Shown here piece by piece: positions 1-64,000 of a DNA stretch of 64,000 bases (positions are counted from its first letter, which is position 1; each line of letters starts with the position of its first letter). The notes under the pieces were generated by a model. It had not been told where the DNA came from and searched no databases. It saw only the letters and a list, made by a program, of their open reading frames with translations. Origin of the DNA: an uncultured Solirubrobacterales bacterium (GTDB lineage: Bacteria; Actinomycetota; Thermoleophilia; Solirubrobacterales; 70-9); the NCBI GenBank assembly GCA_963704515.1, contig OY969913.1, forward strand, positions 1,352,137 to 1,416,136, given 5' to 3'. The position numbers were made by a program, and so were the translations under genes.

Positions 1-603
1 CGCCTGCTCGTTGTCCTGGAAGTGGACGGCGTGCAGGCCGGCCTTGCGGGCGCCTTCCACGTTGACGAGCACGTCGTCGACGAAGAGACACGTCTCGGCC
101 GGCTGCCCCACCCGCTCCAGGGTCAGCTCGTAGATCTTCGATTCCGGCTTGCGGCAGCCGACGAAGCCGGAGTCGACCACCGTCTCGAAGATCTCGTCGA
201 CCGGCATCATCGAGCGCCAGAGCGGCTCCCACTCGCGCACGTTGTTGGTCAGCATCGCCATCCGGTAGCCCTCGGCCTTCAGCTCCTCCATCAGCGCGAT
301 CATCGGCGGGTTCGGGTTGAGCGCCTCGAAGTAGATCTCGCGGAAGCGGTGCATCTCCGGCCGGTGGCCGAGCAGCGGCTCGAGCGCGTCGGTTAGCTGG
401 TCGAGGAAGGCGACCTCGGTGATCTCTCCCCGCTCCATTTCGAACAGCGGGTTGTCGCCGTTGGCCTCCGTGGCGGCCTGCATCGCCCTGCCGAGCGTCT
501 CGGTGGTGATCCCGGTCTGGTCCTGGAAGGCCATGAAGGACTGCACCAGCGGCGTCGTCAGCACGCCGCCGAAGTCGGAGATGATCGTGCCGATCTCAGC
601 CAC
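1..603 (-). CDS. HAD-superfamily hydrolase (3' end runs off the window)
   Basis: Absent from the ORF track because it is truncated. Own minus-strand translation from GTG at 603: VAEIGTIISDFGGVLTTPL...MLTNNVREWEP...VDSGFVGCRKPESKIYELTLERVG...CLFVDDVLVNVEGARKAGLHAVHF. This shows HAD motif I (DFGGV variant), the conserved Lys and the DD motif. Confidence 0.7.
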   Translation of the reverse strand, partial: MAEIGTIISDFGGVLTTPLVQSFMAFQDQTGITTETLGRAMQAATEANGDNPLFEMERGEITEVAFLDQLTDALEPLLGHRPEMHRFREIYFEALNPNPPMIALMEELKAEGYRMAMLTNNVREWEPLWRSMMPVDEIFETVVDSGFVGCRKPESKIYELTLERVGQPAETCLFVDDVLVNVEGARKAGLHAVHFQDNEQA

Positions 604-988
604 CGGCGCGCACCACCTCGTAGTGGCCGAGCCCCTCGCGCCCCTCGAGCGCCCAGCGGAAGAAGGCGATCGTGCCGCGCGCCCCGGGATGGGTGACCGC
701 GCTGGCGCTGATCAGCGTCCCGGCGCCGCGCAGCGGCTGGCCGTCCTCGTCGTCGAGCCAAAGCTCCAGCGTCGCCCGCCGCTGCACGCCATCGGGCCCG
801 TACTCGGTTGAGAGCAGCGCCTCGCTCACCTCGACCGGCGCCCCGTCGGGACCGCAGAGGACCGCGGCGACGCTCTCCTCGCCGTGCCCCGCCGACCCGG
901 CCGGCTGCACCGCGCTCAGCGCCAGCAGCCCGCCGTCGGCGAACGCGATCCCGATCGACCGCCGCTGAATCTCACCCGGCTCGCTCAT
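596..988 (-). CDS. hypothetical protein (130 aa)
   Basis: ORF-track ORF. Its stop overlaps the GTG start of the downstream HAD gene by 8 nt, which suggests coupling. No recognisable motif. Confidence 0.5.
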   Translation of the reverse strand: MSEPGEIQRRSIGIAFADGGLLALSAVQPAGSAGHGEESVAAVLCGPDGAPVEVSEALLSTEYGPDGVQRRATLELWLDDEDGQPLRGAGTLISASAVTHPGARGTIAFFRWALEGREGLGHYEVVRAGG

Positions 989-1041
989 CGGCGGCGAAGC
1001 CTATTGGCCGACCGGACCGGAGGCCCGGGTACCATTGCGCC

Positions 1042-1359
1042 ATGTCCGAGAACCAGACCGCAGCCCTCACAGAAGATGACGTCCTCGAGGCCCTGGAGGA
1101 AGTGATCGACCCCGAGCTGGGGCTCGACTTCGTCTCCCTCGGCCTCGTCTACGACGTCGAGATCGAGAAAGAAGACGTCTACGTCACCTTCACCCTGACC
1201 ACCCCCGCCTGCCCGATCGGCCCCCAGGTCTCCGAGCAGATGAAGGAGTTCGTAGGCGACCTCCCCGGCGTCTCCGCCGTCCACCCCAAGATGATCTTCG
1301 ACCCCCCCTGGAGCCCCGAGATGATGACCGAGGACGCCAAGTTCGCGCTGGGCTTCTAG
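1042..1359 (+). CDS. DUF59 / SufT-like Fe-S assembly protein
   Basis: The internal ATG at 1042 of ORF 808..1359 gives MSENQTAALTEDDVLEALEEVIDPELGLDFVSLGLVYDV...TLTTPACPIG, the typical DUF59 (MIP18/SufT) signature with its conserved Cys. Confidence 0.8.
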   Translation: MSENQTAALTEDDVLEALEEVIDPELGLDFVSLGLVYDVEIEKEDVYVTFTLTTPACPIGPQVSEQMKEFVGDLPGVSAVHPKMIFDPPWSPEMMTEDAKFALGF

Positions 1360-1413
1360 TCCCTCTCGCCGCGCGAACTTTACGAGGGCGCCTCGCGAGG
1401 CTATGCTGCCGTC

Positions 1414-2109
1414 GTGGATTCGAAGCCGCATCGGCCGTCTCCAGCGCTCGTAATCAGCTGCATCGCCCTCTTCCTCGCGCTGGGTGGGACCGGCTATGCG
1501 GCCAGCCAGATAGTCGTCTCGACCCCGAGTTACAAGAAGGCGAAGAAGTCGAAGCCGAAGATCTCGAAGAAGCAAATCGAAGCGGCTGTCGCCAAGTACG
1601 TCAAGGCGCACAAGAAGGAACTCAGCGGACCCGCGGGTGCAAACGGAGCGCCGGGACCGCCTGGGGACCCGGGTCCCCAGGGTGTGCCGGGCGCTGTAGG
1701 ACAGCCTGGTGCGACTGGAGCTGCCTCCAGCTCCGCCAGTCTGGCGGGCCCGGTTAGCACGGGCTCCTCGAGCCGCGTCGACCTCGGCGGTCCGAGCGTT
1801 ACGGTGAAAGTTGGGCCCAGCGGGCTGATTGCCTACTGGATCAAGGCGAGGCTGAAGAGCGTCGGTGGGGGCACGGCGAAGGTCGTCCTCCTCGATTCCA
1901 CAGGCGAAGCGTCACAGATAGAAAGCTCTTCGAGCGGCGCGATCACCTACTACACGAAGCCCGAAAGCAATTCGGGCACCTTCATCTTCAACCCGGGCCT
2001 CTCGACTGACTACGTTGGGCCCGGCACGAGGACGATCTCGCTCCAGTACTTGGACACGGCGGGGACAGGCGTGTTCGAAGAACTGGAGCTCGTCGTCATC
2101 CCGCTCTGA
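1414..2109 (+). CDS. membrane-anchored protein with Lys-rich segment and collagen-like G-X-Y repeat
   Basis: N-terminal hydrophobic helix (LVISCIALFLALGGTGYAA), then a KKAKKSKPKISKK stretch, then [32 protein letters not shown] (about 10 G-X-Y triplets, nt 1627..1719). Confidence 0.7.
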   Translation: MDSKPHRPSPALVISCIALFLALGGTGYAASQIVVSTPSYKKAKKSKPKISKKQIEAAVAKYVKAHKKELSGPAGANGAPGPPGDPGPQGVPGAVGQPGATGAASSSASLAGPVSTGSSSRVDLGGPSVTVKVGPSGLIAYWIKARLKSVGGGTAKVVLLDSTGEASQIESSSSGAITYYTKPESNSGTFIFNPGLSTDYVGPGTRTISLQYLDTAGTGVFEELELVVIPL

Positions 2110-2126
2110 GAACCTCGCGGGTACGG

Positions 2127-3380
2127 ATGGATTCTCTCTGTGCGCTGAGTGCCAATCGTAGGGGCAGGGTTCGTGGCTGTTTGCGGACCGCCGTGCTGGC
2201 GGCGCTTTGCTGCCTCTTGGTGGCCAGCCCTGCGTCTGCCTCTGCACGTCCGTCGACGGGCGGGAACGCCGGCGCCACGGCCTCGGTGATCAAGGGCACA
2301 CCTGCCTCGATCACGGACTTCCCGTGGCTCGCGCACGTCACGTATGAAGGTGCGGCTGAGGGGTTCGAATGCAGCGGGTCCGTCGTCGCGCCCCGCTTGG
2401 TGCTGACGGCGGGGCACTGCGCGGTGGCCGAGTCTGGGCGCGTTCTGGACCCCTCGCACTACCGCGTGGTCACGGGTTTGGGGGACCTCAAGCAGTTGAC
2501 GCCCGAACATGTCTCCGCGGTCGTTCAGGTGCTCGTCGATCCGAGCTACGAACCGTCTAAGAACCTCAACGACGCCGCCCTGTTGGTGCTCGCGGCGCCG
2601 GTCGCGGCGCCGCCGATCGCCCTGGCTACCGCCGACGACGAGGCCCTGTCATCCGGTGGGACGCCGATCTCGATCGTCGGCTGGGGACTGACGAGCGGCG
2701 CCTCGACGAAGGCGCCGACAGTTCTGCGGTCCGGCGAAGCCGTGATTCAGGACGACGCCTACTGCCGAATGAAGGCGAAAACGGTGACCCCCTTCTACAG
2801 CGTTGCCACCCAGATCTGTTCGATCGCGCCGCCGAGCTTCGAAGTGGGGGTCTGCCACGGCGACAGCGGCGGGCCCGTTATCGCGGTCCGCTCGGACGGC
2901 GTGCCGGTCCAGGTCGGGATCATCAGCATGGCCGACCCGGTGTGCAAGACCAACATTCCCGATGTCGAGACCCGGGTCGATCAGGTGACTCCATGGATAT
3001 CGAGCTGGATTGCCGCCGTTGAAGCCGGAGCCCCGGCGCCCCCGATCGTGGTGCCGCCGCTGCTGCGCCTTCCGAAGCTGACCTTCAAGGCGGCCGAATC
3101 TCTCGCCTATATCGGGCTGGCGGGCGATTTCCGCAACCGATTCCTGAAGGGTCGCTTCAAGGAAATCGGATGCCGGCGAGTCGCACGGGAAAAGATCAAG
3201 TGCCAGGTCTTCTGGTATCTGGCCGGCAGCGTCTACATCGGCTCGGCGACGGTCTATTACTCGCTCCCCCGCGAAGGCGCGCCCTGGAACCTTCGCTACC
3301 GGATCCGCAAGGTCGGAGCGGCCTGCTGGCTCAACCGGGGGAGCGCAAAGCGCTGTCCCGGGACTCTCTACCACCGCTGA
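2127..3380 (+). CDS. secreted trypsin-like (S1) serine protease with C-terminal extra domain
   Basis: Signal-like N-terminus. Catalytic triad contexts LTAGHC, NDAALLVL and GDSGGP. About 120 aa of uncharacterised Cys-containing C-terminal domain. Confidence 0.85.
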   Translation: MDSLCALSANRRGRVRGCLRTAVLAALCCLLVASPASASARPSTGGNAGATASVIKGTPASITDFPWLAHVTYEGAAEGFECSGSVVAPRLVLTAGHCAVAESGRVLDPSHYRVVTGLGDLKQLTPEHVSAVVQVLVDPSYEPSKNLNDAALLVLAAPVAAPPIALATADDEALSSGGTPISIVGWGLTSGASTKAPTVLRSGEAVIQDDAYCRMKAKTVTPFYSVATQICSIAPPSFEVGVCHGDSGGPVIAVRSDGVPVQVGIISMADPVCKTNIPDVETRVDQVTPWISSWIAAVEAGAPAPPIVVPPLLRLPKLTFKAAESLAYIGLAGDFRNRFLKGRFKEIGCRRVAREKIKCQVFWYLAGSVYIGSATVYYSLPREGAPWNLRYRIRKVGAACWLNRGSAKRCPGTLYHR

Positions 3381-3423
3381 GCGCGCCGGGCCGGCGATCC
3401 AACCCGTTCAACCGCGCGGCGAG

Positions 3424-3894
3424 TCAGCTCGGCAGCCGCGGGTCGTCCACGTCGATCTCCTCCGCGCTGGCCTCATAGTCGTATGAGCGCCTCGCAGGGC
3501 CGGTGCCGGTGGGGCCTCCCGGCGTCCCGACGATCAGGAACCGCCGCGCCACGTAGCCGCGCATCAGGCGCCGGACGATCGCCCGGGTCGGTGGGATCAG
3601 GAAGATTGCGCCGAAGATGTCGGTGACGAAGCCTGGGGTGAGGAGGAGGGTGCCGCCGATCGCGATCAGCAGGCCGTCGGCGACCTCCTTGCCGGGAAAG
3701 CGGCGCTCGGCGAGGGCGGCGTTGAAGCGGCGCCAGGCGCCGCGGCCCTGGTGGCGCAGCAGCAGCGAGCCGAGCAGGGCGTCGGCCAGCAGCAGGGCGA
3801 TCGTCGGCCAGACGCCGATCAGCGAGCCGACCTGGATGATCACGTAGAGCTCGACGATCGGGACTGCGATGAAGAGGGCGACGAGGATTGCCAC
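3424..3894 (-). CDS. fxsA: FxsA family membrane protein
   Basis: MAILVALFIAVPIVELYVIIQVGSLIG...LLLTPGFVTDIFGAIFLIPPTR, the characteristic FxsA/UPF0716 pattern. Confidence 0.8.
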   Translation of the reverse strand: MAILVALFIAVPIVELYVIIQVGSLIGVWPTIALLLADALLGSLLLRHQGRGAWRRFNAALAERRFPGKEVADGLLIAIGGTLLLTPGFVTDIFGAIFLIPPTRAIVRRLMRGYVARRFLIVGTPGGPTGTGPARRSYDYEASAEEIDVDDPRLPS

Positions 3895-3925
3895 CGGTCA
3901 AGCCTAGTCCGGCGGAATCTCCGGC

Positions 3926-5338
3926 TCAGGCCGGTGCCGCGGCCGCGGCGGCCTCCTCGAGCTCCGCGAGCGAGCGGTCGAGGCCGGTGGCGAAGGTTTC
4001 GATGTCCTCCATCGCGTCGTAGTCGCCGAGCAGGCCGAAGCCGACGTGGCCGTTGTAGCTCATGATCGCCACCGCGAGGGCGTGGTTCTGGGGGAGGAAG
4101 GCGACCGGGAAGACCTCCTCCAGCTCGCGGCCGAGCACGTAGAGGGGGATCTGCGGACCGGGCACGTTGGTGACGATCATGTTGAAGAGGCGGGTGGAGA
4201 AGTTGATCCGCGAGGCCTGCGCCAGCAGGGTCGGCGGGGCGAAGTCGTTGAAGCGGGCGATCACTTCCGCGCCGAGCGCCTGCTTGGAGCGCTTCAGCCC
4301 CTCCATCTGCTCGCTGACCACGCGCAGGCGGCGCACCGGGTCCTCGACGTAGACGGGCAGCGGCCCGCGCATCGCCGCGATCCGGTTGCCGAGGTCGCCC
4401 CGCTCGTCGGCGGCTCGGATCGAGACCGGTACCAGCGCTCGCAGCTCCAGGCCCTCGGTGCGGATGCCGCGCGCGTGCAGCCACTCGCGCAGCGCACCGG
4501 TGACCACCGCCAGGACGACGTCGTTGACCGTGCCGCCGAAGGTGTCCTTGATCCGCTTGAAGGTCGCCAGTTCCGAGCGCGCCCAGGTGAAGCGCCGGTG
4601 CGGGCCGATCGGCTGGTTGAGCGGCACCGAGGGCGCCGGGTCGGCGAAGGCGCCGACCACCTCGCCCAGCCCCTCCACGGCCTCGCCCACGCGGTGGGCC
4701 GCTTTCTCGGGATGGCGCACCGCCTCGACCGCGCGCTCGAGCAGCTTCACCGGCGCCGCCGCCAGGTCGACCGCGCCGCGCGTGACGAGCTCGGCCGTGG
4801 TCGGCTGGCGCTCCGGCACCCAGCCGTCCTCGTTCCGCACAGGCTCGGGCACCGGCTCGAGGTCGAAGAGGACGGTGCCGATGTCGACGCCGGAGATTCC
4901 GTCGACCATCGCGTGGTGGGTCTTGGTCAGCAGCGCGAAGCGGTCGCGCTCCAGGCCCTGCACCAGCCACAGCTCCCAGAGCGGCTTGGAGCGGTCGAGC
5001 TGCTGGGAGAAGACGCGCCCGGCCAGCCGCTTCAGCTGCCGCTCGCCGCCCGGGTCGGGCAGCGCGGTGTGGCGGATGTGGTAGGTCAGGTTGAAGTTGA
5101 CGTCATCGGCCCAGAGCGGCCGCCCGGCCTCCAGTGGCGGCGTGACGAGGCGCTGGCGGAACCGCGGCACCTGGTTCAGTCGGCCGCGCACGTGCTCGAC
5201 CAGATCGACGTACTTCGGCGGCGGCCCCTCGAAGATCAGGATCGCGCCGACGTGCATGTGGCTCGCCGAGGTCTCGTTGGTGAGGAACGAGGCGTCGACG
5301 GCCGTCAGTCGGTCGAGGTGGCGTCCTTGCGTTGCCAT
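3926..5338 (-). CDS. wax ester synthase/diacylglycerol acyltransferase (WS/DGAT) family
   Basis: 470 aa with the HHAMVDG active-site motif (THHAMVDGISG) and typical WS/DGAT length. Confidence 0.85.
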   Translation of the reverse strand: MATQGRHLDRLTAVDASFLTNETSASHMHVGAILIFEGPPPKYVDLVEHVRGRLNQVPRFRQRLVTPPLEAGRPLWADDVNFNLTYHIRHTALPDPGGERQLKRLAGRVFSQQLDRSKPLWELWLVQGLERDRFALLTKTHHAMVDGISGVDIGTVLFDLEPVPEPVRNEDGWVPERQPTTAELVTRGAVDLAAAPVKLLERAVEAVRHPEKAAHRVGEAVEGLGEVVGAFADPAPSVPLNQPIGPHRRFTWARSELATFKRIKDTFGGTVNDVVLAVVTGALREWLHARGIRTEGLELRALVPVSIRAADERGDLGNRIAAMRGPLPVYVEDPVRRLRVVSEQMEGLKRSKQALGAEVIARFNDFAPPTLLAQASRINFSTRLFNMIVTNVPGPQIPLYVLGRELEEVFPVAFLPQNHALAVAIMSYNGHVGFGLLGDYDAMEDIETFATGLDRSLAELEEAAAAAAPA

Positions 5339-5364
5339 CGCCTTAGGCTAGCTACTCTGCGGCT

Positions 5365-6330
5365 ATGCCTTCACTCGCCACGGCAGCGCCGAAACGAGTC
5401 CTGCTCGCGGCCCCGCGCGGTTACTGCGCGGGCGTCGACCGCGCCGTGCAGACGGTCGAGCGCGCCCTGGAGCTCCACGGAGCGCCGGTCTACGTGCGCA
5501 AGGAGATCGTCCACAACAAGCACGTCGTCGAGGAGCTGGCCAAGCGCGGCGCGATCTTCGTCGAGCAGGAGACCGAGGTTCCGGAGGGGGAGATGGTCGT
5601 CTTCTCGGCCCACGGCGTGGCGCCGGCGGTGCACCAGAACGCCGCCGCCCGCCGGCTGCGGACGATCGACGCCACCTGCCCGCTGGTCACCAAGGTCCAC
5701 GTCTCCGCCCGCCGCTTCGCCGCCGAGGGCTATACGATCATCATGATCGGCCACGAGGGCCACGAGGAGGTCGAAGGGACCACCGGCGAGGCGCCCGAGA
5801 GTATCGTCCTCATCGAAACCGCGGACGAGGTCGAGAGCCTCGAGGTCCCGGACCCGACCAAGGTCGCCTTCATCACTCAGACCACGCTCTCGGTCGACGA
5901 GACCGCCGAGGTGATCGCCGCCCTGCGCGCGAAGTTCCCGGCGATCGTCAGCTCCAAGTCCGACGACATCTGTTACGCGACGACCAACCGCCAGATCGCG
6001 GTCAAGCAGTTGGCCCGCGAGTGCGAGCTGGTCCTCGTCATCGGCTCGACCAACTCGTCGAACTCGAACCGCCTGGTCGAGGTGGCGCGTGAGCACGGCG
6101 CCGCCTCGCACCTGATCGACAACCACACCCAGGTCGAGGAGGCCTGGCTGGAGGGCGTCGAGACGGTTGGGATCACCTCGGGGGCGAGCGCGCCCGAGGA
6201 GCTGGTCGAGAGCCTGGTCGAGCTCTTCCGCGAGCGGGGGGCGAGCGAGGTCTCCGAGCTGCGCACGGTCCACGAGGACGTGCGCTTCATGCTGCCGAAG
6301 GAGATTCGGGAAGCGACGCCTGCCGCGTAG
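5365..6330 (+). CDS. ispH: 4-hydroxy-3-methylbut-2-enyl diphosphate reductase
   Basis: [30 protein letters not shown] and TTNRQ motifs; 321 aa. Confidence 0.95.
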
Positions 6331-6332
6331 GG

Positions 6333-6431
6333 GGAGGGAGGACGGGGACCCCCTCCGCCGGACAATTTCCGTCCTAATGAGGCCGAAAATTTGAGTATCC
6401 GCCCGTCGGAGGGGGTCCCCGTCCTCCCTCC
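6333..6431. terminator. 25-bp perfect inverted repeat (49-nt spacer) filling the convergent ispH / Trx-like gap
   Basis: 6333-6357 ggagggaggacggggaccccctccg is the exact reverse complement of 6407-6431. It starts 3 nt after the ispH stop and overlaps the opposite gene's stop by 1 nt. Confidence 0.5.
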
Positions 6432-7240
6432 TACGGGACGCCTGCGGCGAAGCTTATGGACCAGATTCGGAGGGTGGGCGACGGCTCGAGGGTGAGGTGG
6501 TGGGTTTCGTGACGCTCGTGTTGGGCGAGCTTGTATAGGTGCGCGCCGTCGACTTCAAGCGCGATGCGATCCCGGCCGTCGAGGGTGACGGTGAGGGTGC
6601 CCTTGCCCTCGACGGTCGCATAGGCGCCGCCGGCTTCGTAGTTGAGCTCCAGCGGGCCGCCGCTCCACGGCTCCTCCCAGGAGCCGCCGGGGAAGATCTC
6701 CGGCGTGGGGGGCATCACCTTGGCGCCGGGGGCATCGGTGGGGCGGAGAGGTGTCATGGGCTTGGGCAGGGCGCGGAGGGCGTCGAGCTCGCGCAGCTCG
6801 CCCTGGATCGCCTCCTCGGTTGCGAGGTATTCGCCCTCGCCGAAGTGGAACCAACCGAGCGCGCCGCCCGCGCTCCAGAGGAAGAGGCTGGGCCAGCCTT
6901 CGCAGCCGTAGGCGTGCCAGAGGTCGCGCTCGGCGTCGACCGCCACCGGGAACTCGACCCCGAGCTCGCCCAGGCCGGCGGCGACCGCGTCCGCGTCGCT
7001 CCCAAAGGGGAAGCGATGCGTATGAATGCCGATCGTGCTCAGGCCGTGCTCGCGATAGCGCCGGTCCCACTCGGCCACGTAGGGCAGCGAGCGCACGCTG
7101 TTCAGCTGCGCGAAGTCGATGAAGTGCACGAGCACCGGCCCCTTCGCCGTCAGCAGCGGCATCGAGCGCGGCTCCTCCCCGACCCAAGCCAACCCCTCAG
7201 GCAGGTCCGGCGCCGCAATCGTGTCCGTCTCCGGTCGCAA
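6431..7240 (-). CDS. DipZ-C-terminal-like thioredoxin-fold protein lacking the CxxC motif
   Basis: The pattern GPVLVHFIDFAQLNSVRSLPYV...GLSTIGIHTHRFPFG...FPVAVDAERDLWHAYGCEGWPSLFLW...HFGEGEY resembles the DipZ/TlpA-like fold. AQLN stands where the redox CxxC is expected. Confidence 0.6.
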   Translation of the reverse strand: MRPETDTIAAPDLPEGLAWVGEEPRSMPLLTAKGPVLVHFIDFAQLNSVRSLPYVAEWDRRYREHGLSTIGIHTHRFPFGSDADAVAAGLGELGVEFPVAVDAERDLWHAYGCEGWPSLFLWSAGGALGWFHFGEGEYLATEEAIQGELRELDALRALPKPMTPLRPTDAPGAKVMPPTPEIFPGGSWEEPWSGGPLELNYEAGGAYATVEGKGTLTVTLDGRDRIALEVDGAHLYKLAQHERHETHHLTLEPSPTLRIWSISFAAGVP

Positions 7241-7257
7241 GTCCCGCCAACCTACCG

Positions 7258-7319
7258 CCCGGGGACGTGCCGCAACTTAGGGGTCACCGGTGGTATCTAA
7301 GTCGCGGCACGTCCCCGGG
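7258..7319. promoter_or_regulatory. 23-bp inverted repeat (1 mismatch) with nested CACCGGTG palindrome in a divergent promoter region
   Basis: 7258-7280 cccggggacgtgccgcaacttag versus the reverse complement of 7297-7319, cccggggacgtgccgcgacttag. The 16-nt spacer contains caccggtg. Confidence 0.5.
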
Positions 7320-7352
7320 TTGCGGTGAGGATTGCGGTAGCTTGCTTGAGCG

Positions 7353-7592
7353 ATGGTGGAGATCCTCATCGCGCTGGCGCCGCTCTTCGTTCTCCTTGCG
7401 GCGCTGTTGCTCGGGCGTTACCCGGGCTGCGATGCCATCGTGCGGCTCTCCGACCGGCTCAGCGCTCGTCTGCGTCGGCGCGCAGCGCGGCCCGCGCCGC
7501 GGCCCGCGGTTCCGCACTGCCACGCACCCAGCGGCGGGCTGCTGCTCGCGTTCGGCGTCGCCACCCGGCCGCCACCGTCCCTCACCGCCTAG
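7353..7592 (+). CDS. small hypothetical membrane protein (79 aa)
   Basis: N-terminal hydrophobic helix and strong G/C third-position bias in this frame. Competing overlapping ORFs make this uncertain. Confidence 0.35.
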   Translation: MVEILIALAPLFVLLAALLLGRYPGCDAIVRLSDRLSARLRRRAARPAPRPAVPHCHAPSGGLLLAFGVATRPPPSLTA

Positions 7593-7702
7593 CGAGACAG
7601 GACTCGCGCTCACTGCGGCGCGGGTCAATGGCAGCCATGACGCAAAGCGCCGTGGCGAATCCTGCGTGAGCATCCGCTCGTGCCCGTGAGAAGGGAGCAG
7701 CA

Positions 7703-8080
7703 ATGAACTCCAACACAACCCGCGCGCTGGCGGGGATCGCGGTCGTCGTAGTGGCGATCGTCCTCCTCGTCGTGCTGAAGAACGGCAGTGGCGGCGACAG
7801 TGGCAGCAGCGAGGGGAACAAGGTGACCACGATCGTGGTTAAGAACGGCAAACCCGTCGGCGGCATCGCCCAGCTCACCTACAACGAGGGCGAAGAGGTG
7901 CGCTTCAAGGTGGACTCCGACGTCAGCGACGAGGTCCACATGCACGGCTACGACATCATGAAGGACGTCAAGGCGGGCGGCTCGGTCAGCTTCGACTTCC
8001 CGGCCACGATCGAAGGAGTCTTCGAGGCGGAGCTCGAGGGCCGCAAGGAACAGATCCTCGAACTCACGGTGAACCCGTGA
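7703..8080 (+). CDS. membrane-anchored small beta-sandwich (cupredoxin-like) protein
   Basis: GAAGGGAG ribosome-binding site upstream. TM anchor AGIAVVVVAIVLLVV followed by VTTIVVKNGKPVGG...EVRFKVDSDVSDEVHMHGYD...FEAEL. The fold assignment is inference. Confidence 0.6.
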   Translation: MNSNTTRALAGIAVVVVAIVLLVVLKNGSGGDSGSSEGNKVTTIVVKNGKPVGGIAQLTYNEGEEVRFKVDSDVSDEVHMHGYDIMKDVKAGGSVSFDFPATIEGVFEAELEGRKEQILELTVNP

Positions 8081-9474
8081 GCTTCTTCCTCCCACTCGCC
8101 CACGCGCTCGTCGCGCGCAAGGACCTGCCGATCCCGGCGTGGCTGTTCGCCTGGGGGGCGTCGATCGTCCTGATCGTCTCCTTCTTCGCGCTCTCGGCGA
8201 TGTGGCGCACACCGCGCTTCGAGAAGGAACGCTGGCGCCCGCTCGGGGCCGGATTCTCACGCGCCATGCTCAGCCGGCCAACGCAGCTCCTCTGCGGGGC
8301 GGCCGGCGTCTTCCTGCTCGGCTTCTCGATCTACGCAGGACTGCACGGGACCGAAGCACCGGACCGTAACTTCGCCCTCACCTTCCTCTTTGTAACCGTG
8401 TGGCTGGGGTTCCCGGTCTTCAGCGTGATCTTCGGTGACGTGTTCCGCCCGTTCAACCCGTGGCGCGCGGTGGGCAGGGTGGTCGGCGGGACCTTCGTCG
8501 TTATCGCCGGACAACCCCCGGCGCGCCTGTCCTACCCAGAGCGGCTGGGGCGCTGGCCGGCTGCGGCGGGCCTGCTTGCCTTCGTCTGGCTGGAGGTGGT
8601 GTACGGGGTGAACGGTGGCGTTGCGGTGGGGCTCTCGCCGCATGCCGCCGGCCTCGCAGCGCTGATCTACAGCCTCTACACGATGTTGATGATGGGCCTG
8701 TTCGGGGTCGAGCAGTGGTGCCGAACGGGTGAGGTCTTCTCGGTCTACTTCGGCATGTTCTCCCAGCTCGGCGGTTTCGGGGTGAAGGACGGCAGGCTGG
8801 GCAGGCGGCTGCCGCTCTCCGCCGCGACCCACTGGGCGACGGTCCCCGGCTCCGCGGCGGTGGTGATCGCCTCGATCGCCTCGACCAGCTTCGACGGTGC
8901 GCAGGAGGGCGCCTTCAAGGGGGCGATCGTGCAGACCTTCGAATGGCTCTTCGAAGCGGGACTCAGCCTGACGGCCTCGCTGCGCCTCGCCGACACGGTG
9001 TTCATGGTTCTCACCTTCGCTGGGGTCGGGCTCGTGTACCTGATCGGGGTGCGGGGAATGGCGAACGTGGGCGGCGCGCCGCCGCTGAAGAAGCTGCGCA
9101 CCGGGTTCGCCCACACTCTGATCCCGATCGCCTTCGCCTACCTCGTCGCTCACTACTTCAGCCTCTTCGTCTACCAGGAGCAGGCTCAGTTCACCTACCT
9201 GCTCTCGGACCCGCTCGGCACGGCGACCACCGACCTGTTCGGCACGGCGTCCTCGGGCATCGACTTCAGAGTGCTCAGCGCCAACGCGATCTGGTACGTG
9301 CAGGTGGCGGCGCTGGTCATCGGTCACGTAGTGGGACTGACGCTCGCCCACGACCGCGCCACGGCGTACTGGGGTGACTATAGGCAGGCGGCCCGCTCGC
9401 AGTACTGGATGCTGGCCGTGATGGTGGCCTTCACCTGCTTCGGCCTATACCTGCTCTCGGTGTCCAACTCATGA
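8077..9474 (+). CDS. polytopic integral membrane protein, function unknown
   Basis: 465 aa with at least 10 hydrophobic segments. Its GTG start overlaps the upstream stop (GTGA). Confidence 0.7.
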   Translation: MSFFLPLAHALVARKDLPIPAWLFAWGASIVLIVSFFALSAMWRTPRFEKERWRPLGAGFSRAMLSRPTQLLCGAAGVFLLGFSIYAGLHGTEAPDRNFALTFLFVTVWLGFPVFSVIFGDVFRPFNPWRAVGRVVGGTFVVIAGQPPARLSYPERLGRWPAAAGLLAFVWLEVVYGVNGGVAVGLSPHAAGLAALIYSLYTMLMMGLFGVEQWCRTGEVFSVYFGMFSQLGGFGVKDGRLGRRLPLSAATHWATVPGSAAVVIASIASTSFDGAQEGAFKGAIVQTFEWLFEAGLSLTASLRLADTVFMVLTFAGVGLVYLIGVRGMANVGGAPPLKKLRTGFAHTLIPIAFAYLVAHYFSLFVYQEQAQFTYLLSDPLGTATTDLFGTASSGIDFRVLSANAIWYVQVAALVIGHVVGLTLAHDRATAYWGDYRQAARSQYWMLAVMVAFTCFGLYLLSVSNS

Positions 9475-9492
9475 CCCCGCTCTTTGCGGGGG
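9475..9492 (+). terminator. GC hairpin directly after the membrane-protein stop
   Basis: ccccgc-tctt-gcgggg immediately 3' of the TGA at 9472-9474. No U-tract follows. Confidence 0.4.
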
Positions 9493-9671
9493 TAGGTGGT
9501 GAATACTGCCCATATACGCGGTTTTCTACCGATGCCGGTGCTTCGACATTTGGTTTACTGACGACGAGTCCCAGCACTTGACTCTCCCTCTCCCTTGTCG
9601 CACCGGAGTCGCTGCTTCGCAAGGCCAGCGGCTTCGGTGCCGGCCAGGTTCTACAGCCGGGCAACGAGTCG

Positions 9672-10781
9672 CTAGAGGATCTCGGCGAGGCGACGCTCAA
9701 GCGCGGCCGAGATCTCGTCCCGCACCGGGCCCTCGGCCAGCCGTTCGACCAGCGCCTCTAGGAAGCCTTCGACGATCAGTGACTTTGCCTCGGCCTCGCC
9801 GAGGCCGCGCGAGGTGAGGTAGAAGAGCTGCTCGCGGTCTACCTGGGCGACGGCGGCGGCGTGGGTGCAGCGCACGTCGTCGGCGAGGATCTCAAGGCCG
9901 GGAATCGCGTCGGCGTGCGCCTCGGTGGAGAGCAGCAGATTGCGGCTCTCCTGGAAGGCGTCGGTCTGCTGCGCTCCGGGATCGACTTTGATCATCCCGC
10001 GCCAGACGGCGGTCGCCCCGGCGGCGAGCACGCCGCGGAAGGCGAGGTCGGAGTTGGTGTTCGGCGCGGCGTGCTCCTGCGTTGTGTCGTAGTCGAGGTG
10101 CTGTCCGGCCCCGCCGGCGTAGCCGCCGGTCACCCGCGCCTCGGAACCCGGCCCGGCCAGGTTGGTCTCCATCCGCACCTTGCCGCGCGCCGAGCCGAAG
10201 CCGAGCGCCGTCCACTCGAGCCGTCCGTCGCGTTCCACCTGGGCGCGCTGGGTGGCGAAGATCCAGGCCCGCTCGGAGATGTCCTGGGTGTTGACGTAGC
10301 GCAGCGTCGCCGCCTGGCCGATGTGCAGCTCGACCACCGAGTTGAGCAGCGCGTCGACCTCGTCGCCGGGGGAGGACCAGTGCTCCCAGATCTCCGCCTC
10401 GGCGCCCTCCTCGAGTACGACCAGCGTGCGCCAGGCGACCGCCGAGCCCGGCTCGCTCAGGGGCACCTCGATCCGGATCGGCTCGGCCAGCCTCACCCCG
10501 GCCGGCACGTAAACCAGAACGCCGTCGCGCCAGGCCGCGTCGTTGCGGGCGACGAAGGGGTCGTCGGCGGGCGCCAGCGCCCCAAGCCGTCCCTCGACGA
10601 TCTCGGCGTGGGACTCGGCCGCCTCCGCCAGCGGCAGCACAAGCGCCCCGTCGGAAGCGCCGATCGAGGCCCCGGCGGCGCCCGGCTCGTAGGCGTCGGG
10701 GTCGAGCGAGGAGAGGTCGGTGAATTCCCACCCCTTCGCCTTCTGGTCGGGAAGGGGTGGGAGGGTGGCCAGCTCAGCCAA
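9672..10781 (-). CDS. sufD: Fe-S cluster assembly protein SufD
   Basis: 369 aa with the SufB/D beta-helix C-terminal pattern (...[21 protein letters not shown]). Overlaps sufB by 8 nt. Confidence 0.9.
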
Positions 10782-12207
10782 TCGAGCCCTCCATCTGCAG
10801 CTCGATCAGCCGATTGAGCTCGACCGCGTACTCCATCGGCAGCTCCTTGGTGACCGGCTCGATGAACCCGTTGACGATCATCTTCGAGGCCTCCTCCTCG
10901 TCGAGCCCGCGGCTCTGCAGGTAGAAGAGCTGCTCGTCGCCGATCTTCGAGACGGTCGCCTCGTGGCCGACGTCGGCGTCGTTCTCGTCGATGCGGATCG
11001 TCGGGTAGGTGTCCGAGCGCGAGTCCTCATCGAGCAGCAGGGCGTCGCAGACGACCTTCGAGCGCGACTCGGTCGCCCCGTCGGCGATTTCAAGCAGGCC
11101 GCGGTAGGTCGCCCGCCCGCCGTCCTTGGAGATCGACTTGGAGAAGATCGAGGAGGAGGTGCGCGGCGCGGCGTGGATGATCTTGCCGCCGGCGTCCTGG
11201 TGCTGGCCGTCGCCGGCGAAGGCGATCGAGAGGATCTCGCCGTGGGCTTCGGGCCCGAGCAGGTAGATCGAGGGGTACTTCATCGTCAGCTTCGAGCCGA
11301 GGTTGCAGTCGACCCACTCCATCGTCGCCTTCTCCTGCGCGATGGCCCGCTTGGTGACCAGGTTGTAGACGTTCTGCGACCAGTTCTGCACGGTCGTGTA
11401 GCGGACTCGCGAGCTCGGCTTGCAGACGATCTCGACCACGGCCGAGTGCAGCGAGTCGGTCGAGTAGACCGGCGCCGTGCAGCCCTCGATGTAGTGGACG
11501 TCGGCGCCCTCCTCGCAGATGATCAGCGTCCGCTCGAACTGGCCCATGTTCTCCGTGTTGATCCGGAAGTAGGCCTGCAGCGGCATCTCCACCTTGACCC
11601 CGGCCGGCACGTAGACGAAGGAGCCGCCTGACCAGACCGCGCTGTTGAGCGCCGCCAGCTTGTTGTCGTTGGGCGGGATCACCGTCGCCCAGTACTCGCG
11701 CACCAGGTCCTCGTGCTCGCGCAGCGCCGTGTCCATGTCGGTGAAGATCACGCCCTGGGCCTCGAGCTTCTCGTTGACCTGGTGGTAGACGACCTCGGAC
11801 TCGTACTGGGCGCCGACCCCGGAGAGGAATTTGCGCTCCGCCTCGGGGATGCCGAGTCGGTCGAAGGTGTTCTTGATGTCCTCCGGCACCTCGCTCCAGT
11901 CGCGGCTGTTCTTTTCCGAGGCGCGGACGAAGTAGTGGATGTCGTCGAAGTCGATCTGCGCGAGGTTGCCGCCCCAGCTCGGGGTCGGGCGCGAGTAGAA
12001 GTGCTCCAGCGCCTTGAGCCGGAAGTCGCGCATCCACTGCGGCTCGTCCTTGTAATCGGAGATCGATTCGACCACCTCGCGCGAGAGCCCCTTCGGCGCC
12101 TTGTAGGCGTAGCCGGACTCGGAGTCGTGAAAGCCGAACTTCTCCTTGTAATCGGAGTTGATGCCGGCGAGCGACTGTTTCTCGGCTACGACCTCGGGTG
12201 TTGCCAT
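10774..12207 (-). CDS. sufB: Fe-S cluster assembly protein SufB
   Basis: 477 aa: YKEKFGFHD...[17 protein letters not shown]...[21 protein letters not shown]. Confidence 0.95.
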
Positions 12208-12208
12208 C

Positions 12209-12538
12209 TCAGGAGACCTCCAGGGTGATCGTGTCGTCCACGACGGTCGTCGCGAACGTCCGCACCGGGGCGAAAGCGGGGAGCGTCTTCGGCCTGCCGG
12301 TGCTCAGGTCGAAGAGGGAGCCGTGGCGGGGACACTCGACTGTACAGGCGCCGGCGTCGAACTCGCCCTCGGCGAGCGGCCCGTCGTCATGCGAGCAGCG
12401 ATCCTCGATCGCGTAGAGCGTGCCCTCGCAGTTGAAGACGCCGATCTTGATGCCCTCGTGCTCGACCAGCTTCATCGCGCCGGGCGGCAACTCGCCGGCG
12501 GCGCAGACGCTGATCTTGGTGGTTGTGCCGTCCGTCAC
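12209..12538 (-). CDS. Rieske [2Fe-2S] ferredoxin-type protein
   Basis: The GTG at 12538 gives [20 protein letters not shown]...[11 protein letters not shown]...CPRHGSLFD (CxH...CxxH Rieske ligands). It lies directly upstream of sufB. Confidence 0.8.
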
Positions 12539-12674
12539 GTTATTCCTAGTTCCGAAGTCGGATTTTAGCGTCCGCGCCGGATCGGCCGCGCACCGTAACA
12601 GGGGCTTGACTCCCGGCGGGGTGGCGGTGCGATGATCCGAGCGCCCCGAGGACCCTCGAAGATTGGAGAGCGAC

Positions 12675-13475
12675 ATGAGCGAGAGGACCAGTTACGCCCC
12701 CGGCACCCCCTGCTGGATCGACCTGAGCACGCCGAACCAGGACGCCGCGGCCGAGTTCTACAGCGGCCTCTTCGGCTGGAGCGTCGAGGAGGACGAGAAC
12801 GCGGAGGAGACCGGCGGCTACCGGGTGGCGCGCCTCAAGGACAAGGCGATCGGCGGCGTGATGAAGCTGATGCAGGAGGGCCAGCCCGTCGCCTGGTCAA
12901 GCTACGTCAGCGTCGAGGACGCCGACGCGACCGTCGCCAAGGCCCGCGAGGCCGGTGGCACGGTGATGATCGAGCCGATGGACGTCCTCGACTACGGCCG
13001 GATGGCCTTCGTCATCGACCCGACCGGCGCCGCGATCGGCGTCTGGCAGCCGGGCGTCAACATCGGCGCCGGCCTCGTCAACGAGCCGGGCGCGCTCTCC
13101 TGGAACGAGCTCGCGACGCGCGATCCCGAGGCCGCCAAGACTTTCTACTCCGCGGTCTTCGGCTGGGACTTCGTCGACCACGAGATGCCGGGAATGGGCA
13201 CCTACACCGAGTGGAAGCTCGGCGACGCCTCGATCGGCGGGATGGCCGACATCACCGGCCGCGTGCCCGACGAAGTGCCCGCCCACTGGCTGGTCTACTT
13301 CGGCGTCGAGGACGCCGACGCATCGCTGGCGAAGATCGGGGAGCTAGGCGGAAGCGTCAACTTCGGCCCGGTCGACATCCCCGCCGGCCGCTTCGGTATG
13401 GCCGTCGACCCCTGGGGCGCCGCCTTCGCCGTAATCGCCCTCAGCAAACCGGACCAGGGAACAAGCCAGAGCTAA
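12675..13475 (+). CDS. VOC (glyoxalase/bleomycin-resistance fold) family protein, two-domain
   Basis: GGAGAG ribosome-binding site 6 nt before the ATG at 12675. MSERTSYAPGTPCWIDLSTPNQDAAAEFYSGLFGW and a second FYSAVFGWDF repeat. Confidence 0.8.
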   Translation: MSERTSYAPGTPCWIDLSTPNQDAAAEFYSGLFGWSVEEDENAEETGGYRVARLKDKAIGGVMKLMQEGQPVAWSSYVSVEDADATVAKAREAGGTVMIEPMDVLDYGRMAFVIDPTGAAIGVWQPGVNIGAGLVNEPGALSWNELATRDPEAAKTFYSAVFGWDFVDHEMPGMGTYTEWKLGDASIGGMADITGRVPDEVPAHWLVYFGVEDADASLAKIGELGGSVNFGPVDIPAGRFGMAVDPWGAAFAVIALSKPDQGTSQS

Positions 13476-13897
13476 AGGGCCGTCGCTTCGCTCGGGTCGC
13501 CGGTCTGGCCCTCGTCCTCCCATTCGGCCGGCTCGCCGAGGCTGGCGCTCTTCACGACCTTTAGACCCAGCATCGCGCACTTCATCCGCGTAGCGGAGAT
13601 CTCGATCCCGAGCAGGTCGAGCACGTACTCCTTGGGCAGCCGCAGCAGCTCCTCGCGCGTCTTGCCGAGCAGCTCGTCGGTGAGCAGCGAGGTCGCCGCG
13701 GTCGAGATCGCGCAGCCCTTGCCCTCGAAGGCGACCTCCGCCACCTTGCCCTCCCCGTCGAGCCGGATCGTCACGTGCTGCTCGTCCCCGCAAAACGGAT
13801 TCGTGTCCTCGAACTCGAGGTCTGGGTCCTCCACGTGGCCGAAGTTGTGCGGCCGCTTGTAGTGCTCGAGGATCTGGTCGCGGTAGAGCTCGTCCAT
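13472..13897 (-). CDS. sufU: SufU/IscU-like Fe-S scaffold / sulfur acceptor
   Basis: LYRDQILEHYKRPHNFG...NPFCGDE...GKGCAIS...RMKCAMLG. Confidence 0.9.
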   Translation of the reverse strand: MDELYRDQILEHYKRPHNFGHVEDPDLEFEDTNPFCGDEQHVTIRLDGEGKVAEVAFEGKGCAISTAATSLLTDELLGKTREELLRLPKEYVLDLLGIEISATRMKCAMLGLKVVKSASLGEPAEWEDEGQTGDPSEATAL

Positions 13898-15156
13898 CAG
13901 AGACCGAACACCTTACGCGCGTCGTGGAGGGCCTCGACCAGGCGGTCGATCTCCTCGGGGATGGTGTGGACGGCGAAGCTGGCGCGAGCTGTCGCCGGCA
14001 CGCCGAGGCGGTCCATCAGCGGCTGGGCGCAGTGGTGGCCGGCGCGCACCGCGACCCCGTGGCGGTCGAGGATCTCCGAGACGTCGTGGGCGTGGACGCC
14101 CTCGAGCTCGAAGGAGACCGGGCCGAGGCGCTCGGGACCGGCCGGCGGGCCGAAGATCCGCAGCCCCGGCACCTCGCCGAGGCGCTCGATCGCGTAGTTG
14201 GCGATCCCGCGCTCGTGGTCGCGCACCGCCTCCATGCCGAGTCCGTCGAGCCAGCGTAGCGCCGAGGCCATGCCGATCGCCTGGGCGATCGCCGGGGTGC
14301 CGGCCTCGAAGCGGGCCGGCGGGTCGGCGTAGGTCGTGCCTTCCACGGTCACCTTGCGGATCATCGAGCCGCCGCCGAGGAAGGGCGGCATCGTGCGCAG
14401 CAGGTCGAGCCGCGCCCAGAGCGCGCCGATCCCCGTCGGCGCGTAGAGCTTGTGACCGGTCAGCGCGTAGATGTCGACGCCCAGCGCGCCGACGTCGACC
14501 GGCAGCTTCGGCGCCGCCTGGGCGCCGTCGGCCAGCACCAGTGCCCCGGCCGCGTGCGCCAGCCGGGCGATCTCGGTCAGCGGGTTCTCGGTCCCGAGCA
14601 CGTTGGAGACGTGGGTGACGGCGACCAGCTTCGGCCCGCGCTCCAGCAGCGCCGCGTAGGCCGCCATATCGAGCAGCCCGTCCTCGCCCACCCGGACCCA
14701 GTCGATCTCCGCCCCGACCCGCTCGGCCAGCTGCTGCCAGGGCACGATGTTCGAGTGGTGCTCCATCTCGGTGAGCACGACCCGGTCGCCCTTGCCGAGG
14801 TTGGCATCGCCCCAGGCGCGCGCCACCAGGTTGATCGCCTCGGTCGCGTTGCGGACGAAGATCACCTCGCGCCGGTCGGCCGCCCCCAGGTGGTCGGCGA
14901 CGGTCGCCCGCGCGCCCTCGTACGCCGCCGTCGCCTCGGCCGAGAGCGTGTGCGAGCCGCGGTGGACGTTGGAGTGGTGGCCTCGCTCGTAGCGGTCGAC
15001 CGCCTGGATCGAGGCCAGCACCCGCTGGGCGCTGGCGCCGCTGTCCAGGTAGGCGACCGGGCGCCCGTGCACCTCCCGCTCGAGGGCGGGAAAGGCGGCG
15101 CGCACCTTCTCGATCGGGAACGGGGGGGTGGAGCGCTTGGCCGTCGTCTGCTCCAT
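13897..15156 (-). CDS. sufS: cysteine desulfurase SufS
   Basis: 419 aa class-V aminotransferase: HSNVHRGSH, ALTGHKLYAPTGIG (PLP Lys), RAGHHCAQP (active Cys). Confidence 0.9.
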   Translation of the reverse strand: MEQTTAKRSTPPFPIEKVRAAFPALEREVHGRPVAYLDSGASAQRVLASIQAVDRYERGHHSNVHRGSHTLSAEATAAYEGARATVADHLGAADRREVIFVRNATEAINLVARAWGDANLGKGDRVVLTEMEHHSNIVPWQQLAERVGAEIDWVRVGEDGLLDMAAYAALLERGPKLVAVTHVSNVLGTENPLTEIARLAHAAGALVLADGAQAAPKLPVDVGALGVDIYALTGHKLYAPTGIGALWARLDLLRTMPPFLGGGSMIRKVTVEGTTYADPPARFEAGTPAIAQAIGMASALRWLDGLGMEAVRDHERGIANYAIERLGEVPGLRIFGPPAGPERLGPVSFELEGVHAHDVSEILDRHGVAVRAGHHCAQPLMDRLGVPATARASFAVHTIPEEIDRLVEALHDARKVFGL

Positions 15157-15166
15157 CGTCCCGTGC

Positions 15167-15943
15167 TTAGGCGGAGGCGCCGGCCTCCACCTCCTCGCGG
15201 ATCCAGCCGTAGCCCTTCTCCTCGAGCACGCCGACCAGCTCCGGCCCGCCTTCCTTGACGATCCGCCCCTCGTACATGACGTGGACGAAGTCCGGCTTGA
15301 CCATGTGCAGGATGCGCTGGTAGTGGGTGATGATCAGCACGCCCATGTCCGGCCCGGCGAACTGGTTGACGCCCTCGGCGACCGTGCGCAGCGCGTCGAT
15401 GTCGAGCCCCGAGTCGGTCTCGTCGAGCACCGCGATCTCGGGTCGCAGCAGGGCCAGCTGCAACAACTCCATCCGCTTCTTCTCGCCCCCCGAGAATCCG
15501 TCGTTGAGGTAGCGGCTGGAGAAGTCTTTGGGGATGTTGGCCAACGCCATCGCCTCCTGGGCGACCTTGGCGAAGTCTTTTATCTTGATCGGCTCTTCGC
15601 CGCGCGCTTCGCGCCGGGCGTTGATGATCATCCGCAGGTACTTGCTGACCGAGACGCCGGGGATCGCCACCGGGTACTGGAAGGCCATGAAGAGGCCGGC
15701 GCGCGAGCGCTCGTCGGGGTCGGCCTCGGTCATGTCCTCGCCCTTGAAGGTGATCGTCCCCTCGGTCACCTCCAGCGCCGGGTGGCCCATGATCGCGTTG
15801 GCGAGCGTCGACTTGCCGGAGCCGTTGGGGCCCATCAGGGCGTGGACCTTGCCCTTCTCGACATCGAGGTCGAGCCCCCGGAGGATCTCCTTGTCCTCGG
15901 CGCTCACGTGCAGGTTGCGTATCTCCAGCTCAGCCAATCTCAC
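15167..15943 (-). CDS. sufC: Fe-S cluster assembly ATPase SufC
   Basis: GPNGSGKST Walker A, FSGGEKKR signature, AVLDETDSGLD Walker B. Confidence 0.95.
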   Translation of the reverse strand: MRLAELEIRNLHVSAEDKEILRGLDLDVEKGKVHALMGPNGSGKSTLANAIMGHPALEVTEGTITFKGEDMTEADPDERSRAGLFMAFQYPVAIPGVSVSKYLRMIINARREARGEEPIKIKDFAKVAQEAMALANIPKDFSSRYLNDGFSGGEKKRMELLQLALLRPEIAVLDETDSGLDIDALRTVAEGVNQFAGPDMGVLIITHYQRILHMVKPDFVHVMYEGRIVKEGGPELVGVLEEKGYGWIREEVEAGASA

Positions 15944-15971
15944 TCCGTTTCATAGTTTGTGAAGGTCTGCA

Positions 15972-16445
15972 TCAGGCGGCGGCGCCGACCGTCGGCCGCT
16001 CGCCGCTCCGGCCCGGGCCGGCGAACTCCACCAGCTCGGCCAGGGTGGTGCCCGAGAGGGCTTTCGTCACGCCGCCCTGCACGCGCGTCCAGAGCAGCTT
16101 CGTCGCGCAGGCACCGTCGCCGTCGTCCTCGTGCGAGCAGAGCACTTTGCCATCTGGCGAGTCGTGGAAGCACTCCATCGGGGCGATCTGCCCTTCAAGC
16201 GCCTCGACCACCTCGTTCATGGTGATCTCCGCGGCCGGCTTGGCCAGGCGGTAACCGCCGTGCGCGCCCCGGGTCGAGGTGACCAGGCCGGCCTTGCGCA
16301 GCTTCGCCACCAGGTGCTCGAGGTAGGAGAGCGGCAGCCGCTCAGCCTCGGCGACGCTGCTCAACGAGACCGGCGCCGAGCCGGGCTGACGACCCAGCTC
16401 GACCATCAGCCGCACGCCGTACTCCGCTTTGGTTGAGAACAACAT
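15972..16445 (-). CDS. Rrf2-family transcriptional regulator with candidate Fe-S-ligand cysteines
   Basis: MLFSTKAEYGVRLMVELG...LVTSTRGAHGGYRLA plus a Cys cluster (MECF...LCSHEDDGDGAC). First gene of the sufCSU unit. Confidence 0.85.
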   Translation of the reverse strand: MLFSTKAEYGVRLMVELGRQPGSAPVSLSSVAEAERLPLSYLEHLVAKLRKAGLVTSTRGAHGGYRLAKPAAEITMNEVVEALEGQIAPMECFHDSPDGKVLCSHEDDGDGACATKLLWTRVQGGVTKALSGTTLAELVEFAGPGRSGERPTVGAAA

Positions 16446-16527
16446 CTGCCTAAATCCTACTCAACGGGTCGGTTATGGCGGCCGTCGGGGGGGGGCGAGC
16501 TTTGGGGGGTTGGCGACTTACCTACCC

Positions 16528-17451
16528 GTGGAGGGCAGGAAAGTCGCCAACCCCGATGTGCGCATTGGCGAGATCGCGGCGCGGCAGCACGGGACGATCT
16601 CCCTTGTTCAGCTGCGTGGCCTCGGTCTCACCGACAAGGCGATCCGCGGACGCGTTGCGGCGGGACGGCTCCATCGGGTTCACCGGGGGGTCTACGCAGT
16701 CGGTCATCCGCACTTGTCGGCCGAGGGAGGCTGCTTCGCGGCGGTCTTGGCTGTCGGTCGCGGACCGCATGGCGACGGCGGCCGCATCCTGGCGCGCTGG
16801 CGGGCGGCGGTGAGCCACCGCAGTGCAGCATCGCTTTGGGGGCTGCTGCCGCTGAAGGCCGGGGCATGCGACGTGGTCGTCCTGGGGAGCGCGGGCCGGG
16901 CGCGACGTCCGGGCATCCGCGTTCACCGCACGCGCAATCTCGATGCGGCAGAGGTCACTCTCCGCACCGGGGTGCCGGTCACGACGCCGGCCCGAACGGT
17001 TGCCGACCTCCGATGCGCCGCTGGCGCCCGCTATCCGGGCGCGGTATCCGCACGCGAGTTGCGCCGGGCGATTCGCCAGGCGAACGTCCTCGGATTGCCG
17101 ATCGGCGAAGAAGATGCCAGGGACCGCACTCGCAGCGACCTCGAGGACGCATTTCTCCGGCTCTGCCGGCGCCATCGCCTGCCTCCGCCTGAGGTCAACG
17201 TTCGCATCGGCCCCTACCTCGTCGACTTCCTCTGGCGGGGAGAGCGGCTCGCGGTGGAGACCGATGCCTACCTCTACCACCGAGGCAGGCAGGCCTTTCA
17301 GGATGATCGAGCTCGGGATCTGGGGTTGAGACGCCGGGGCTTCGACGTCATCCGATTCTCCGAACGGCAGATCGAAGGGGAATCCGATCGAGTCGCCGAG
17401 GTTGTCGGCTCTGCCCTCGGGGGCCGCCGTCCGGTAAACAAGGCACGGTGA
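16528..17451 (+). CDS. AbiEi-like N-terminal domain plus DUF559 endonuclease-like domain protein
   Basis: GEIAARQHGTISLVQLRGLGLTDKAIRGRVAAGRLHRVHRGVYAVGH, with C-terminal PPPEVNVRIGPYLVDFLWRGERLAVETD...RDLGLRRRGFDVIRF. The start (GTG 16528) is uncertain. Confidence 0.65.
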   Translation: MEGRKVANPDVRIGEIAARQHGTISLVQLRGLGLTDKAIRGRVAAGRLHRVHRGVYAVGHPHLSAEGGCFAAVLAVGRGPHGDGGRILARWRAAVSHRSAASLWGLLPLKAGACDVVVLGSAGRARRPGIRVHRTRNLDAAEVTLRTGVPVTTPARTVADLRCAAGARYPGAVSARELRRAIRQANVLGLPIGEEDARDRTRSDLEDAFLRLCRRHRLPPPEVNVRIGPYLVDFLWRGERLAVETDAYLYHRGRQAFQDDRARDLGLRRRGFDVIRFSERQIEGESDRVAEVVGSALGGRRPVNKAR

Positions 17452-17510
17452 GGCGGGAAGCGGTGCTTGCGCCATAATCGGGGGACCAACCGAGGAGGCT
17501 CAACGCAGCG

Positions 17511-18371
17511 ATGAAGACCACCAAGCAATCGACCTTCGGGGCGACGCTCCGCACCACGATCCTGATGGCCTCGCTCTCGGGGCTGCTGGTCGTCATCGGC
17601 GCCCTGATCGGCGGCGCCAAGACCGCGCTGCTCTTCCTCCTCTTCGCCTTCGCGATCAACTTCTTCTCCTACTTCTTCAGCGACAAGATGGCGCTGGCGA
17701 TGAGCGGCGCCAAACCGGTCTCGCGGGACGAAGCGCCGAAGCTCTACACCGCGGTCGAAGAACTGACCGCGCGCGCCGGCCTGCCGATGCCGCGCCTCTA
17801 CGTGATCCCCCAGGACCAGCCCAACGCCTTCGCCACCGGCCGCAACCCGTCGCACTCGGCGGTCGCGGTGACGCGCGGCATCCTCAACTTGCTCTCCGAA
17901 GACGAGCTGCGCGGCGTGCTCGCCCACGAGCTCACCCACATCCGCAACCGCGACATCCTGATCCAGTCGGTCGCCTCGGCGATCGGCGCCGCGATCACCT
18001 ACATCGCCTACATGCTGCTCTGGTTCGGCGACGACGACAACTCCCCGCTGGCCCTGGTCGGGCAACTGGCGACCTTCCTGCTCGCCCCAATCGCCGCCTC
18101 GATCATCCAGCTGGCGATCTCGCGCCAGCGCGAGTACGCGGCCGACGCCGGCGGCGCCGAAATCTGCGGCAACCCCGAGTCTCTGGCCAGCGCCCTGCTG
18201 CGCCTCGAGCAGGGGGCGAAGGCGACGCCGATGCAGGTCAACCAAGCGGCCGAGCCGCTCTACATCGTCAAGCCGTTCTCGGCCAAGGGCATGGCCGGCC
18301 TCTTCTCGACCCACCCCCCGATCGAGGAGCGGGTCAAAAGGCTGCGCCAGATGCGCCCGAGCCTGGGTTGA
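17511..18371 (+). CDS. htpX: zinc metalloprotease HtpX (M48)
   Basis: HELTHIRNRD (HExxH), TM segments, C-terminal FSTHPPIEERV. Confidence 0.9.
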   Translation: MKTTKQSTFGATLRTTILMASLSGLLVVIGALIGGAKTALLFLLFAFAINFFSYFFSDKMALAMSGAKPVSRDEAPKLYTAVEELTARAGLPMPRLYVIPQDQPNAFATGRNPSHSAVAVTRGILNLLSEDELRGVLAHELTHIRNRDILIQSVASAIGAAITYIAYMLLWFGDDDNSPLALVGQLATFLLAPIAASIIQLAISRQREYAADAGGAEICGNPESLASALLRLEQGAKATPMQVNQAAEPLYIVKPFSAKGMAGLFSTHPPIEERVKRLRQMRPSLG

Positions 18372-18473
18372 CCCGTCGCACCGGTTTCGGGGCGCGCGAC
18401 GCGCGCGAATTCCGTTGCAAACAATTGACATTCTGCGCGCCACACGTCGCAGACATCTCGTTACGGTGTCATC

Positions 18474-18734
18474 ATGGAGCTGATGGCAAGGGACTGGACC
18501 GACGAGCGCCTGGAAGAGCGATTCGACCGGATTGACTGGCAGCACGGTCGGTTTGACGCCGACGTCCGTGAGCTGCGCGCTGATTTCCGCGAGTTGCGTA
18601 CAGAAATGAACGGTCGTTTCGACGCCATGGAACACCGTTTCGATGCGATGCAGCGTCTGATGATTCAAATCGCGGCAGCGACGCTGGCAACATTCCTCGC
18701 GGGCGCCCTCGGGCTTATCGCCACGCATTTCTAG
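18474..18734 (+). CDS. small coiled-coil, C-terminally anchored protein (86 aa)
   Basis: Repetitive RFD/ELR heptad-like segment, then a hydrophobic tail IAAATLATFLAGALGLIA. Confidence 0.5.
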   Translation: MELMARDWTDERLEERFDRIDWQHGRFDADVRELRADFRELRTEMNGRFDAMEHRFDAMQRLMIQIAAATLATFLAGALGLIATHF

Positions 18735-18735
18735 C

Positions 18736-18770
18736 CAGGCTTCCAAGCCTCGCTATACTTTTTGAAGTAA
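18736..18770 (+). promoter_or_regulatory. conserved box copy 1: CAGGCT-N12-TATACTTTTTGAAGTAA
   Basis: Twenty identical nt (cgctatactttttgaagtaa, 18751-18770) are shared with 20304-20323, and CAGGCT sits at the same 12-nt distance. It lies 28 nt before the GTG at 18799. Confidence 0.6.
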
Positions 18771-18798
18771 AAGCCGATCCGGATTTAGGAGATTGTCA

Positions 18799-19965
18799 GT
18801 GGCGAACGGTGCGGAGACGAAGGTGAGGGCTCAGGTCGAGGAGATCGAGCCGTTCGAGGCGGAGCAGGAGATCGAGGGCGGCGACGTCGTCCTGATCGAC
18901 ACGCGTGAGCCGCACGAGTACCAGGAGGCCCACCTCGAGAACGGCAAGCTGGTGCCGCCCGGCCTGCTCGCCGACGAGATCGCCGCCGCCGCGCCCGACA
19001 AGTCGGCGCGCGCGATCGTCTACTGCCGCAGCGGCAACCGCTCCTACACCGCCGCCGCCCAGCTCGAAGCGCTCGGCTACACCGACGTCGCCTCGATGGC
19101 GGGCGGCATCCTCGCCTGGCAGGAGCAGGGGCTGCCGGTCGTCTCGGCCAGCGGCATGACCGCCGAGCAGCGCGACCGCTACTCGCGCCACACCCTGCTG
19201 CCCGAGGTCGGCGTCGACGGCCAGCTGAAGATGCTGAATGCCAAGGTGCTGCTGCTCGGCGCCGGCGGCCTCGGCGCGCCGACCGCGCTCTACCTGGCGG
19301 CCGCCGGGATCGGCACGATCGGGCTGGTCGACGACGACGTGGTCGACGCCTCCAACCTGCAGCGCCAGGTGATCCACAACACCGAGCGGATCGGTACGCC
19401 GAAGACCGAGTCGGCGCGGCTGACGATCGAGGCGCTCAACCCCGACGTCAAGGTGATCGAGCACCGCACGCGGCTCAACGCCGGGAACATCCTCGAGATC
19501 ATCGAGCCCTACGACGTGATCGTCGACGGGGCCGACAACTTCCCCACGCGCTACCTGCTCAACGACGCCTCGGTGCGGCTCCGCAAGCCGGTCGTCTCGG
19601 CCTCGATCCTCAGCTTCGACGGCCAGATCTCGACCTTCGTCCCCTACGAGGGGCCCTGCTACCGCTGCCTCTACCCGACGCCGCCGCCAGCCGAGCTGGC
19701 GCCGAGCTGCTCCGCCAACGGCGTGCTCGGCGTGATGGCCGGGACGATGGGCACCCTGCAGGCCAACGAGGTGCTGAAGCTGGTGATCGGAATCGGCGAG
19801 CCGCTGATCGGTCGCCTGCTCCTCTACGAGGCGCTCGGCACCCGCTTCACCGAGCTGAAGGTGCGCCGCGACCCGGAGTGCCCGATCTGTGGCGAGCACG
19901 CCGCCGAGGTCCCGGAGTCGGAGATGGGCCAGTTCCCCGACTACGACGCCTTCTGCGCCGGGTAG
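18799..19965 (+). CDS. sulfur-carrier-activating E1-like enzyme: N-terminal rhodanese plus ThiF/MoeB adenylyltransferase domain
   Basis: Rhodanese segment with YCRSGNRS. ThiF segment RYSRHTLLPEVG...LLLGAGGLGAP...DDDVVDASNLQRQ. Zn ligands CYRC...CPIC. AGGAG sits 7 nt before the GTG at 18799; the track start is 18793. Confidence 0.85.
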   Translation: MANGAETKVRAQVEEIEPFEAEQEIEGGDVVLIDTREPHEYQEAHLENGKLVPPGLLADEIAAAAPDKSARAIVYCRSGNRSYTAAAQLEALGYTDVASMAGGILAWQEQGLPVVSASGMTAEQRDRYSRHTLLPEVGVDGQLKMLNAKVLLLGAGGLGAPTALYLAAAGIGTIGLVDDDVVDASNLQRQVIHNTERIGTPKTESARLTIEALNPDVKVIEHRTRLNAGNILEIIEPYDVIVDGADNFPTRYLLNDASVRLRKPVVSASILSFDGQISTFVPYEGPCYRCLYPTPPPAELAPSCSANGVLGVMAGTMGTLQANEVLKLVIGIGEPLIGRLLLYEALGTRFTELKVRRDPECPICGEHAAEVPESEMGQFPDYDAFCAG

Positions 19966-19993
19966 CTCCCGACTCGACTAGGATCGCGCCCTG

Positions 19994-20266
19994 ATGGCGA
20001 CCGTCCGCATACCCCCGGTGCTGCGCCAGCAGACCGGCGGCCAGCCCGAAGTCGAGCTCTCCGGCGGCGACGTCGGTGAGGTCCTGCGCGCCCTCACCGC
20101 CGAGTACCCCGACACCGAGGCGCAGCTCTTCGGCGAGGACGGCGAGCTCAACCGCTACGTCAACGTCTACCTCAACGACGAAGACGTCCGGGTGTTGGAC
20201 GGGCTGGGCACAGCGGTAGCGGAGGGCGACACGGTCGTCATCCTGCCCGCCATGGCCGGCGGTTGA
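19994..20266 (+). CDS. cysO: MoaD/ThiS-family sulfur carrier protein (CysO-like), C-terminal GG
   Basis: 90 aa ending ...GDTVVILPAMAGG. Located between the E1-like gene and cysM. Confidence 0.8.
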   Translation: MATVRIPPVLRQQTGGQPEVELSGGDVGEVLRALTAEYPDTEAQLFGEDGELNRYVNVYLNDEDVRVLDGLGTAVAEGDTVVILPAMAGG

Positions 20267-20288
20267 AACTCCCTTTGTAAAAGGCCCA

Positions 20289-20323
20289 CAGGCTGGAGCC
20301 CAACGCTATACTTTTTGAAGTAA
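20289..20323 (+). promoter_or_regulatory. conserved box copy 2: CAGGCT-N12-TATACTTTTTGAAGTAA
   Basis: See copy 1. It ends 10 nt before the cysM ATG (20334). Confidence 0.6.
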
Positions 20324-20333
20324 CGGGAGAGCG

Positions 20334-21299
20334 ATGGCCTACGACGATCTACTCAATCGACCCTGCGGCGGGCGCTTCGGCAACGTCGTCGAGTCGATCG
20401 GCCACACGCCGCTGGTCGAGCTGCCGCGGCTGACGCCCAACCCCGACGTCCGCATCTACGCCAAGCTCGAGGGCCGCAACCCGACCGGCTCGGTCAAGGA
20501 CCGGGTCGCCAAGTCGATGATCGAGGCGGCCGAGGCCGAGGGCCTGATCCAGCCGGGCCAGACGATCCTCGAGCCGACCTCCGGCAACACCGGCATCTCG
20601 CTGGCGATGATCTGCCGCCGCAAGGGCTACCCGTTGAAGGTGGTGATGCCCGACAACGTGACCAAGGAGCGCACCCAGCTGCTCGAGATGTACGGCGCGG
20701 AGATCGTCTACTCGGAGGGCGCCAAGGGCTCCAACGGCGCGGTCGAGGTGGCGCTCGAGATGGCGCAGGACCCCGGCTACTACATGCCCTACCAGTACGG
20801 CAACGAGGCCAACCCGCGCGCCCACTACGAGGGCACCGCGGTCGAGATCCTCGAAGAGCTGGACACGGTGACCGCCTTCGTCGCCGGGCTCGGCACCGGC
20901 GGCACGCTGATGGGCAACGGCCGGCGCCTCAAGGAGGAGAACCCCGAGACGCTGCTGGTCGCGGCTGAGCCGATGCAGGGCGAGATGGTCCACGGCCTGC
21001 GCTCGCTCGACGACGGCTTCATCCCGCCGATCATCGACATCACCCTGCTCGACCGCAAGATCATGGTCTCCAACCGAGACGCGGTCGTCTGGACCCGCAA
21101 GCTGCTCGACGAGGAGGGGATCTTCGCCGGCGTCTCCTCCGGCGCGATCGCCCGCATCGCCAACCGCATCGCCGGCGAGCTCGACGGCGGCAACGTCGTC
21201 TTTCTGATCCCAGACGACGGCTGGAAGTACCTCTCCTCCGGCGTCTACACCAAGCCGATCGAGGAGATCGAGAACCTCGATTCGACGGTTTGGTGGTAA
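20334..21299 (+). CDS. cysM: PLP-dependent cysteine synthase (CysM/CysK family)
   Basis: NPTGSVKDRVA (PLP Lys) and SGNTGISLA. Its context next to cysO and mec suggests the CysO-thiocarboxylate-dependent type (inference). Confidence 0.85.
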   Translation: MAYDDLLNRPCGGRFGNVVESIGHTPLVELPRLTPNPDVRIYAKLEGRNPTGSVKDRVAKSMIEAAEAEGLIQPGQTILEPTSGNTGISLAMICRRKGYPLKVVMPDNVTKERTQLLEMYGAEIVYSEGAKGSNGAVEVALEMAQDPGYYMPYQYGNEANPRAHYEGTAVEILEELDTVTAFVAGLGTGGTLMGNGRRLKEENPETLLVAAEPMQGEMVHGLRSLDDGFIPPIIDITLLDRKIMVSNRDAVVWTRKLLDEEGIFAGVSSGAIARIANRIAGELDGGNVVFLIPDDGWKYLSSGVYTKPIEEIENLDSTVWW

Positions 21300-22774
21300 G
21301 CGCTCGGGAGCACGCGCGGTTGGGCTTGGTCCTCGGCTTGTCATTCAGCTTCGCGTTGCTTGCGGCCGGCGCCGCCTCGGGCGCGGCGGCGCCGGCGGAC
21401 CTCGATCGCTCGTTCGGCCACCACGGCGTCGCCCTGGTGGAAGGGCCGGCCGGCTCCCAGTTCCACACCCAGGCACCGGCGAAGATGGCGCTGGGCCCGG
21501 GCGGAGAGATCTTCGTCCTCTACGCGAATCAGGCGCCCTGCTCGGGGTTCAGCGGCTGCTCGATCGAATGGTCAGTGGCGCGGTTCAGCGCCGAGGGCGT
21601 TCGGGACGCCGGCTTCGGCAGCGGCCCGGGCTCGACGCTGACGGTTCGCGGCAACGAATACGAGCCGGCCGACCTGGCGGTCGGGCCGGACGGCAAGCCG
21701 GTGGTGGCGGCCCTCGATCAGAACCGGGTTGTGGTGGCTCGCTTCGACCAGGCAGGTCACCTGGAAGCGATGCTCGGCTCGAACGACGGCAATCCGCCCT
21801 TCGGCGACGCATACGAGCCGCCGGTGCTCGCCGTACAGGAAGACGGCAAGGTCCTGGTCGGGGTCGGTAACCCCGAAGTGCTGCGCGTCGTCCGCTACCT
21901 GCCGAACGGAGAACGCGACCCCGAGTTCGGCAGTGGCGGCGAAGCGACGCTGGCGCTGGAAACGCGGAACCGACCGGCCGGGCTGATGCTTGGCGCCAAC
22001 GGGACGATCTCGGTCGCCGCGCCGCAATGCTGCGGCGGCTCGCCGCCCTACGGCGAAGGGTTCGCCCTCGCCAGGTTCCTGGCAAACGGTCAACCCGATC
22101 CGGCGCTGGCGAGACGCGGGCAGATCCTGTTTCCCACGGCGAACGCGAGGGGCAACGTCAACGCCGCGACCCTCGCTCCCGACGGCGGCGTTTACATCGC
22201 CTTCGAAGTGAGCACCGAAACGACGAGCACGATCGGGCTCGTGGTCAAGCTGCGGCCCGACGGCAGCATCGACACCGGCTTCGGCAAGAACGGCTACAGC
22301 CGCTTCCCGATCTCGGTCAAGGCACTCGCCGTCGACGGCAGTGGACGGCTCATCGCCGGTGGCTGGATCGGTGGCGCCGCGGTCGCCCGCATGCGCCCGG
22401 GCGGCGGGCTCGACCGGACCTTCGCCGCCGGCACGGAGGCGAAGCTGGCGGCAAGCGGTCCCGCCACCGCGGTCGGCCTGCAGGGCAAGGGCCGGATCGT
22501 CGCCCTGACCGAACCGTGCTGCGGGACGACGAAATCGTTTTCCCTCTTCCGGTTGATCGGCGGCACCACGCACGCCCGCTGCCTCGGCCACAAGGCGACG
22601 ATCGTCGGCACCGCCAAACGCGACGAAATCGAAGGCACCCCGCACCGCGACGTGATCGCGGCCCTCGGCGGCGCCGACAAAGTGCGCGCCCTCGGCGGGC
22701 CGGACATCATCTGCGGCGGCAAGGGCAAAGACGAACTCTTCGGCGGCCCCGGACGCGACACGGTGCGGCCCTGA
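21290..22774 (+). CDS. secreted delta-60-type repeat protein with C-terminal RTX-like Gly/Asp repeats
   Basis: Signal peptide. Recurring units of the form VARF..AG, VVRYLPNGERDPEFGSGG, LARFLANGQPDP, VKLRPDGSIDTGFGKNG, ARMRPGGGLDRTF. The tail is GGADKVRALGGPDIICGGKGKDELFGGPGRD. Confidence 0.7.
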   Translation: MVVSAREHARLGLVLGLSFSFALLAAGAASGAAAPADLDRSFGHHGVALVEGPAGSQFHTQAPAKMALGPGGEIFVLYANQAPCSGFSGCSIEWSVARFSAEGVRDAGFGSGPGSTLTVRGNEYEPADLAVGPDGKPVVAALDQNRVVVARFDQAGHLEAMLGSNDGNPPFGDAYEPPVLAVQEDGKVLVGVGNPEVLRVVRYLPNGERDPEFGSGGEATLALETRNRPAGLMLGANGTISVAAPQCCGGSPPYGEGFALARFLANGQPDPALARRGQILFPTANARGNVNAATLAPDGGVYIAFEVSTETTSTIGLVVKLRPDGSIDTGFGKNGYSRFPISVKALAVDGSGRLIAGGWIGGAAVARMRPGGGLDRTFAAGTEAKLAASGPATAVGLQGKGRIVALTEPCCGTTKSFSLFRLIGGTTHARCLGHKATIVGTAKRDEIEGTPHRDVIAALGGADKVRALGGPDIICGGKGKDELFGGPGRDTVRP

Positions 22775-22801
22775 CGGCCGTCCGCTAGCCTCGCTCGGCC
22801 G

Positions 22802-23200
22802 ATGCGGATCTCCCAGGACCTGATCGACGAGATGATCGTCCACGCACGCGCGGACCTGCCCAACGAGTGCTGTGGGATGGTCGGCGGCACCGGCGACGAG
22901 GCGAGCGCGGTGATCCCGGTGAAGAACGCGGCCGCCAGCCCACTGCGCTTCGAGATGGACCCGCAGGAGCAGTACAACGCGCTGAAGGCGATCGAAGACC
23001 AGGGCGGGGAGATGCTGGCGATCTACCACTCGCATACGAAGAGCGCCGCCTATCCGTCGCAGACCGACGTCAACCAGGCGGTCAACTGGCCCGACGCGAT
23101 CTACGTGATCGTCTCGCTCGAGGACGAGGACAATCCAAACGTGAAGGCCTACTGGCTCAAGGACCTGAAGATCGCCGATGCCGAGCTCGTCGTCGAGTAG
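22802..23200 (+). CDS. mec: JAMM/MPN+ metalloprotease (Mec-like CysO-cysteine hydrolase)
   Basis: NECCGMVGG and the YHSHTKSAAYPSQTD (HxH-x7-S-x2-D) JAMM motif. Confidence 0.85.
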   Translation: MRISQDLIDEMIVHARADLPNECCGMVGGTGDEASAVIPVKNAAASPLRFEMDPQEQYNALKAIEDQGGEMLAIYHSHTKSAAYPSQTDVNQAVNWPDAIYVIVSLEDEDNPNVKAYWLKDLKIADAELVVE

Positions 23201-23411
23201 CGGGCGCCTGGTCAAGGTCGCCTACGCGCTGAACCAGATGGAGGCCGAGATGATCCAGGGCCTGCTCGGCGAGCACGGCATCCCGAGCATGGCGCAGCGG
23301 ACCGTCGACAACCCGGAGTTCCTCGCCGCCGGGCCGCGCCAGATTCTCGTCCCCGAGGCCGCCGCCGAGGCCGCGCGCGAAGTGCTTGAGGGCGGGCCGG
23401 GCTCGGACTAG
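23178..23411 (+). CDS. small DUF2007-like protein
   Basis: VKVAYALNQMEAEMIQGLLGEHGIPS pattern. The start is uncertain; it overlaps mec by 23 nt. Confidence 0.5.
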   Translation: MPSSSSSSGRLVKVAYALNQMEAEMIQGLLGEHGIPSMAQRTVDNPEFLAAGPRQILVPEAAAEAAREVLEGGPGSD

Positions 23412-24163
23412 TCCGAGCCCGGCCGGTTGATCTCGCGCAGGTAGTCGCGCCAGGCGTCCTCGATCTCGCCGAACCGCGCCTCGAAGGCCGCTTCCAGAGT
23501 CGGCGTCGCGCCGCCCGGACGCAGCTCCAGGGCGAGGCGCTCGCAGGCGTCGGGGCCGCGCTCCAGCTCGAGCAGGTCGAAGATCGTGCCGCCGAGGATC
23601 ACCGCGTCGCGGCGCGAGGGCGGGAAGGAGGGGCGGGCGCTCTCGCGCAGCCGGCGGAGCACCGCGGCGCGGTAGAGGCCGACCTGCCGGGCGAAGTACT
23701 GGGCGCCGCCTTCGACCAGCCAGGCCCAGCGCAGGTAGCGGGCGAAGCGGCGCGGCGTCCAGGAGGGCGGCAGGGCCGGGTTGTTGGTGGCGACCACCAG
23801 CTGCGCGTAGAGCCGCTCTGCCGTGCCGCGCAGCGCCTCGCGCGAGTCGTCGCCGGCGGCGCGGCGCTCCATGTGGGCGTCGTTGAGCACGTGCAACTCG
23901 CTCGACATCGCCCAGCCGGCGAGGTAACGGCGCCCGGCCGGCGCCGCCGACCAGCGGGCCGCCGGCAGGAAGGGGTGGGCGAGCGCCAGCCAGGCGGGGT
24001 TGGTGTGGATGACAACGGTGATCTCGCCCGGCACCGACTCGAAGCGGTCCTCGAGCCGCAGCCGCAGTTCCTCCATCCGGTCCAGCGTCCGCTCCGCGAA
24101 GGCGGAGTCGCCGCTGTCGTGGCGCGCGGTGAAGCTCAGAGATTCGGTCTCAACCCAGGGCAA
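23408..24163 (-). CDS. hypothetical protein (251 aa)
   Basis: ORF-track ORF with normal amino-acid composition. No motif recognised. Confidence 0.55.
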   Translation of the reverse strand: MPWVETESLSFTARHDSGDSAFAERTLDRMEELRLRLEDRFESVPGEITVVIHTNPAWLALAHPFLPAARWSAAPAGRRYLAGWAMSSELHVLNDAHMERRAAGDDSREALRGTAERLYAQLVVATNNPALPPSWTPRRFARYLRWAWLVEGGAQYFARQVGLYRAAVLRRLRESARPSFPPSRRDAVILGGTIFDLLELERGPDACERLALELRPGGATPTLEAAFEARFGEIEDAWRDYLREINRPGSD

Positions 24164-24184
24164 CGGGCCGAGCCTACAACCAGG

Positions 24185-24814
24185 TCAGACCAGGACGGGC
24201 TCGGCGGCGCCGCAGACCTCGAGGATCTCGCCGCGGGCGCGCTCGAACTCTTCGTCGGCCATCACCGGCGTGCCCTCGAAGGGCAGTTCGCGGTCGACCT
24301 CGACCCAGGAGCGGCAGCCGTGGTACTCCTCGCGGACTTTGACGGTCACCGGGCGCGGGATGCGGTGCACCCGGAGCAGCAGCACGTGCAGCGGGTGCCG
24401 TCGCTTCCAGTTGAGCCGCTTCTCGGCGTAGTCCGGCGTCCAGACGTAGTAGGGGGAGAGGCCGTCGATCACCCGCGGGTCGGTGACCGTGATGTGGTCG
24501 GTGACCTCAGCCCAGGCGCGCAGCCGCACCCGCTCGGGCTGGGCGATGCCGCCGTCCTGCAGCAGCGCGCGCGCCGGCGGTTCCTCGTCCGGCCAGACGC
24601 CCTCCTCGAGCGCCCGCCCCAGCTCAGGGTGGTGGGACTCGCGGACCAGGTTGTTGCGCTGATGGTCGAAGGTCGGGTAGAGGAAGAAACGCTCGTGATC
24701 GAGCTCGAAGTGCTTGTTCTCCTCGCGAATTCCGCCCTTGCGAAGCGTGAGCAGTTGCTCGCCCTCGGCGAGCGCGCGGACCGTTACGGCCCATTCCTTG
24801 AAAGCGATCGGCAT
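24185..24814 (-). CDS. DUF1802-family protein
   Basis: IAFKEWAVTVRALAEGEQLLTLRKGGIREENKHFELDHERFFLYPTFDHQ matches my recollection of the DUF1802 N-terminal signature. Confidence 0.65.
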   Translation of the reverse strand: MPIAFKEWAVTVRALAEGEQLLTLRKGGIREENKHFELDHERFFLYPTFDHQRNNLVRESHHPELGRALEEGVWPDEEPPARALLQDGGIAQPERVRLRAWAEVTDHITVTDPRVIDGLSPYYVWTPDYAEKRLNWKRRHPLHVLLLRVHRIPRPVTVKVREEYHGCRSWVEVDRELPFEGTPVMADEEFERARGEILEVCGAAEPVLV

Positions 24815-24953
24815 TTGAAGTCGTACCTAGAGATAGGAGTTTGAGAACAGTGACTGGGAAGGGAAACCTCGAACCCCATTCCAGGATGAGAAGGCCCGCC
24901 CGAATTCGGCATTCTAGACCAGGTTGGCTGGATCGCCAAATAAGTGACGAAGA

Positions 24954-26504
24954 TCACTGAATTCCGAAGCCGCTGCCTCCGGGAGTTTCGACCCGGATCG
25001 TGTCCCCGGGCGCCAGCTCGCCCTCGGCCTTTCCGGGCAGCGGCTCGCCGCCCAGCAGGTCGCGGCCGGGCGCTCCGTCCTCGCCTCCGTCGCGGCCGCG
25101 CGGCGGGTGGCGGCGGCGCTCGGCGATCAGCGAGAAGCGCATCGGGGCGAGCGCTTCGAGCTCGCGCACGATCCCCTCGCCGCCGGCGTGGCGGCCGGCG
25201 CCGCCGCTGCCGCGGCGCACCGAGAGCTCGCGCACTCGCAGCGGGAACTCGCTCTCCAGCGCCTCGACCGGAGTGTTGAGCGTGTTGGACATGGCGACGT
25301 GGATCGCGCTCGGGCCGTCGGCGTCGGGGCAGGCGCCCTGGCCGCCGCCGAGCGTCTCGTAGTAGGTGAAGCCCTCGCCGGCCAGGGTCAGGTTGTTCAT
25401 CGTCCCTTGGCCCTGGGCGGGGACCGGGCGGGCGCCGCCGAGCGCGGCGATCGTCAGGTCGGCGACGCGGCTCGAGGTCTCGACGTTGCCGGCGGCGACC
25501 GCGGCCGGCGGGCGGGCGTTGAGCAGGCAGCCCTCCGGCGCGACGACCTCGATCGGCCGGTAGGCGCCGGCGCAGGGCGGGGCGTCGGGATCGGTGAGCA
25601 CGCGCACCGCGAAGAAGGCGGCGGACTTGGTGACCGAGAGCGGGCAGTTGAGGTTGCCCTCGACCTGCGGGTCGGTGCCGGAGAAGTCGAGCACGATCGC
25701 CTCGCCGCGAATCGTCGCCGCGACGCACACCCTCACGTCCCAGCTGTCCGTTCCGGTGCGCCTTTCCCCCGGCGTGGGTGGCAAAGGCGCACCGGAGCGG
25801 GCGTTGGCGGCCTCGAGGAAGTCCTCGGCGGTGTAGGTGCCGTCGGGCAGGGCGGCGAGCGCGGCGCGGGTGCGGCGCTCGGCGTAGGCGAGGATCTCGT
25901 CCATCCCGGCGCGCAGGCCGGCGGCGCCGTGGCGCTCGGCGAGCTCGGCGAGGCGCAGGGCGCCGATCCGGTTGGCCGCCGTCTGGGCGCGCAGGTCGGC
26001 GAGGCGCTGGTGCGGGAAGCGCATGCGCGAGGCGAGCTCGGCGAGGACGTCGGGGTCGGCGCGCGTCGGCGGGATCACGACGCCCTCTTCGTCAAGGTTG
26101 CGCGAACCGGCGGGCATGCTGCCCGGGGTCGGGCCGCCGACGTCGGCGTGATGGGCCCGGCAGGCGGCGAAGCCGATCGGATCGCCGTCGACGAAGACCG
26201 GCGAGATCAGGGTGATGTCCGGCAGGTGGGTGCCGCCGCGGTAGGGGTCGTTGAGGATCCACGAGTCGCCCGGCCGCTGCTCCTCGCCGAGCACGGCGGC
26301 GACCGCGTCGGGCATCGAGCCGAGGTGGACGGGGATGTGCTCGGCCTGCATCACCAGCTCGCCGCGCGCGTCGAAGATCGCGGTCGAGCAGTCGTGGCGC
26401 TCCTTGATGTTGGCCGAGTAGGCGGAGCGGATCAGCGCCGCGCCCATCTCGTCGCAGGCGGCGCGCAGGCCGCCGATCGTCACCTGAAGCGTTACCGGGT
26501 CCAC
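24954..26504 (-). CDS. hyuB: hydantoinase B / oxoprolinase family protein
   Basis: MDPVTLQVTIGGLRAACDEMGAALIRSAYSANIKERHDCSTAIFD. Confidence 0.85.
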   Translation of the reverse strand: MDPVTLQVTIGGLRAACDEMGAALIRSAYSANIKERHDCSTAIFDARGELVMQAEHIPVHLGSMPDAVAAVLGEEQRPGDSWILNDPYRGGTHLPDITLISPVFVDGDPIGFAACRAHHADVGGPTPGSMPAGSRNLDEEGVVIPPTRADPDVLAELASRMRFPHQRLADLRAQTAANRIGALRLAELAERHGAAGLRAGMDEILAYAERRTRAALAALPDGTYTAEDFLEAANARSGAPLPPTPGERRTGTDSWDVRVCVAATIRGEAIVLDFSGTDPQVEGNLNCPLSVTKSAAFFAVRVLTDPDAPPCAGAYRPIEVVAPEGCLLNARPPAAVAAGNVETSSRVADLTIAALGGARPVPAQGQGTMNNLTLAGEGFTYYETLGGGQGACPDADGPSAIHVAMSNTLNTPVEALESEFPLRVRELSVRRGSGGAGRHAGGEGIVRELEALAPMRFSLIAERRRHPPRGRDGGEDGAPGRDLLGGEPLPGKAEGELAPGDTIRVETPGGSGFGIQ

Positions 26505-28465
26505 CGCGCTCCGATCGTGCCGGCTTCGTCGACCTCGGCGCGCCAGCCGGGTGGGAGGACGAAGGTGGACTCGGGGAGCTCGAAGACCGCCGGCCCGTCG
26601 AGCGCGAGGCCGGTGGGCGGCTCGCCGCGCAGGACTGGGGTCTCGACCCAGGCGCCGTCGAAGCGAACCGGCCTGGCGCCCTCGGTGACGTTGCCCGTGG
26701 CTGCGGCGAGCCGTGGCCGGGTGCCGGTCTCGACGATCGCCAGGCGGATGTGGACGAGGACGACCTCGCCGTCGGGGTCGCGGTGGCCGTAGCGCTCCTC
26801 GTGGGCAGCGGCGAAGCGGTCGGCCAGGTCGCGGCGGTCGGGGCGGGTTGAGCCGGGGACGGGTAGCTCGAAGGCCTGTCCGGCGTAACGCATCTCGTAG
26901 ACGACCTCGGGCTCGCCCTCGATCCCGTCCTCGAGGTTCGCGATCAGGTCGTCGACCTCGCGGGCGATCCGCTCGGCGCTGAGCTCGGCGCCGCTCAGCA
27001 TCACCGTGCGCGTCGTGTCGCGGCGGCGGTCCGAGGCGCAGAGACCGAGGGCGGAGAGCACGCCCCCGGCCCGCGGGCAGAGGATGCGGCCGATGCCGAG
27101 CTCGGCGGCGATCGCTGCGGCGTGCATCGGGCCGGCGCCGCCGAAGGGCATCAGGGCGAAGCGGCGCGGGTCGACGCCGCGCTCGACCGTCACCGTGCGC
27201 AGGGCCCGCACCATCTCCTGGTTGGCGACGCGGACGATGCCCTCGGCGGTCCCGGTCTCGCCGAGGCCGAGCGAGTCGCCAAGGTGGCGAACGGCGCTTC
27301 GCGCAGCCTCGACGTCGAGCGCGACGCCGCCGGCCAGCTCCGAGTCGGCGGCGAGGCGGCCGAGCAGCAGGTTGGCGTCGGTCACCGTGGGCTCGGTGCC
27401 GCCGCGTCCGTAACAGGCCGGGCCCGGATCGGCGCCGGCCGAGCGCGGTCCGACGCGCAGCGCGCCGCCCGGGTCGGGCCAGCCGATCGAGCCGCCGCCG
27501 GCGCCGACCGTGTGCACGTCGACCATCGGCAGCTGGACTACTCGGCCGTCGATCGTGCGCGACTCGGTGCGCCGCACCTCGCCGTCCTCGACCACGCAGA
27601 CGTCGCAGGAGGTGCCGCCCATGTCGAGCCCGAGCGCATTGCCGTCGCCCGAGGCGCGGGCGAGCAGGCCGGCGCCGACGGCGCCGCCCGCCGGGCCGGA
27701 GAGCACGCTCCAGGCGCCGGCCCTGGCTGCCTCTCCGGCCGTGGCGACGCCGCCTGAGGAGCGCATGACCAGCGGCTGCGGCAGCCCGGCGCCGGCAGCG
27801 GCCTCGGTGAGCCGGGCGAGGTAGCGGCCGAGCAGAGGGGAGAGGTAGGCGTCGATCGCGGTGGTCGAGGTGCGCTCGTACTCGCGGAAGCGGGGCAGGA
27901 CCTCATGCGAGGCCGAGACGTGCACGCCGGGCAGCTCGCGCCGCAGGTGCTCGGCGATGCACCGCTCGTGGCTTGGGTCGACGTATGAGAAGAGCAGGCA
28001 GATCGCGACGGCCTCGGCGCCGGACTCGCGCAGCAGGGCGGCGAGGCGCTCGGGCTCGCCCTCGGCGAGCGGCTCGAGCACGCCGTCCGGCCCGACCCGC
28101 TCCTCCGCCTCGAAGCGTAGCTCCGGCCCGACCAACGGCGCCGGCTTCGGCGCGCAGAGCCGGTAGAGCTCGGGCCGGTCCTGGCGGCCGATCTCGAGCA
28201 GGTCGGCGAAGCCGCGGGTGGAGATCAGGGCGGTGCGGGCGCCGCGTTCCTCGAGCAGCGCGTTGGTGCCGACCGTCATCCCGTGGGCGAAGGAGTCGAC
28301 CTCGGTGGCATCGGCCCCCGCGCGCTCCAGCACCTCGGCCACGGCGTCGAGCACCGCGCGCGACTGGTCCTCGGGCGTCGTCGGCAGCTTCGCCGCGTGC
28401 AGCCGCTCGCCGTCGAAGAGGACGGCGTCGGTGAAGGTCCCGCCTACGTCGACCCCGAGCAGCAC
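26492..28465 (-). CDS. hyuA: hydantoinase A / oxoprolinase family protein
   Basis: LLGVDVGGTFTDAVLF N-terminus and a second GLDMGGTSCDV ATPase motif. Overlaps hyuB by 13 nt. Confidence 0.85.
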   Translation of the reverse strand: MLLGVDVGGTFTDAVLFDGERLHAAKLPTTPEDQSRAVLDAVAEVLERAGADATEVDSFAHGMTVGTNALLEERGARTALISTRGFADLLEIGRQDRPELYRLCAPKPAPLVGPELRFEAEERVGPDGVLEPLAEGEPERLAALLRESGAEAVAICLLFSYVDPSHERCIAEHLRRELPGVHVSASHEVLPRFREYERTSTTAIDAYLSPLLGRYLARLTEAAAGAGLPQPLVMRSSGGVATAGEAARAGAWSVLSGPAGGAVGAGLLARASGDGNALGLDMGGTSCDVCVVEDGEVRRTESRTIDGRVVQLPMVDVHTVGAGGGSIGWPDPGGALRVGPRSAGADPGPACYGRGGTEPTVTDANLLLGRLAADSELAGGVALDVEAARSAVRHLGDSLGLGETGTAEGIVRVANQEMVRALRTVTVERGVDPRRFALMPFGGAGPMHAAAIAAELGIGRILCPRAGGVLSALGLCASDRRRDTTRTVMLSGAELSAERIAREVDDLIANLEDGIEGEPEVVYEMRYAGQAFELPVPGSTRPDRRDLADRFAAAHEERYGHRDPDGEVVLVHIRLAIVETGTRPRLAAATGNVTEGARPVRFDGAWVETPVLRGEPPTGLALDGPAVFELPESTFVLPPGWRAEVDEAGTIGARWTR

Positions 28466-28474
28466 GCCCTGACG

Positions 28475-29920
28475 CTACCGCCACTGCTCGCGACTGACAT
28501 CGCCGCCGGCGCTGAGCACCAGGTGGACGCCGTCGAGGGCCGGGTCGGCGTGGGGGAAGTCGGCGCGCAGGTGTCCGCCGCGCGACTCCTCGCGGGCAAG
28601 GGCGGCGGTTGCGGTCGCCGCGGCGAGCGGGTAAGGGTCGCTGCGCAGCTGCTCGAGCTTCCGCGGCTCGCGCATCGGCCCGGCCAGCGCCCAGACCGCG
28701 TCGCGGGTCTCTTCGTTCGGCGGCTGGAAGCGCCAATCGCCCGGCTCGGGCGGGTTGGGCGCCGCCGTCTCGGTCAGCGCCGTCGCGGCTGCCCGGCCAC
28801 CGAAGACGAAGCACTCGCTGAGCGAGTTGGAGGCGAGCCGGTTGGCGCCGTGCAGACCAGTGCAGGCGCACTCGCCCACCGCGAACAGCCCAGGAAGGGA
28901 GGAGCGACCGTCGAGGTCGACCGCGATCCCGCCCATCGTGTAGTGGGAGGCCGGGGCGACCGGCACCGGGTCGGCCGCGGGGTCGAGCCCGGCCTCGGCC
29001 AGCGTCTCGAAGACGTTGGGGAAGCGGGCCGGGTCGATCCCGCGCAGGTCGAGCATCACGGCCTCGGTGCGGTCGGCCGCAAGCCGGTCGAGCACGGCCG
29101 CGGTGACCGCGTCGCGCGGGGCGAGCTCGTCGGTGAAGCGGCGGCCGGCCGAGTCGAGCAGGGTCGCTCCCTCGCCACGCACCGCCTCGGTGATCAGCAT
29201 CCCGTCGAAGCGGCTGCCGGGCAAGGCCAGGGTGGTCGGGTGGAACTGGCAGAACTCGAGGTCGGCGAGCTCGGCTCCGGCGGCGGCCGCCATCGTCGGC
29301 CCGGCGCCGATCGCGCCGCGCGGATTGCTGGTCCGCCGCCAGAGCGCCGCGGCGCCGCCGGTGGCCAGGACGGTCGCCGCGGCGGCGACCCGGCTGCCGT
29401 TGAGGACCGCGCCGTGGCAACGCTCGCCGTCGCTCCACAGCGCTCGCATCGAGGCGCGCTCGCGGACCTCGATCCGCGGCTCGGCGGCGACCATCGCAGC
29501 GAGCTTGGAGGTGATCTCGTGCCCGGTGGCGCTGCCGCCGGAGTGGACGATGCGCCGCCGGGTGTGGCCGCCCTCGAGGCCAAGCGCCAACGCGCCGTCC
29601 GCGTCTAAGTCGAAGGAGACGCCGCGCTCGCGCAGCTGGCGGACCGCCTCGGGCGCCTCCTCGACCAGCACCTGCACGGCCGAGGGCCGGCAGAGGCCGC
29701 GGCCGGCGGCGATCGTGTCGGCGGCGTGCTGGGCGGGCGAGTCGCCGGGCTCGAGCGCCGCGGCGAGCCCGCCCTGGGCCCAGAAGCTGGCGCTCTGCGA
29801 GAGCGGCGTGCGCGAGACGAGGCAGACCGAGCCGCCCGCCTCGGCCGCGCGCAGCGCGGTCCAGAGGCCGGCCGCGCCGCCGCCGATGACGACGACGTCG
29901 AACTCGTCCGTTGGCGCTAT
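28475..29920 (-). CDS. nadB: L-aspartate oxidase (start codon non-canonical or lost; see findings)
   Basis: The same frame as track ORF 28475..29677 stays open upstream and encodes DEFDVVVIGGGAAGLWTALRAAEAGG...FWAQGGLAAAL, the FAD-binding N-terminus. Downstream: HYTMGGI, GECACTGLHGANRLASNSL, ESRGGH. Confidence 0.8.
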   Translation of the reverse strand: MAPTDEFDVVVIGGGAAGLWTALRAAEAGGSVCLVSRTPLSQSASFWAQGGLAAALEPGDSPAQHAADTIAAGRGLCRPSAVQVLVEEAPEAVRQLRERGVSFDLDADGALALGLEGGHTRRRIVHSGGSATGHEITSKLAAMVAAEPRIEVRERASMRALWSDGERCHGAVLNGSRVAAAATVLATGGAAALWRRTSNPRGAIGAGPTMAAAAGAELADLEFCQFHPTTLALPGSRFDGMLITEAVRGEGATLLDSAGRRFTDELAPRDAVTAAVLDRLAADRTEAVMLDLRGIDPARFPNVFETLAEAGLDPAADPVPVAPASHYTMGGIAVDLDGRSSLPGLFAVGECACTGLHGANRLASNSLSECFVFGGRAAATALTETAAPNPPEPGDWRFQPPNEETRDAVWALAGPMREPRKLEQLRSDPYPLAAATATAALAREESRGGHLRADFPHADPALDGVHLVLSAGGDVSREQWR

Positions 29921-30234
29921 TGCCGCGCCTCTCGGCGGATCGCCTCGACCTGACCGCGGAGCCAGGCGGCCGCCGCCTCGCGGGCGCGCGCCCGCTCCTC
30001 CTCGACCGCGCCCTCGGCCGCGGCGGCGCGCTTCTCCGCCTCCTCGATCCGCTGCTCGGCCGCGGCGGTCTGGGTCTCGATCTCGGCGAGGCGGCCCTCG
30101 GCCTCGGCGACGACCCGGTCCTTGGCCTCGCGCTCCTTCTCGAGGTCGCTCTCCAGCGCCTCGATCTCGGCGGCGACGCGCTTCTCGGCAACGCTCGCCG
30201 CCGCCGCGGCCTCCTCCAGCCGCTTCTTCGCCAT
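29917..30234 (-). CDS. Glu/Ala-rich coiled-coil protein (105 aa)
   Basis: The ATG at 30234 gives MAKKRLEEAAAAASVAEKRVAAEIEALESDLEKEREAKD... Its TAG stop overlaps the ATA codon in front of the nadB FAD motif. Confidence 0.5.
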   Translation of the reverse strand: MAKKRLEEAAAAASVAEKRVAAEIEALESDLEKEREAKDRVVAEAEGRLAEIETQTAAAEQRIEEAEKRAAAAEGAVEEERARAREAAAAWLRGQVEAIRREARQ

Positions 30235-30337
30235 CTCAACCTGGGCGCTGAGGTCGCCGCTGCTGGGTTGGGTGTGCCCGTCGCTCACTGCAATCAATCT
30301 ATTACGGAGCGGCCCGGCGGGGCGTACAATTCGCTAC

Positions 30338-30559
30338 GTGGCCACAAAAGCCCGAAGCCGCCCACTCCTAGCCCCCGGCAACGAGGAGGAGTGGGCGCGG
30401 CTGAACGCAGAGAAGCGCGAATACCACCAGCGGACCGCACGGGCGCTGACGCCGTCGGAGCGCATCGTCAGCGGTCAGAAGCTCTCTCAACAGGCGGTTT
30501 CGCTGCTGGCTGCGGTTATACGAGGTGGCCATGTGCCAGGACGAGCCTTCTGGTCCTGA
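30338..30559 (+). CDS. small protein (73 aa), possible partner of the downstream NTase-fold protein
   Basis: The GTG at 30338 lies 7 nt after a TACAAT -10 hexamer (30325-30330), which looks leaderless. Overlaps the next ORF by 35 nt. Confidence 0.4.
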   Translation: MATKARSRPLLAPGNEEEWARLNAEKREYHQRTARALTPSERIVSGQKLSQQAVSLLAAVIRGGHVPGRAFWS

Positions 30560-31043
30560 CCTCGACGGAGTCGTGGCCGATGCCAACGCCGTTGGCCTGC
30601 GTTATGTCGTGATCGGCGGCTTCAGCGTCATAGCCAACGGCTTTCTGCGGGCGACCAAGGACTCCGATCTGCTCGTGCCTGACGGCCGCGAGACCGACGA
30701 AGCGATCATCCGCTTTCTCGAGCGCGTGCAGGCGACCCGCCTTCATGACGGTAAGTCCCTGAATCTCGACGACGTCCTCGACGCTCACCACATCCGCATC
30801 CGCAGCAAGCATGGCATCGTCGACATCATGAGGGGCGGCCTGCCGCCCCTCGACTACGAGACTGTCGACAAGCGGGCGATCGATGCCGAAGTCGGTGGGC
30901 AGCCGGCCCGTTTCGCCGGCCTTCGCAGCATCGTCGGCTTCAAGCGGCTCGCCGGCCGACCTCAGGACAGGCGCGACCTGGAAGAGCTCGAGTCCTTCTA
31001 CGGCGAGCTGCCGATCGAGCCGATCCCGGGGCTCGATTCCTGA
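30525..31043 (+). CDS. minimal nucleotidyltransferase-fold protein
   Basis: YVVIGGFSVIANGFLRATKDSDLLV (G[GS]...D-x-D NTase signature) and C-terminal LRSIVGFKRLAGRPQDRRDLEEL. Confidence 0.6.
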   Translation: MAMCQDEPSGPDLDGVVADANAVGLRYVVIGGFSVIANGFLRATKDSDLLVPDGRETDEAIIRFLERVQATRLHDGKSLNLDDVLDAHHIRIRSKHGIVDIMRGGLPPLDYETVDKRAIDAEVGGQPARFAGLRSIVGFKRLAGRPQDRRDLEELESFYGELPIEPIPGLDS

Positions 31044-31049
31044 CGGCGC

Positions 31050-31991
31050 CTACGCGGGCCTGAGCAGGTCGCGGTAGGCCTCGATCGTGCGCTCGGCCAT
31101 GCGGGTGGCGGAGAGGGTGGACGCGCGGGCAGCGCCCTCGACTCGGGGGTCGGCGGCGTCGAGGTGGGGGAGGGCGGCGGCGGTCCAGGCCGCCAGGTCG
31201 AAGGGCGCGCAGAGCGTGCCGGCGATGCCGGCGAGCGCGTAGGGGGCGATGCCGACCGGGGTCGAGAGCACCGGCACGTCGCAGGCCAGCGCCTCGACCG
31301 CGACCATCCCGAAGCCCTCGTACTCGGAGGTGACGAGCACGGCGTTGGCGGCGTTGACCCAGAGCGGCATCGCCTCGGGCTCGATCGCGCCGCCGGTAAG
31401 CAGCTCCGCGTCGCAGGCGGCGGCGAGCTCCGCCGCCCGGTCGTGGCGCTTCCCGGGTCGCGAGGGGTTGGCTGGGAAGAGCAGGTAACGGCCGTCGGGC
31501 ACGAGCCCGAGCGAGGCCCGCGCCTCGGCGCGCGGCATCGGCCGGAAGCGGGTCAGGTCCGGGCCGCAGGGCAGCACGGCAGAGCCGGGCACCCGCGGCA
31601 GTCCGGGACGCCCCGCCTCGGGCGCGAAGAGCGCCCTTGAGACAGCGGCGACCATGTCCGCCCGCTGGACGAGGCGCCGCGAGAGCGGTCCGACCACGCG
31701 GTGGCGCACGTCGGTGCCGTGGAAGCTGACCAGCAGCGGCCGCGCTCCGGCCAGCAGCGCGCACCACCCCGGCAGCCCGTAATGCGCATGCACCAGGTCG
31801 AAGCGCTCGTCGCGCAGGAGTCGCCGCAGCCTCCGGGCGGCCGGGATGTACTGACGCGATCCCGGCGGGAACGCGAACACCTCCACCTCGACCCCCGCGC
31901 GCCGCATCTCCTCGACCTGGTCCCGAACCCAGCGCCCCCGCTGCGGCGCCCCCTCATCGGGCAGGAAGTTGGTGACGACCAGCACTCGCAT
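31050..31991 (-). CDS. GT4-family glycosyltransferase
   Basis: The ATG at 31991 gives MRVLVVTNFLPDEG... C-terminal VLVTSEYEGFGMVAVEALACDVPVLSTPVG (E-x7-E region). Confidence 0.8.
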   Translation of the reverse strand: MRVLVVTNFLPDEGAPQRGRWVRDQVEEMRRAGVEVEVFAFPPGSRQYIPAARRLRRLLRDERFDLVHAHYGLPGWCALLAGARPLLVSFHGTDVRHRVVGPLSRRLVQRADMVAAVSRALFAPEAGRPGLPRVPGSAVLPCGPDLTRFRPMPRAEARASLGLVPDGRYLLFPANPSRPGKRHDRAAELAAACDAELLTGGAIEPEAMPLWVNAANAVLVTSEYEGFGMVAVEALACDVPVLSTPVGIAPYALAGIAGTLCAPFDLAAWTAAALPHLDAADPRVEGAARASTLSATRMAERTIEAYRDLLRPA

Positions 31992-32077
31992 GCAGGGCCG
32001 GGAGGCTATTCCCCGCTCCCCCCGTTGCCTGCAAACTGCCCTACGGAGCCGCATTCCTTCTTAACAAAAACATTGAC

Positions 32078-32106
32078 TTGCATTCGTAAACCAAATCTTT
32101 TATGCT
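32078..32106 (+). promoter_or_regulatory. sigma-70-like promoter TTGCAT-17 nt-TATGCT upstream of the secreted-protein operon
   Basis: Read directly in an AT-rich stretch. An overlapping TTGACT sits at 32073-32078. About 110 nt of leader, then the AAGGAGAGAG ribosome-binding site. Confidence 0.45.
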
Positions 32107-32220
32107 GCCGCCAGCCCGTTTGCGAAATCGGGTGACTACAGGGACATAACCGAGCCTCGAGGAAGCCGCCATAGGGAGGCGGTGGGCAGAGGGGCTCACG
32201 GGACAAGGAGAGAGATCTAG

Positions 32221-33555
32221 ATGTTCTCGACGCTACGCAGTCGCTTTGCAATCCTGCTCGCCGTCGCGGCGGCGTTCGCGCTTGTTCCGGCGGCTCAGGC
32301 GCTTGCCGCCCAGACCGCGAAGGTCAATATCGAAGGCAACGGCAGCGGTGAAGTCGTCAGCGAAGGCACGATTGTCGAAAGCGGAGCCGGCACCCCGCCG
32401 ATCGCGTGTACCTACGTGTCACCGGGCCCGAAGGCCGGGACATGCGAAACCGTGCCGGGCGCGTTGGAAGAAGGAGAAGGCTTCTACGGCGTTCCCCTGG
32501 TGGCCAAGCCGGCCACCGGCTCCGAATTGGTCGAATGGACCCTCCAGAAGGGAAGCAAGTTCTTTTTTGGTTGCGAAACCAACCTGGAATGTCCGTTGGT
32601 CAGTCAAGAAGAAGAAGAAGAAGAACTCGAAGCAACCGCGATCTTCGCCCTCGAGCCCACCCTGACGATCAGCGAAAGCGGCGCCGGCTCGGGCACGGTC
32701 GAATGCGAAGTCGACGGCGGCGGGCTGCAAGCCTGCCCGGCCACCGCGCCCAACGGCAGCGAAGTCAAAGTCGTGGCCACCCCGGACCTGGGCTCCGAAC
32801 TGGCCCTCAGCGGCAGCGGCTCCGCCGCGGGCTGCTCTTCCTCCCCGTGTGTATTCACGCTCGAAGAAGACAGCGCCCTGAACGTCAAGTTCATCACCCC
32901 CGGCCTCACCGTCTACCTCGGCGGCAGCGCCGAAGGCAGCGTCGTCTCGACCTCCCCCGACAGCGCGATCGACTGCGGCAGCTCATGCTCGGCGGCCTAT
33001 GAAAGCGGCACGGTTGTCACGCTCGAAGCACAGCCTCAGTCGGGAGCGGTCTTCGCCGGCTGGATCGGTTGCCGCCACACCGGGACCCAGACCTGCGAAG
33101 CGACGATCGATGGCGAAACCGAAGTCACTGCCGTCTTCGTCAAGAACGGCGTCACCGGCCCGACCGGGCCACAGGGACCCAAAGGCTCGACCGGAGCAAG
33201 CGGCGAAGCCGGAGCAACCGGCCCGCAGGGACCCGCCGGGCAGGCAGGCGCCAACGGCGCCCCGGGCCCCGCGGGCGCCCAGGGCCCGGCAGGCCCGCAG
33301 GGCAAGCAGGGACCGGCAGGCAAGGTCAAGGTCACCTGCAAGGTCAAGGGCAAGAAGGTCAAGTGCACGGTGCAGAGCACCAAGAAGAGCGCTCGCAAGC
33401 GCCTGCGCTGGAGCCTGCACCGCGCCGGTCACACCCTGAGCCACGGCTCGAGCAGCTCAGCCGCCCTGCAGCGGGTGCTCAACCGCCTGCGGCCCGGCCA
33501 CTACAGCCTGCATCTGGCCGGCCAGGGCAAGGCCACCCGCCTGGCGATCCACTAG
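32221..33555 (+). CDS. secreted protein A: three B-repeat-like Cys-containing domains, collagen-like G-X-Y region, Lys-rich C-terminal domain
   Basis: Signal peptide ...[11 protein letters not shown]. Domains resemble [12 protein letters not shown]...C and [46 protein letters not shown]...[16 protein letters not shown]. 19 G-X-Y triplets. [17 protein letters not shown] tail. Confidence 0.8.
33148..33324 (+). repeat. collagen-like G-X-Y triplet repeat coding region (about 19 triplets)
   Basis: [59 protein letters not shown]. Confidence 0.9.
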
Positions 33556-33594
33556 CGAGCCCCAAGCCAAGGCGCCGAGGAGAGAGGAACCCCG

Positions 33595-36500
33595 ATGAGC
33601 AAGCACGTCAAAAGCCCCACCCACGCCGCTCGCCCCGCGGCCCTCCTCGGCGCCATGGCCGCGGCGCTCGCCTGCCTGGCGCTACTCGGCGCCTCATCTG
33701 CCTCCGCGGCCTTCGAAGGGGTGGGGCACTTCGCTGGGAAGGCAGGGGAACTGCACAAGGAATCGTCATCCGAATGGCCCGAAGAAGTGCAGCTCGGCGG
33801 CCTCGGCGGCATGGCGGTCAACTACACCGGAGCCGGGGGGGTGCCGGCTGGGACCGTCTACGTGGCGACCGACCAGTACCCAAGCGCGCACATCGCCCGC
33901 TACAACCCCGACGGCAGCTTCAGTGAGCGCTGGACCTTCAAGGGCCACCCCGAACCCGAAGAACGCTGTGGCCCCGAAGGCGCCGCAGCTCACCCGGTGT
34001 GCAAAAGCCAGCCTGGAGGCAACACCAACAACACGGTCGATGTAGACGTCGACCAGACCACCGGCTACGTCTACGTGTTCGGCGGCGAAAACGCCCAGTC
34101 ATCAGGCGAAAAGATCATCCACGCCTACACCCCCGACGGCTCGGAAGTGATCGCCGAATTCGGCGAAGCCGAACCCTATCAGGGCAAGAGCACCGCGGAA
34201 AGCCCCGAAAAGCTGCACGCGCTGGTCTCCGCCGAACTCGGTGCGCTCGCCGTCAACTCCGCCGGGGACGTCTACGTCTACGACATCAACCGCTCCTCGC
34301 ACTCGATCAACGGCTCGGGGGAAGTGAGCGAATACCACCGCCTGATGGAGTTCGAACCGGAAAGTCCCGGCGACTACGAACACTACGTCTACGCCGGGCA
34401 GAGCCACGATGTGCAGGCGGGATTCGAAGGCGAATCTAAGCTTCCCTCGATGCCCGTAGCCGACGCGGCCGGGAACCTCTACGTCTCCGAATTCGAAGGC
34501 GGCTACGTTCAGAAGCTCGACCCGCACCAGCCGGGCGCGGCACCGCTTTGCGAATTCAAGGTGCCCGGCAGCGGCGTCTATTCGCTGACGGTCAATCCCC
34601 TGACCGGCGAAGCCTTCTTCTTCTCCGAAAAGAATCGCCGGATCCACCAGCTGAGCGCCGGCTGCAACGGCGAAGGCAAGTTCACCGAAACGAGCAGCTT
34701 CGCGATCTCGCCCAACAGGAGCTACATCACCGGTATGGCCCTCGACCCCGCGCGCGTGTTCAGCGCCGGAAGGCCGGCGGGAGTGCTCTACGCGGGTTCC
34801 CCCGACAGCGAAGGCGGACTTACCGAAGGTTCCTATCCCGAAACCCTGGTCGAATCCGCCCTGGGCTACATCTTCGCCCAGCCCCCCGAAATACCGCCGA
34901 CGGTGGAAGCCGAGACGGTCGCCCACGTGACGCCGACCACTGCCACGCTCTCGGCCACGGTCAACCCGAAGGGATCGACCACCCGCTACGTCTTCCAGTA
35001 CGAGACCGAGTCCGCCTACGAGGAAAACGAACCGAGCGAACGCTTCGCCGGGGCGATGGAATCGCCGCTGGGCGGCGCCTTCGCCGGCGAAGAAAACAAA
35101 GCGGTCACGGTGAGCGCTTCTCTTGCCGGGCTGAGCCCGGCCACCGCCTATCGCTTCCGCGCCGTCGCGACCAGCCACTGCTCGGAACCCGAACCCGAAA
35201 AGCTCTGCGAAACGGCGGGCGAAGCGGTGGCCTTCCGCAGCTTCTCGCTGCAGGCCCCCGGCCTGCCCGACCAGCGCGCCTACGAGCTCGTCTCGCCGGT
35301 CGAGAAGGGAGGCGGCGAGGTGATCCCGGCCGAACCACTGAACAGCAGCTGTCCCTTTGGAACTCCCTGTAAGCCGGGAAATAAGTACGAAGACTTCCCA
35401 ATGCAGGCCGCTCCCGACGGCAACTCGGTCGTCTACGAGGGCAGCGCCTTCGACTCCGAACACGCGGCCCTGCTGGCCAACCAGTACATCGCCCGCCGCA
35501 CCTCCTCGGGCTGGCAGACGACCAACCTCACGCCCACCCATTTGGGAAGCTCGGGCCGCCAGGGCTACAAGGCCTTTGCCACCGACCTGGGCAAGGGGGT
35601 GCTTCGCCAGGCAAGCCCAGAGCTCAGCCCTGAGGCACCCGCCGGCTACCAAGATATCTACGCCCAGCCGAGCGGCAACCCCCCGGCGCTGACGCCACTG
35701 CTCACCGAAGGCCAGGCCTTCAACCGCCCAGCCTCGGAATTCGAACTCGAATACGCGGGCGCCTCGGCCGACCTCTCGCGGATCTTCTTCCGCGCCAACG
35801 ACGCGCTCAGCGAAGGAACCGCCTTCGCCCCCGCTGCGGTCGACGGCGGCAAGGAAAAGGACAACCTCTATGAATGGCACGAAGGCGGGATCTCCCTGGT
35901 CAACGTGATGCCGGGCAACTCCGAAACCCAGCCCGGCGCCTCCTTCGGAGCGCCCAGCACCCACCCGATCTCTGAAGACGGCGCCAGGGCCTTCTTCTCC
36001 GACGAAGCGGGACAGGTCTATGTGCGCGAAGGCGGCGAAGCCACCAGGGAGATCGAGACCGAAGGGGTGCCCGACCCGGGCGAGTTCCTCGTCGCGGCCA
36101 AGGACGGCTCGGCGGTGCTGCTCGCCAACGGGCACCTGCACTACCTCGACGAAGAAGGAGAACCAACCGAAGACCTGACCCAGGGCAAGGGCGGCTTCCA
36201 GGGGGTCGTGGGCGAAAGCGAAGAGCTAACCCACGTCTACTTCGTCGACACCGAAGTGCTCGACGAAGCGCCCAACGAACGCGGCGAAGGAGCCGAAGAA
36301 GGCAAGAACAACCTCTACGCCTGGGGGCAGGGCGAAGGGACGCGCTTCGTGGCGCGGCTGTCCACCAAAGACAATCCGCAATTTGGCGGCGGTGACTGGA
36401 AACCTCCCTACGAACGCACCGCCGAGGCGAGCCCGAATGGGCGCTATCTCGCCTTCCTCTCGGTGGCGCCGCTGAGCGGCTATGACAGCACCGGGCCCTG

Positions 36501-37245
36501 CGAAGAAATCTCCGGCACGAACGTCTTCAAACAGGTGCCCTGCCAGGAGGCCTTCCTCTATGACTCGGCCACCGGCAAGCTCCTCTGCGCCTCGTGCAAC
36601 CCTTCGGGCGAGCGGCCGCTGGGGAGGACCTTCCTGCGGCTGCCCTCGCTGCAGGGACGAGAAACACAGCTCCAGCCCCGCTACCTGACCGACCAGGGCC
36701 GCCTCTTCTTCGACAGCCGCGACTCGATCGTGCCAGCCGACTCAAACGCCGGGGTCGAAGACGTCTATCAGTGGGAGCCGAGCGGCGTCGGCGACTGCGA
36801 ATCGCAGTTCGCCGAAGGCGGCTGCGTGCGGCTGATCTCGGCCGGGACCGGCACCGCGGACTCCAACTTCGTGACCATGGACCCGAGCGGTCAGAACGTC
36901 TTCTTCACCACCCGCGACCAGCTGGCGCTCAAAGACAGAGACGACCTCTATGACCTCTACGACGCCCGGGTGGAAGGCGGGATCGGGGCGGAAACCGAAA
37001 TCTCCCGCGCCGAATGCCAGGGCGAAGCCTGCCAGCCGCCGGTCTCGGCGCCCAACGACGCCACCCCGAGCTCCTCTTCCTTCGAAGGCCCGGGCAACCC
37101 CAGGGAAGCCAAGGCCAAGAAGCACAAGAAGAAGAGGCATAAGAAGAAGCACTCCCGCCACGCCCACAAGCACGGCAAGAAGCACGGAAGGCAAAAGCGC
37201 CACGGCAAGCGAGCCGCCAAGCCCAACCATGGAGGTGCCAAGTGA
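33595..37245 (+). CDS. secreted 1216-aa protein B: two repeated propeller-like regions, an FN3-like segment, polybasic K/H/R tail
   Basis: Signal peptide ...GASSASA/AFEG. NHL-like units (GTVYVATD, GYVYVFGG, GDVYVYD, GNLYVSEF). PD40/TolB-like units (APDGNSVVYEG, SEDGARAFFSD, SPNGRYLAFLS, DPSGQNVFFTT). Tail KAKKHKKKRHKKKHSRHAHKHGKKHGRQKRHGKR. Fold labels are inference. Confidence 0.8.
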   Translation: MSKHVKSPTHAARPAALLGAMAAALACLALLGASSASAAFEGVGHFAGKAGELHKESSSEWPEEVQLGGLGGMAVNYTGAGGVPAGTVYVATDQYPSAHIARYNPDGSFSERWTFKGHPEPEERCGPEGAAAHPVCKSQPGGNTNNTVDVDVDQTTGYVYVFGGENAQSSGEKIIHAYTPDGSEVIAEFGEAEPYQGKSTAESPEKLHALVSAELGALAVNSAGDVYVYDINRSSHSINGSGEVSEYHRLMEFEPESPGDYEHYVYAGQSHDVQAGFEGESKLPSMPVADAAGNLYVSEFEGGYVQKLDPHQPGAAPLCEFKVPGSGVYSLTVNPLTGEAFFFSEKNRRIHQLSAGCNGEGKFTETSSFAISPNRSYITGMALDPARVFSAGRPAGVLYAGSPDSEGGLTEGSYPETLVESALGYIFAQPPEIPPTVEAETVAHVTPTTATLSATVNPKGSTTRYVFQYETESAYEENEPSERFAGAMESPLGGAFAGEENKAVTVSASLAGLSPATAYRFRAVATSHCSEPEPEKLCETAGEAVAFRSFSLQAPGLPDQRAYELVSPVEKGGGEVIPAEPLNSSCPFGTPCKPGNKYEDFPMQAAPDGNSVVYEGSAFDSEHAALLANQYIARRTSSGWQTTNLTPTHLGSSGRQGYKAFATDLGKGVLRQASPELSPEAPAGYQDIYAQPSGNPPALTPLLTEGQAFNRPASEFELEYAGASADLSRIFFRANDALSEGTAFAPAAVDGGKEKDNLYEWHEGGISLVNVMPGNSETQPGASFGAPSTHPISEDGARAFFSDEAGQVYVREGGEATREIETEGVPDPGEFLVAAKDGSAVLLANGHLHYLDEEGEPTEDLTQGKGGFQGVVGESEELTHVYFVDTEVLDEAPNERGEGAEEGKNNLYAWGQGEGTRFVARLSTKDNPQFGGGDWKPPYERTAEASPNGRYLAFLSVAPLSGYDSTGPCEEISGTNVFKQVPCQEAFLYDSATGKLLCASCNPSGERPLGRTFLRLPSLQGRETQLQPRYLTDQGRLFFDSRDSIVPADSNAGVEDVYQWEPSGVGDCESQFAEGGCVRLISAGTGTADSNFVTMDPSGQNVFFTTRDQLALKDRDDLYDLYDARVEGGIGAETEISRAECQGEACQPPVSAPNDATPSSSSFEGPGNPREAKAKKHKKKRHKKKHSRHAHKHGKKHGRQKRHGKRAAKPNHGGAK

Positions 37246-40064
37246 GGACCGCGAAGACACTCTCCGCCCTGGCGGCCCTGCTCATCGCCCTGCTCGTCCC
37301 CGCGGCCGCCCGTGCGGACTTCGGCATCGAACCCGGCAGCGTCACGGTCACCGCCCGCAACGCCGACGGCACGATCGACACCCAGGCGGGTTCTCACCCG
37401 GCGAGCTTCGTCGTTCACTTCAAGCTGAAGACCAACCCCGACGGCACGACTGAAGGCGGGCAGATGCGCAACGTGATCGTCGACCTGCCGCCGGGCTTCA
37501 GCGGAGATCCGCAGGCGATCCCCACCTGCCCGCGAAAGCTGTTCGAGGGCGTGCTGCCGGCCTGCCCGGTCGAGACTCAGGTGGGCTTGATCCACACGAC
37601 GTCGCCGAGCATTCTGGGCGCGGAAATCAAGCTCCCCGTATACAACCTCGCCCCGCCGCCGGGAATCACGGCCCAGCTCGCCTTCTCCGGGGTCGAACTG
37701 ACCTCCCTGCAGCCGGTCTCGGTCAACACCGAATCGGGCTACGGCATCCACTTCGCGGCGATAAACGCGCCGGTCGAAGTCAGCGAAATCACCGAGACGA
37801 TCTGGGGCGTGCCCGCCGCCGAATATAACGATGCGAGGCGCGGCCAGCTCGCCGCCGAAGAAAACGGCGTCGGCGGCCAACCGGTGCCCTCCACCGCCCC
37901 CGAAAAGGCCTTCCTCACCCTGCCGGCCTCCTGCGGGGAAGCGCCGAAGACCACGGTCTCGGTCGACTCGGTGCAGGAACCGACCCACTACGACTCCGAA
38001 ACGGTCGAAGCGCTGAACGCCGCCGATCAGCCCCAGCCGATGAGCGGCTGCGCCGGGGTGCCCTTCAACCCCGAACTCTCCTCGCAGCCGACATCGAGGC
38101 TGGCGACCAACCCCTCGGGCCTCGACTTCACCCTGAAGCTCCACAACGACGGGCTCACCTCCCCGCACGGGATCGCGGAAACCGAGCCTGAGAAGGTCGC
38201 GGTCACGCTGCCCGAAGGGCTGACTATCAACCCCTCCTTCGCGTCGGGCGTCGGCACCTGCTCGGAGGCCCAATACAAGGCCGAACAGCTCGACTCCAAA
38301 GCGGGCGAAAACTGCCCCGAAGGCTCGAAGATCGGCTCGCTGATCGTCCACACCCCGCTGCTCGAAGAACCGATCGAAGGGGCGCTCTACCTGGCGGCGC
38401 CCTATACGAATCGCTTCGGCACCCTCGGCGCCATGTACATGGTCGGCAGAGCCCCAGAACGCGGCTTCCTGCTCAAGCAGGCGGGCAAGATCGAATTCGA
38501 CCAGTCGACCGGGCAGATCACGACCACCTTCGAAGACCTGCCGCCACTGGCCTTCTCCGAATTCAAGCTGCACTTCAGAGAAGGAGCGAGGGCGCCGCTC
38601 TCAACGCCGCAGGCCTGCGGCGAATACAAGACCACGGCGCTCTTGACCCCCTTCTCATCGAGCACCCCGGTGGAAAGAACCGCCTCCTTCCAGATCGAAC
38701 ACGGCTCCGAAGGCGGCGAATGCCCCACGGGCGGCACGCCGCCCTTCAAGCCGGGGCTGATCGCGGGGAGCATCAACAACGCCGCGGGTCGCTTCTCCCC
38801 CTTCAACGTGCGCCTCTTCCGCACCGACGCAGAACAGGAGATCACCCACTTCTCGATCAAGCTGCCCCCGGGAGTCGCCGCCAAGCTGGCGGGCATCCCC
38901 TTCTGCTCGGAGGCGGGCATCAGTCAGGCGCTCAGTCGCGAACGAGTCTCAGGCGGCGGCCGGGCGGAGATCGCAGACCCCTCCTGCCCGGCGGCATCTG
39001 ACATCGGCCACTCCCTGGTCGGGGTCGGGGTCGGCTCGGCGCTCACCTACGTGCCCGGCTCGGTCTACCTCGCCGGCCCCTACCACGGCAGCGCGATCTC
39101 GATCGTCGCGATCACCCCGGCGGTGGTCGGCCCCTTCGACGTCGGCACCGTGGTCGTCCGCCAGGCGCTGAGGGTTGACCCCGAAACCGGGGAAGTCTTC
39201 GTCGACGCCACCGGATCGGACCCGATCCCCCACATCGTCGACGGCATCCCGGTGCGCCTCCGCGACATCCGCGCCTACGTCGATCGCCCTAACTTCGCGA
39301 TCAACCCGACCGGCTGCAACCCGACCTCGACCGCCTCGACCCTGCTGGGATCGGGCACCAACTTCGCCACAGAAGCAGACGACCGCCCGGTGACCGTCGC
39401 CACCCGCTACCAGGCAGCCGACTGCTCGGCGCTGCCCTTCAAGCCAAAGCTCTCGCTGAAGCTCAGGGGAGCGACCCGCCGCGGCGGCAACCCCGCCCTT
39501 CACGCCGTGCTTCGCATGCACGGGATCGGCGAAGCGGGCATCGAGCGCGCCCAGGTCACCCTGCCGCACTCGGAGTTCATCGACAACGCCCACTTCAAGA
39601 CGATCTGCACCCGGGTGCAGTTCAAGGCGGGCAATGTCCCGGGCGAAAAGTGCCCCCCCGGCTCGATCTACGGCAAAGCCAAGGCCTACACCCCGATCCT
39701 CTCCGAAGCATTGACCGGCCCGGTCTACCTGCGCTCCTCCGAACACGAACTCCCCGACGTGGTCGCCTCGCTTCACTCCGGGGAGATCGACGTGGTGCTC
39801 GACGGGCGGATCGACTCGGTCAAGGGCAAGCTCAGAACCACCTTCGAATCGGTCCCCGACGCCCCGGTCTCGGCCGCGGTCTTCGACTTCTCAGGCGCCA
39901 AGAAGGGGCTCTTCGAAAACTCGACCAACCTCTGCGCGGCACCCCACCGAGCGATCGCCGCCTTCACCGGGCACAACGGCAAGACCCATGACTTCAACCC
40001 CGTTGTGAAGCCGACCGGTTGCCGCAAGGCCCACCACAAGAAGCACAAGGCCCACAAGCGGTGA
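37242..40064 (+). CDS. secreted 940-aa protein C: internally duplicated, four Cys-pair modules, basic tail
   Basis: The GTG overlaps the stop of B (GTGA). Signal peptide ...VPAAARA/DFG. Repeated LP-x-G...C...CP...G-x-(V/L)YL modules and the repeated C[AS][GA][VL]PF[NK]P[EK]LS motif. Tail CRKAHHKKHKAHKR. Confidence 0.8.
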   Translation: MRTAKTLSALAALLIALLVPAAARADFGIEPGSVTVTARNADGTIDTQAGSHPASFVVHFKLKTNPDGTTEGGQMRNVIVDLPPGFSGDPQAIPTCPRKLFEGVLPACPVETQVGLIHTTSPSILGAEIKLPVYNLAPPPGITAQLAFSGVELTSLQPVSVNTESGYGIHFAAINAPVEVSEITETIWGVPAAEYNDARRGQLAAEENGVGGQPVPSTAPEKAFLTLPASCGEAPKTTVSVDSVQEPTHYDSETVEALNAADQPQPMSGCAGVPFNPELSSQPTSRLATNPSGLDFTLKLHNDGLTSPHGIAETEPEKVAVTLPEGLTINPSFASGVGTCSEAQYKAEQLDSKAGENCPEGSKIGSLIVHTPLLEEPIEGALYLAAPYTNRFGTLGAMYMVGRAPERGFLLKQAGKIEFDQSTGQITTTFEDLPPLAFSEFKLHFREGARAPLSTPQACGEYKTTALLTPFSSSTPVERTASFQIEHGSEGGECPTGGTPPFKPGLIAGSINNAAGRFSPFNVRLFRTDAEQEITHFSIKLPPGVAAKLAGIPFCSEAGISQALSRERVSGGGRAEIADPSCPAASDIGHSLVGVGVGSALTYVPGSVYLAGPYHGSAISIVAITPAVVGPFDVGTVVVRQALRVDPETGEVFVDATGSDPIPHIVDGIPVRLRDIRAYVDRPNFAINPTGCNPTSTASTLLGSGTNFATEADDRPVTVATRYQAADCSALPFKPKLSLKLRGATRRGGNPALHAVLRMHGIGEAGIERAQVTLPHSEFIDNAHFKTICTRVQFKAGNVPGEKCPPGSIYGKAKAYTPILSEALTGPVYLRSSEHELPDVVASLHSGEIDVVLDGRIDSVKGKLRTTFESVPDAPVSAAVFDFSGAKKGLFENSTNLCAAPHRAIAAFTGHNGKTHDFNPVVKPTGCRKAHHKKHKAHKR

Positions 40065-40843
40065 GCCGCCGGGCGGGGGCCCTGGCTTTGGCAGGGGCGC
40101 TCCTCCTCACCATGGGAGGAGTCGCCCTCGCGGTGACCGTGCGATCCGAAGGCCTGCAGATCAGCGCCCTGGCCCAGGTAAAGCCCTACAAGCTCCCCAG
40201 AGCCAAACCGGCCCCGATCGCGGTCTTTATCGCCGGGCACCTGCAAAGCGCCAGGGGCGGCATCCCCCCACAGCTGCGGGAACTGAGGATCGAGGTAAAC
40301 CGCCACGGCCTGCTGCAATCCAGGGGCCTGCCCACCTGCCCGGTATCGCGCATCCAGCCCGCCACCACCTCAAGGGCGCTATCTGCCTGCGGGGAAGCGC
40401 TGATCGGCTCCGGGCAGTTCTGGGCAAACATCGTCTTGCCAGACCAGGGCGCCTACCGCACCCAGGGACGGCTCTCGATCTTCAACGGCAAGAGCAAGGG
40501 AAGACCCGCCGTCTTGGCCCAGATCTTCACCTCCCACCCCTTCAACTCCTCATTCGTGATCCCCTTCTCGATAAGGCACGTCTCCAAGGGCCCCTACGGC
40601 ACCGAGCTTCACGCCTCCCTGCCCCAGGCCCTGGGCGAATGGGGCTACCTGGACCGCATCAAGCTCACCCTGCGAAGGAAATACACCTTCAAGGGACAGC
40701 AGCTCTCCTACTTCAACGCCGCCTGCCCGGCCCCGGGCAACGCCAAGCGCACCTCCTTCCCGCTCGCCTACGCCAGCTTTGCCTTCGCCGGGCAAAAGAG
40801 CGTCGGCATCGCCGTCAACAAGTCATGCGGCGTCAAGGAATAG
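40061..40843 (+). CDS. secreted/anchored protein D (260 aa), carries one module related to protein C
   Basis: The GTG at 40061 overlaps the stop of C (GTGA). N-terminal hydrophobic ALALAGALLLTMGGVALA. GLPTCPVSRIQPATTSRALSACGEALIGSG resembles AIPTCPRKLFEGVLPACPVETQVG in C. Confidence 0.7.
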   Translation: MSRRAGALALAGALLLTMGGVALAVTVRSEGLQISALAQVKPYKLPRAKPAPIAVFIAGHLQSARGGIPPQLRELRIEVNRHGLLQSRGLPTCPVSRIQPATTSRALSACGEALIGSGQFWANIVLPDQGAYRTQGRLSIFNGKSKGRPAVLAQIFTSHPFNSSFVIPFSIRHVSKGPYGTELHASLPQALGEWGYLDRIKLTLRRKYTFKGQQLSYFNAACPAPGNAKRTSFPLAYASFAFAGQKSVGIAVNKSCGVKE

Positions 40844-40861
40844 ATGAGAGGAGAGCAGAAG

Positions 40862-41938
40862 ATGAGCAAGACGACCATTGCAAGCGCCCTGGCGGGGCTC
40901 TGTGCCCTGGGCCTGGCCCTCGCCCCGAGCGCCCAGGCCAAATACGACCCCCTGGGATCGGGCTCCCTGAAGCTCTCCCTCGACAAGCGCTTCGCCCGCT
41001 TCCTGCACGATGACGAAGTCAAGCTCACGGGCTCCGAAGGAGCGACCCGCAAGGCAGGGGCGATCCTGCTTGGAATCGACGCCGGCCACATGGACCCCAC
41101 GCTGGGCAAGGGCCAGGCAAACGCGGCGGGCACGCTCGTCTTCTCCAACCAGCGAAAGAAGGTCCCCCTGCGAGAGATCAGGGTCAAGGCGAAGCCCACC
41201 CCGCTGATCGCCAAGGTGGGGGGCTCCCAGCTGAAGGTGGCCGCCGCCAAGAAGACATCGGCGGGCAGGGCGGGCTTCGGCACCAAGTTCATCGCCACCA
41301 AGCTGACCCTGACCGCCAAGCTCGCCACCCGCCTCAACAAGAAGCTCCGCCCCAAGCTCCCCTTCTACGCCCACCAGCCCCTCGGCAAGCTCGTCCTGAA
41401 CGCCCAGCCCCAACTGGAGACGATCGAAGAAGGCGGCAGGGCGACCTTGGTCTTTGACTCCGGCTTCGCGGCAAAGCTCGCCTCCCGCTTCGTCGCGCTG
41501 AACCCGATCCATCCCGCCGAACACCTGGGAACCACCTTCACGATGCCGATCGCGATCGGCGGGCAGCTGGCCCCCGACGGATCGGAAGGCACGCTGCGGA
41601 CAGGCGGGACGATCGAAGCCCTGCAGCTGGGCGGCGGACAGGTCTTCTGGCAGGAGCTGTGGCTCGAAGTGGGAGCCGGGCAAACAAGCGCCGAAGTAGA
41701 TCTCGAGCCGACCCCCGCCTTTCCAGGAAAGCAGGGGCGGATCGGGGTCTTCTCCGCATCGCCTGGAGTCGTCTCCTCCGACCCCAAGGCGCGGACGATC
41801 TCCGACTCGGGGATCGGACTGGGGCTTCAGGGCTCAACCGCCGATGCGCTGAACGCGGCCTTCGCGCAGAACGAAGCGCCGGTGTTCGAGGCGGGGGAAG
41901 CGGTGGGGACGCTCTCGTTTACGGCGCAGGGGCAGTAG
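40862..41938 (+). CDS. secreted protein E (358 aa), two-domain, weakly HtaA-like pattern
   Basis: GGAGAG ribosome-binding site before the ATG at 40862. Signal peptide ...LAPSAQA/KYD. Two segments end in LT..A..LN-type motifs (LTLTAKLATRLNKKL; GSTADALNAAFAQ). The HtaA likeness is a weak inference. Confidence 0.7.
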   Translation: MSKTTIASALAGLCALGLALAPSAQAKYDPLGSGSLKLSLDKRFARFLHDDEVKLTGSEGATRKAGAILLGIDAGHMDPTLGKGQANAAGTLVFSNQRKKVPLREIRVKAKPTPLIAKVGGSQLKVAAAKKTSAGRAGFGTKFIATKLTLTAKLATRLNKKLRPKLPFYAHQPLGKLVLNAQPQLETIEEGGRATLVFDSGFAAKLASRFVALNPIHPAEHLGTTFTMPIAIGGQLAPDGSEGTLRTGGTIEALQLGGGQVFWQELWLEVGAGQTSAEVDLEPTPAFPGKQGRIGVFSASPGVVSSDPKARTISDSGIGLGLQGSTADALNAAFAQNEAPVFEAGEAVGTLSFTAQGQ

Positions 41939-42057
41939 GGGGCCTCCCCGAGTGGGGTAGGGGAGAGAAAAGACACAAAATTGGCACGTCCGCGTCTTGT
42001 TCCGTGCGCCTGAGCCGGTGAGCATCGGCCTCGCAATCGCGAACAAGGAGGCGTTCG

Positions 42058-42303
42058 ATGCTTTACATGGTGATGGGGTACCTGCACGCCGCAGTGGAGA
42101 CGCGGGTGCGGGCGATTCGCTCGCTTGCCGGCGACCGCGGCCAGGGGACGGTCGAGTACGTCGGCCTGATCCTGCTCGTCTCGCTGCTGATGGTCGGGAT
42201 GGTCGCGGCGATGAAGGGGTTCAACGGCAAGCAGGGCACCGAGTTGGCCGACGTGATCGTCAACAAGATCAAGGAAGCGGTCGACAAGGTGGCGTTCAAA
42301 TGA
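42058..42303 (+). CDS. Flp-like prepilin (class III signal peptide) protein, 81 aa
   Basis: AAGGAGG ribosome-binding site 6 nt upstream. ...LAGDRG/QGTVEYVGLILLVSLLMVGMVAAM fits the G/xxxxEY cleavage motif followed by a hydrophobic helix. Confidence 0.55.
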   Translation: MLYMVMGYLHAAVETRVRAIRSLAGDRGQGTVEYVGLILLVSLLMVGMVAAMKGFNGKQGTELADVIVNKIKEAVDKVAFK

Positions 42304-42431
42304 GGCTGGAGGTGGAGCGGCCCGGGCGGGCCGCTCCCGCCGCCATCCCCGTGCTGGGTGGGCTGGGCGATTCGGTGCGGGGGCCGGTGGGATGGATTCC
42401 GTCCGGGATGGGGCGTAGGCTGTATTACAGC

Positions 42432-42668
42432 ATGAGGCACAGGACGCAGCTATATCTGGACGAGGGTCAGTACCGCTGGCTGAAGCAGCGCGCCGGCGAG
42501 GCGGGGAGCATCGCCGCGGTCGTTCGCGAGCTGATCGACGCCGAGCGGGCGCGGGTCGTCGACCGCGGCGCCGATCCGTTGCTCAGCTACCTCGTCGACG
42601 AGGCGCCGGGGCAGGGCCGCCGGGGCACCAGCGTCGCCAGCCTCGATGCCGACCTCTACGGGCCATGA
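42432..42668 (+). CDS. vapB: ribbon-helix-helix (CopG-like) antitoxin
   Basis: MRHRTQLYLDEGQYRWLKQRAGEAGSIAAVVRELID. Its stop overlaps the vapC ATG (ATGA). Confidence 0.7.
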   Translation: MRHRTQLYLDEGQYRWLKQRAGEAGSIAAVVRELIDAERARVVDRGADPLLSYLVDEAPGQGRRGTSVASLDADLYGP

Positions 42669-43078
42669 AGTCGGTCTTCATCGACACCAGCGCCTTCGTC
42701 GCGCTGCGCAACTCGGCCGAGGCCGAGCACGAGCGGGCACGGGAGGCGCTGGGCGAGCTGATCGCCGAGGGCGTCGCCCTCTTCACCTCGAACTACGTCT
42801 TCGCCGAGACCTACACGGCGCTGATGGTGCGCGTCGGTCGCGGCGAGGCGATCGAGTGGGGGCGGCGCTTCCGCGGCGGCGGGGCGATCGACCTCGTCCA
42901 CCTCGACCGGCCGACGGAGGAACGCGCCTGGGAGATCCTCGAGCGCCACGAGGACAAGCGCTGGAGCTACGTCGACGCGACGTCCTTCGCGCTGATCGAG
43001 CGTGACGGGGGAGAGGAGGCGTTCGCGTTCGACTCCCATTTCGCCCAGCGCGGCCTGCGCGTGGTGCCCCGAGCGTAA
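42665..43078 (+). CDS. vapC: PIN-domain toxin
   Basis: MKSVFIDTSAFVAL..., internal E (FAETY), and C-terminal SYVDATSFALIE...FAFDSHF acidic residues of the PIN fold. Confidence 0.8.
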   Translation: MKSVFIDTSAFVALRNSAEAEHERAREALGELIAEGVALFTSNYVFAETYTALMVRVGRGEAIEWGRRFRGGGAIDLVHLDRPTEERAWEILERHEDKRWSYVDATSFALIERDGGEEAFAFDSHFAQRGLRVVPRA

Positions 43079-43113
43079 ACGGCAGATTACTTATTCCACT
43101 AGTTGAAAATTAC

Positions 43114-43143
43114 TTGACTGATAAGCGATCAGATGCCTATGCT
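43114..43143 (+). promoter_or_regulatory. sigma-70-like promoter TTGACT-18 nt-TATGCT upstream of rph
   Basis: Read directly in the AT-rich stretch 43079-43145. Confidence 0.45.
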
Positions 43144-43288
43144 GCTCGCGCAAGCTCTCGAGGCGCCGTCCCCCAGCCAGGCGCCAAGGGCTACCCCAGT
43201 GGGCGGGAAGGGCCGCGGTCGCCCGTGGCCCTTCCCGGTCTTCCCGGCCTCGCTGCATCGTGCGCCACGCCGTGACAGACTCGCGCCG

Positions 43289-44014
43289 ATGCCCGCCTCG
43301 CGCAGCTACGACCGCGCTCCCGCCGACATCCGGCCGGTGACGATCGACCCCGGCTTCGTCGACTCGGCCGACGGCTCGGCGCTGATCTCGATCGGACGAA
43401 CGCGGGTGATCTGCACCGCCTCGGTGAACGGCACCGTGCCGCGCTGGATGGCGGGCCGCGGCAAGGGCTGGGTGACGGCCGAGTACGCGATGCTGCCCGC
43501 CTCGACCGGCGAGCGCAAGTCGCGCGACATCGCCAAGGGCAAGCAGGACGGGCGCGGGGTCGAGATCCAGCGCCTGATCGGGCGAGCGCTGCGCGTAGTC
43601 GTCGACTTCAAGGAGCTTGGGGAACGCAGCGTCTACGTCGACTGCGACGTGCTCGAAGCCGACGGCGGCACCCGCTGCGCGGCGATCACCGGCGGTTACG
43701 TCGCACTGAAGCTCGCCTGTCAGAAGCTGGTCGACGCCGGCCAGCTCGAGCAGCTGCCCTTCAGCGGCTCGGTCGCCGCGGTCAGCGTCGGGATGGTCAA
43801 CGGGCGAGCGCTCTGCGACCTCGACTACGGCGAGGACTCGAACGCCGAGGTCGACGCCAACGTCGTGATGACCGGCGACGGCGGCCTGGTCGAGGTGCAG
43901 GCGACGGCCGAGCGCACGCCGCTCTCGCGCGCCTCGCTCGACGAGTTGCTCGGCCTCGCCGAGATGGGCATCTCGCGCCTGCGCCAGGTGCAGGAGCGGG
44001 CCACAGGCGGGTAG
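43289..44014 (+). CDS. rph: ribonuclease PH
   Basis: The ATG at 43289 gives MPASRSYDRAPADIRPVTIDPGFVDSADGSALISIGRTRVICTASV...GRGKGWVTAEYAMLP. 241 aa is the expected size. Confidence 0.9.
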   Translation: MPASRSYDRAPADIRPVTIDPGFVDSADGSALISIGRTRVICTASVNGTVPRWMAGRGKGWVTAEYAMLPASTGERKSRDIAKGKQDGRGVEIQRLIGRALRVVVDFKELGERSVYVDCDVLEADGGTRCAAITGGYVALKLACQKLVDAGQLEQLPFSGSVAAVSVGMVNGRALCDLDYGEDSNAEVDANVVMTGDGGLVEVQATAERTPLSRASLDELLGLAEMGISRLRQVQERATGG

Positions 44015-44034
44015 TACCTGGTGGATACGGCCGC

Positions 44035-44634
44035 ATGATCTTCGCCACCGCCAACAAGCACAAGCTGCGCGAGCTCTCCGAACTGCTGCCCGGCGTCGAG
44101 CTGGAGCCGCTGCCGGCCGGCGTCCGCCTGCCACCCGAGGACGGCGATTCCTTCGCCGAGATCGCGCTGGAGAAGGCGCGCGCCGCCCACGTCGCCACCG
44201 GCGAGCCGGCGATCGGCGACGACTCGGGGATCGAGGCGATCGGGCTCGGCGGCCGGCCCGGCATCCACTCGGCGCGTTACGGCGGCGATGACGCGACCGA
44301 CGAGGAGAACCTGGACAAGTTGCTGCGCGAGGTGGCCGAGGCGGGCGAGGACCGCCGCGCCGCCTACCACTGCGCCCTGGCGCTGGTCGAGGAGGACGGC
44401 GGCGAGCACCTCTTCGAGGCTCGCTGCGAGGGCCGGCTGATCGCCGAGCCGCGCGGCGAGGGCGGCTTCGGCTACGACCCGGCCTTCGTCCCCGACGACA
44501 CCGGCCCCGGAGACCCGCGCACGATGTCCGAGCTGAGCCAGGCGGAGAAGAACGCGATCAGCCACCGCGGCCACGCCGCGCGGCTGCTGGCGCGGCACCT
44601 CGGCGCCGGCGAGGCGGCGACGAGCGGGCGATGA
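44035..44634 (+). CDS. rdgB: non-canonical purine NTP pyrophosphatase (RdgB/HAM1)
   Basis: MIFATANKHKLRE...GDDSGIE...GFGYDPAF...SHRG. Confidence 0.9.
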   Translation: MIFATANKHKLRELSELLPGVELEPLPAGVRLPPEDGDSFAEIALEKARAAHVATGEPAIGDDSGIEAIGLGGRPGIHSARYGGDDATDEENLDKLLREVAEAGEDRRAAYHCALALVEEDGGEHLFEARCEGRLIAEPRGEGGFGYDPAFVPDDTGPGDPRTMSELSQAEKNAISHRGHAARLLARHLGAGEAATSGR

Positions 44635-45542
44635 TCCGCACCAAGAGCGGCGCGGCGGCGCTCTCGATCGCCTCCAACGCGTTGCTGATCGCGATCAAGC
44701 TGGCCGCCGGGGCGATCACCGGCTCGATCGCGATCGTCACCGAGGCCGTCCACTCGCTGATCGACTTGGTCGCCTCGGTGGTTGCCTTCGTCTCGGTGCG
44801 CAAGGCCGACGAGCCGGCCGACGCCGGGCACCCCTACGGCCACGAGAAGGTCGAGAGCCTGGCGGCGACGATCGAGGGCCTGCTGATCCTCGTTGGCGCC
44901 GGGATCATCGTCTACGAGGCGACCCATCGGCTGGTCGTCGGCGCCACGGTCGATTCGCTTGGCGTCGGCATCGCGGTGATGGGCTTCTCGGTGCTCGCCA
45001 ACCTCGCCGTCTCCACGGTCCTCGCCCGCCAGGCGCGCGCCCACGAATCGCCCGCCCTCGAGGGCGACGCCGCCCACCTGCGCACCGACGCGATGACCTC
45101 GGCAGGGGTGCTGGTCGGTCTCGCCGTCGTGGAGGTCACCGGCGACGCCGCCTTCGACTCGATCACCGCGCTGATCGTCGCCGGCGCGATCGTCACCGCC
45201 GGCATCAGGATCGTGCGCCGCTCCTCCGGCGTGCTGGTCGACGAAGCCCTGCCCGACGAGGAGATGGACCGGATCGAGGCGGCGATTGCCGCCGCCCGCA
45301 CCCCCGAGGTGGCTGGTTACCACAAGCTGCGCGCCCGGCGGGCCGGCAGCCGCCGCTACATCGACCTCCACGTCCAGTACCGCTCCGGCACCAGCCTCGA
45401 GCGTGCCCACGAGCTCGCCCACGCGATGCGCGACGAGATCGAGGCGTCGATCCGCGGCGCCGAAGTCCTGATCCACGCCGAGCCCGAGACCTCCCTGCGC
45501 GATCCCGATCAAGCCCGCCAGGGCCCCTTCCGCGCCGGCTGA
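44631..45542 (+). CDS. cation diffusion facilitator (CDF) family transporter
   Basis: SNALLIAIKLAAGAITGSIAIVTEAVHSLIDL..., HLRTDA, and a C-terminal cytoplasmic domain. Overlaps the rdgB stop (ATGA). Confidence 0.85.
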   Translation: MIRTKSGAAALSIASNALLIAIKLAAGAITGSIAIVTEAVHSLIDLVASVVAFVSVRKADEPADAGHPYGHEKVESLAATIEGLLILVGAGIIVYEATHRLVVGATVDSLGVGIAVMGFSVLANLAVSTVLARQARAHESPALEGDAAHLRTDAMTSAGVLVGLAVVEVTGDAAFDSITALIVAGAIVTAGIRIVRRSSGVLVDEALPDEEMDRIEAAIAAARTPEVAGYHKLRARRAGSRRYIDLHVQYRSGTSLERAHELAHAMRDEIEASIRGAEVLIHAEPETSLRDPDQARQGPFRAG

Positions 45543-45550
45543 CGCGGGGT

Positions 45551-45596
45551 CGACGGGCCGATATGTCAAGGATGCCTTGACATATCGGCCCGTCGG
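45551..45596. repeat. 46-nt palindromic element, copy 1 (21-bp stem, 3-nt loop), intergenic
   Basis: cgacgggccgatatgtcaaggatgccttgacatatcggcccgtcgg is identical to 55519-55564. It lies 9 nt after the CDF stop, between convergent genes, so it is positioned like a terminator. Confidence 0.9.
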
Positions 45597-45603
45597 CGGC
45601 GGG

Positions 45604-45753
45604 TTAGGGCGAGGGCAGCAGGTTGACCGCGGCGGCGAGGCCGACGGCGACCAGGGTGATCGCGTAACCGCTGTAGCCGTTGAAGGCGAAGGCGACCGCG
45701 GCGACCGCGCAGATGGCGACGACGGTGATCCAGGAGGCGCGGGCCAGTGACAC
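45604..45753 (-). CDS. possible small membrane protein (49 aa)
   Basis: The GTG at 45753 gives VSLARASWITVVAICAVAAVAFAFNGYSGYAITLVAVGLAAAVNLLPSP (two hydrophobic helices). The rest of track ORF 45604..46290 is Arg/Pro-rich shadow. Confidence 0.3.
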   Translation of the reverse strand: MSLARASWITVVAICAVAAVAFAFNGYSGYAITLVAVGLAAAVNLLPSP

Positions 45754-45773
45754 GGGCCGGTATTTTGGCCGAG

Positions 45774-46160
45774 ATGGCCGACGTTGGGATGAGCGGTGCG
45801 GTGAGCGGCGAGGCGGCGGAGGCCGCGCTCGCCTATCTGACCGAGATGTCGCCCGACCTGCGCGGCGCCGCGATCCTCGCCGGCGACGGCACGGTGCTGG
45901 CCGCCAGCGGCCACCCGGATCGCTGGCGCGAGGACGCCGCGACGCTGCTCGCGGTCGCCGACCGGGCCGGCGAGGGGCCGGTCGAGCGGCTCCACATCGC
46001 CACCGAGCAGGGCGAGGTCTTCGCCGTGCGCCACGCCGGCCTTGCCGCGGTGGCGGTGACCGAGCGCTTCGCGCTCGCCTCGCTGCTGCACTTCGACATG
46101 CGCTCGGTCCTGCGCGATCTGGCGGACGGGGGAGACGGGACGGATCTCGATGCCGCCTAA
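45774..46160 (+). CDS. Roadblock/LC7-like domain protein
   Basis: The ATG at 45774 gives ...ALAYLTEMSPDLRGAAILAGDGTVLAASG...VFAVRHAGLAAVAVTERFALASLL. The family call is inference from this pattern. Confidence 0.55.
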   Translation: MADVGMSGAVSGEAAEAALAYLTEMSPDLRGAAILAGDGTVLAASGHPDRWREDAATLLAVADRAGEGPVERLHIATEQGEVFAVRHAGLAAVAVTERFALASLLHFDMRSVLRDLADGGDGTDLDAA

Positions 46161-46374
46161 GCCGCACCGCGTTCTGTTCGACCGGGTCTCCGGCTACGCC
46201 GACGAGGCGGCCGCCTACATGCGCCGGCGCCGCGTCTCGCGGCGGCCCTTCGCCCGCCTCTACTACGCGGGTGGGCGGGCCAGCGACCACGCCGCCGACA
46301 CCCTCATCGGCGGCGAGCTCTTCGTCACCGCCGGGCGCCTGATCGAGGTTGCAGGGAAGCGGCCACGATCGTGA
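46150..46374 (+). CDS. small hypothetical protein (74 aa)
   Basis: Strong G/C third-position bias. Overlaps the upstream gene by 11 nt and the tldD start by GTGA. Confidence 0.4.
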   Translation: MPPKPHRVLFDRVSGYADEAAAYMRRRRVSRRPFARLYYAGGRASDHAADTLIGGELFVTAGRLIEVAGKRPRS

Positions 46375-47756
46375 CCGAGCTGATCGACCGCGAGTTGGCC
46401 GAGCGCGTTCTCGGCCGGGCGCTCGCCCACGGCGGCGAGCTCGCCGAGGTCTTCGCCGAACGCAGCGGCGGGATGACCCTGGCGATCGACGAGTCGCGGG
46501 TCGAATCGGTCCAGTCGGGCGCCGGCGAAGGCGCCGGCGTGCGCGTCGTCGAGGGCGGCACCACCTACTTCGCCCACGTCGACGGCCTCGACCCCGACGA
46601 CCTCGAGCGGGCCGCGGGCGAGGCCGCGGCCGCGCTGCGCGCCGGGCGGGCCGAGCCGCGGCCGCTGCAGGCGCGGTCCACGACCCCCTTCCCGATCGAG
46701 CAGCCGCCGGCCGAGGTCCCGGCGGAGCGCAAGGCGGCGCTGCTGCGCGAGCTCGACCAGCGCGGTCGCGGCGCCGGGCCGGAGATCGCCCAGTTCATGG
46801 CCTCCTATGCCGAGGTCCGGCGCCAGGTGACGGTCGCCAACTCCGAGGGCCTGTTCGCCGGCGACGACCGCACCCGGGTGCGGATCGGCGCCCAGGCCGT
46901 GGCCCGCCGCGGCGATCGGGTCGAGACCGGCGCCGAGACCCTCGGCGGCCACCGCGGCTTCGAGCTCTTCGACGACGACCCGGGCGCGATCGCCGCCGCC
47001 GCCGGGCGCAAGGCGCTCACCCTGCTCGACGCGGTGCCCGCCCCGGCCGGCTCGATGCCGGTCGTCGTCGGCGGCGGCTTCGGCGGCGTCCTCTTCCACG
47101 AGATGACAGGCCACGGCCTCGAGGCCGACCACGTGCAGAAGGGGGCCAGCGTCTACACCGGCAAGCTCGGCGAGGCGGTCGCCCAGCCGCTGCTCACCGC
47201 CTACGACGACGGCCGCATGCCGGGCGAGTGGGGCAGCGACGCGATTGACGACGAGGGAACGCCGACGCAGAAGACGATGGTGATCGAGGACGGCCGGCTG
47301 ACGGCCTACCTCTACGACCGGCTCACCGCGCGTCGCGCCGGGGCCGCGTCGACCGGCAACGGGCGCCGCGAGAGCTTCCGTCACCTGCCGGTGCCGCGCA
47401 TGACCAACACCTACATCGCCCCCGGCGAGCCGACGCCCGAGGAGATCATCGCCGATGTCGAGCGCGGCTTCTACGCGGTCTCCTTCGCCGGCGGCCAGGT
47501 CGACCCGGCGACCGGCGACTTCGTCTTCGGCGTCTCCGAGGGCTATCTGATCGAGGCCGGCGAGGTGACCCGGCCCTGTCGCGGTGCGACTCTGATCGGC
47601 AACTGCCTCGAGGCGCTGGCGGCGATCGACGCGGTCGGCAACGACTTCGAGATGAAGACCGGGGTCTGCGGCAAGGCGGGCCAGAAAGTCCCGGTCGGCA
47701 CCGGCCAGGGACACGTGCGCATCGCCGCGATGACGGTCGGGGGGACGGAGGTTTGA
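46371..47756 (+). CDS. tldD: TldD-family metalloprotease
   Basis: 461 aa with GGVLFHEMTGHGLEAD (HExxxH-type motif). Confidence 0.85.
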   Translation: MTELIDRELAERVLGRALAHGGELAEVFAERSGGMTLAIDESRVESVQSGAGEGAGVRVVEGGTTYFAHVDGLDPDDLERAAGEAAAALRAGRAEPRPLQARSTTPFPIEQPPAEVPAERKAALLRELDQRGRGAGPEIAQFMASYAEVRRQVTVANSEGLFAGDDRTRVRIGAQAVARRGDRVETGAETLGGHRGFELFDDDPGAIAAAAGRKALTLLDAVPAPAGSMPVVVGGGFGGVLFHEMTGHGLEADHVQKGASVYTGKLGEAVAQPLLTAYDDGRMPGEWGSDAIDDEGTPTQKTMVIEDGRLTAYLYDRLTARRAGAASTGNGRRESFRHLPVPRMTNTYIAPGEPTPEEIIADVERGFYAVSFAGGQVDPATGDFVFGVSEGYLIEAGEVTRPCRGATLIGNCLEALAAIDAVGNDFEMKTGVCGKAGQKVPVGTGQGHVRIAAMTVGGTEV

Positions 47757-49135
47757 TCGAGAGCGCGCGGCGCGCCGTCGAGGCGACGCTGGCGGCGGGC
47801 GCCTCCGACGCCGAGGCCTACGCCTCCGAGGACTCCGAGCGCGAGGTGCGCGCCCACGGCGGCGAGGTCGAGAGCCTGACCGCGGCGACCAAACGCGGGA
47901 TCGGCGTCCGCGCCTGGATCGGCCGGCGCGTCGGCTACGCCCACGGCACCGATCTCTCGCCAGCCGGAATCGCCTCCCTCGCCGAGCGCGCCGCCGGCGC
48001 CGCCCAAATCGCCGACGAGGACCCCTACGCCGCCCCCCCCGAGCTTCCGGTGCGCCTTAGCCCCGATATCGGGGGAGAAGGCGCACCGGAACCGCCCTCC
48101 GAGTTGGTGCTGACGGATGCGTCGCTCGGGGAGTGGGGGGTTGATCGGGTGGCTGAGGTCGCTCTGGCGATTGAGCGGGCCGCGCTCGGTGCCGACGATC
48201 GGGTCGCCGGGGTGGAGCAGGCGGTCTACGCCGACTCGCGGGAGCGGGTCGCGATCGTCTCCTCGCGGGGGATCGACGGTGAGTACGAGACCTCCAGCTG
48301 TTACGGCTACGCCCAGGCGCTGGCGGAGGGCGAGGGGGCGCGGGAGACGGGACTCGGCTTCGGCCTCGGCCGCGGCCCCGCCGCGCTCGACCCCGAGGCG
48401 ATCGGCCGCGAGGCGGCGCAGCGCGCCACGGCGATGATCGGCGCCGGCAAGCCGGCCTCGCGCTCCTGTCCGGTGCTGCTCGACCCGACCGTCGCCTCGA
48501 GCTTCGTCTTGCTGCTCGGCAACGCGCTTGCGGCGAGCGCCGTGCAGCGCGGCCGCTCGCCGCTCGCCGGACGCCTCGGCGAGCAGGTCGCCGGCGAGGC
48601 CTTCGTCCTCCATGACGACGGACTCGACCCCGAGGGCTTCGGCTCGGCCCCGCTCGACGGCGAGGGCGTGCCGCACCGGCGCACCGCGCTGGTCGAGGGC
48701 GGTGCCCTGCACACCTACCTCTACGACACCTACACGGCGCGCCGCGGCAGCGCCGCCTCGACCGGCAACGCGGGGCGCGGCGGCTACCGCACGCTGCCCT
48801 CGGTCTCGACCTCCAACCTGGTCGTCGCCCCGGGGACGCTGGGCACCGAGGAGCTGCTCGCCGAGGCGGGCGACGGCGTCTTCATCGACGACGTCGCCGG
48901 CCTGCACTCGGGCGTCAACCCGGTCACCGGGGTCTTCTCGGTCGGCGCTTCGGGGCGGGCGATCCGCGGCGGCGAGCTGGCCGAGCCGCTGCGCGAGTTC
49001 ACGATCGCCAGCGATCTGGTCTCGATGCTGCGAGCGGTGAGCGCGGCCGGCACCGAGGCCCGTTGGGTGCCGTTCGGCGGGTCGGTGAGCACGCCGCCCC
49101 TGCTGATCGCGGCGATGACGGTCGCCGGATCCTGA
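47753..49135 (+). CDS. pmbA: PmbA/TldE-family protein
   Basis: 460-aa TldD paralog without the HExxxH motif. TTGA overlap with tldD. Confidence 0.8.
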   Translation: MIESARRAVEATLAAGASDAEAYASEDSEREVRAHGGEVESLTAATKRGIGVRAWIGRRVGYAHGTDLSPAGIASLAERAAGAAQIADEDPYAAPPELPVRLSPDIGGEGAPEPPSELVLTDASLGEWGVDRVAEVALAIERAALGADDRVAGVEQAVYADSRERVAIVSSRGIDGEYETSSCYGYAQALAEGEGARETGLGFGLGRGPAALDPEAIGREAAQRATAMIGAGKPASRSCPVLLDPTVASSFVLLLGNALAASAVQRGRSPLAGRLGEQVAGEAFVLHDDGLDPEGFGSAPLDGEGVPHRRTALVEGGALHTYLYDTYTARRGSAASTGNAGRGGYRTLPSVSTSNLVVAPGTLGTEELLAEAGDGVFIDDVAGLHSGVNPVTGVFSVGASGRAIRGGELAEPLREFTIASDLVSMLRAVSAAGTEARWVPFGGSVSTPPLLIAAMTVAGS

Positions 49136-49211
49136 GTCCCAAGCGCTTTTACGCCGTTTCCGGTGTTAGATTGCGGCGGATTTCAACCACCCCTGATGGA
49201 GGAGCTTCCAC

Positions 49212-49490
49212 GTGACAAAGGCTGAGTTTCTGGACCAACTTGCAGGCGACGAGCGACTGGGCAGCAAGAAAGCCGCGGGCGACGCGTTGGACGCCGTGCT
49301 CGAGGCGATCACCGACACCCTGAGCGGCGGCGGAGAAGTCAGCTTCACCGGGTTCGGCAAGTTCCACGTCGCCGAGCGCGGTCCCCGTCAGGGCGTCAAC
49401 CCCCGCACCGGCGAGCGGATCACGATTCCGGGTGGCAAGGTGCCGCGCTTTTCCGCCGGCTCGGCGCTGAAGTCCAAGGTCAAAGGCTGA
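49212..49490 (+). CDS. hup: DNA-binding protein HU
   Basis: GGAGGAG ribosome-binding site, GTG start. FGKFHVAERGPRQGVNPRTGERITIPGGKVPRFSAG. Confidence 0.9.
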   Translation: MTKAEFLDQLAGDERLGSKKAAGDALDAVLEAITDTLSGGGEVSFTGFGKFHVAERGPRQGVNPRTGERITIPGGKVPRFSAGSALKSKVKG

Positions 49491-49549
49491 GCAAGCCGTC
49501 CTCCGCATTCGCCCGGGTCGCCGCCGCGGCCGCGCTGGTCGCGGCCTTC

Positions 49550-49810
49550 GTGCTGCTGGTCGTCGTCATCGGCAGCACGCTCGGCGGCAGCGACTCGGGC
49601 AATTCGGGCGGCCACCGCCATCACGGCAAGGCCGCCCACCAGGCCGCCCCGCAGCGGTCCCACGCTCCGGCCACCTACGTGGTCAAGAGCGGCGACACCC
49701 TGATCTCCATCTCGCACCAGTTCGGCCTGTCGGTGGCGCGCATCGTCGAACTCAACCCCGAAGTCGACCCGCAGATCCTGATCGCGGGCGAAAAGCTCAA
49801 GCTTCGGTGA
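49550..49810 (+). CDS. LysM-domain protein (N-terminus uncertain)
   Basis: YVVKSGDTLISISHQFGLSVARIVELNPEVDPQILIAGEKLKL. The hydrophobic N-terminal segment continues upstream of the first canonical start, so the true start is unclear. Confidence 0.65.
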   Translation: MLLVVVIGSTLGGSDSGNSGGHRHHGKAAHQAAPQRSHAPATYVVKSGDTLISISHQFGLSVARIVELNPEVDPQILIAGEKLKLR

Positions 49811-50997
49811 GCTCGCGCCGAATCGGCGCGGTCCTGGTCGCGATCCTGGCGCTGGCCCTGCTGCCGGTCTCCCCGGCTGCCGCGTCGAGGAAGGGCCCGC
49901 CGGTCGAGGCCCGCGCCTGGGCCCTGATCGATGCCCGCGACGGCGACGTGCTGGTCTCCCACGCTGCTGCGCGCAAGCTGCCGATCGCCAGCACGACGAA
50001 GCTGATGACCGCCTACGTCGTCCTGCACGAGCTGCCGCTCGACCGGATCGTGCGCGCCGCGCCATACGACGCCGAATACGGCGAGTCGCTGCTCAACCTG
50101 CGTCCCGGCCAGCGGATCAGCGTGCGCGACCTGCTCTACGGCCTGATCCTGCGCAGTGGCAACGACGCCGCCTACGACCTGGCCCGCGCCGCGGCCGGCT
50201 CGGTGCCGCGCTTCGTGCGCCAGATGAACCGCTACGCGGCGGCCCTCGGCCTGGCCGACACGCACTACGCCAACCCGATCGGGCTCGACCAGCGCGGCAA
50301 CCACTCCAGCGCCCGCGACCTGGCGACGCTGACCCAACACCTGCTGCGCATCCCGGCCTTCGCCCGGATCGCCGCCTCGCGCAGCGCCGTGCTGCGCAGT
50401 GTCCACCCGCCGCGGCGGATCGAGACGATCAACGAGCTGCTCGACATGGCCCCCTGGGTGACCGGCGTGAAGACCGGCCACACCTTCGGCGCCCTCTACG
50501 TCCTGGTCGGCTCGGGGCGGCGCCGCGGCGCCGAACTGATCTCGGTCGCGATCGGGGCGCCGACCGACGAAGACCGCTTCCGCGACAACATCGACCTGCT
50601 GCGCTGGGGCTTCGGCCAGTACGAGCGCCGCCGGCCGATCCGGGCCGGCGAGGAGCTCGCCAGTCCCGACGTCCGCTACGCCGGCGGGGAGCTGGCGCTG
50701 CGCGCCGCCCGCGGGGTGACGGTCGGCCTGCGGCGCGGTCAGCGGCTGAGCACCTCGGTGCGCGCGCCGCGCGAAGTGGAGGGGCCGATCGAGCGCGGCC
50801 AGCGGCTCGGCAGGGCGACCGTGTACGTGGCCGGGATGCCGGCGGCGAGCGTGCCGCTGCGGGCCGGGCGCGACCTGCCGAAGGCGAGCGTCTCCGATCG
50901 CGTGCGCAGCTTCATCGGCTCCAACCCGATTCCGATCGCGATCGCGGTTTGCGTGATACTGGTTGGGGCAGTAGTGATGAGGCGCTTCTCACGATGA
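49807..50997 (+). CDS. D-alanyl-D-alanine carboxypeptidase (S11, PBP5-type)
   Basis: SxxK (ASTTKLM), SxN (RSGND) and KTG (VKTGHT) motifs. Signal peptide. GTGA overlap with the LysM gene. Confidence 0.85.
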   Translation: MSSRRIGAVLVAILALALLPVSPAAASRKGPPVEARAWALIDARDGDVLVSHAAARKLPIASTTKLMTAYVVLHELPLDRIVRAAPYDAEYGESLLNLRPGQRISVRDLLYGLILRSGNDAAYDLARAAAGSVPRFVRQMNRYAAALGLADTHYANPIGLDQRGNHSSARDLATLTQHLLRIPAFARIAASRSAVLRSVHPPRRIETINELLDMAPWVTGVKTGHTFGALYVLVGSGRRRGAELISVAIGAPTDEDRFRDNIDLLRWGFGQYERRRPIRAGEELASPDVRYAGGELALRAARGVTVGLRRGQRLSTSVRAPREVEGPIERGQRLGRATVYVAGMPAASVPLRAGRDLPKASVSDRVRSFIGSNPIPIAIAVCVILVGAVVMRRFSR

Positions 50998-51950
50998 TCC
51001 TCACGGTAACCCTCAACGCCGCCATCGACCGGACGGTCGCGGTCCCCAACTTCCGGCTCGGCCACCGCCACCGGGCGGTCGAGAGCCGCACCCTGGCCGG
51101 CGGTAAGGGGATCAACGTGGCGCGGGCGCTGAAGCTGCTCGGCCGGCCGGTGATCGCGACCGGGTTCGCCGGCGGCCCGACCGGCGCCAGGCTGCTCGAG
51201 CAGCTGCGCGAGGAAGCGGTGCTCACCGACTTCACCCGGATCGCGGGCGAGACGCGGATCAACCTCGCGGTGATCGACCCTACCTCGGGCGAGCAGACCG
51301 AGATCAACGAGCGCGGCCCGGCGGTCAGCGCCGAGGAGGTCGAGGCCTTCGTCGCCCGACTGCGCTACCTGGCCGAGGGCGCCGAGCTCTGCGTGCTCGC
51401 CGGGAGCCTGCCGCCGGGCGCCGGAGACGACCTCTACGCCCGCCTGGTCAAGGAGCTCGGCGAGCGCGGCGTGCCGGTCGTGCTCGACGCCGAGGGCGAG
51501 GCGATGCTGGCCGGGCTGCGCGCCGGGGCCTCGATCGTCACCCCCAACGAGCGCGAGGCCGAGGAGCTGGTCGGCCAGGAGTTCGCCGACGGCGACGACC
51601 TCGTCCAAGGGCTCTCCGAGCTGATCCGGCTGGGCGCCGAGGAGGCGGCGATCACGCGCGCCGACGGCTGCGTGGCGGTCGTCGGCGAGGGGGCCGAGCG
51701 GCGCGCGCTCGAGGTGCGCACCGAGCCGCTGGAGGCCGTCTCCTCGGTCGGCTCCGGCGACGCCTTCCTCGCCGGCTACGTCGCCGCCCGCTACGACGGC
51801 CGCCCGGCCGAGGAGTGCCTCGCCTACGGGGTCGCCTGCGGGGCCGAGTCGACCCAGCACTTCGGCGCCGGCACCGTCGACCGCAACCAGGTCGAGCGCC
51901 TGCTCGGCGAGGTCCACGTCCAGGATTTGGAGGTCCCCGCCGAAGTGTAG
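50994..51950 (+). CDS. pfkB: PfkB-family kinase (1-phosphofructokinase-like)
   Basis: MILTVTLNAAIDRT...AGGKGINVARAL...VTPNEREAEEL...GSGDAFLAGYV. ATGA overlap with the upstream gene. Confidence 0.8.
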   Translation: MILTVTLNAAIDRTVAVPNFRLGHRHRAVESRTLAGGKGINVARALKLLGRPVIATGFAGGPTGARLLEQLREEAVLTDFTRIAGETRINLAVIDPTSGEQTEINERGPAVSAEEVEAFVARLRYLAEGAELCVLAGSLPPGAGDDLYARLVKELGERGVPVVLDAEGEAMLAGLRAGASIVTPNEREAEELVGQEFADGDDLVQGLSELIRLGAEEAAITRADGCVAVVGEGAERRALEVRTEPLEAVSSVGSGDAFLAGYVAARYDGRPAEECLAYGVACGAESTQHFGAGTVDRNQVERLLGEVHVQDLEVPAEV

Positions 51951-51983
51951 GCTGGGTCCTCAACGCCACCCTGGAGGACCTAA

Positions 51984-53189
51984 TTGGAGATCGACATCGG
52001 TCGGGGCAAGAAGGGGCGGCGCGCTTACGGATTCGACGACATCGCGATCGTCCCGTCGCGCCGCACACGCGATCCCGACGACATTGACATCAGCTGGACC
52101 CTCGGCCCGTACCGGTTCGAGCTGCCGCTTGTCGCCTCGGCGATGGACGGCGTCGTCAGCCCCGACACCGCGGTCCTCGTCAACGAGCTCGGCGGTCTCG
52201 GCGTGCTCAACCTGGAGGGGATCTGGACCCGCTTCGAGAACGCCGAGGAGCAGCTGGAGGCGGTTGCCGCGGCGCCCGTGCACGAGGCGACCCGGCTGAT
52301 GCAGAAGATCTACACCGAGCCGGTCAAGCCGGAGCTGGTCGGCCGGCGCATCGCGGAGATCAAGGAGCGCGGCGCGGTCGCCTGTGGCTCGCTGACCCCG
52401 CAGAAAGTGCGCGAGCACTACGAGATCGCGGTCGAGGCGGGGATCGACATCCTCGTCATCCAGGGCACGGTGATCTCGGCCGAACACGTCTCGACCACGG
52501 TCGAGCCGCTCAACCTGAAGGAGTTCATCGCCGAGGTGCCGGTGCCGACGGTCGTCGGCGGCTGCGCCTCCTACTCGACCGGCCTGCACCTGATGCGGAC
52601 CGGCGCGGTCGGCGTCCTCGTCGGGGTCGGCCCGGGCGCGGCCTGCACCACCCGCGGCGTGCTCGGCATCGGCGTGCCGCAGGCGACGGCGATCGCCGAC
52701 GTGGCGGCGGCCCGCTCGCAGCACATGCTGGAGACCGGCGAGTACGTCAACGTGATCGCCGACGGCGGCATGCGCACCGGCGGGGACGTCTCCAAGGCGA
52801 TCGCCTGCGGGGCGGACTCGGTGATGGTCGGCTCGCCCCTGGCTCGCGCCAAGGAGGCGCCCGGCCGCGGCTTCCACTGGGGGATGGCGACCTTCCATCC
52901 CTCGCTGCCGCGCGGCACCCGCGTCTCGACCCGCCAGGACGGGACGATGGAGGAGATCCTCCTCGGCCCGGCTCAGGAGAACGACGGCACCTTCAACCTG
53001 ATGGGGGCGCTGCGGACCTCGATGGCCACCACCGGCTACGAGGACATCCGTTCCTTCCAGCGGGCCGAGGTGATGGTCGCGCCGGCGCTGATGAGCGAGG
53101 GGAAGCAGCTGCAGAAGGAGCAGTCGGTGGGCATGGGCTCCAACGGGCGCGCGGCGGTCTCCGCCGGTGTTGGAGTCGCCGACGACTGA
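51984..53189 (+). CDS. GuaB3-type IMP dehydrogenase-related protein
   Basis: [37 protein letters not shown]...[10 protein letters not shown]..., a TIM-barrel IMPDH-like protein without a CBS insert. Confidence 0.8.
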
Positions 53190-54753
53190 GGCCGGCGCCA
53201 CCTCGGCGCCGGCCCAGGCCACGGAGGAGGTGCTGGTCCTCGACTTCGGGGGGCAGTACTCCCAGCTCATCGCGCGGCGGATTCGCGAATGCGGTGTTTT
53301 CGCCGAGCTATTGCCCGTGAGCACACCGGTTGCGGTTATTCGAGACAGAGCTCCTAAGGCCCTAGTGCTTTCGGGTGGCCCCGCCTCGGTGTATGAGGAC
53401 GGAGCCCCGTCTTTCCCCACGGCGCTGTTGGACCTCGGGATTCCGGTGCTGGGGATCTGTTACGGGATGCAGGCGATGGTTCAGGCACTGGGGGGCAGGG
53501 TCGAGGGGGCCGAGGCGGGGGAGTTTGGGCGGACCGACCTTGTCCTGCGGGGCGGCGGCGGCAAGCTGCTCGGTGGGCTGCCGGAGGAGCAGCATTGCTG
53601 GATGAGCCACCGCGACGCGGTGTTCGAGCCGCCGGAGGGGTTCACCGCATTGGCGTCCAGCCCCGGTTCGCCGGTTGCGGCCTGCGAGTTCCCGGAGCGG
53701 GGCCTCTACGGCATCCAGTTCCACCCCGAGGTCGTCCACACGCCCTACGGGACCGAGATCCTCACCCGCTTCCTGCGCGACGTCGCCGGCTGCGAGCAGC
53801 AGTGGTCGCCGCAATCGGTAATCGAAGAACAGGTCGCGAAGATCCGCGCTCAGGTTGGGGACGGCCGGGTGATCTGCGGCCTCTCCGGCGGGGTCGACTC
53901 CTCGGTCGCGGCGCTGCTCGTCCACAGGGCGATCGGCGAGCAGCTGACCTGCGTCTTCGTCGACCACGGCCTGATGCGGCTCAACGAGGCGGAGCAGGTG
54001 GTCGCCGCCTTCGAGGGCTTCGGCATCCCGCTGGTCCACGTCGAGGCCGAGCAGCGCTTCCTCGCGCGGCTTGCCGGGGTCGACGAGCCCGAGCGCAAGC
54101 GCAAGATCATCGGCGAGGAGTTCATCCGGGTCTTCGAGGAGGAGGCGGAGAAGCTCGAGGACGCCGCCTACCTGGTGCAGGGCACGCTCTACTCCGACGT
54201 GATCGAGTCGGGAGGCAGCGACAACGCCGCGACGATCAAGTCCCACCACAACGTCGGCGGCCTGCCCGATGACCTCCAGTTCGACCTGGTCGAGCCGCTG
54301 CGGATGCTGTTCAAGGACGAGGTGCGCGCGGTCGGCGCTGAGCTCGGCCTGCCCGAGCGGATGGTCTGGCGCCAGCCCTTCCCGGGCCCCGGCCTGGCGA
54401 TCCGGATCGTCGGCGGCGAGGTCAACCGCGAGCGTCTCGACATCCTGCGCGCCGCCGACGCGCTCCTCCAGGAGGAGATCCGCGCCGCCGACCTCTACCG
54501 CCAACTCTGGCAGTCATTCTGCGTCCTGCCCGTCGTCCGCTCGGTCGGCGTCCAGGGCGACGGCCGCACCTACGCCTACCCGATCGTGATCCGCGCGGTC
54601 ACCTCCGACGACGCGATGACCGCCGACTGGGCCCGCCTCCCCTACGACCTGCTGGAGAAGGTCTCCAACCGGATCATCAACGAGATTCCCGACGTGAACC
54701 GCGTGGCGCTTGACATCTCGTCGAAGCCGCCGGCGACGATCGAGTGGGAGTAG
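53167..54753 (+). CDS. guaA: GMP synthase (glutamine-hydrolysing)
   Basis: [46 protein letters not shown]-terminal PPATIEWE. Confidence 0.95.
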
Positions 54754-54901
54754 GGCTCGAGTCGTGGGGGCCTGGCTGGGCAGGGGTTCCGCTTAACTTT
54801 TTCGGTGTGGCGGGGGTGGGCTGGCGCCCGTTGCACCCGACGAAAAAGTACAAGACGCTCCACCCCTACCCAGTCAGACCTTCGCAGGGTTCCGGCCTTC
54901 C

Positions 54902-55702
54902 ATGACCCTGCCATTCGCTCTTTCTATTGCGATGCTTGGGGTGGTTCAGGCGGGGTTGGTGGCGTTGCCGCGGGCTCCGCCGCTGCCCGCGGGGCTGCGT
55001 GAGTTGCGCAGTCCGTGGTGGGCGGTGATTCCAGCCGGGTCGATTGTCCTCGTGGTGGCGGTGATCGAACTAAGCTCGAATGCGGCGACATGGCTCACCT
55101 ACCTGGCACTGGTTGCGGTGCCGCCGTTGGCGGCTCTGGCGCTGGCGATGCTTGTGCGTGGCGCCCGCGCGAGGTGGGCGTGGGGGGCGGTGCCGTTGTT
55201 TGCGCTTGCTTGGGTGACGCCAAGCTCGCTTGCGGGGGAGGCGGCGGCTACCGCGCTTACGGGGTTGGCTTGCGTGAGCCTTGGGTGGCTGCTCGTCTCG
55301 GCGGTGCCGGCTCGATGGGTGCGGCTTGGGGTCTATGCGATGGCGGTGGTCGACACGATCTACGTCAGCGCCAACATCCTTCAGGGCCCCAACGCCGTTC
55401 TCAATGCGGCAACTCCGGCCGCCGGCCTCCCGGCCCTCCAAACCATCCACTTCGGCTCGGCAGTCATGGGCTTCGGCGACCTCTTCATAGCCGCGGTAGT
55501 CGGCTGCCTCCTGGCGGCCGACGGGCCGATATGTCAAGGATGCCTTGACATATCGGCCCGTCGGCAGCGGATCGCGGCGGCGCTTGTGGTTGCGCTGGCG
55601 CTCGCCTTTGACCTGCTGTTCTTCGCGGTCGACGAGCTGCCGGCGACGGTGCCGGTTGCGGTCGCACTCGCCGTTGTTCAGCGAGGGCGGTCCAGGGCGT
55701 AG
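54902..55702 (+). CDS. polytopic membrane protein with D...GxGD motifs (possible presenilin/SPP-like aspartyl protease)
   Basis: 266 aa with about 8 hydrophobic segments. AMAVVDTIYV (Asp in a TM segment) and VMGFGDLFIAAVV. Palindromic element copy 2 lies in frame in the following loop. Confidence 0.6.
   Translation: MTLPFALSIAMLGVVQAGLVALPRAPPLPAGLRELRSPWWAVIPAGSIVLVVAVIELSSNAATWLTYLALVAVPPLAALALAMLVRGARARWAWGAVPLFALAWVTPSSLAGEAAATALTGLACVSLGWLLVSAVPARWVRLGVYAMAVVDTIYVSANILQGPNAVLNAATPAAGLPALQTIHFGSAVMGFGDLFIAAVVGCLLAADGPICQGCLDISARRQRIAAALVVALALAFDLLFFAVDELPATVPVAVALAVVQRGRSRA
55519..55564. repeat. 46-nt palindromic element, copy 2, inside a coding region
   Basis: Identical to 45551-45596. 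Translated in frame as ...DGPICQGCLDISARR... Confidence 0.9.
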
Positions 55703-55721
55703 CGGTGCGCGCTGACCGCTG

Positions 55722-56816
55722 TTAGCGCTGGACTATCGCTGGTCTGAATGCAGTATCCAGATCGAGGTACTGCTCTGGGTCGACCAGGAGGTCCTGGGCC
55801 AAGCGAACCGCCGATTCGCTGCCAGTTACCACTCGGTGCCAGTCGAACTGAACGTCCTTTTCTGTGCCCGACAGGAGCCGCATCTCCAGCTGTGCCTCGA
55901 AGCTCGCTCGATAGAAAGGATTTCCTATGAGGCTGCCGCATTGCACCATCCTGATCCCCTTCTCGAGCTGCTCTCGGGTTACGGTGCGTCGCAGCGCCCC
56001 GGCCGTCACGTCAGCCAGCTCCTCTGCCTCTGACTTGACTATGTTCTGTGCCACCGCATCGCCGCGCTCACTCGCATGGCAGACGTCAGCTGCGAATCGG
56101 GCAACCTCCTTCTTCACGTTCTCATCGCCCACGCCCAGGTCGCGCAATCTGTGAATCAGCGCCCTGTCGTCGCCGGGACGAACTCCATAGACCTCGCGCA
56201 GACGTTGAAGCAGAACTGATCGATTTCCATCCTCAAGGTCTCGGTAGGCGGCGCGGATCGCACGCAGGCCGATCCAAAACCCACTGCCATAGTCGCAAGC
56301 GACCCACTCATGTCCTCCGGACTGATACAGGACACGATTGGGGCCTCGGACGATGACATTGGACCCGGTGCCGGCGATGATTATTCCATCTGCGCGGAAT
56401 CCCAGCAGGAGGGAGACCGCATCGTTTGCGATCCCGACGGATTTGATGCGCTCCCCCAGAATGTCCGACGCCAGCTCGTTCAGGGCAAGTACATAGCGAT
56501 CACGGGTCCACTCGGCGAATCCCGCGGCGCTGATCCACAGGTGCACGGGCAGGGCGCCTAGGGAGGATTCCTGAACTCGCATCTCGAGCGGTGCAAGGAT
56601 GCTCCTTAGCGTGCTCGGAATCTGGCTCTCCTGGAGTGCTCCAGAGAGAGTCTCGGATACCTCGTAACTGCTTATCTGCGGGGGAGTGACCGTGCCTTCC
56701 CACTCCAAAATCTGCACATTGGTGCGAGTTCCTCCTGAGTCGACTCCGACGAAGATGCCTGGAATTAAGTCATCTGGAGCCAAGATCCCTCCTCCACTGC
56801 GATGCCGGCGCGGCAT
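55722..56816 (-). CDS. BadF/BadG/BcrA/BcrD-type (ASKHA, N-acetylglucosamine-kinase-like) ATPase
   Basis: FVGVDSGGTRT (phosphate 1), IIIAGTGSN (phosphate 2), GGHEWVACDYGSGFWIG. Visibly lower G+C than the flanks. Confidence 0.75.
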   Translation of the reverse strand: MPRRHRSGGGILAPDDLIPGIFVGVDSGGTRTNVQILEWEGTVTPPQISSYEVSETLSGALQESQIPSTLRSILAPLEMRVQESSLGALPVHLWISAAGFAEWTRDRYVLALNELASDILGERIKSVGIANDAVSLLLGFRADGIIIAGTGSNVIVRGPNRVLYQSGGHEWVACDYGSGFWIGLRAIRAAYRDLEDGNRSVLLQRLREVYGVRPGDDRALIHRLRDLGVGDENVKKEVARFAADVCHASERGDAVAQNIVKSEAEELADVTAGALRRTVTREQLEKGIRMVQCGSLIGNPFYRASFEAQLEMRLLSGTEKDVQFDWHRVVTGSESAVRLAQDLLVDPEQYLDLDTAFRPAIVQR

Positions 56817-57205
56817 ATGGACGCGATGACGGTGTCAATTTCTCGAGCCGGGTAATCACACTCGACGAAATGGGCAATCAGCGCACGGCGATCAACGCGA
56901 CCTTCCGGGCTCTGAGTGGCAATTGCCCGTTTGGTCACAAGAGAAGCCAGGTCGTCATTGGCGGATCGGGTTGGCGTAGCTGGCTCGGGTCGTCCCCCGA
57001 GAGTCAGGACAGTCGTCTTCAGCACGCTGATCTGACGCTGCAGATCCTTGTTGGACTGCTTGATGCCCTGCGTTGCACGACGCTCGAACATGAAGCCGGT
57101 GGCGACTCCTGCTGCCAGCGATATGGCCTCTCCTAGTAGGGCGTTCACTTGTGAATCCTCAAAGGCGGTTCGCCGCGGGTCGCAGGTGATACCACACGCG
57201 CACAT
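56765..57205 (-). CDS. hypothetical small protein with one hydrophobic segment (146 aa or shorter)
   Basis: ORF-track ORF in the same low-G+C islet. LLGEAISLAAGVATGFMF helix, then a coiled-coil-like segment. The start is uncertain. Confidence 0.45.
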   Translation of the reverse strand: MCACGITCDPRRTAFEDSQVNALLGEAISLAAGVATGFMFERRATQGIKQSNKDLQRQISVLKTTVLTLGGRPEPATPTRSANDDLASLVTKRAIATQSPEGRVDRRALIAHFVECDYPAREIDTVIASICRAGIAVEEGSWLQMT

Positions 57206-57265
57206 GACGAGGAATGTTCGAGGACTTGCAACTGCGCCGCGAGGGATCGCCGGGCGGCGCTGTGA

Positions 57266-58240
57266 CTAGCCCCAGGGAAGTGGGCCTGCTAGCTGTAGGC
57301 GTCCCACTTCTGCAGGTAGGGCAGCGGGTCGATCGGGCTGCCGCCCTGATACCAGCCGGGGGCGGTCCAGAATCTCGAAGTGGAGGTGGCAGGCGGTGGC
57401 GTCGCCGGTCTCGCCGACGACGCCGATCGGCTGGCCGGTGCGGACCGGTTCTCCCGCCTTCAGCGGAGAGGGTTCGGCGAGGTGTGCGTACATGAAGTCC
57501 ATGCCGGTCCCCTTGCCGTCGATCACGATGTAGTTGCCCGCCGCTGACTGGTAGCCCGAGTACTGGACCGTGCCCCCGCGGGCGGCGACCAGCGGCGTGT
57601 CGCAGGCGGCCATCGTGTCCTGGCCCTCATGGGTGTGGCCGGCACGGGGGGCGCCGAAGCGTCCTGCTCCCATCGCGAATTCGTGCGGGCCGAGGATCGG
57701 GAACTGGTAGCCGTAGAGGGCGAAGCCGAGGCTGAGCGGCTCGCTCGAGGTGGCGGCGCGGGCGGCGCTTCTGGCGCTGGCGCTGGCGCCCTGCGGCTCG
57801 ACCCGGAAGCTGTAGTGGCCGTTGGGCGCCGGCCGGCCGGCGCTCGTCGTCCCGTCCCAGCGGATCGGCACCGTCGTTTCCGGCGCCACGCCGTTGCGGT
57901 AGAAGCTGCGCACGACTTCGCCGGTCGAGCTGACGACATCGACCTGGAGGTCGTTCTGGGCCTGGGTGCTGGAGATCGAGAAGCTGAGGCTCGGGGTGCG
58001 GAAGCCGTAGAAGAAGGACTTGTGGGGCGTTGCCTTGGCTGCGGTCAGGGTCAGCGTGCCGGCGGTCGGCGCTTCGCTGGGCGCGCCGCTGGGGCTGCCG
58101 GCGGGGGGTGGGCCGCCGGCTGCCGTCGGGGCGCCGCCGGTCGTCGCCAGGGCCGAGCCGGTGCCGATCGCCATCAGCGCCAGAACCGCGAATGTGAACG
58201 TCAATCCCGCCAACCAAGGCCGGGGTCTGTCGACCGCCAC
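57266..58240 (-). CDS. secreted M23 (LytM-type) metallopeptidase with FlgD-Ig-like domain; C-terminus frameshifted
   Basis: Signal peptide. HTHEGQD (HxxxD) and ACHLHFEI (HxH). The conserved tail [26 protein letters not shown] is encoded in another frame (57369..57289). Confidence 0.8.
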
Positions 58241-58465
58241 GTGCCCTCTCTTTCCTTCGCCTGCGGAGTTAGCTGTCGGGCTCGCGCTGAAAGAGATGCG
58301 CTACGACCTGTTCGGCCGATTCGCCCCTGGAACCTGCAACGGCTCCTGCGGTTCCTCCGCTCCCGCCCGGCGGTGCGGCCGGGATTCGGCGTTGTCAGCG
58401 AGGCAGTATAGGCGCGAATCAGGCGGCGTCCACCCCGAGGGCCGCTCGGTGGCTATCATCCCGTG

Positions 58466-58491
58466 GCCGCTGGGCGCTGCCCGCGGCTTTT
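58466..58491 (+). promoter_or_regulatory. terminator-like hairpin plus T-tract in the rplM leader
   Basis: gccgc(t)gggc-gct-gcccgcggc (9 bp, 1 bulge) followed by tttt. It ends 5 nt before the rplM ATG. No Shine-Dalgarno sequence is visible. Confidence 0.45.
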
Positions 58492-58496
58492 CTCTG

Positions 58497-58931
58497 ATGA
58501 AGACCTATGTCGCCACACCCGCCAACCGCCAGCGCGACTGGTACGTCGTCGACGCCGAGGGCCAGACCCTGGGCCGCCTGGCGACCCGAATCGCCGATGC
58601 GCTGCGCGGCAAGCGCAAGCCGGAGTACACGCCCCACATCGACACCGGCGACTTCGTCGTCGTCGTCAACGCCGAGAAGATCCACGTCACCGGCGACAAG
58701 CTGAACCAGAAGCGCTACTGGCGCCACAGCGGCTACCCGGGCGGGATCAAGTCGCGGACCTTGGCCGAGATGCTCGAGCGTCGTCCCGAGGAGGTCATCC
58801 GCAAGGCGGTCAAGGGCATGCTCCCGCGCAACAGGCTGGCGCGCCAGCAGCTGACCAAGCTGAAGGTGTACGCCGGTCCCGACCACCCGCACGAGGCCCA
58901 GCAGCCCAAACCGATGGAGATCCAGACTTGA
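58497..58931 (+). CDS. rplM: 50S ribosomal protein L13
   Basis: [39 protein letters not shown]... Confidence 0.95.
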
Positions 58932-59668
58932 TCGACGAGCCGCAGGACAACGAGACTTCTGAGACGCAGGACGAGGTAGCCGAGGACCAGGACGCCCAGG
59001 CCGAGACTCCAGTCGCCGAGGAGCCGGTTCAGCCCGAGGAGGAGACCGCCCCCGAGCCCGAGGCGCCCAAGGCCGAGGAGCCGGAGAAGAAGAAGGATGT
59101 GATTCCGGGGGCCGATCTGGAACCGATCGCGGTTGAGCCGGAGGAGCGGCCGCTGAGCGCCGAGGAGCAGGCGCGGCTGGAGGCGGAAGAGGAAGAGCGG
59201 GCGCAGAAAGAGGCTGCCCTGGCTGCCGAGGCCGAGGAGGAGCCGGCCCCCGCGAGCCGTGCCCCGGCCAAGATCGAGGGCGACGCCCGTTACCTCGCCA
59301 CCGGCAAGCGCAAGACCTCGATCGCCCGCGTCACCCTGCTGCCCGGCAGCGGCAAGTTCACGATCAACGACCGCGAGCTGGAAGAGTTCTTTCCCCGCCC
59401 GCTGCACCAGACGATCGCCCGCCAGCCGCTGACGATCACCGGCTACGACGGCAGCGTCGACGTCCGGGTGCGGGTCCACGGCGGCGGCATCAGCGGCCAG
59501 GCCGGGGCGGTCCGCCACGGCATCGCCCGAGCGCTGACCGAGGTTGACGCCGAGCTGCGCGGCGAGCTCAAGCGGCGTGGCTTCCTAACCCGCGACGCGC
59601 GCGCCAAGGAGCGTCGCAAGGCGGGGCTGAAGAAGGCCCGCAAGCGGCCTCAGTTCTCCAAGCGTTAG
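58928..59668 (+). CDS. rpsI: 30S ribosomal protein S9 with long acidic N-terminal extension
   Basis: The C-terminal 130 aa are canonical S9 ([14 protein letters not shown]...[19 protein letters not shown]...[20 protein letters not shown]). The TTG at 58928 overlaps the rplM stop (TTGA). An alternative GTG lies at 59099. Confidence 0.85.
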
Positions 59669-59678
59669 GAGCTTCAAT

Positions 59679-60992
59679 TTGACCACGGGGCGCAAGCTCT
59701 TCGGAACCGACGGGGTCCGGGGGGCGGCCGGAACCTTCCTCACCGCGGAGTTGGCGACCGCGCTCGGTCGCGCCGCCACGGCGTCACTCGAGGCGCAGCA
59801 CCCGCAGGTGCTGATCGTGCGCGACACGCGCGAGTCGGGACCGATGCTGGAGGCGGCGCTGGCCGCGGGGATCGCTGCCGCGGGCGGTGACGCGCTGCTC
59901 GGCGGCGTGCTGCCGACGCCGGCCGCGGCCGTGCTGGTCAGGCGGCTCGGCCTCGACCTGGCCGCGGTCGTCTCCGCCTCGCACAACCCCTACGGCGACA
60001 ACGGGATCAAGTTCTTCTCGGCGCAGGGGACGAAGCTCGACGACGAGGCCGAGGCGGGGATCGAGGCCCTGATCGACGCCCAGGGGCCGGCGACCGAGCC
60101 CGGCCGGGTGCGCGAGCTGAACGGCGGCCTCGAGGACTACCTGCGGGCGCTTGAGTCGGCCTTCCCGCTCGACCTCAACGGTCGCACGGTGCTGCTTGAC
60201 TGCGCCAACGGCGCCACTTTCCGCGCCGCCCCGGCGATCTTCGAGCGGCTCGGGGCGACGGTGGAGACGATCGGCGCCGAGCCGGACGGGCGCAACATCA
60301 ACGCCGGCTGCGGCTCGACCCACCTCGACCGGATCGCCGCTGAGATCTCCGGGTCGGCGGCGACGGTCGGGTTCGCCTTCGACGGCGACGGCGACCGGGT
60401 GCTGGCAGTCGACGGCGGCGGCCGCAGCCACGACGGCGACGAGCTGATCGCGCTCGCCGCTCGCGGTATGGCGGCCCGCGGCGAGCTCGACGGCGGCGTC
60501 GCGGTCACCGTGATGAGCAACTACGGCTTCCACCGGGCGATGGAGGAGCACGGGATCGAGGTGGCGGTGACCCAGGTCGGCGACCGCTACGTGCTCGACG
60601 AGCTGCGCGAGCGAGGCTGGCGCCTCGGCGGCGAGCAGTCCGGTCACATCATCGACACCCGCTTCGCCGCCACCGGCGACGGGATCGCCGCCGCCCTGGC
60701 GACGATGCGCGAGCTGGGCGATCGCGACCTTGCCGGGGTCGGGCCGATGGAGAAGCTGCCCCAGGTCCTGGTCAACGTCGAGGTCGCCGAGCGCGAGGCG
60801 ATCGCCGGCGCCGAGGCGGTCTGGGCGGCGGTCGAGCGCGAGAACGAGGCGCTCGAGGGCCGCGGCCGCGTGCTGCTGCGTCCCTCCGGGACGGAGCCGC
60901 TCGTCCGGGTGATGGTCGAGGCGCCGAGCGCCGAGGAGGCGGACGCCGTCTGCGAGCGTCTTGTCACACTCGTCCGCAAAGAGCTGACCTGA
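59679..60992 (+). CDS. glmM: phosphoglucosamine mutase
   Basis: KLFGTDGVRG, SASHNPYGDNGIKF (phospho-Ser loop), FDGDGDR, GEQSGH. Confidence 0.95.
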   Translation: MTTGRKLFGTDGVRGAAGTFLTAELATALGRAATASLEAQHPQVLIVRDTRESGPMLEAALAAGIAAAGGDALLGGVLPTPAAAVLVRRLGLDLAAVVSASHNPYGDNGIKFFSAQGTKLDDEAEAGIEALIDAQGPATEPGRVRELNGGLEDYLRALESAFPLDLNGRTVLLDCANGATFRAAPAIFERLGATVETIGAEPDGRNINAGCGSTHLDRIAAEISGSAATVGFAFDGDGDRVLAVDGGGRSHDGDELIALAARGMAARGELDGGVAVTVMSNYGFHRAMEEHGIEVAVTQVGDRYVLDELRERGWRLGGEQSGHIIDTRFAATGDGIAAALATMRELGDRDLAGVGPMEKLPQVLVNVEVAEREAIAGAEAVWAAVERENEALEGRGRVLLRPSGTEPLVRVMVEAPSAEEADAVCERLVTLVRKELT

Positions 60993-61025
60993 GCCGCGCG
61001 GCCTCTACCCTTACTCGCCTCCCTC

Positions 61026-62885
61026 ATGTGCGGAATCGTCGGATACGTCGGTGAGCGTCCGTGCCTCGACCTGCTGGTCGCCGGCCTGGAGAAGCTCGAG
61101 TACCGCGGCTATGACTCGGCCGGCGTCTCGGTGGTCGAGGACGGCCGGATCGAGAACGTGCGCGCGGTCGGCAACCTCGCCAACCTGCGCGCCGCGGTCG
61201 CCGAGCAGGCCGAGAACGGCGGCGGGGTCGCCGTGGCGGCGTCGGACGCGACCACGGGCGTCGCCCACACTCGCTGGGCCACGCACGGCCGGGTCACCGA
61301 GGAGAACGCCCACCCGCACGGCGACTGCAGCGACCGCATCCACATCGTCCTCAACGGGATCGTCGAGAACCACGCCGAGCTGCGCCGCGAGCTCGCCGAG
61401 CAGGGCCACCGCTTCAGCTCCGAGACCGACGCCGAGATCGTCGCCCACCTGATCGAGCGCAACTACGACGGCGACCTGACCGCCGCCGTGCGCGCCTCCT
61501 TCGCCGAGCTGCGCGGCCACTACGCCTTCGTCGCGATGCACGCCGAGGAGCCCGAGCGCCTGGTCGGGGCGCGCCGCGAGTGTCCGCTGGTCGCCGGGAT
61601 CGGCGAGGGGGAGACCTTCCTCGCCTCGGCGATCCCGGCCTTCCTCCCCGAGACCCGCCAGGCGGTGACGATCGAGAACGACGAGATCGTCACGATCGAC
61701 TCCGCCGGGGTCGCGATTACCGACGCCGCCGGGGCGCCGGTCGAGCGCGCGCCGGAGACCGTCTCCTGGGACGAGGCCGCCGCCGAGAAGGGCGGCTACG
61801 AGACCTTCATGCTGAAGGAGATTCACGAACAGGCGGACGCCGTCGCCGAGACGATCGCCGACCGGCTGCCGGGAGAGGACGGCGTCGACCTCTCCGAACT
61901 GGAGCTCGGCGACGCCTACCTGCGCGACCTGGAGCGGATCGTGATCGTCGCCTGCGGGACCTCCTACCACGCCGGCCTGGTCGGCCGCTACGCGATCGAG
62001 GAGTGGGCGCGGGTGCCGGTCGAGATGGACGTCGCCTCCGAGTACCGCTACCGCAACCCGGTGATCGGCGAGGGCGACCTGGTGATCGGCATCACTCAGT
62101 CGGGCGAGACCGCCGACACGCTGGCGGCGATGCGGCTGGCGCGCGAGAGCGGGGCGAAGGTGCTGACGGTGACCAACGTGATGGGCAGCCAGGCGACCCG
62201 CGACGCCGACAGCGTGCTCTACACCCGGGCCGGCCCGGAGGTCAGCGTCGCGGCGACCAAGACCTTCGTCGCCCAGGTCGCGGCGATGTACCTGCTCGGG
62301 CTGCGACTGGCGGAGCTGCGCGGGACGCTGCCGGCCGAGCGACTGCGCGAGCTGGTGGCGGAGCTGAAGGCGATCCCCTCGAAGATCGAGGCGACCCTGG
62401 CCGCCTGCGAGGAGCGCACGCGCGAGGTCGCCGCGTCCCAGCACGAGCGCGAGTTCTTCCTCTACCTCGGCCGTCACATCGGCCTCCCGGTCTGCCTCGA
62501 GGGGGCGCTGAAGCTGAAGGAGATCTCCTACATCCCCACCGACGCCTACGCCGCCGGCGAGATGAAGCACGGGCCGATCGCCCTGCTGGACGAGTCGACG
62601 CCGGTGATCTGCGTGGCAACCGAGAGCCCCGTGCTGGGGAAGGTGCTGTCCAACGTCGAAGAGGTGCGCGCCCGCGGCGCGGCGACGATCGCGATCGCCA
62701 CCGAGGGCGACGAGCGCGCCGCCGAGGTCGCCGACCAGACGATCGAGGTGGCCCGCACCGACTGGATCCTGCAGCCGATCGTCGCGATCCTCCCCCTGCA
62801 GTTGCTCGCCTACGACATCGCCCGCGCCCGCGGCCTCAACGTCGACCAGCCGCGCAACCTGGCGAAGACCGTGACGGTCGAGTAA
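61026..62885 (+). CDS. glmS: glutamine--fructose-6-phosphate aminotransferase
   Basis: MCGIVGYVG N-terminal nucleophile, two SIS domains, C-terminal PRNLAKTVTVE. Confidence 0.95.
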   Translation: MCGIVGYVGERPCLDLLVAGLEKLEYRGYDSAGVSVVEDGRIENVRAVGNLANLRAAVAEQAENGGGVAVAASDATTGVAHTRWATHGRVTEENAHPHGDCSDRIHIVLNGIVENHAELRRELAEQGHRFSSETDAEIVAHLIERNYDGDLTAAVRASFAELRGHYAFVAMHAEEPERLVGARRECPLVAGIGEGETFLASAIPAFLPETRQAVTIENDEIVTIDSAGVAITDAAGAPVERAPETVSWDEAAAEKGGYETFMLKEIHEQADAVAETIADRLPGEDGVDLSELELGDAYLRDLERIVIVACGTSYHAGLVGRYAIEEWARVPVEMDVASEYRYRNPVIGEGDLVIGITQSGETADTLAAMRLARESGAKVLTVTNVMGSQATRDADSVLYTRAGPEVSVAATKTFVAQVAAMYLLGLRLAELRGTLPAERLRELVAELKAIPSKIEATLAACEERTREVAASQHEREFFLYLGRHIGLPVCLEGALKLKEISYIPTDAYAAGEMKHGPIALLDESTPVICVATESPVLGKVLSNVEEVRARGAATIAIATEGDERAAEVADQTIEVARTDWILQPIVAILPLQLLAYDIARARGLNVDQPRNLAKTVTVE

Positions 62886-62911
62886 AAGCGTTTCCGCTAC
62901 GCTCTTCGCGG

Positions 62912-64000
62912 ATGCGCGGGAGGAATTTGACCATTGGGTTTTTGATGGCCGCTGTGCTGGCCTTGATCGCTGGCTGCGGCAGCAGCGGCGGTGGCGGCGG
63001 CAGCTCGTCGAGCCCCGAAGCGGCAGGCTTCGCCGCTCCCGGCTCGCTCGTCTACCTGGAAGCCGATCTGCAGCCCGGCGGGGAACTGAAGACCAACGTC
63101 GACGCGGCGGCGAAGAAGCTGACCGGGAGCGAAGACTTCAACCAGTTCATCGTCTCCAAGCTGGAAGGCGCCGCCGGAGAAAAGGGGAAGCCGGTCGATT
63201 TCGCCACCGAAGTCGAACCCTGGCTGGGCAAGACCGCGGGCGTCTCCTTCGCCCGCATGAAGGGTGAAGGCGAACTCTCCGAACCGGTGATCGCGGTCCA
63301 GAGCAGCGAACCGAAGGAAACCCAGCGCTTCATCGAAAAGCGGGCCGGCGAGAGCAGCAAGCCCTATAAAGCGGGCACCTACAAGGGGAATAAGTTCGAG
63401 GTCGGCGGTTCGCAGGGCAAGGCGATCGGCGTGGTCGGAAAGTGGGCTCTGCTGGCTGGAAGCGAAAAGGAATTCAAGGCGGCGGTCGATGCCTACGAAG
63501 GCGACTCGCTGGCCGACGAATCACGCTTCGCCGATGCTTTCGCCGAGGCCTCCAACGGCAGCCTTGCCGACGTCTACGTCGACGTCGGCAAGCTGATCGA
63601 ACAGTCCGGCGAAAGCGTCGACCCGCGGCTGCAGGCCGCTTTGGAAGGCTCCGGCGTCGAAGCGAGCGAAGCGACCGCGGTCGCCAGCGTGATCCCGGGC
63701 GCCGACCAGATCCAGATCGACGTGAGCAGCAAACTGGGCGAGAAGCCGCCCGAAGGCGACGCCTCCAAGCTGCTCGGCTCGCTGCCGGCCGACTCGAACG
63801 GCGCCTTCGCGCTGACCGGCTTCTCCGAACAGTTCGAAGAAGCGGTCGACAAGCTCGACGAAGAAGGTGCCCCGCCGGACCTGAAGCCGGGTGAACTGAA
63901 GAAAGCCATGAGCCAGGCGGGCGTTGACGTCGACAAGGTGGCCGCCTCGCTCGAAGAAGCGGCGGTCTTCGTCGAAGGCAACACGCAGGCGAACGCCGGG
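62912..64000 (+). CDS. lipoprotein (DUF3352-like), 3' end runs off the window
   Basis: Own translation: MRGRNLTIGFLMAAVLALIAGCGSSGGGG (lipobox LIAGC), then ...GSLVYLEADLQPGGELKTNVDAAAKKL... The frame is open to 64000. The family call is from memory of the pattern. Confidence 0.65.
   Translation, partial: MRGRNLTIGFLMAAVLALIAGCGSSGGGGGSSSSPEAAGFAAPGSLVYLEADLQPGGELKTNVDAAAKKLTGSEDFNQFIVSKLEGAAGEKGKPVDFATEVEPWLGKTAGVSFARMKGEGELSEPVIAVQSSEPKETQRFIEKRAGESSKPYKAGTYKGNKFEVGGSQGKAIGVVGKWALLAGSEKEFKAAVDAYEGDSLADESRFADAFAEASNGSLADVYVDVGKLIEQSGESVDPRLQAALEGSGVEASEATAVASVIPGADQIQIDVSSKLGEKPPEGDASKLLGSLPADSNGAFALTGFSEQFEEAVDKLDEEGAPPDLKPGELKKAMSQAGVDVDKVAASLEEAAVFVEGNTQANAG

Follow-up and report, generated by a model that had tools for sequence, protein, structure and literature searches.

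Do the five adjacent genes A to E in the window (the whole 64,000-nucleotide stretch of DNA analyzed here) encode the parts of one extracellular structure, or are they unrelated exoproteins that merely share a transcript? To address this question, we examined the locus, its relatives, and the predicted structures of its products. Judged from the sequence, the reading we prefer, at a probability of about 0.5, is that a repeated, Solirubrobacterales-specific cassette builds a variable surface complex that is attached non-covalently to the cell. The five genes are as follows.

32221-33555, plus strand: gene A, 444 aa
33595-37245, plus strand: gene B, 1216 aa
37242-40064, plus strand: gene C, 940 aa
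40061-40843, plus strand: gene D, 260 aa, GTG start, pI 10.8
40862-41938, plus strand: gene E, 358 aa, pI 9.7

These coordinates reproduce the co-directional, tightly packed arrangement described in the original prediction. The gaps are 39 nt between A and B and 18 nt between D and E, and GTGA overlaps occur at both the B/C and C/D junctions. An alternative ATG lies at 40844, ahead of the E start at 40862. Third-position GC identifies all five frames as coding, and public gene calls match the lengths of C (940 aa), D (260 aa), and E (358 aa). The source name of the cassette proteins is "hypothetical protein" in every case seen.

An N-terminal hydrophobic segment is present in all five products, as expected from the signal-peptide-like N-termini assigned to them earlier, and no second transmembrane segment was found beyond it in A-E. 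Furthermore, searches of all five bore out the claim that they lack a catalytic or enzyme domain, an LPXTG signal, and a lipobox: the motif LP.[TSA]G is absent from A-E, the lipobox pattern [LVI][ASTVI][GAS]C has no match within their first 45 residues, and no sortase domain was found among the 46 window proteins scanned. In searches of A-E against NCBIfam, PHROGs, and PADLOC, the collagen repeats of A were the sole matches.

Upstream of gene A, a candidate promoter and a structured leader can be recognized.

32073-32106, plus strand: AT-rich promoter-like stretch (TTGACT ... TATGCT), a weak candidate read from the sequence
32138-32210, plus strand: conserved 5' leader element of about 73 nt, defined by DNA conservation and a covariance model
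32153-32159, plus strand: leader P1, GAGCCUC
32165-32170, plus strand: leader P2, GCCGCC, followed by the loop AUAGGGA
32178-32183, plus strand: leader GGCGGU, followed by GGGCAGA
32191-32197, plus strand: leader P1', GGGGCUC, followed by AC and then GGGACAAGGAG
32206-32210, plus strand: Shine-Dalgarno sequence in GGGACAAGGAG, with the gene A ATG at 32221

The leader thus reads, in order, ACAGGGACAUAACC, P1, GAGGAA, P2, the loop, GGCGGU, GGGCAGA, P1', AC, and GGGACAAGGAG. The sigma-70-like promoter proposed earlier was not supported: the two hexamers are spaced by 22 nt, and a consensus promoter scanner run over this stretch returned no promoter. Moreover, the stretch is common only to the closest related loci, in which blastn extends to query positions 1-23.

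The leader itself is far more widespread. We compared 80 related loci, almost all from metagenome-assembled genomes of uncultured Solirubrobacterales. In about 60 of them, the DNA of the leader is 85-96% identical, while the cassette proteins there are 50-65% identical; that is, the conservation of the leader exceeds that of the proteins downstream of it. The columns of a 57-sequence alignment are near-invariant, and RNAalifold predicts both P1 and P2; because the sequences are too similar, this first alignment shows no covariation. With a covariance model, 72 hits were obtained in 81 sources (103.5 bits for the window copy), and P2 has compensatory variants, a covariation support that is modest and rests in part on an alignment that had itself been fitted to the model. 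The leader is also common in soil metagenomes, with at least 120 exact hits to a leader 26-mer. An Rfam cmscan of positions 31900-32400 (E<=10) gave only three minus-strand chance matches far below their gathering scores. The leader, which matches no Rfam family, is a candidate new cis-regulatory RNA. In all versions of the cassette, it might control translation or the stability of the mRNA, and a CsrA-type reading of its three GGGA/AGGA motifs is a lead only.

The cassette is present in several copies per genome. Single contigs of 1.1-1.3 Mb bear at least five cassettes, each of roughly 10 kb, there are genomes with at least five copies, and the genome of the window itself carries at least three D and at least four E copies with more than 90% identity. 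Paralogues within a genome show identities of 44-78% (B), 61-92% (C), and 91-98% (D); E copies were compared in a single genome that has several of them and are 88-96% identical there. Paralogous cassettes thus have near-identical D and E and divergent B and C. The original prediction did not include the presence of the cassette in multiple, diversifying copies, its polybasic tails (described below), or the extreme conservation of the leader.

The B protein consists of a signal peptide, an NHL propeller, an FN3-like domain, a PD40 propeller, the Cys-rich motif ECQGEACQ, a linker, and a polybasic tail that spans about 45 residues. The two propeller regions attributed to it earlier were recovered through 37 homologues, in which Pfam detects NHL in 15, PD40 in 14, and FN3-like domains in 14; a PDB search with the single B sequence gave nothing useful. 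Its invariant columns lie almost wholly in residues 450-1170. In particular, the N-terminal NHL-type propeller is the most variable part of B, whereas the PD40-type propeller is conserved. The consensus shows no conservation of the Cys in the signal peptide.

The C protein is composed of a signal peptide, four homologous all-beta modules (residues about 27-272, 273-497, 498-732, and 733-925) with conserved Cys pairs in each, and then a Cys and a polybasic tail. The view of C as a four-module Cys-pair protein is supported by hhalign, which aligns modules 2 and 4 with 98%, modules 2 and 3 with 96%, and modules 1 and 2 with 71% probability. The paired invariant Cys residues suggest disulfides rather than the thioester that might be read into CSEAQ of module 2. 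C has relatives in 6,935 clusters at the 50% level (E<=1e-3); no match to its sequence was found in Pfam, in NCBIfam, or, by single-sequence and profile searches, in PDB. For the AF2 model (pLDDT 78.5), Foldseek against PDB and BFVD gave only generic Ig-like domain arrays (TM <=0.18). In PDB, the fold of C is closest to that of the Nitrosopumilus S-layer protein (8c8o; E 4e-9, probability 0.98, TM 0.13), and its other best matches are integrin legs and pilus or MG-domain arrays.

B and C are both acidic bodies with basic tails. Over the last 30 residues, the median net charge is +15 in B and +10 in C; the tails carry a charge of at least +6 in 90% of members and are kept in fused and giant relatives. 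Similar features are known from true S-layers: the basic C-terminal regions of Lactobacillus S-layer proteins bind teichoic acids, and S-layer slpA mRNAs have a long 5' UTR that forms a stem-loop (PMC10221546). C could then form, together with B, a regular two-dimensional lattice over the cell, the paralogous cassettes would be alternative S-layer types, and the leader would be an mRNA-stabilizing 5' UTR of the sort that S-layer genes typically have. The match to 8c8o, the charge pattern of B and C, the long conserved 5' UTR with its predicted stem-loop, and the multiple paralogues all fit such a lattice. We nevertheless consider it unlikely. The TM of 0.13 denotes a string of Ig-like domains and not a specific fold, five co-conserved components would be unusual, and the literature searched reports no S-layer for Solirubrobacterales. 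Moreover, Pfam found no SLH, CWB2, SLAP, or LysM domain in A-E or in the 37 B homologues.

The E protein has a signal peptide, a divergent HtaA-type beta-sandwich in its N-terminal half, and an uncharacterized C-terminal half. It had been described as a protein with two domains. E does belong to a Pfam family, as 107 of 116 homologues match Pfam HtaA (PF04213; best 6.9e-11); in the four homologues checked, the match spans residues about 41-140 and scores 31-34 bits, where the cut-off is 24. The window copy itself is below detection: about 60% identical to the HtaA-matching homologues, it has no HtaA match even at E<=10. PDB single-sequence and profile searches with E gave nothing useful.

Characterized members of the HtaA family bind haem, which raises the alternative of a secreted or surface-bound complex that captures a nutrient or a polymer. 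In this scheme, the ligand would be bound by E, through its HtaA-type domain, and by the B propellers, and each paralogous cassette would be tuned to a different substrate and induced through a TetR-type repressor next to it, like polysaccharide-utilization loci. In agreement with this scheme, TetR-type regulators flank 53 of the 80 loci and PucR-like regulators 13, and the most variable part of B is a propeller. However, an axial tyrosine that ligates the haem iron is universal in haem-binding CR domains (PMC12494546), and no Tyr column of E reaches 90% conservation across the 116 sequences. The best conserved one, Y28 (81%), is two residues past the cleavage site placed by eye and outside the Pfam-matched region. 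Furthermore, no transporter is linked to the cassette: a search of the window for a haem ABC transporter (hmuTUV) found a Suf ATPase (15167-15943) as the only ABC component. The presumed binder E is also the constant rather than the variable part, and no TetR gene adjoins the window copy. Taken together, we regard a capture complex as improbable.

The D protein, a signal peptide followed by one all-beta domain with two Cys pairs, is the most conserved component of the cassette by sequence comparison: 1,756 homologues were found, and the best 120 are all at least 70% identical. Its earlier description as a one-module relative of C was not upheld, as BLASTP gives E 0.2 and hhalign a probability below 1%; the two are alike only in how their secondary-structure elements are ordered and in where their Cys residues lie. 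The AF2 model of D (pLDDT 79, pTM 0.76) has nothing at E<=0.001 in a Foldseek search against PDB, with a best E of 0.04 and TM <=0.35 among the 50 matches listed, and Pfam, NCBIfam, and PDB contain no relative. With C and D lacking any relative in Pfam, NCBIfam, PHROG, PADLOC, or PDB, the unit can indeed be called undescribed.

To understand whether the five genes belong together, we considered their order across the 80 loci. The order B-C is kept in 79, B-C-D in 62, and B-C-D-E in 38; A is highly variable, and E is absent from about half of the loci. Of 94 full-length C genes, 85 have B no more than 600 nt upstream, and 60 are followed by D. The 4-nt B/C overlap is conserved in 69 of 80 pairs, and D/E overlap in 21 of 32. 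The arrangement is far beyond chance: 62-79 of 80 independent loci share the gene order. In addition, fusions occur in other organisms: two proteins (P0284 and P0303) join the PD40 half of B to C, and a third (P0279) joins its NHL and FN3 half to C. Independent exoproteins that are merely co-transcribed and form no physical complex would accord with the dispensability of A and E in many loci. In contrast, the conserved 4-nt overlaps, the B-C fusion proteins, and an order that persists although the proteins are only 50-65% identical argue against this explanation, which is very unlikely. Collectively, the order, the overlaps, and the fusions support A-E as one functional unit, as originally proposed.

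Two neighbors had also been counted as parts of the system.

42058-42303, plus strand: Flp-like ORF (...DRGQG/TVEYVGLILLV...), 119 nt after E

The other is a GT4 gene transcribed divergently from the cassette. Each is found beside the cassette in only one positional orthologue (L014), and the two genes are best seen as neighbors and not as cassette components. The Flp-like ORF has the G/TVEY motif, but matches no Pfam family at E<=0.1, and a regex for the Flp motif found no matches near other cassettes, a weak result since it also missed the known L014 copy. The idea that this ORF is the pilin of a Tad/Flp pilus and that A-E are the accessory or tip proteins of that pilus draws on the motif and on the proximity of the ORF. 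We reject it as highly improbable, because an F-like gene adjoins the cassette in 1 of 80 loci, where another gene separates it from D, and because the 64-kb window contains no Tad ATPase, platform (TadB/C), or prepilin peptidase gene.

The A protein comprises a signal peptide, InlB-type B-repeat domains, a collagen segment, and a Lys/Arg-rich C-terminal region. Pfam confirms the B-repeats (Flg_new_2, 1.8e-12) and the collagen-like segment (Collagen, 1.3e-9) that were noticed at the outset, and residues 310-369 form 20 uninterrupted G-X-Y triplets. Its N-terminus, MFSTLRSRF, is common to the collagen-like first genes of other cassettes; from these comparisons, A is taken as the variable, optional first gene of the cassette. 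Hardly any credence is due to a phage or other mobile origin, in which a prophage or tailocin structural module would supply a collagen-like tail fibre and Ig-like decoration proteins, for the PHROG tail-fibre matches of A cover only its G-X-Y repeats, B to E match nothing there, the likeness of the E profile to the Ig-like domain of lambda gpV is weak (E 0.034), C has no relatives in IMG/VR contigs, GenBank phages, or PLSDB plasmids, and the cassette is flanked in the window by housekeeping genes.

Based on these observations, we propose that the variable surface complex is built as follows. The cassette comprises the conserved structured 5' leader, an optional variable collagen-like A, and then B, C, D, and E; its products are all predicted Sec exports, and none of them is an enzyme. 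B and C would be made in coupled amounts, and their polybasic C-terminal tails would most likely serve as non-covalent anchors to the anionic cell envelope; the tails could also serve another purpose, such as DNA, metal, or mineral-surface binding. D and E, which are small, basic, and near-constant within a genome, are probably constant accessory or adaptor subunits, while the diversified, outward-facing parts would be A, C, and, within B, the N-terminal propeller. The collagen, B-repeat, NHL/FN3/PD40, beta-module, and HtaA folds favor non-enzymatic binding roles. From the export signals, folds, and tails, we infer a possible fibre, sheath, or adhesin assembly; together, the products would make up a surface coat or adhesin complex that is variable and comes in several alternative versions per cell, with local regulators choosing among them. 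Several points weigh against a surface complex, namely the generic Foldseek matches of C, the lack of any match for D and of a known wall-binding domain, the loss of E from about half of the loci, and the great variability of A.

The definition of the cassette provides names and boundaries for two or three new protein families and yields a testable hypothesis on the cell surface of Solirubrobacterales. If the division into variable and constant parts is real, it could explain a varied interface with soil particles, phages, and other cells. More tentatively, the cassette may represent a new multi-subunit surface structure, with new families (C, D, and the core of B), anchoring through polybasic tails in place of any known anchor, and a set of alternative versions in each genome that are all controlled through one new class of structured leader RNA. 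This structure may be the principal variable outer surface in an order of soil Actinomycetota that is abundant and for the most part uncultured.

Finally, we compared the cassette with known systems. Gram-positive S-layer loci such as Lactobacillus slpA/cbsA likewise have exported non-enzymatic proteins, a basic C-terminus as a plausible non-covalent anchor, a structured 5' UTR, and paralogues, and C resembles the Ig-array S-layer of Nitrosopumilus maritimus (PDB 8c8o) as a string of beta-sandwich modules. In contrast to S-layer loci, the cassette has five co-conserved genes rather than one or two, lacks SLAP, SLH, and CWB2 domains, has a short unstructured polybasic tail as its putative anchor, and is not known to form a lattice. 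The corynebacterial CR-domain proteins HtaA and ChtA share with E the HtaA Pfam domain (PF04213), predicted export, and an origin in Actinomycetota; E differs in having no conserved axial tyrosine, membrane anchor, or linked hmuTUV, and the window copy has diverged too far for the Pfam model to detect it. Sortase-assembled pili and MSCRAMM adhesins are similarly encoded in operons of exported tandem beta-sandwich proteins, with a small conserved subunit beside large variable ones, whereas the cassette has no LPXTG, sortase gene, or detectable CnaA/CnaB or other pilin domain. The sap homologues of Campylobacter fetus are alternative surface-protein cassettes with conserved 5' ends. Like such families, the paralogous cassettes combine a near-identical leader and N-terminus with divergent bodies; neither promoter inversion nor recombination is indicated by the present data, and every cassette has a separate upstream region, many of them also a separate regulator. 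BclA of Bacillus is a collagen-like surface protein, as are Scl1/Scl2 of Streptococcus and Lcl of Legionella; G-X-Y repeats that follow a signal sequence are the feature shared with A and with the genes in first position in other cassettes. A lacks LPXTG and scores 43.8, 41.9, and 37.6 bits against the NCBIfam collagen-like adhesin equivalogs, far from their cut-offs of 325, 500, and 400 bits, and the repeats of the cassette first genes are instead flanked by B-repeats or by a C-terminal globular domain ending in GTWAVTA.

The five genes A–E form a co-inherited, translationally coupled cassette of Sec-exported, non-enzymatic proteins behind a common leader. In the window (G+C ~70%), third-position GC picked out five co-directional ORFs:

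32221-33555 (+), gene A
33595-37245 (+), gene B
37242-40064 (+), gene C
40061 (GTG start)-40843 (+), gene D
40862 (ATG start)-41938 (+), gene E

The lengths of C, D and E are the same in public gene calls on the same contig (2.85 Mb). The spacing described in the original prediction was borne out, with a 39-nt gap between A and B, GTGA overlaps at B/C and C/D, and 18 nt between D and E. Its view of the products was likewise upheld, as a hydrophobic signal-peptide-like segment is found at all five N-termini and A–E are free of LPXTG motifs, lipoboxes and further transmembrane segments. The proposed sigma-70-like promoter fared worse: the candidate hexamers TTGACT and TATGCT are separated by 22 nt and a promoter scanner reports none at this site, so this detail is weak. 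The third-position GC of A–E is 0.80–0.88, versus mostly 0.91–0.97 in the flanking genes, and the GC skew becomes negative over the cassette (32221-41938), which could reflect different codon usage (e.g., high expression) or foreign origin.

Even when searched as a profile, C gave no match to Pfam, NCBIfam or PDB sequences. Profile comparison agrees with the four modules proposed for it, with probabilities of 98% for M2 and M4, 96% for M2 and M3, and 71% for M1 and M2. The AF2 model (pLDDT 78.5) is nearly all beta, and its fold matches are generic Ig-like domain arrays, namely, Nitrosopumilus S-layer, integrin legs, Saf pilus, MG domains and DUF11. An S-layer protein is among these matches, all of which have TM ≤0.18, and we consider a true S-layer unlikely. 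Word-indexed searching gave more than 2,388 hits to C, and, clustered at 50%, its relatives number 6,935 clusters for E ≤1e-3 and 2,478 for 1e-30; each one shown carries the source name "hypothetical protein". Furthermore, giant proteins of 3,400–7,200 aa hold 5–16 C-type modules, indicating that the module serves very long proteins elsewhere too. The metagenomic P0241, P0242, P0243, P0247 and P0317 (2,100–7,200 aa) consist of 5–16 such modules in tandem, and the full-length ones have a Lys-rich C-terminal region.

A has InlB-type B-repeats and 20 collagen triplets, in agreement with the B-repeat domains and collagen-like segment of the original prediction. The first gene of many cassettes encodes a collagen-like protein of ~260 aa (L001 2293-3081, L022 5546-6313 and 23 more loci), which varies little over its first 24 residues, MFSTLRTRFGIPGVISVIALVFAM, across the 25 loci (one I/V difference) and has a globular C-terminus ending in GTWAVTA; in gene A of the window, the match is limited to the first nine residues and includes one substitution. 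The window copy of B lies below Pfam cut-offs. The Pfam matches of 37 homologues (NHL repeats in 15, PD40 repeats in 14, FN3-like domains in 14) show that B comprises an NHL propeller, an FN3 domain and a PD40 propeller; after these come a Cys motif and a ~45-residue polybasic tail. Its invariant columns lie almost entirely within residues 450–1170, which makes the N-terminal propeller the most variable part. Over the last 30 residues, the net charge has a median of +15 for B and +10 for C, reaching at least +6 in ~90% of B/C members. This tail follows a conserved Cys, is kept in fused and giant relatives, and is absent from D and E. A, B and C are acidic (pI 4.9–6.0), and D (10.8) and E (9.7) are basic.

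D had been taken for a relative of C, a similarity found neither by sequence nor by profile; its AF2 model (pLDDT 79) has no significant match in the PDB. D and one C module have the same order of secondary-structure elements and the same placement of two Cys pairs, and judging from the model, D is possibly a single C-like module. D occurs as two subtypes sharing ~35% identity, and in some loci two or three D genes stand in tandem (D examples: L009 12770-14346, L011 12664-16082, L077 14254-17858, L027 14710-15504). E falls within the Pfam HtaA family, matched by 107 of 116 homologues, the window copy being too divergent to match. In E, no Tyr is conserved at ≥90%, and the axial Tyr is kept in all haem-binding CR domains (PMC12494546); from these sequences, a haem role is therefore unlikely. 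A ligand-capture complex, as HtaA membership might imply, appears as improbable as an S-layer.

Across 80 related loci, the order B-C is kept in 79, as conserved synteny would have it, B-C-D in 62, B-C-D-E in 38 and B-C-B-C in 10, and the 4-nt overlap occurs in 69/80 B/C pairs and 21/32 D/E pairs. In other organisms, fusion proteins join C to the half of B with PD40 (P0284, P0303) or to the half with NHL and FN3 (P0279 and others). Co-transcribed but independent exoproteins, set beside this order and these fusions, are less probable still than an S-layer or ligand capture. Scanning species-representative genomes yielded 243 relatives, and the best 78 loci are nearly all from uncultured Solirubrobacterales MAGs. 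Single contigs of 1.1–1.3 Mb carry at least five cassette copies. In the window's own genome, there are at least three C paralogues (100, 85 and 78% identity) and at least three D and four E copies, each >90% identical. Within genomes, paralogue identity is 44–78% for B, 61–92% for C and 91–98% for D; for E, of which multiple copies were compared in a single genome, it is 88–96%. Collectively, genomes carry repeated, diversified copies of the cassette, which is built mostly from unannotated families.

A DUF6036-like nucleotidyltransferase gene (weak Pfam match) adjoins ~12 cassettes, and PIN, HipA and HEPN/MNT toxin-antitoxin genes lie close to cassettes (L002 16330-20188; in the window, 29917-30297 (-), 30525-31043 (+) and 42665-43078 (+)); these neighbours suggest that cassettes are located in variable genome regions. 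TetR-family regulators are strongly enriched near cassettes, with 139 genes flanking 53 of the 80 loci (e.g., L001 1546-2112, L027 3742-4446), and PucR-like regulators follow 13 cassettes; neither occurs next to the window copy (none within 22000-52000). That copy is instead surrounded by a GT4 glycosyltransferase gene and the housekeeping genes hydantoinase, RNase PH, Ham1, CDF, TldD/PmbA, Suf, GuaAB and GlmSM. Other genes of the window are as follows:

2127-3380 (+), trypsin-family protease; no link to the cassette
21290-22774 (+), another exported-type protein with DUF5122 beta-propeller repeats and an RTX calcium-binding repeat; unrelated to the cassette
42058-42303 (+), orphan Flp-type prepilin-like gene (…GQG/TVEYVGLILLV…) beside a PIN gene, an arrangement kept in L014
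57266-58240 (-), M23 peptidase with FlgD Ig-like domain; no link to the cassette

The Flp-like ORF and the GT4 gene had been pointed out as neighbours. Both accompany the cassette only in L014, the positional orthologue, which is without E and in which another gene separates D from the Flp-like ORF; they are genomic context rather than components. A Tad accessory, to which this prepilin-like ORF would point, ranks below S-layer and ligand capture, and neither Tad machinery nor sortase was found in the 64-kb window. A phage module also ranks below them and was rejected, as PHROG hits of A are restricted to collagen repeats and no relatives of C occur among viral contigs, phage genomes and plasmids.

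The leader was found by blastn with the region upstream of A. Window 32135-32254 has 85–96% DNA identity in ~60 of 80 loci, where the proteins are only 50–65% identical, and the leader is far more conserved than the proteins across L001–L080 and the further leader-bearing loci L081–L200. In a 57-sequence alignment, a near-invariant core of ~73 nt (32138-32210) ends in a Shine-Dalgarno, the ribosome-binding site reading GGGACAAGGAG. Both RNAalifold and folding of single sequences place an outer stem, P1 (GAGCCUC/GGGGCUC), around hairpin P2 (GCCGC/GCGGC), whose loop always holds AGGGA. A covariance model detected 72 copies in 81 sources, one in the window, all on the cassette strand and 5' of the first gene. 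On the alignment fitted to the model, 98.9% of cells pair and five leader pairs show double changes, versus 0.1 in shuffles and 0–1 in slid controls. Moreover, soil metagenome contigs contain at least 120 exact matches to a leader 26-mer, followed by two main gene types, M(F/L)S.LR.RF collagen-like or B type. These copies contain compensatory P2 variants (GUCGC/GCGAC, GACCGC/GCGGUC, GCCGUC/GACGGC, GCCGU/ACGGC) and, in P1, C-to-U changes opposite G. No Rfam family matched. We read the leader as a putative structured 5' UTR working at the RNA level. By analogy with the 5' UTR that stabilises S-layer gene mRNA (PMC10221546), it could stabilise the transcript; alternatively, a protein could recognise its GGGA motifs, or the leader could bind a ligand.

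Taken together, we infer, with a probability of about one half, that B and C would assemble into a complex, which their polybasic tails would retain on the anionic envelope, that D and E would be constant adaptors, and that A, the N-terminal propeller of B, and C would be the exposed variable parts. By analogy, the cassette is a putative surface-protein locus. If assembly, tail anchoring and leader control hold true, it would count as a surface system of a new kind, accompanied by a new RNA motif. Closest to it are S-layer or adhesin loci and HtaA-domain proteins, whose defining features, as tested here, the cassette lacks; its composition is like that of no described system.

Follow-up and report, generated by a model that had tools for sequence, protein, structure and literature searches.

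Identical palindromes at an intergenic and a coding site

The window, by which we mean the whole 64-kb stretch of DNA analyzed here, contains the same palindromic repeat at two places, once between convergent genes and once within a gene for a membrane protein. The repeat belongs to a family that we call F1, and the features at the two sites are as follows.

44631-45542, plus strand: cation-diffusion-facilitator (CDF) transporter gene; Pfam Cation_efflux (2.8e-45) and ZT_dimer (2.3e-19)
45551-45597, no strand: F1 copy 1, exact repeat and hairpin within a palindrome at 45549-45597; intergenic, with convergent neighbours
45604-45756, minus strand: 3′ part of a small convergent membrane-protein gene, ending in AFAFNGYSGYAITLVAVGLAAAVNLLPSP before the stop; recognized by its GC3 and conserved C-terminus
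54902-55702, plus strand: copy 2 host gene for a 266-aa polytopic membrane protein with a GFGD motif and a predicted presenilin/SPP-like fold
55519-55565, plus strand: F1 copy 2, exact repeat within a palindrome at 55514-55568; in frame as ADGPICQGCLDISARR

A sequence-only reading of the window had reported an identical 46-nt palindrome at two loci ~10 kb apart, and the repeat proved to be one nucleotide longer. The 46-mer is exact at 45551-45596 and 55519-55564, with a match in none of 100 dinucleotide-preserving shuffles, and the shared identity covers 47 nt (45551-45597 and 55519-55565) and ends there on either side. Folding recovers the perfect 21-bp stem and 3-nt loop that had been described; the loop is ATG and, when the flanks are included, 22 of 23 pairs are formed at copy 1 and 25 of 26 at copy 2. 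The DNA folding free energies of the copies' hairpins are -28.4 and -33.1 kcal/mol (z about -11.8), while the RNA of copy 1 with its flanks (91 nt) folds at -66.1 kcal/mol (z of -8.2). The core is AT-rich, as had also been noticed, with a G+C content of 41% in the 27-nt interior compared to 69.6% across the window.

F1 is a palindromic repeat family of uncultured Solirubrobacterales. Its members are 47-53 nt long and have a GC-rich outer stem (GCCGACGGGCCG pairing with CGGCCCGTCGGC) whose sequence is conserved, followed by an A/T step and a fixed-length interior with pairing arms; from CGACGGGCC to GGCCCGTCG, every member spans 45 nt. In terms of a MITE, the outer stem would correspond to terminal inverted repeats (TIRs). 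We found F1 in dozens of independent metagenome assemblies, at the coding site and elsewhere. F1 is a genuine dispersed, REP/MITE-like hairpin repeat of soil Solirubrobacterales, neither a chance similarity nor an artefact.

The intergenic copy is evidently a recent insertion

Copy 1 lies between convergent genes and just past the CDF stop, as first described, though 8 nt and not 9 separate the TGA stop codon from its start. Another 7 nt separate its end from the stop (TTA, 45604-45606) of the convergent small gene. Within the ORF at 45604-46290, GC3 reaches 0.93-0.97 in the last ~45 codons only, and the C-terminus of this small membrane protein is kept in relatives.

The copy 1 site is empty in five relatives that retain both the CDF gene and the convergent small gene (L016, L057, L073, L060 and L083; L numbers designate loci outside the window). 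The two stop codons overlap (CTAG) in L016 and are 5-6 nt apart in L083 and L057, while unrelated spacers of ~30 nt and ~100 nt are present in L073 and L060, respectively. Because the site is empty in these five relatives, copy 1 is evidently a recent, lineage-specific insertion. No clear target-site duplication was found at F1 copies; no direct repeat can be told apart from an extension of the palindrome, and the relatives' empty sites at copy 1 are too diverged to define the junctions.

The label 'terminator-positioned' fits the position of copy 1 near the CDF stop, but not its sequence. Scanning 45300-45900 yielded no consensus terminator and no sigma-70 promoter consensus, and the sequence 3′ of the hairpin, CGGCGGGTTAGGG, has no T-run such as the U-tract of an intrinsic terminator. 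A TTGACA hexamer is present within the hairpin, without a matching -10 box there.

The coding copy persists while its interior turns over

Copy 2 is translated in frame and leaves its ORF unbroken, in agreement with the sequence-only reading. The host protein has no Pfam match and no NCBIfam match. Using an AlphaFold model (mean pLDDT of 64), we found that the top structural matches are presenilin/signal-peptide-peptidase structures (TM of 0.50-0.56, probability of 0.98-1.0, E of 0.05-0.15), so the earlier label of a GxGD membrane protein is plausible from the model. The insert is placed between the GFGD helix and the following helix. Relatives of the host protein number in the thousands in soil metagenomes, and the few taxon-named matches are Solirubrobacterales, with one Chloroflexota. 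In the window, the spacer between guaA and this gene contains an AT-rich imperfect inverted repeat at 54781-54838, AACTTTTTCGGTG...CACCCGACGAAAAAGT, that has CGTTGCACC and CGAAAAA in common with a palindrome located just 3′ of the gene in L026:2075-2119.

We retrieved 80 orthologous loci of the membrane gene and compared the stretch between MGFGDLF and FDLLF. About 50 of 81 membrane-gene orthologues have F1, with codon position and frame unchanged, as ADGP-x9-SARR. At 21 orthologous loci, there is a short loop without F1 (A-R-S-R-P-R-Q); L030, counted among these 21 (A-A-D-A-R-R-Q), sits among close relatives, and its short loop looks like a 33-nt deletion of the hairpin interior. The hairpin is lost in about 10 orthologues, and in these, as in the 21 with a short loop, the gene is intact. 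In seven orthologues (L042, L045, L051, L055, L058, L065 and L066), the F1 site is filled by another insert, ~20 residues long and rich in Gly and Arg, in which no long palindrome is clear. In a neighbour-joining tree of the host protein, which at ~200 residues is too weak to count gains or losses, filled and empty sites are interspersed.

The F1-bearing orthologues keep the 45-nt span every time, together with a nearly invariant outer stem. The inner 9-12 bp and the centre are wholly different between orthologues, with arms that are still complementary; examples of these interiors are GATACGTCAAGGT-g-ACCTTGACGTATC, GAAATCGGCAGCT-g-AGCTGCCGATTTC and GAAAACCCACG-atata-CGTGGGTTTTC. The encoded peptide is hypervariable save for ADGP...SARR.

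The comparison shows the coding copy to be an old, vertically inherited, in-frame resident. A homologous insert in all orthologues, along with only two copies in existence, had been listed as evidence for ancestral coding sequence and against a mobile palindrome; such an insert is present in about 50 of 81, yet it is palindromic with the same outer stem. Because the orthologous coding segments are near-perfect palindromes with the same outer stem and other interiors, they are the same element at a greater age, and not ordinary ancestral coding sequence. The proposal of a recently mobile palindrome agrees with the empty copy 1 sites and disagrees with the age of the coding copy; the proposal that an in-frame insertion is tolerated is borne out. 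The coding copy probably has no protein-level role beyond that of a tolerated loop. The right junction of the coding element shows short tandem duplications in L043:869-930, L081:3603-3665 and L037:10672-10730 (SARRPRRQ, ARRRRQ), which suggests slippage at the GC-rich outer stem.

Hairpin pairing is probably maintained at the DNA level

We measured covariation across 49 F1 copies and 22 pairs, using 500 shuffles and slid-partner controls as comparisons. Across the 49 copies, 90.8% of cells are paired, compared to 75.1% for shuffled sequence and 23-44% for slid partners. Changes on both sides are found in 16 of the 22 pairs, and 0 of the 500 shuffles are as high. Double changes account for 145 of 539 cells in the inner 11 pairs, compared to 9 of 539 cells in the outer 11 pairs. 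Interiors also change stepwise with both arms altered together (L035 versus L040, and L048 versus L063). In coding F1 copies, every third codon position pairs with the second position of the opposite arm.

The 124 non-Watson-Crick cells comprise 25 G·T, 16 A·C and 83 others, with G·T at no more than its expected frequency. Mismatches per copy are bimodal: 20 copies have none and eight have one, while about 10 have 6-10. With wobble pairs not in excess and copies that are perfect or else decayed, the data point to maintenance of the pairing at the DNA level, where one arm is copied from the other. Arm-to-arm correction predicts such bimodality, since only a formed hairpin can be corrected. Perfect stems are documented to arise and be maintained by template switching at quasi-palindromes (PMC8794818, PMC8604942).

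Further F1 copies are few and dispersed

The sequence-only reading had proposed a search of relatives for the 46-mer, and the search found additional copies. By scanning one genome per prokaryotic species for the inner core, we found two more F1 copies in the Solirubrobacterales MAG CAVSJI01 (L001 and L008). Both are intergenic and near stop codons, with the same stem and with loops of CAG and CAT; CAT is the reverse complement of the window's loop, ATG. F1 is also present at non-orthologous loci in L023 (4740), L081 (9494) and the viral contig L092. The L092 element (7448-7498; IMG/VR, viral or proviral) reads GTCGACGGGCCGGGGTTCAC...GTGAACGCCCGGCCCGTCGAC and has a different interior but the outer stem and the 45-nt length of F1. 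The L023 element (4737-4787) may be translated in the same frame (GADGPICADIERFSARRPGVLLFCLLAG...), where it would form the N-terminus of an ORF, right before a signal-peptide-like hydrophobic stretch.

F1 copies of one genome have a common inner stem, as in the window pair, the L001/L008 pair and the L081 pair, and partly in the L023 pair. Consequently, kinship is recent between the coding and dispersed copies of any one genome, whereas orthologous copies have diverged from genome to genome. Four of five intergenic copies begin 3-12 nt past a stop codon. The flanks of six non-orthologous copies have only palindrome-extending G/C bases in common, and no GT(A/G)G-type tetranucleotide. An F1 covariance model found no further copies over 726 kb, which corresponds to roughly one extra copy per 230 kb.

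F1 matched no Rfam 15 family at gathering or permissive thresholds, and its sub-threshold miRNA-like matches reflect hairpin shape only. The sole Rfam match in the window is a c-di-AMP (ydaO/yuaA) riboswitch at 58243-58401 (minus strand; 80.6 bits, E of 3.9e-17). The window's genome is contained in no public sequencing run; the best of these has only 9% of the sampled words. A GC3-based classifier for hairpins inside a CDS was dropped after it misclassified the known coding F1 site.

Other palindrome families have the same architecture

A scan for long hairpins in the sampled sequence identified several families of constant length, each with a conserved, GC-rich stem on the outside, then an A/T step, a variable stem further in and an AT-rich centre. 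Two copies of one such family, F2 (TTCCGGTGCGCCTT-N19-AAGGCGCACCGGAA), are located in the window, in different reading frames and with different interiors.

48045-48091, plus strand: F2, in frame in a PmbA/TldD-like gene (47753-49135), reading LPVRLSPDIGGEGAPE
25750-25798, minus strand: F2, in frame in a hydantoinase-B/caprolactamase-beta-like gene (24954-26504, minus strand), reading SGAPLPPTPGERRTG

Among orthologues of the PmbA-like gene, eight (two of them duplicate contigs) have F2 with other interiors, about ten are without it and three have an unrecognized insert. The hydantoinase-B-like gene has a GC3 of 0.95, an NCBIfam match and a 16-residue insertion relative to 7hk5.

The spacer between guaA and the membrane gene is occupied by F2 in some relatives and by a third family, F3 (GCGAACTGCATCAAnTTCT...AGAAnTTGATGCAGTTCGC), in others; it looks to be either a regulatory site or a palindrome hot spot. 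In other lineages, the membrane gene itself has a second in-frame site (residues about 82-98), where 17-19 residues are added by F4-like elements that are AT-rich at the centre (for example, CATATG or TATATG). The loci are as follows.

F2 in the guaA-to-membrane-gene spacer: L028/L029:9929-9989, L046:2085-2131, L069:1722-1764, L079:142-184, L084:518-564
F3 in the guaA-to-membrane-gene spacer: L014:172-222, L018:629-681, L019:638-688, L059:669-721, L062:9932-9982, L080:163-217
F4-like elements at the second coding site: L028/29:10246-10292, L038:10253-10303, L042:380-428, L046:2396-2440, L050:10248-10296, L052:10246-10298, L055:10246-10298, L056:668-712, L070:3351-3401, L084:827-871

The F2 outer stem is kept in two reading frames and in intergenic copies; therefore, outer-stem conservation is not a by-product of coding. 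Such conservation points to possible recognition in trans.

Two other palindromes were observed in the window. A 49-nt palindrome of like build (GGGGTTGGCGACTT...AAGTCGCCAACCCC) is located at 16506-16554, within ~1 kb (16461-17477) that has no clear GC3 coding signal. A 34-nt palindrome at 23393-23426 is centred on CTAG, where the ORFs 23169-23411 (plus strand) and 23408-24184 (minus strand) meet end to end.

F1 compared to known palindromic elements

REPINs have conserved ends and a fixed-length spacer, and compensatory changes are common in them (PMC3116915). F1 resembles them in having two conserved inverted ends, a kept spacer length and pairing, a covarying inner stem, a genome-specific 'master' sequence with long vertical persistence, and intergenic copies near gene ends. 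Compared to the 71-nt end-to-end distance in GI REPINs, F1 measures 47-53 nt. REPs are extragenic and number tens to hundreds of copies, whereas F1 has about one extra copy per 230 kb, and three of the four F1/F2 copies in the window are inside genes and translated. REPs also have a conserved GT(A/G)G-type tetranucleotide beside the hairpin, while F1 has no GTAG-type flank. A REP-RAYT likeness is that hairpins identical to the inner one of the window's F1 copies stand on either side of Y1 transposase genes in CPR contigs; a difference is that no RAYT was seen in the window or in the sampled Solirubrobacterales loci.

Rickettsia palindromic elements (RPEs), like some other MITEs, are found in frame in unrelated housekeeping genes, where the added peptide is tolerated (PMC10969869). 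Similarly, F1 and F2 are in frame in presenilin-like protease, PmbA-like and hydantoinase-B-like genes. RPEs are ~100-150 bp long, AT-rich and alphaproteobacterial, with a family-conserved peptide, whereas F1 has a third of their size, is GC-clamped and actinobacterial, and encodes a hypervariable interior peptide.

The TRIT of Mycobacterium is a sequence-conserved, bidirectional palindromic hairpin by stop codons that partly overlaps coding ends (PMC3152330). Compared by description, F1 is likewise a conserved hairpin of an actinobacterial lineage next to stop codons, but TRITs are reported to be restricted to Mycobacterium, reach 147 copies in one genome and occupy gene termini only, with no internal in-frame sites. 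TRIT is absent from the Rfam matches in the window. Because several defining features of each fail, we do not assign F1 to REPs, RPEs, TRITs or terminators.

F1 also recalls PATEs (palindrome-associated transposable elements), which are short, gene-less and non-autonomous derivatives of IS200/IS605 with hairpin ends; Y1 transposases supplied in trans would move them as single-stranded DNA and leave no duplication of the target. In PATEs, which usually exceed 100 bp, the left end differs from the right and cleavage sites are asymmetric, whereas F1 is a near-perfect single palindrome. We set aside integron attC, dif/Xer, parS and telomere-resolvase sites, whose consensus or genomic arrangement, to our knowledge, does not fit.

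Quasi-palindrome template switching accounts for perfect arms, for changes that alter both arms in one step and for an inverted loop (PMC8794818, PMC8604942). Yet it describes a kind of mutation, not a family of elements, and by itself leaves dispersal and conserved outer stems unexplained.

The inner hairpin recurs beside Y1 transposase genes

In the scan of one genome per species, the window's inner hairpin (ATATGTCAAGG/CCTTGACATAT) was found again in nine AT-rich genomes of Clostridia and CPR; a rough back-of-envelope estimate for such non-Solirubrobacterales matches by chance is ~0.1. In three CPR contigs, the palindrome ATGTCAAGG-N5-CCTTGACAT is present on both sides of PF01797 (Y1_Tnp, above threshold) genes, which are IS200/RAYT-like.

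L009:3685-4364: CPR Y1 gene with flanking palindromes
L011:1107-1897: CPR Y1 gene with flanking palindromes
L093:1957-2692: CPR Y1 gene with flanking palindromes

Such a layout is that of REP-RAYT or IS200. Relatives of the CPR transposase carry other hairpins, and all taxon-named matches among homologues of the L011 Y1 protein are CPR. In Clostridia, solo copies of the CPR-type palindrome (L003, L007 and L010) overlap TTGACA-N17-TATAAT promoter-like sequences.

A motif regex and phmmer found no Y1/HUH transposase in the 64-kb window or in the sampled Solirubrobacterales loci, which is weak evidence of absence because each genome was sampled by only ~10-20 kb. The match to the CPR hairpins could be a coincidence; it falls on the inner stem, which varies within F1, and loop lengths differ (3 nt in the window, 5 nt in CPR).

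A mobile hairpin element and its alternatives

We interpret F1 as a small, low-copy, non-autonomous REPIN/PATE-like hairpin element of Solirubrobacterales, a reading that we hold to be about as probable as not. The comparisons show that F1 long ago entered the gene of a presenilin-like membrane protease, at a cytoplasmic loop and in a frame free of stops, and has descended vertically there, and that the same 47 nt was lately placed between the CDF gene and the convergent small gene in the window's lineage. The element would be moved and kept as a DNA hairpin, with the outer stem as the part recognized by a trans-acting enzyme. The likeliest candidate is an HUH/Y1 transposase of the IS200/RAYT type, with single-stranded DNA as its substrate; an HUH single-strand transposase would be the most economical mover on the indirect evidence that the same inner hairpin flanks Y1 genes in CPR. 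Strict Watson-Crick arms would arise by arm-to-arm copying, with template switching at quasi-palindromes during replication as the likely route, and such copying would allow the interior to drift fast while staying perfect. What speaks against the REPIN/PATE-like reading is that a coding copy passed on by vertical descent would not obviously need to retain the sequence that a transposase recognizes. Retention of the outer stem in the coding copy leaves room for a host function or for a palindrome-coupled coding constraint.

Alternatively, the coding copies themselves, and not the family alone, could be selected as perfect Watson-Crick DNA hairpins of fixed outer stem, either as domesticated sites with a host role, for example recognized by a vertically inherited HUH enzyme, or as a template-switch engine of hypervariable loops. 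Palindrome families of 43-53 nt would then colonize the loops of conserved proteins, as in the host protein, which itself diverges to about 60% identity. We found no comparable class of coding DNA hairpin in the literature searched, and we consider selection of this kind unlikely.

A further alternative dispenses with a dedicated enzyme. F1 elements could be self-maintaining template-switch palindromes that spread rarely by illegitimate recombination or gene conversion, with the outer stem kept by a coding constraint that is passed on through arm-to-arm copying. Perfect-or-decayed copies and Watson-Crick arms without wobble enrichment are the expected feedback of hairpin-dependent correction. 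The joint stepwise changes of both arms (L035/L040 and L048/L063), the inverted loop (ATG versus CAT) and the low copy number are also consistent with it, and the template-switch mechanism is documented (PMC8794818, PMC8604942). However, it leaves unexplained how the same 47 nt came to occupy, 10 kb away, a previously empty site among closely packed genes, why family-specific outer stems (F1 to F4) are shared by coding frames and intergenic copies, and why the length of a family is fixed. F3, upstream of the membrane gene, hints at outer-stem conservation without a coding constraint. An enzyme-free origin is a minority possibility that we do not favour.

A host-functional RNA hairpin would instead act at 3′ ends as a U-tract-independent, TRIT-like terminator or 3′-exonuclease block and, within the gene, as an RNase III site, pause site or attenuator tuning membrane-protease expression. 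The fold is very stable, four of the five intergenic F1 copies follow a stop codon by 3-12 nt, many variants nest an A-tract, GC hairpin and T-tract like a bidirectional terminator, and the hairpin persists at the coding site over deep divergence. For RNase III, a hairpin of at least 22 bp is long enough. Yet the full hairpin is followed by no T-run and no consensus terminator, G·U is not enriched, the strands show no asymmetry of G·T over A·C (25 versus 16), and no Rfam family matches. A structure-only role also needs no conserved outer-stem sequence, and the gene is intact in the ~10 hairpin-lost and 21 short-loop orthologues. TRITs offer an actinobacterial precedent for sequence-conserved palindromes at gene termini (PMC3152330), but the RNA explanation appears doubtful overall.

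We regard it as quite improbable that F1 is a double-stranded DNA site for a dimeric regulator or chromosome-organizing factor with two half-sites at a fixed spacing. The conserved GCCGACGGGCC and GGCCCGTCGGC with their invariant 27-bp spacing fit such a site, as does the low copy number, and parS-type sites can be located within genes. Half-sites nevertheless need no self-complementary interior, which F1 has; one architecture is common to several unrelated families; and copy 1 is a newly inserted element and not a conserved site. Lastly, chance similarity or an assembly artefact, for which the metagenome-type assembly of the window gives only general caution, is refuted by the shuffles (0 of 100) and the dozens of independent assemblies and has next to no probability.

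Implications

As a REPIN/PATE-like element, F1 would extend REPIN/RPE-type biology to an uncultured, abundant order of soil actinobacteria, and it bears on whether elements inside genes can be maintained by HUH transposases. F1-type elements inflate the apparent loop variability in protein alignments, and their identical 47-mers can confuse assembly and binning. A single orthologous coding site in about 80 genomes, where the hairpin is kept perfect while its sequence and encoded peptide turn over, is an unusually clean natural experiment that allows a direct test of whether 'compensatory' hairpin evolution proceeds by selection on structure or by arm-to-arm copying.
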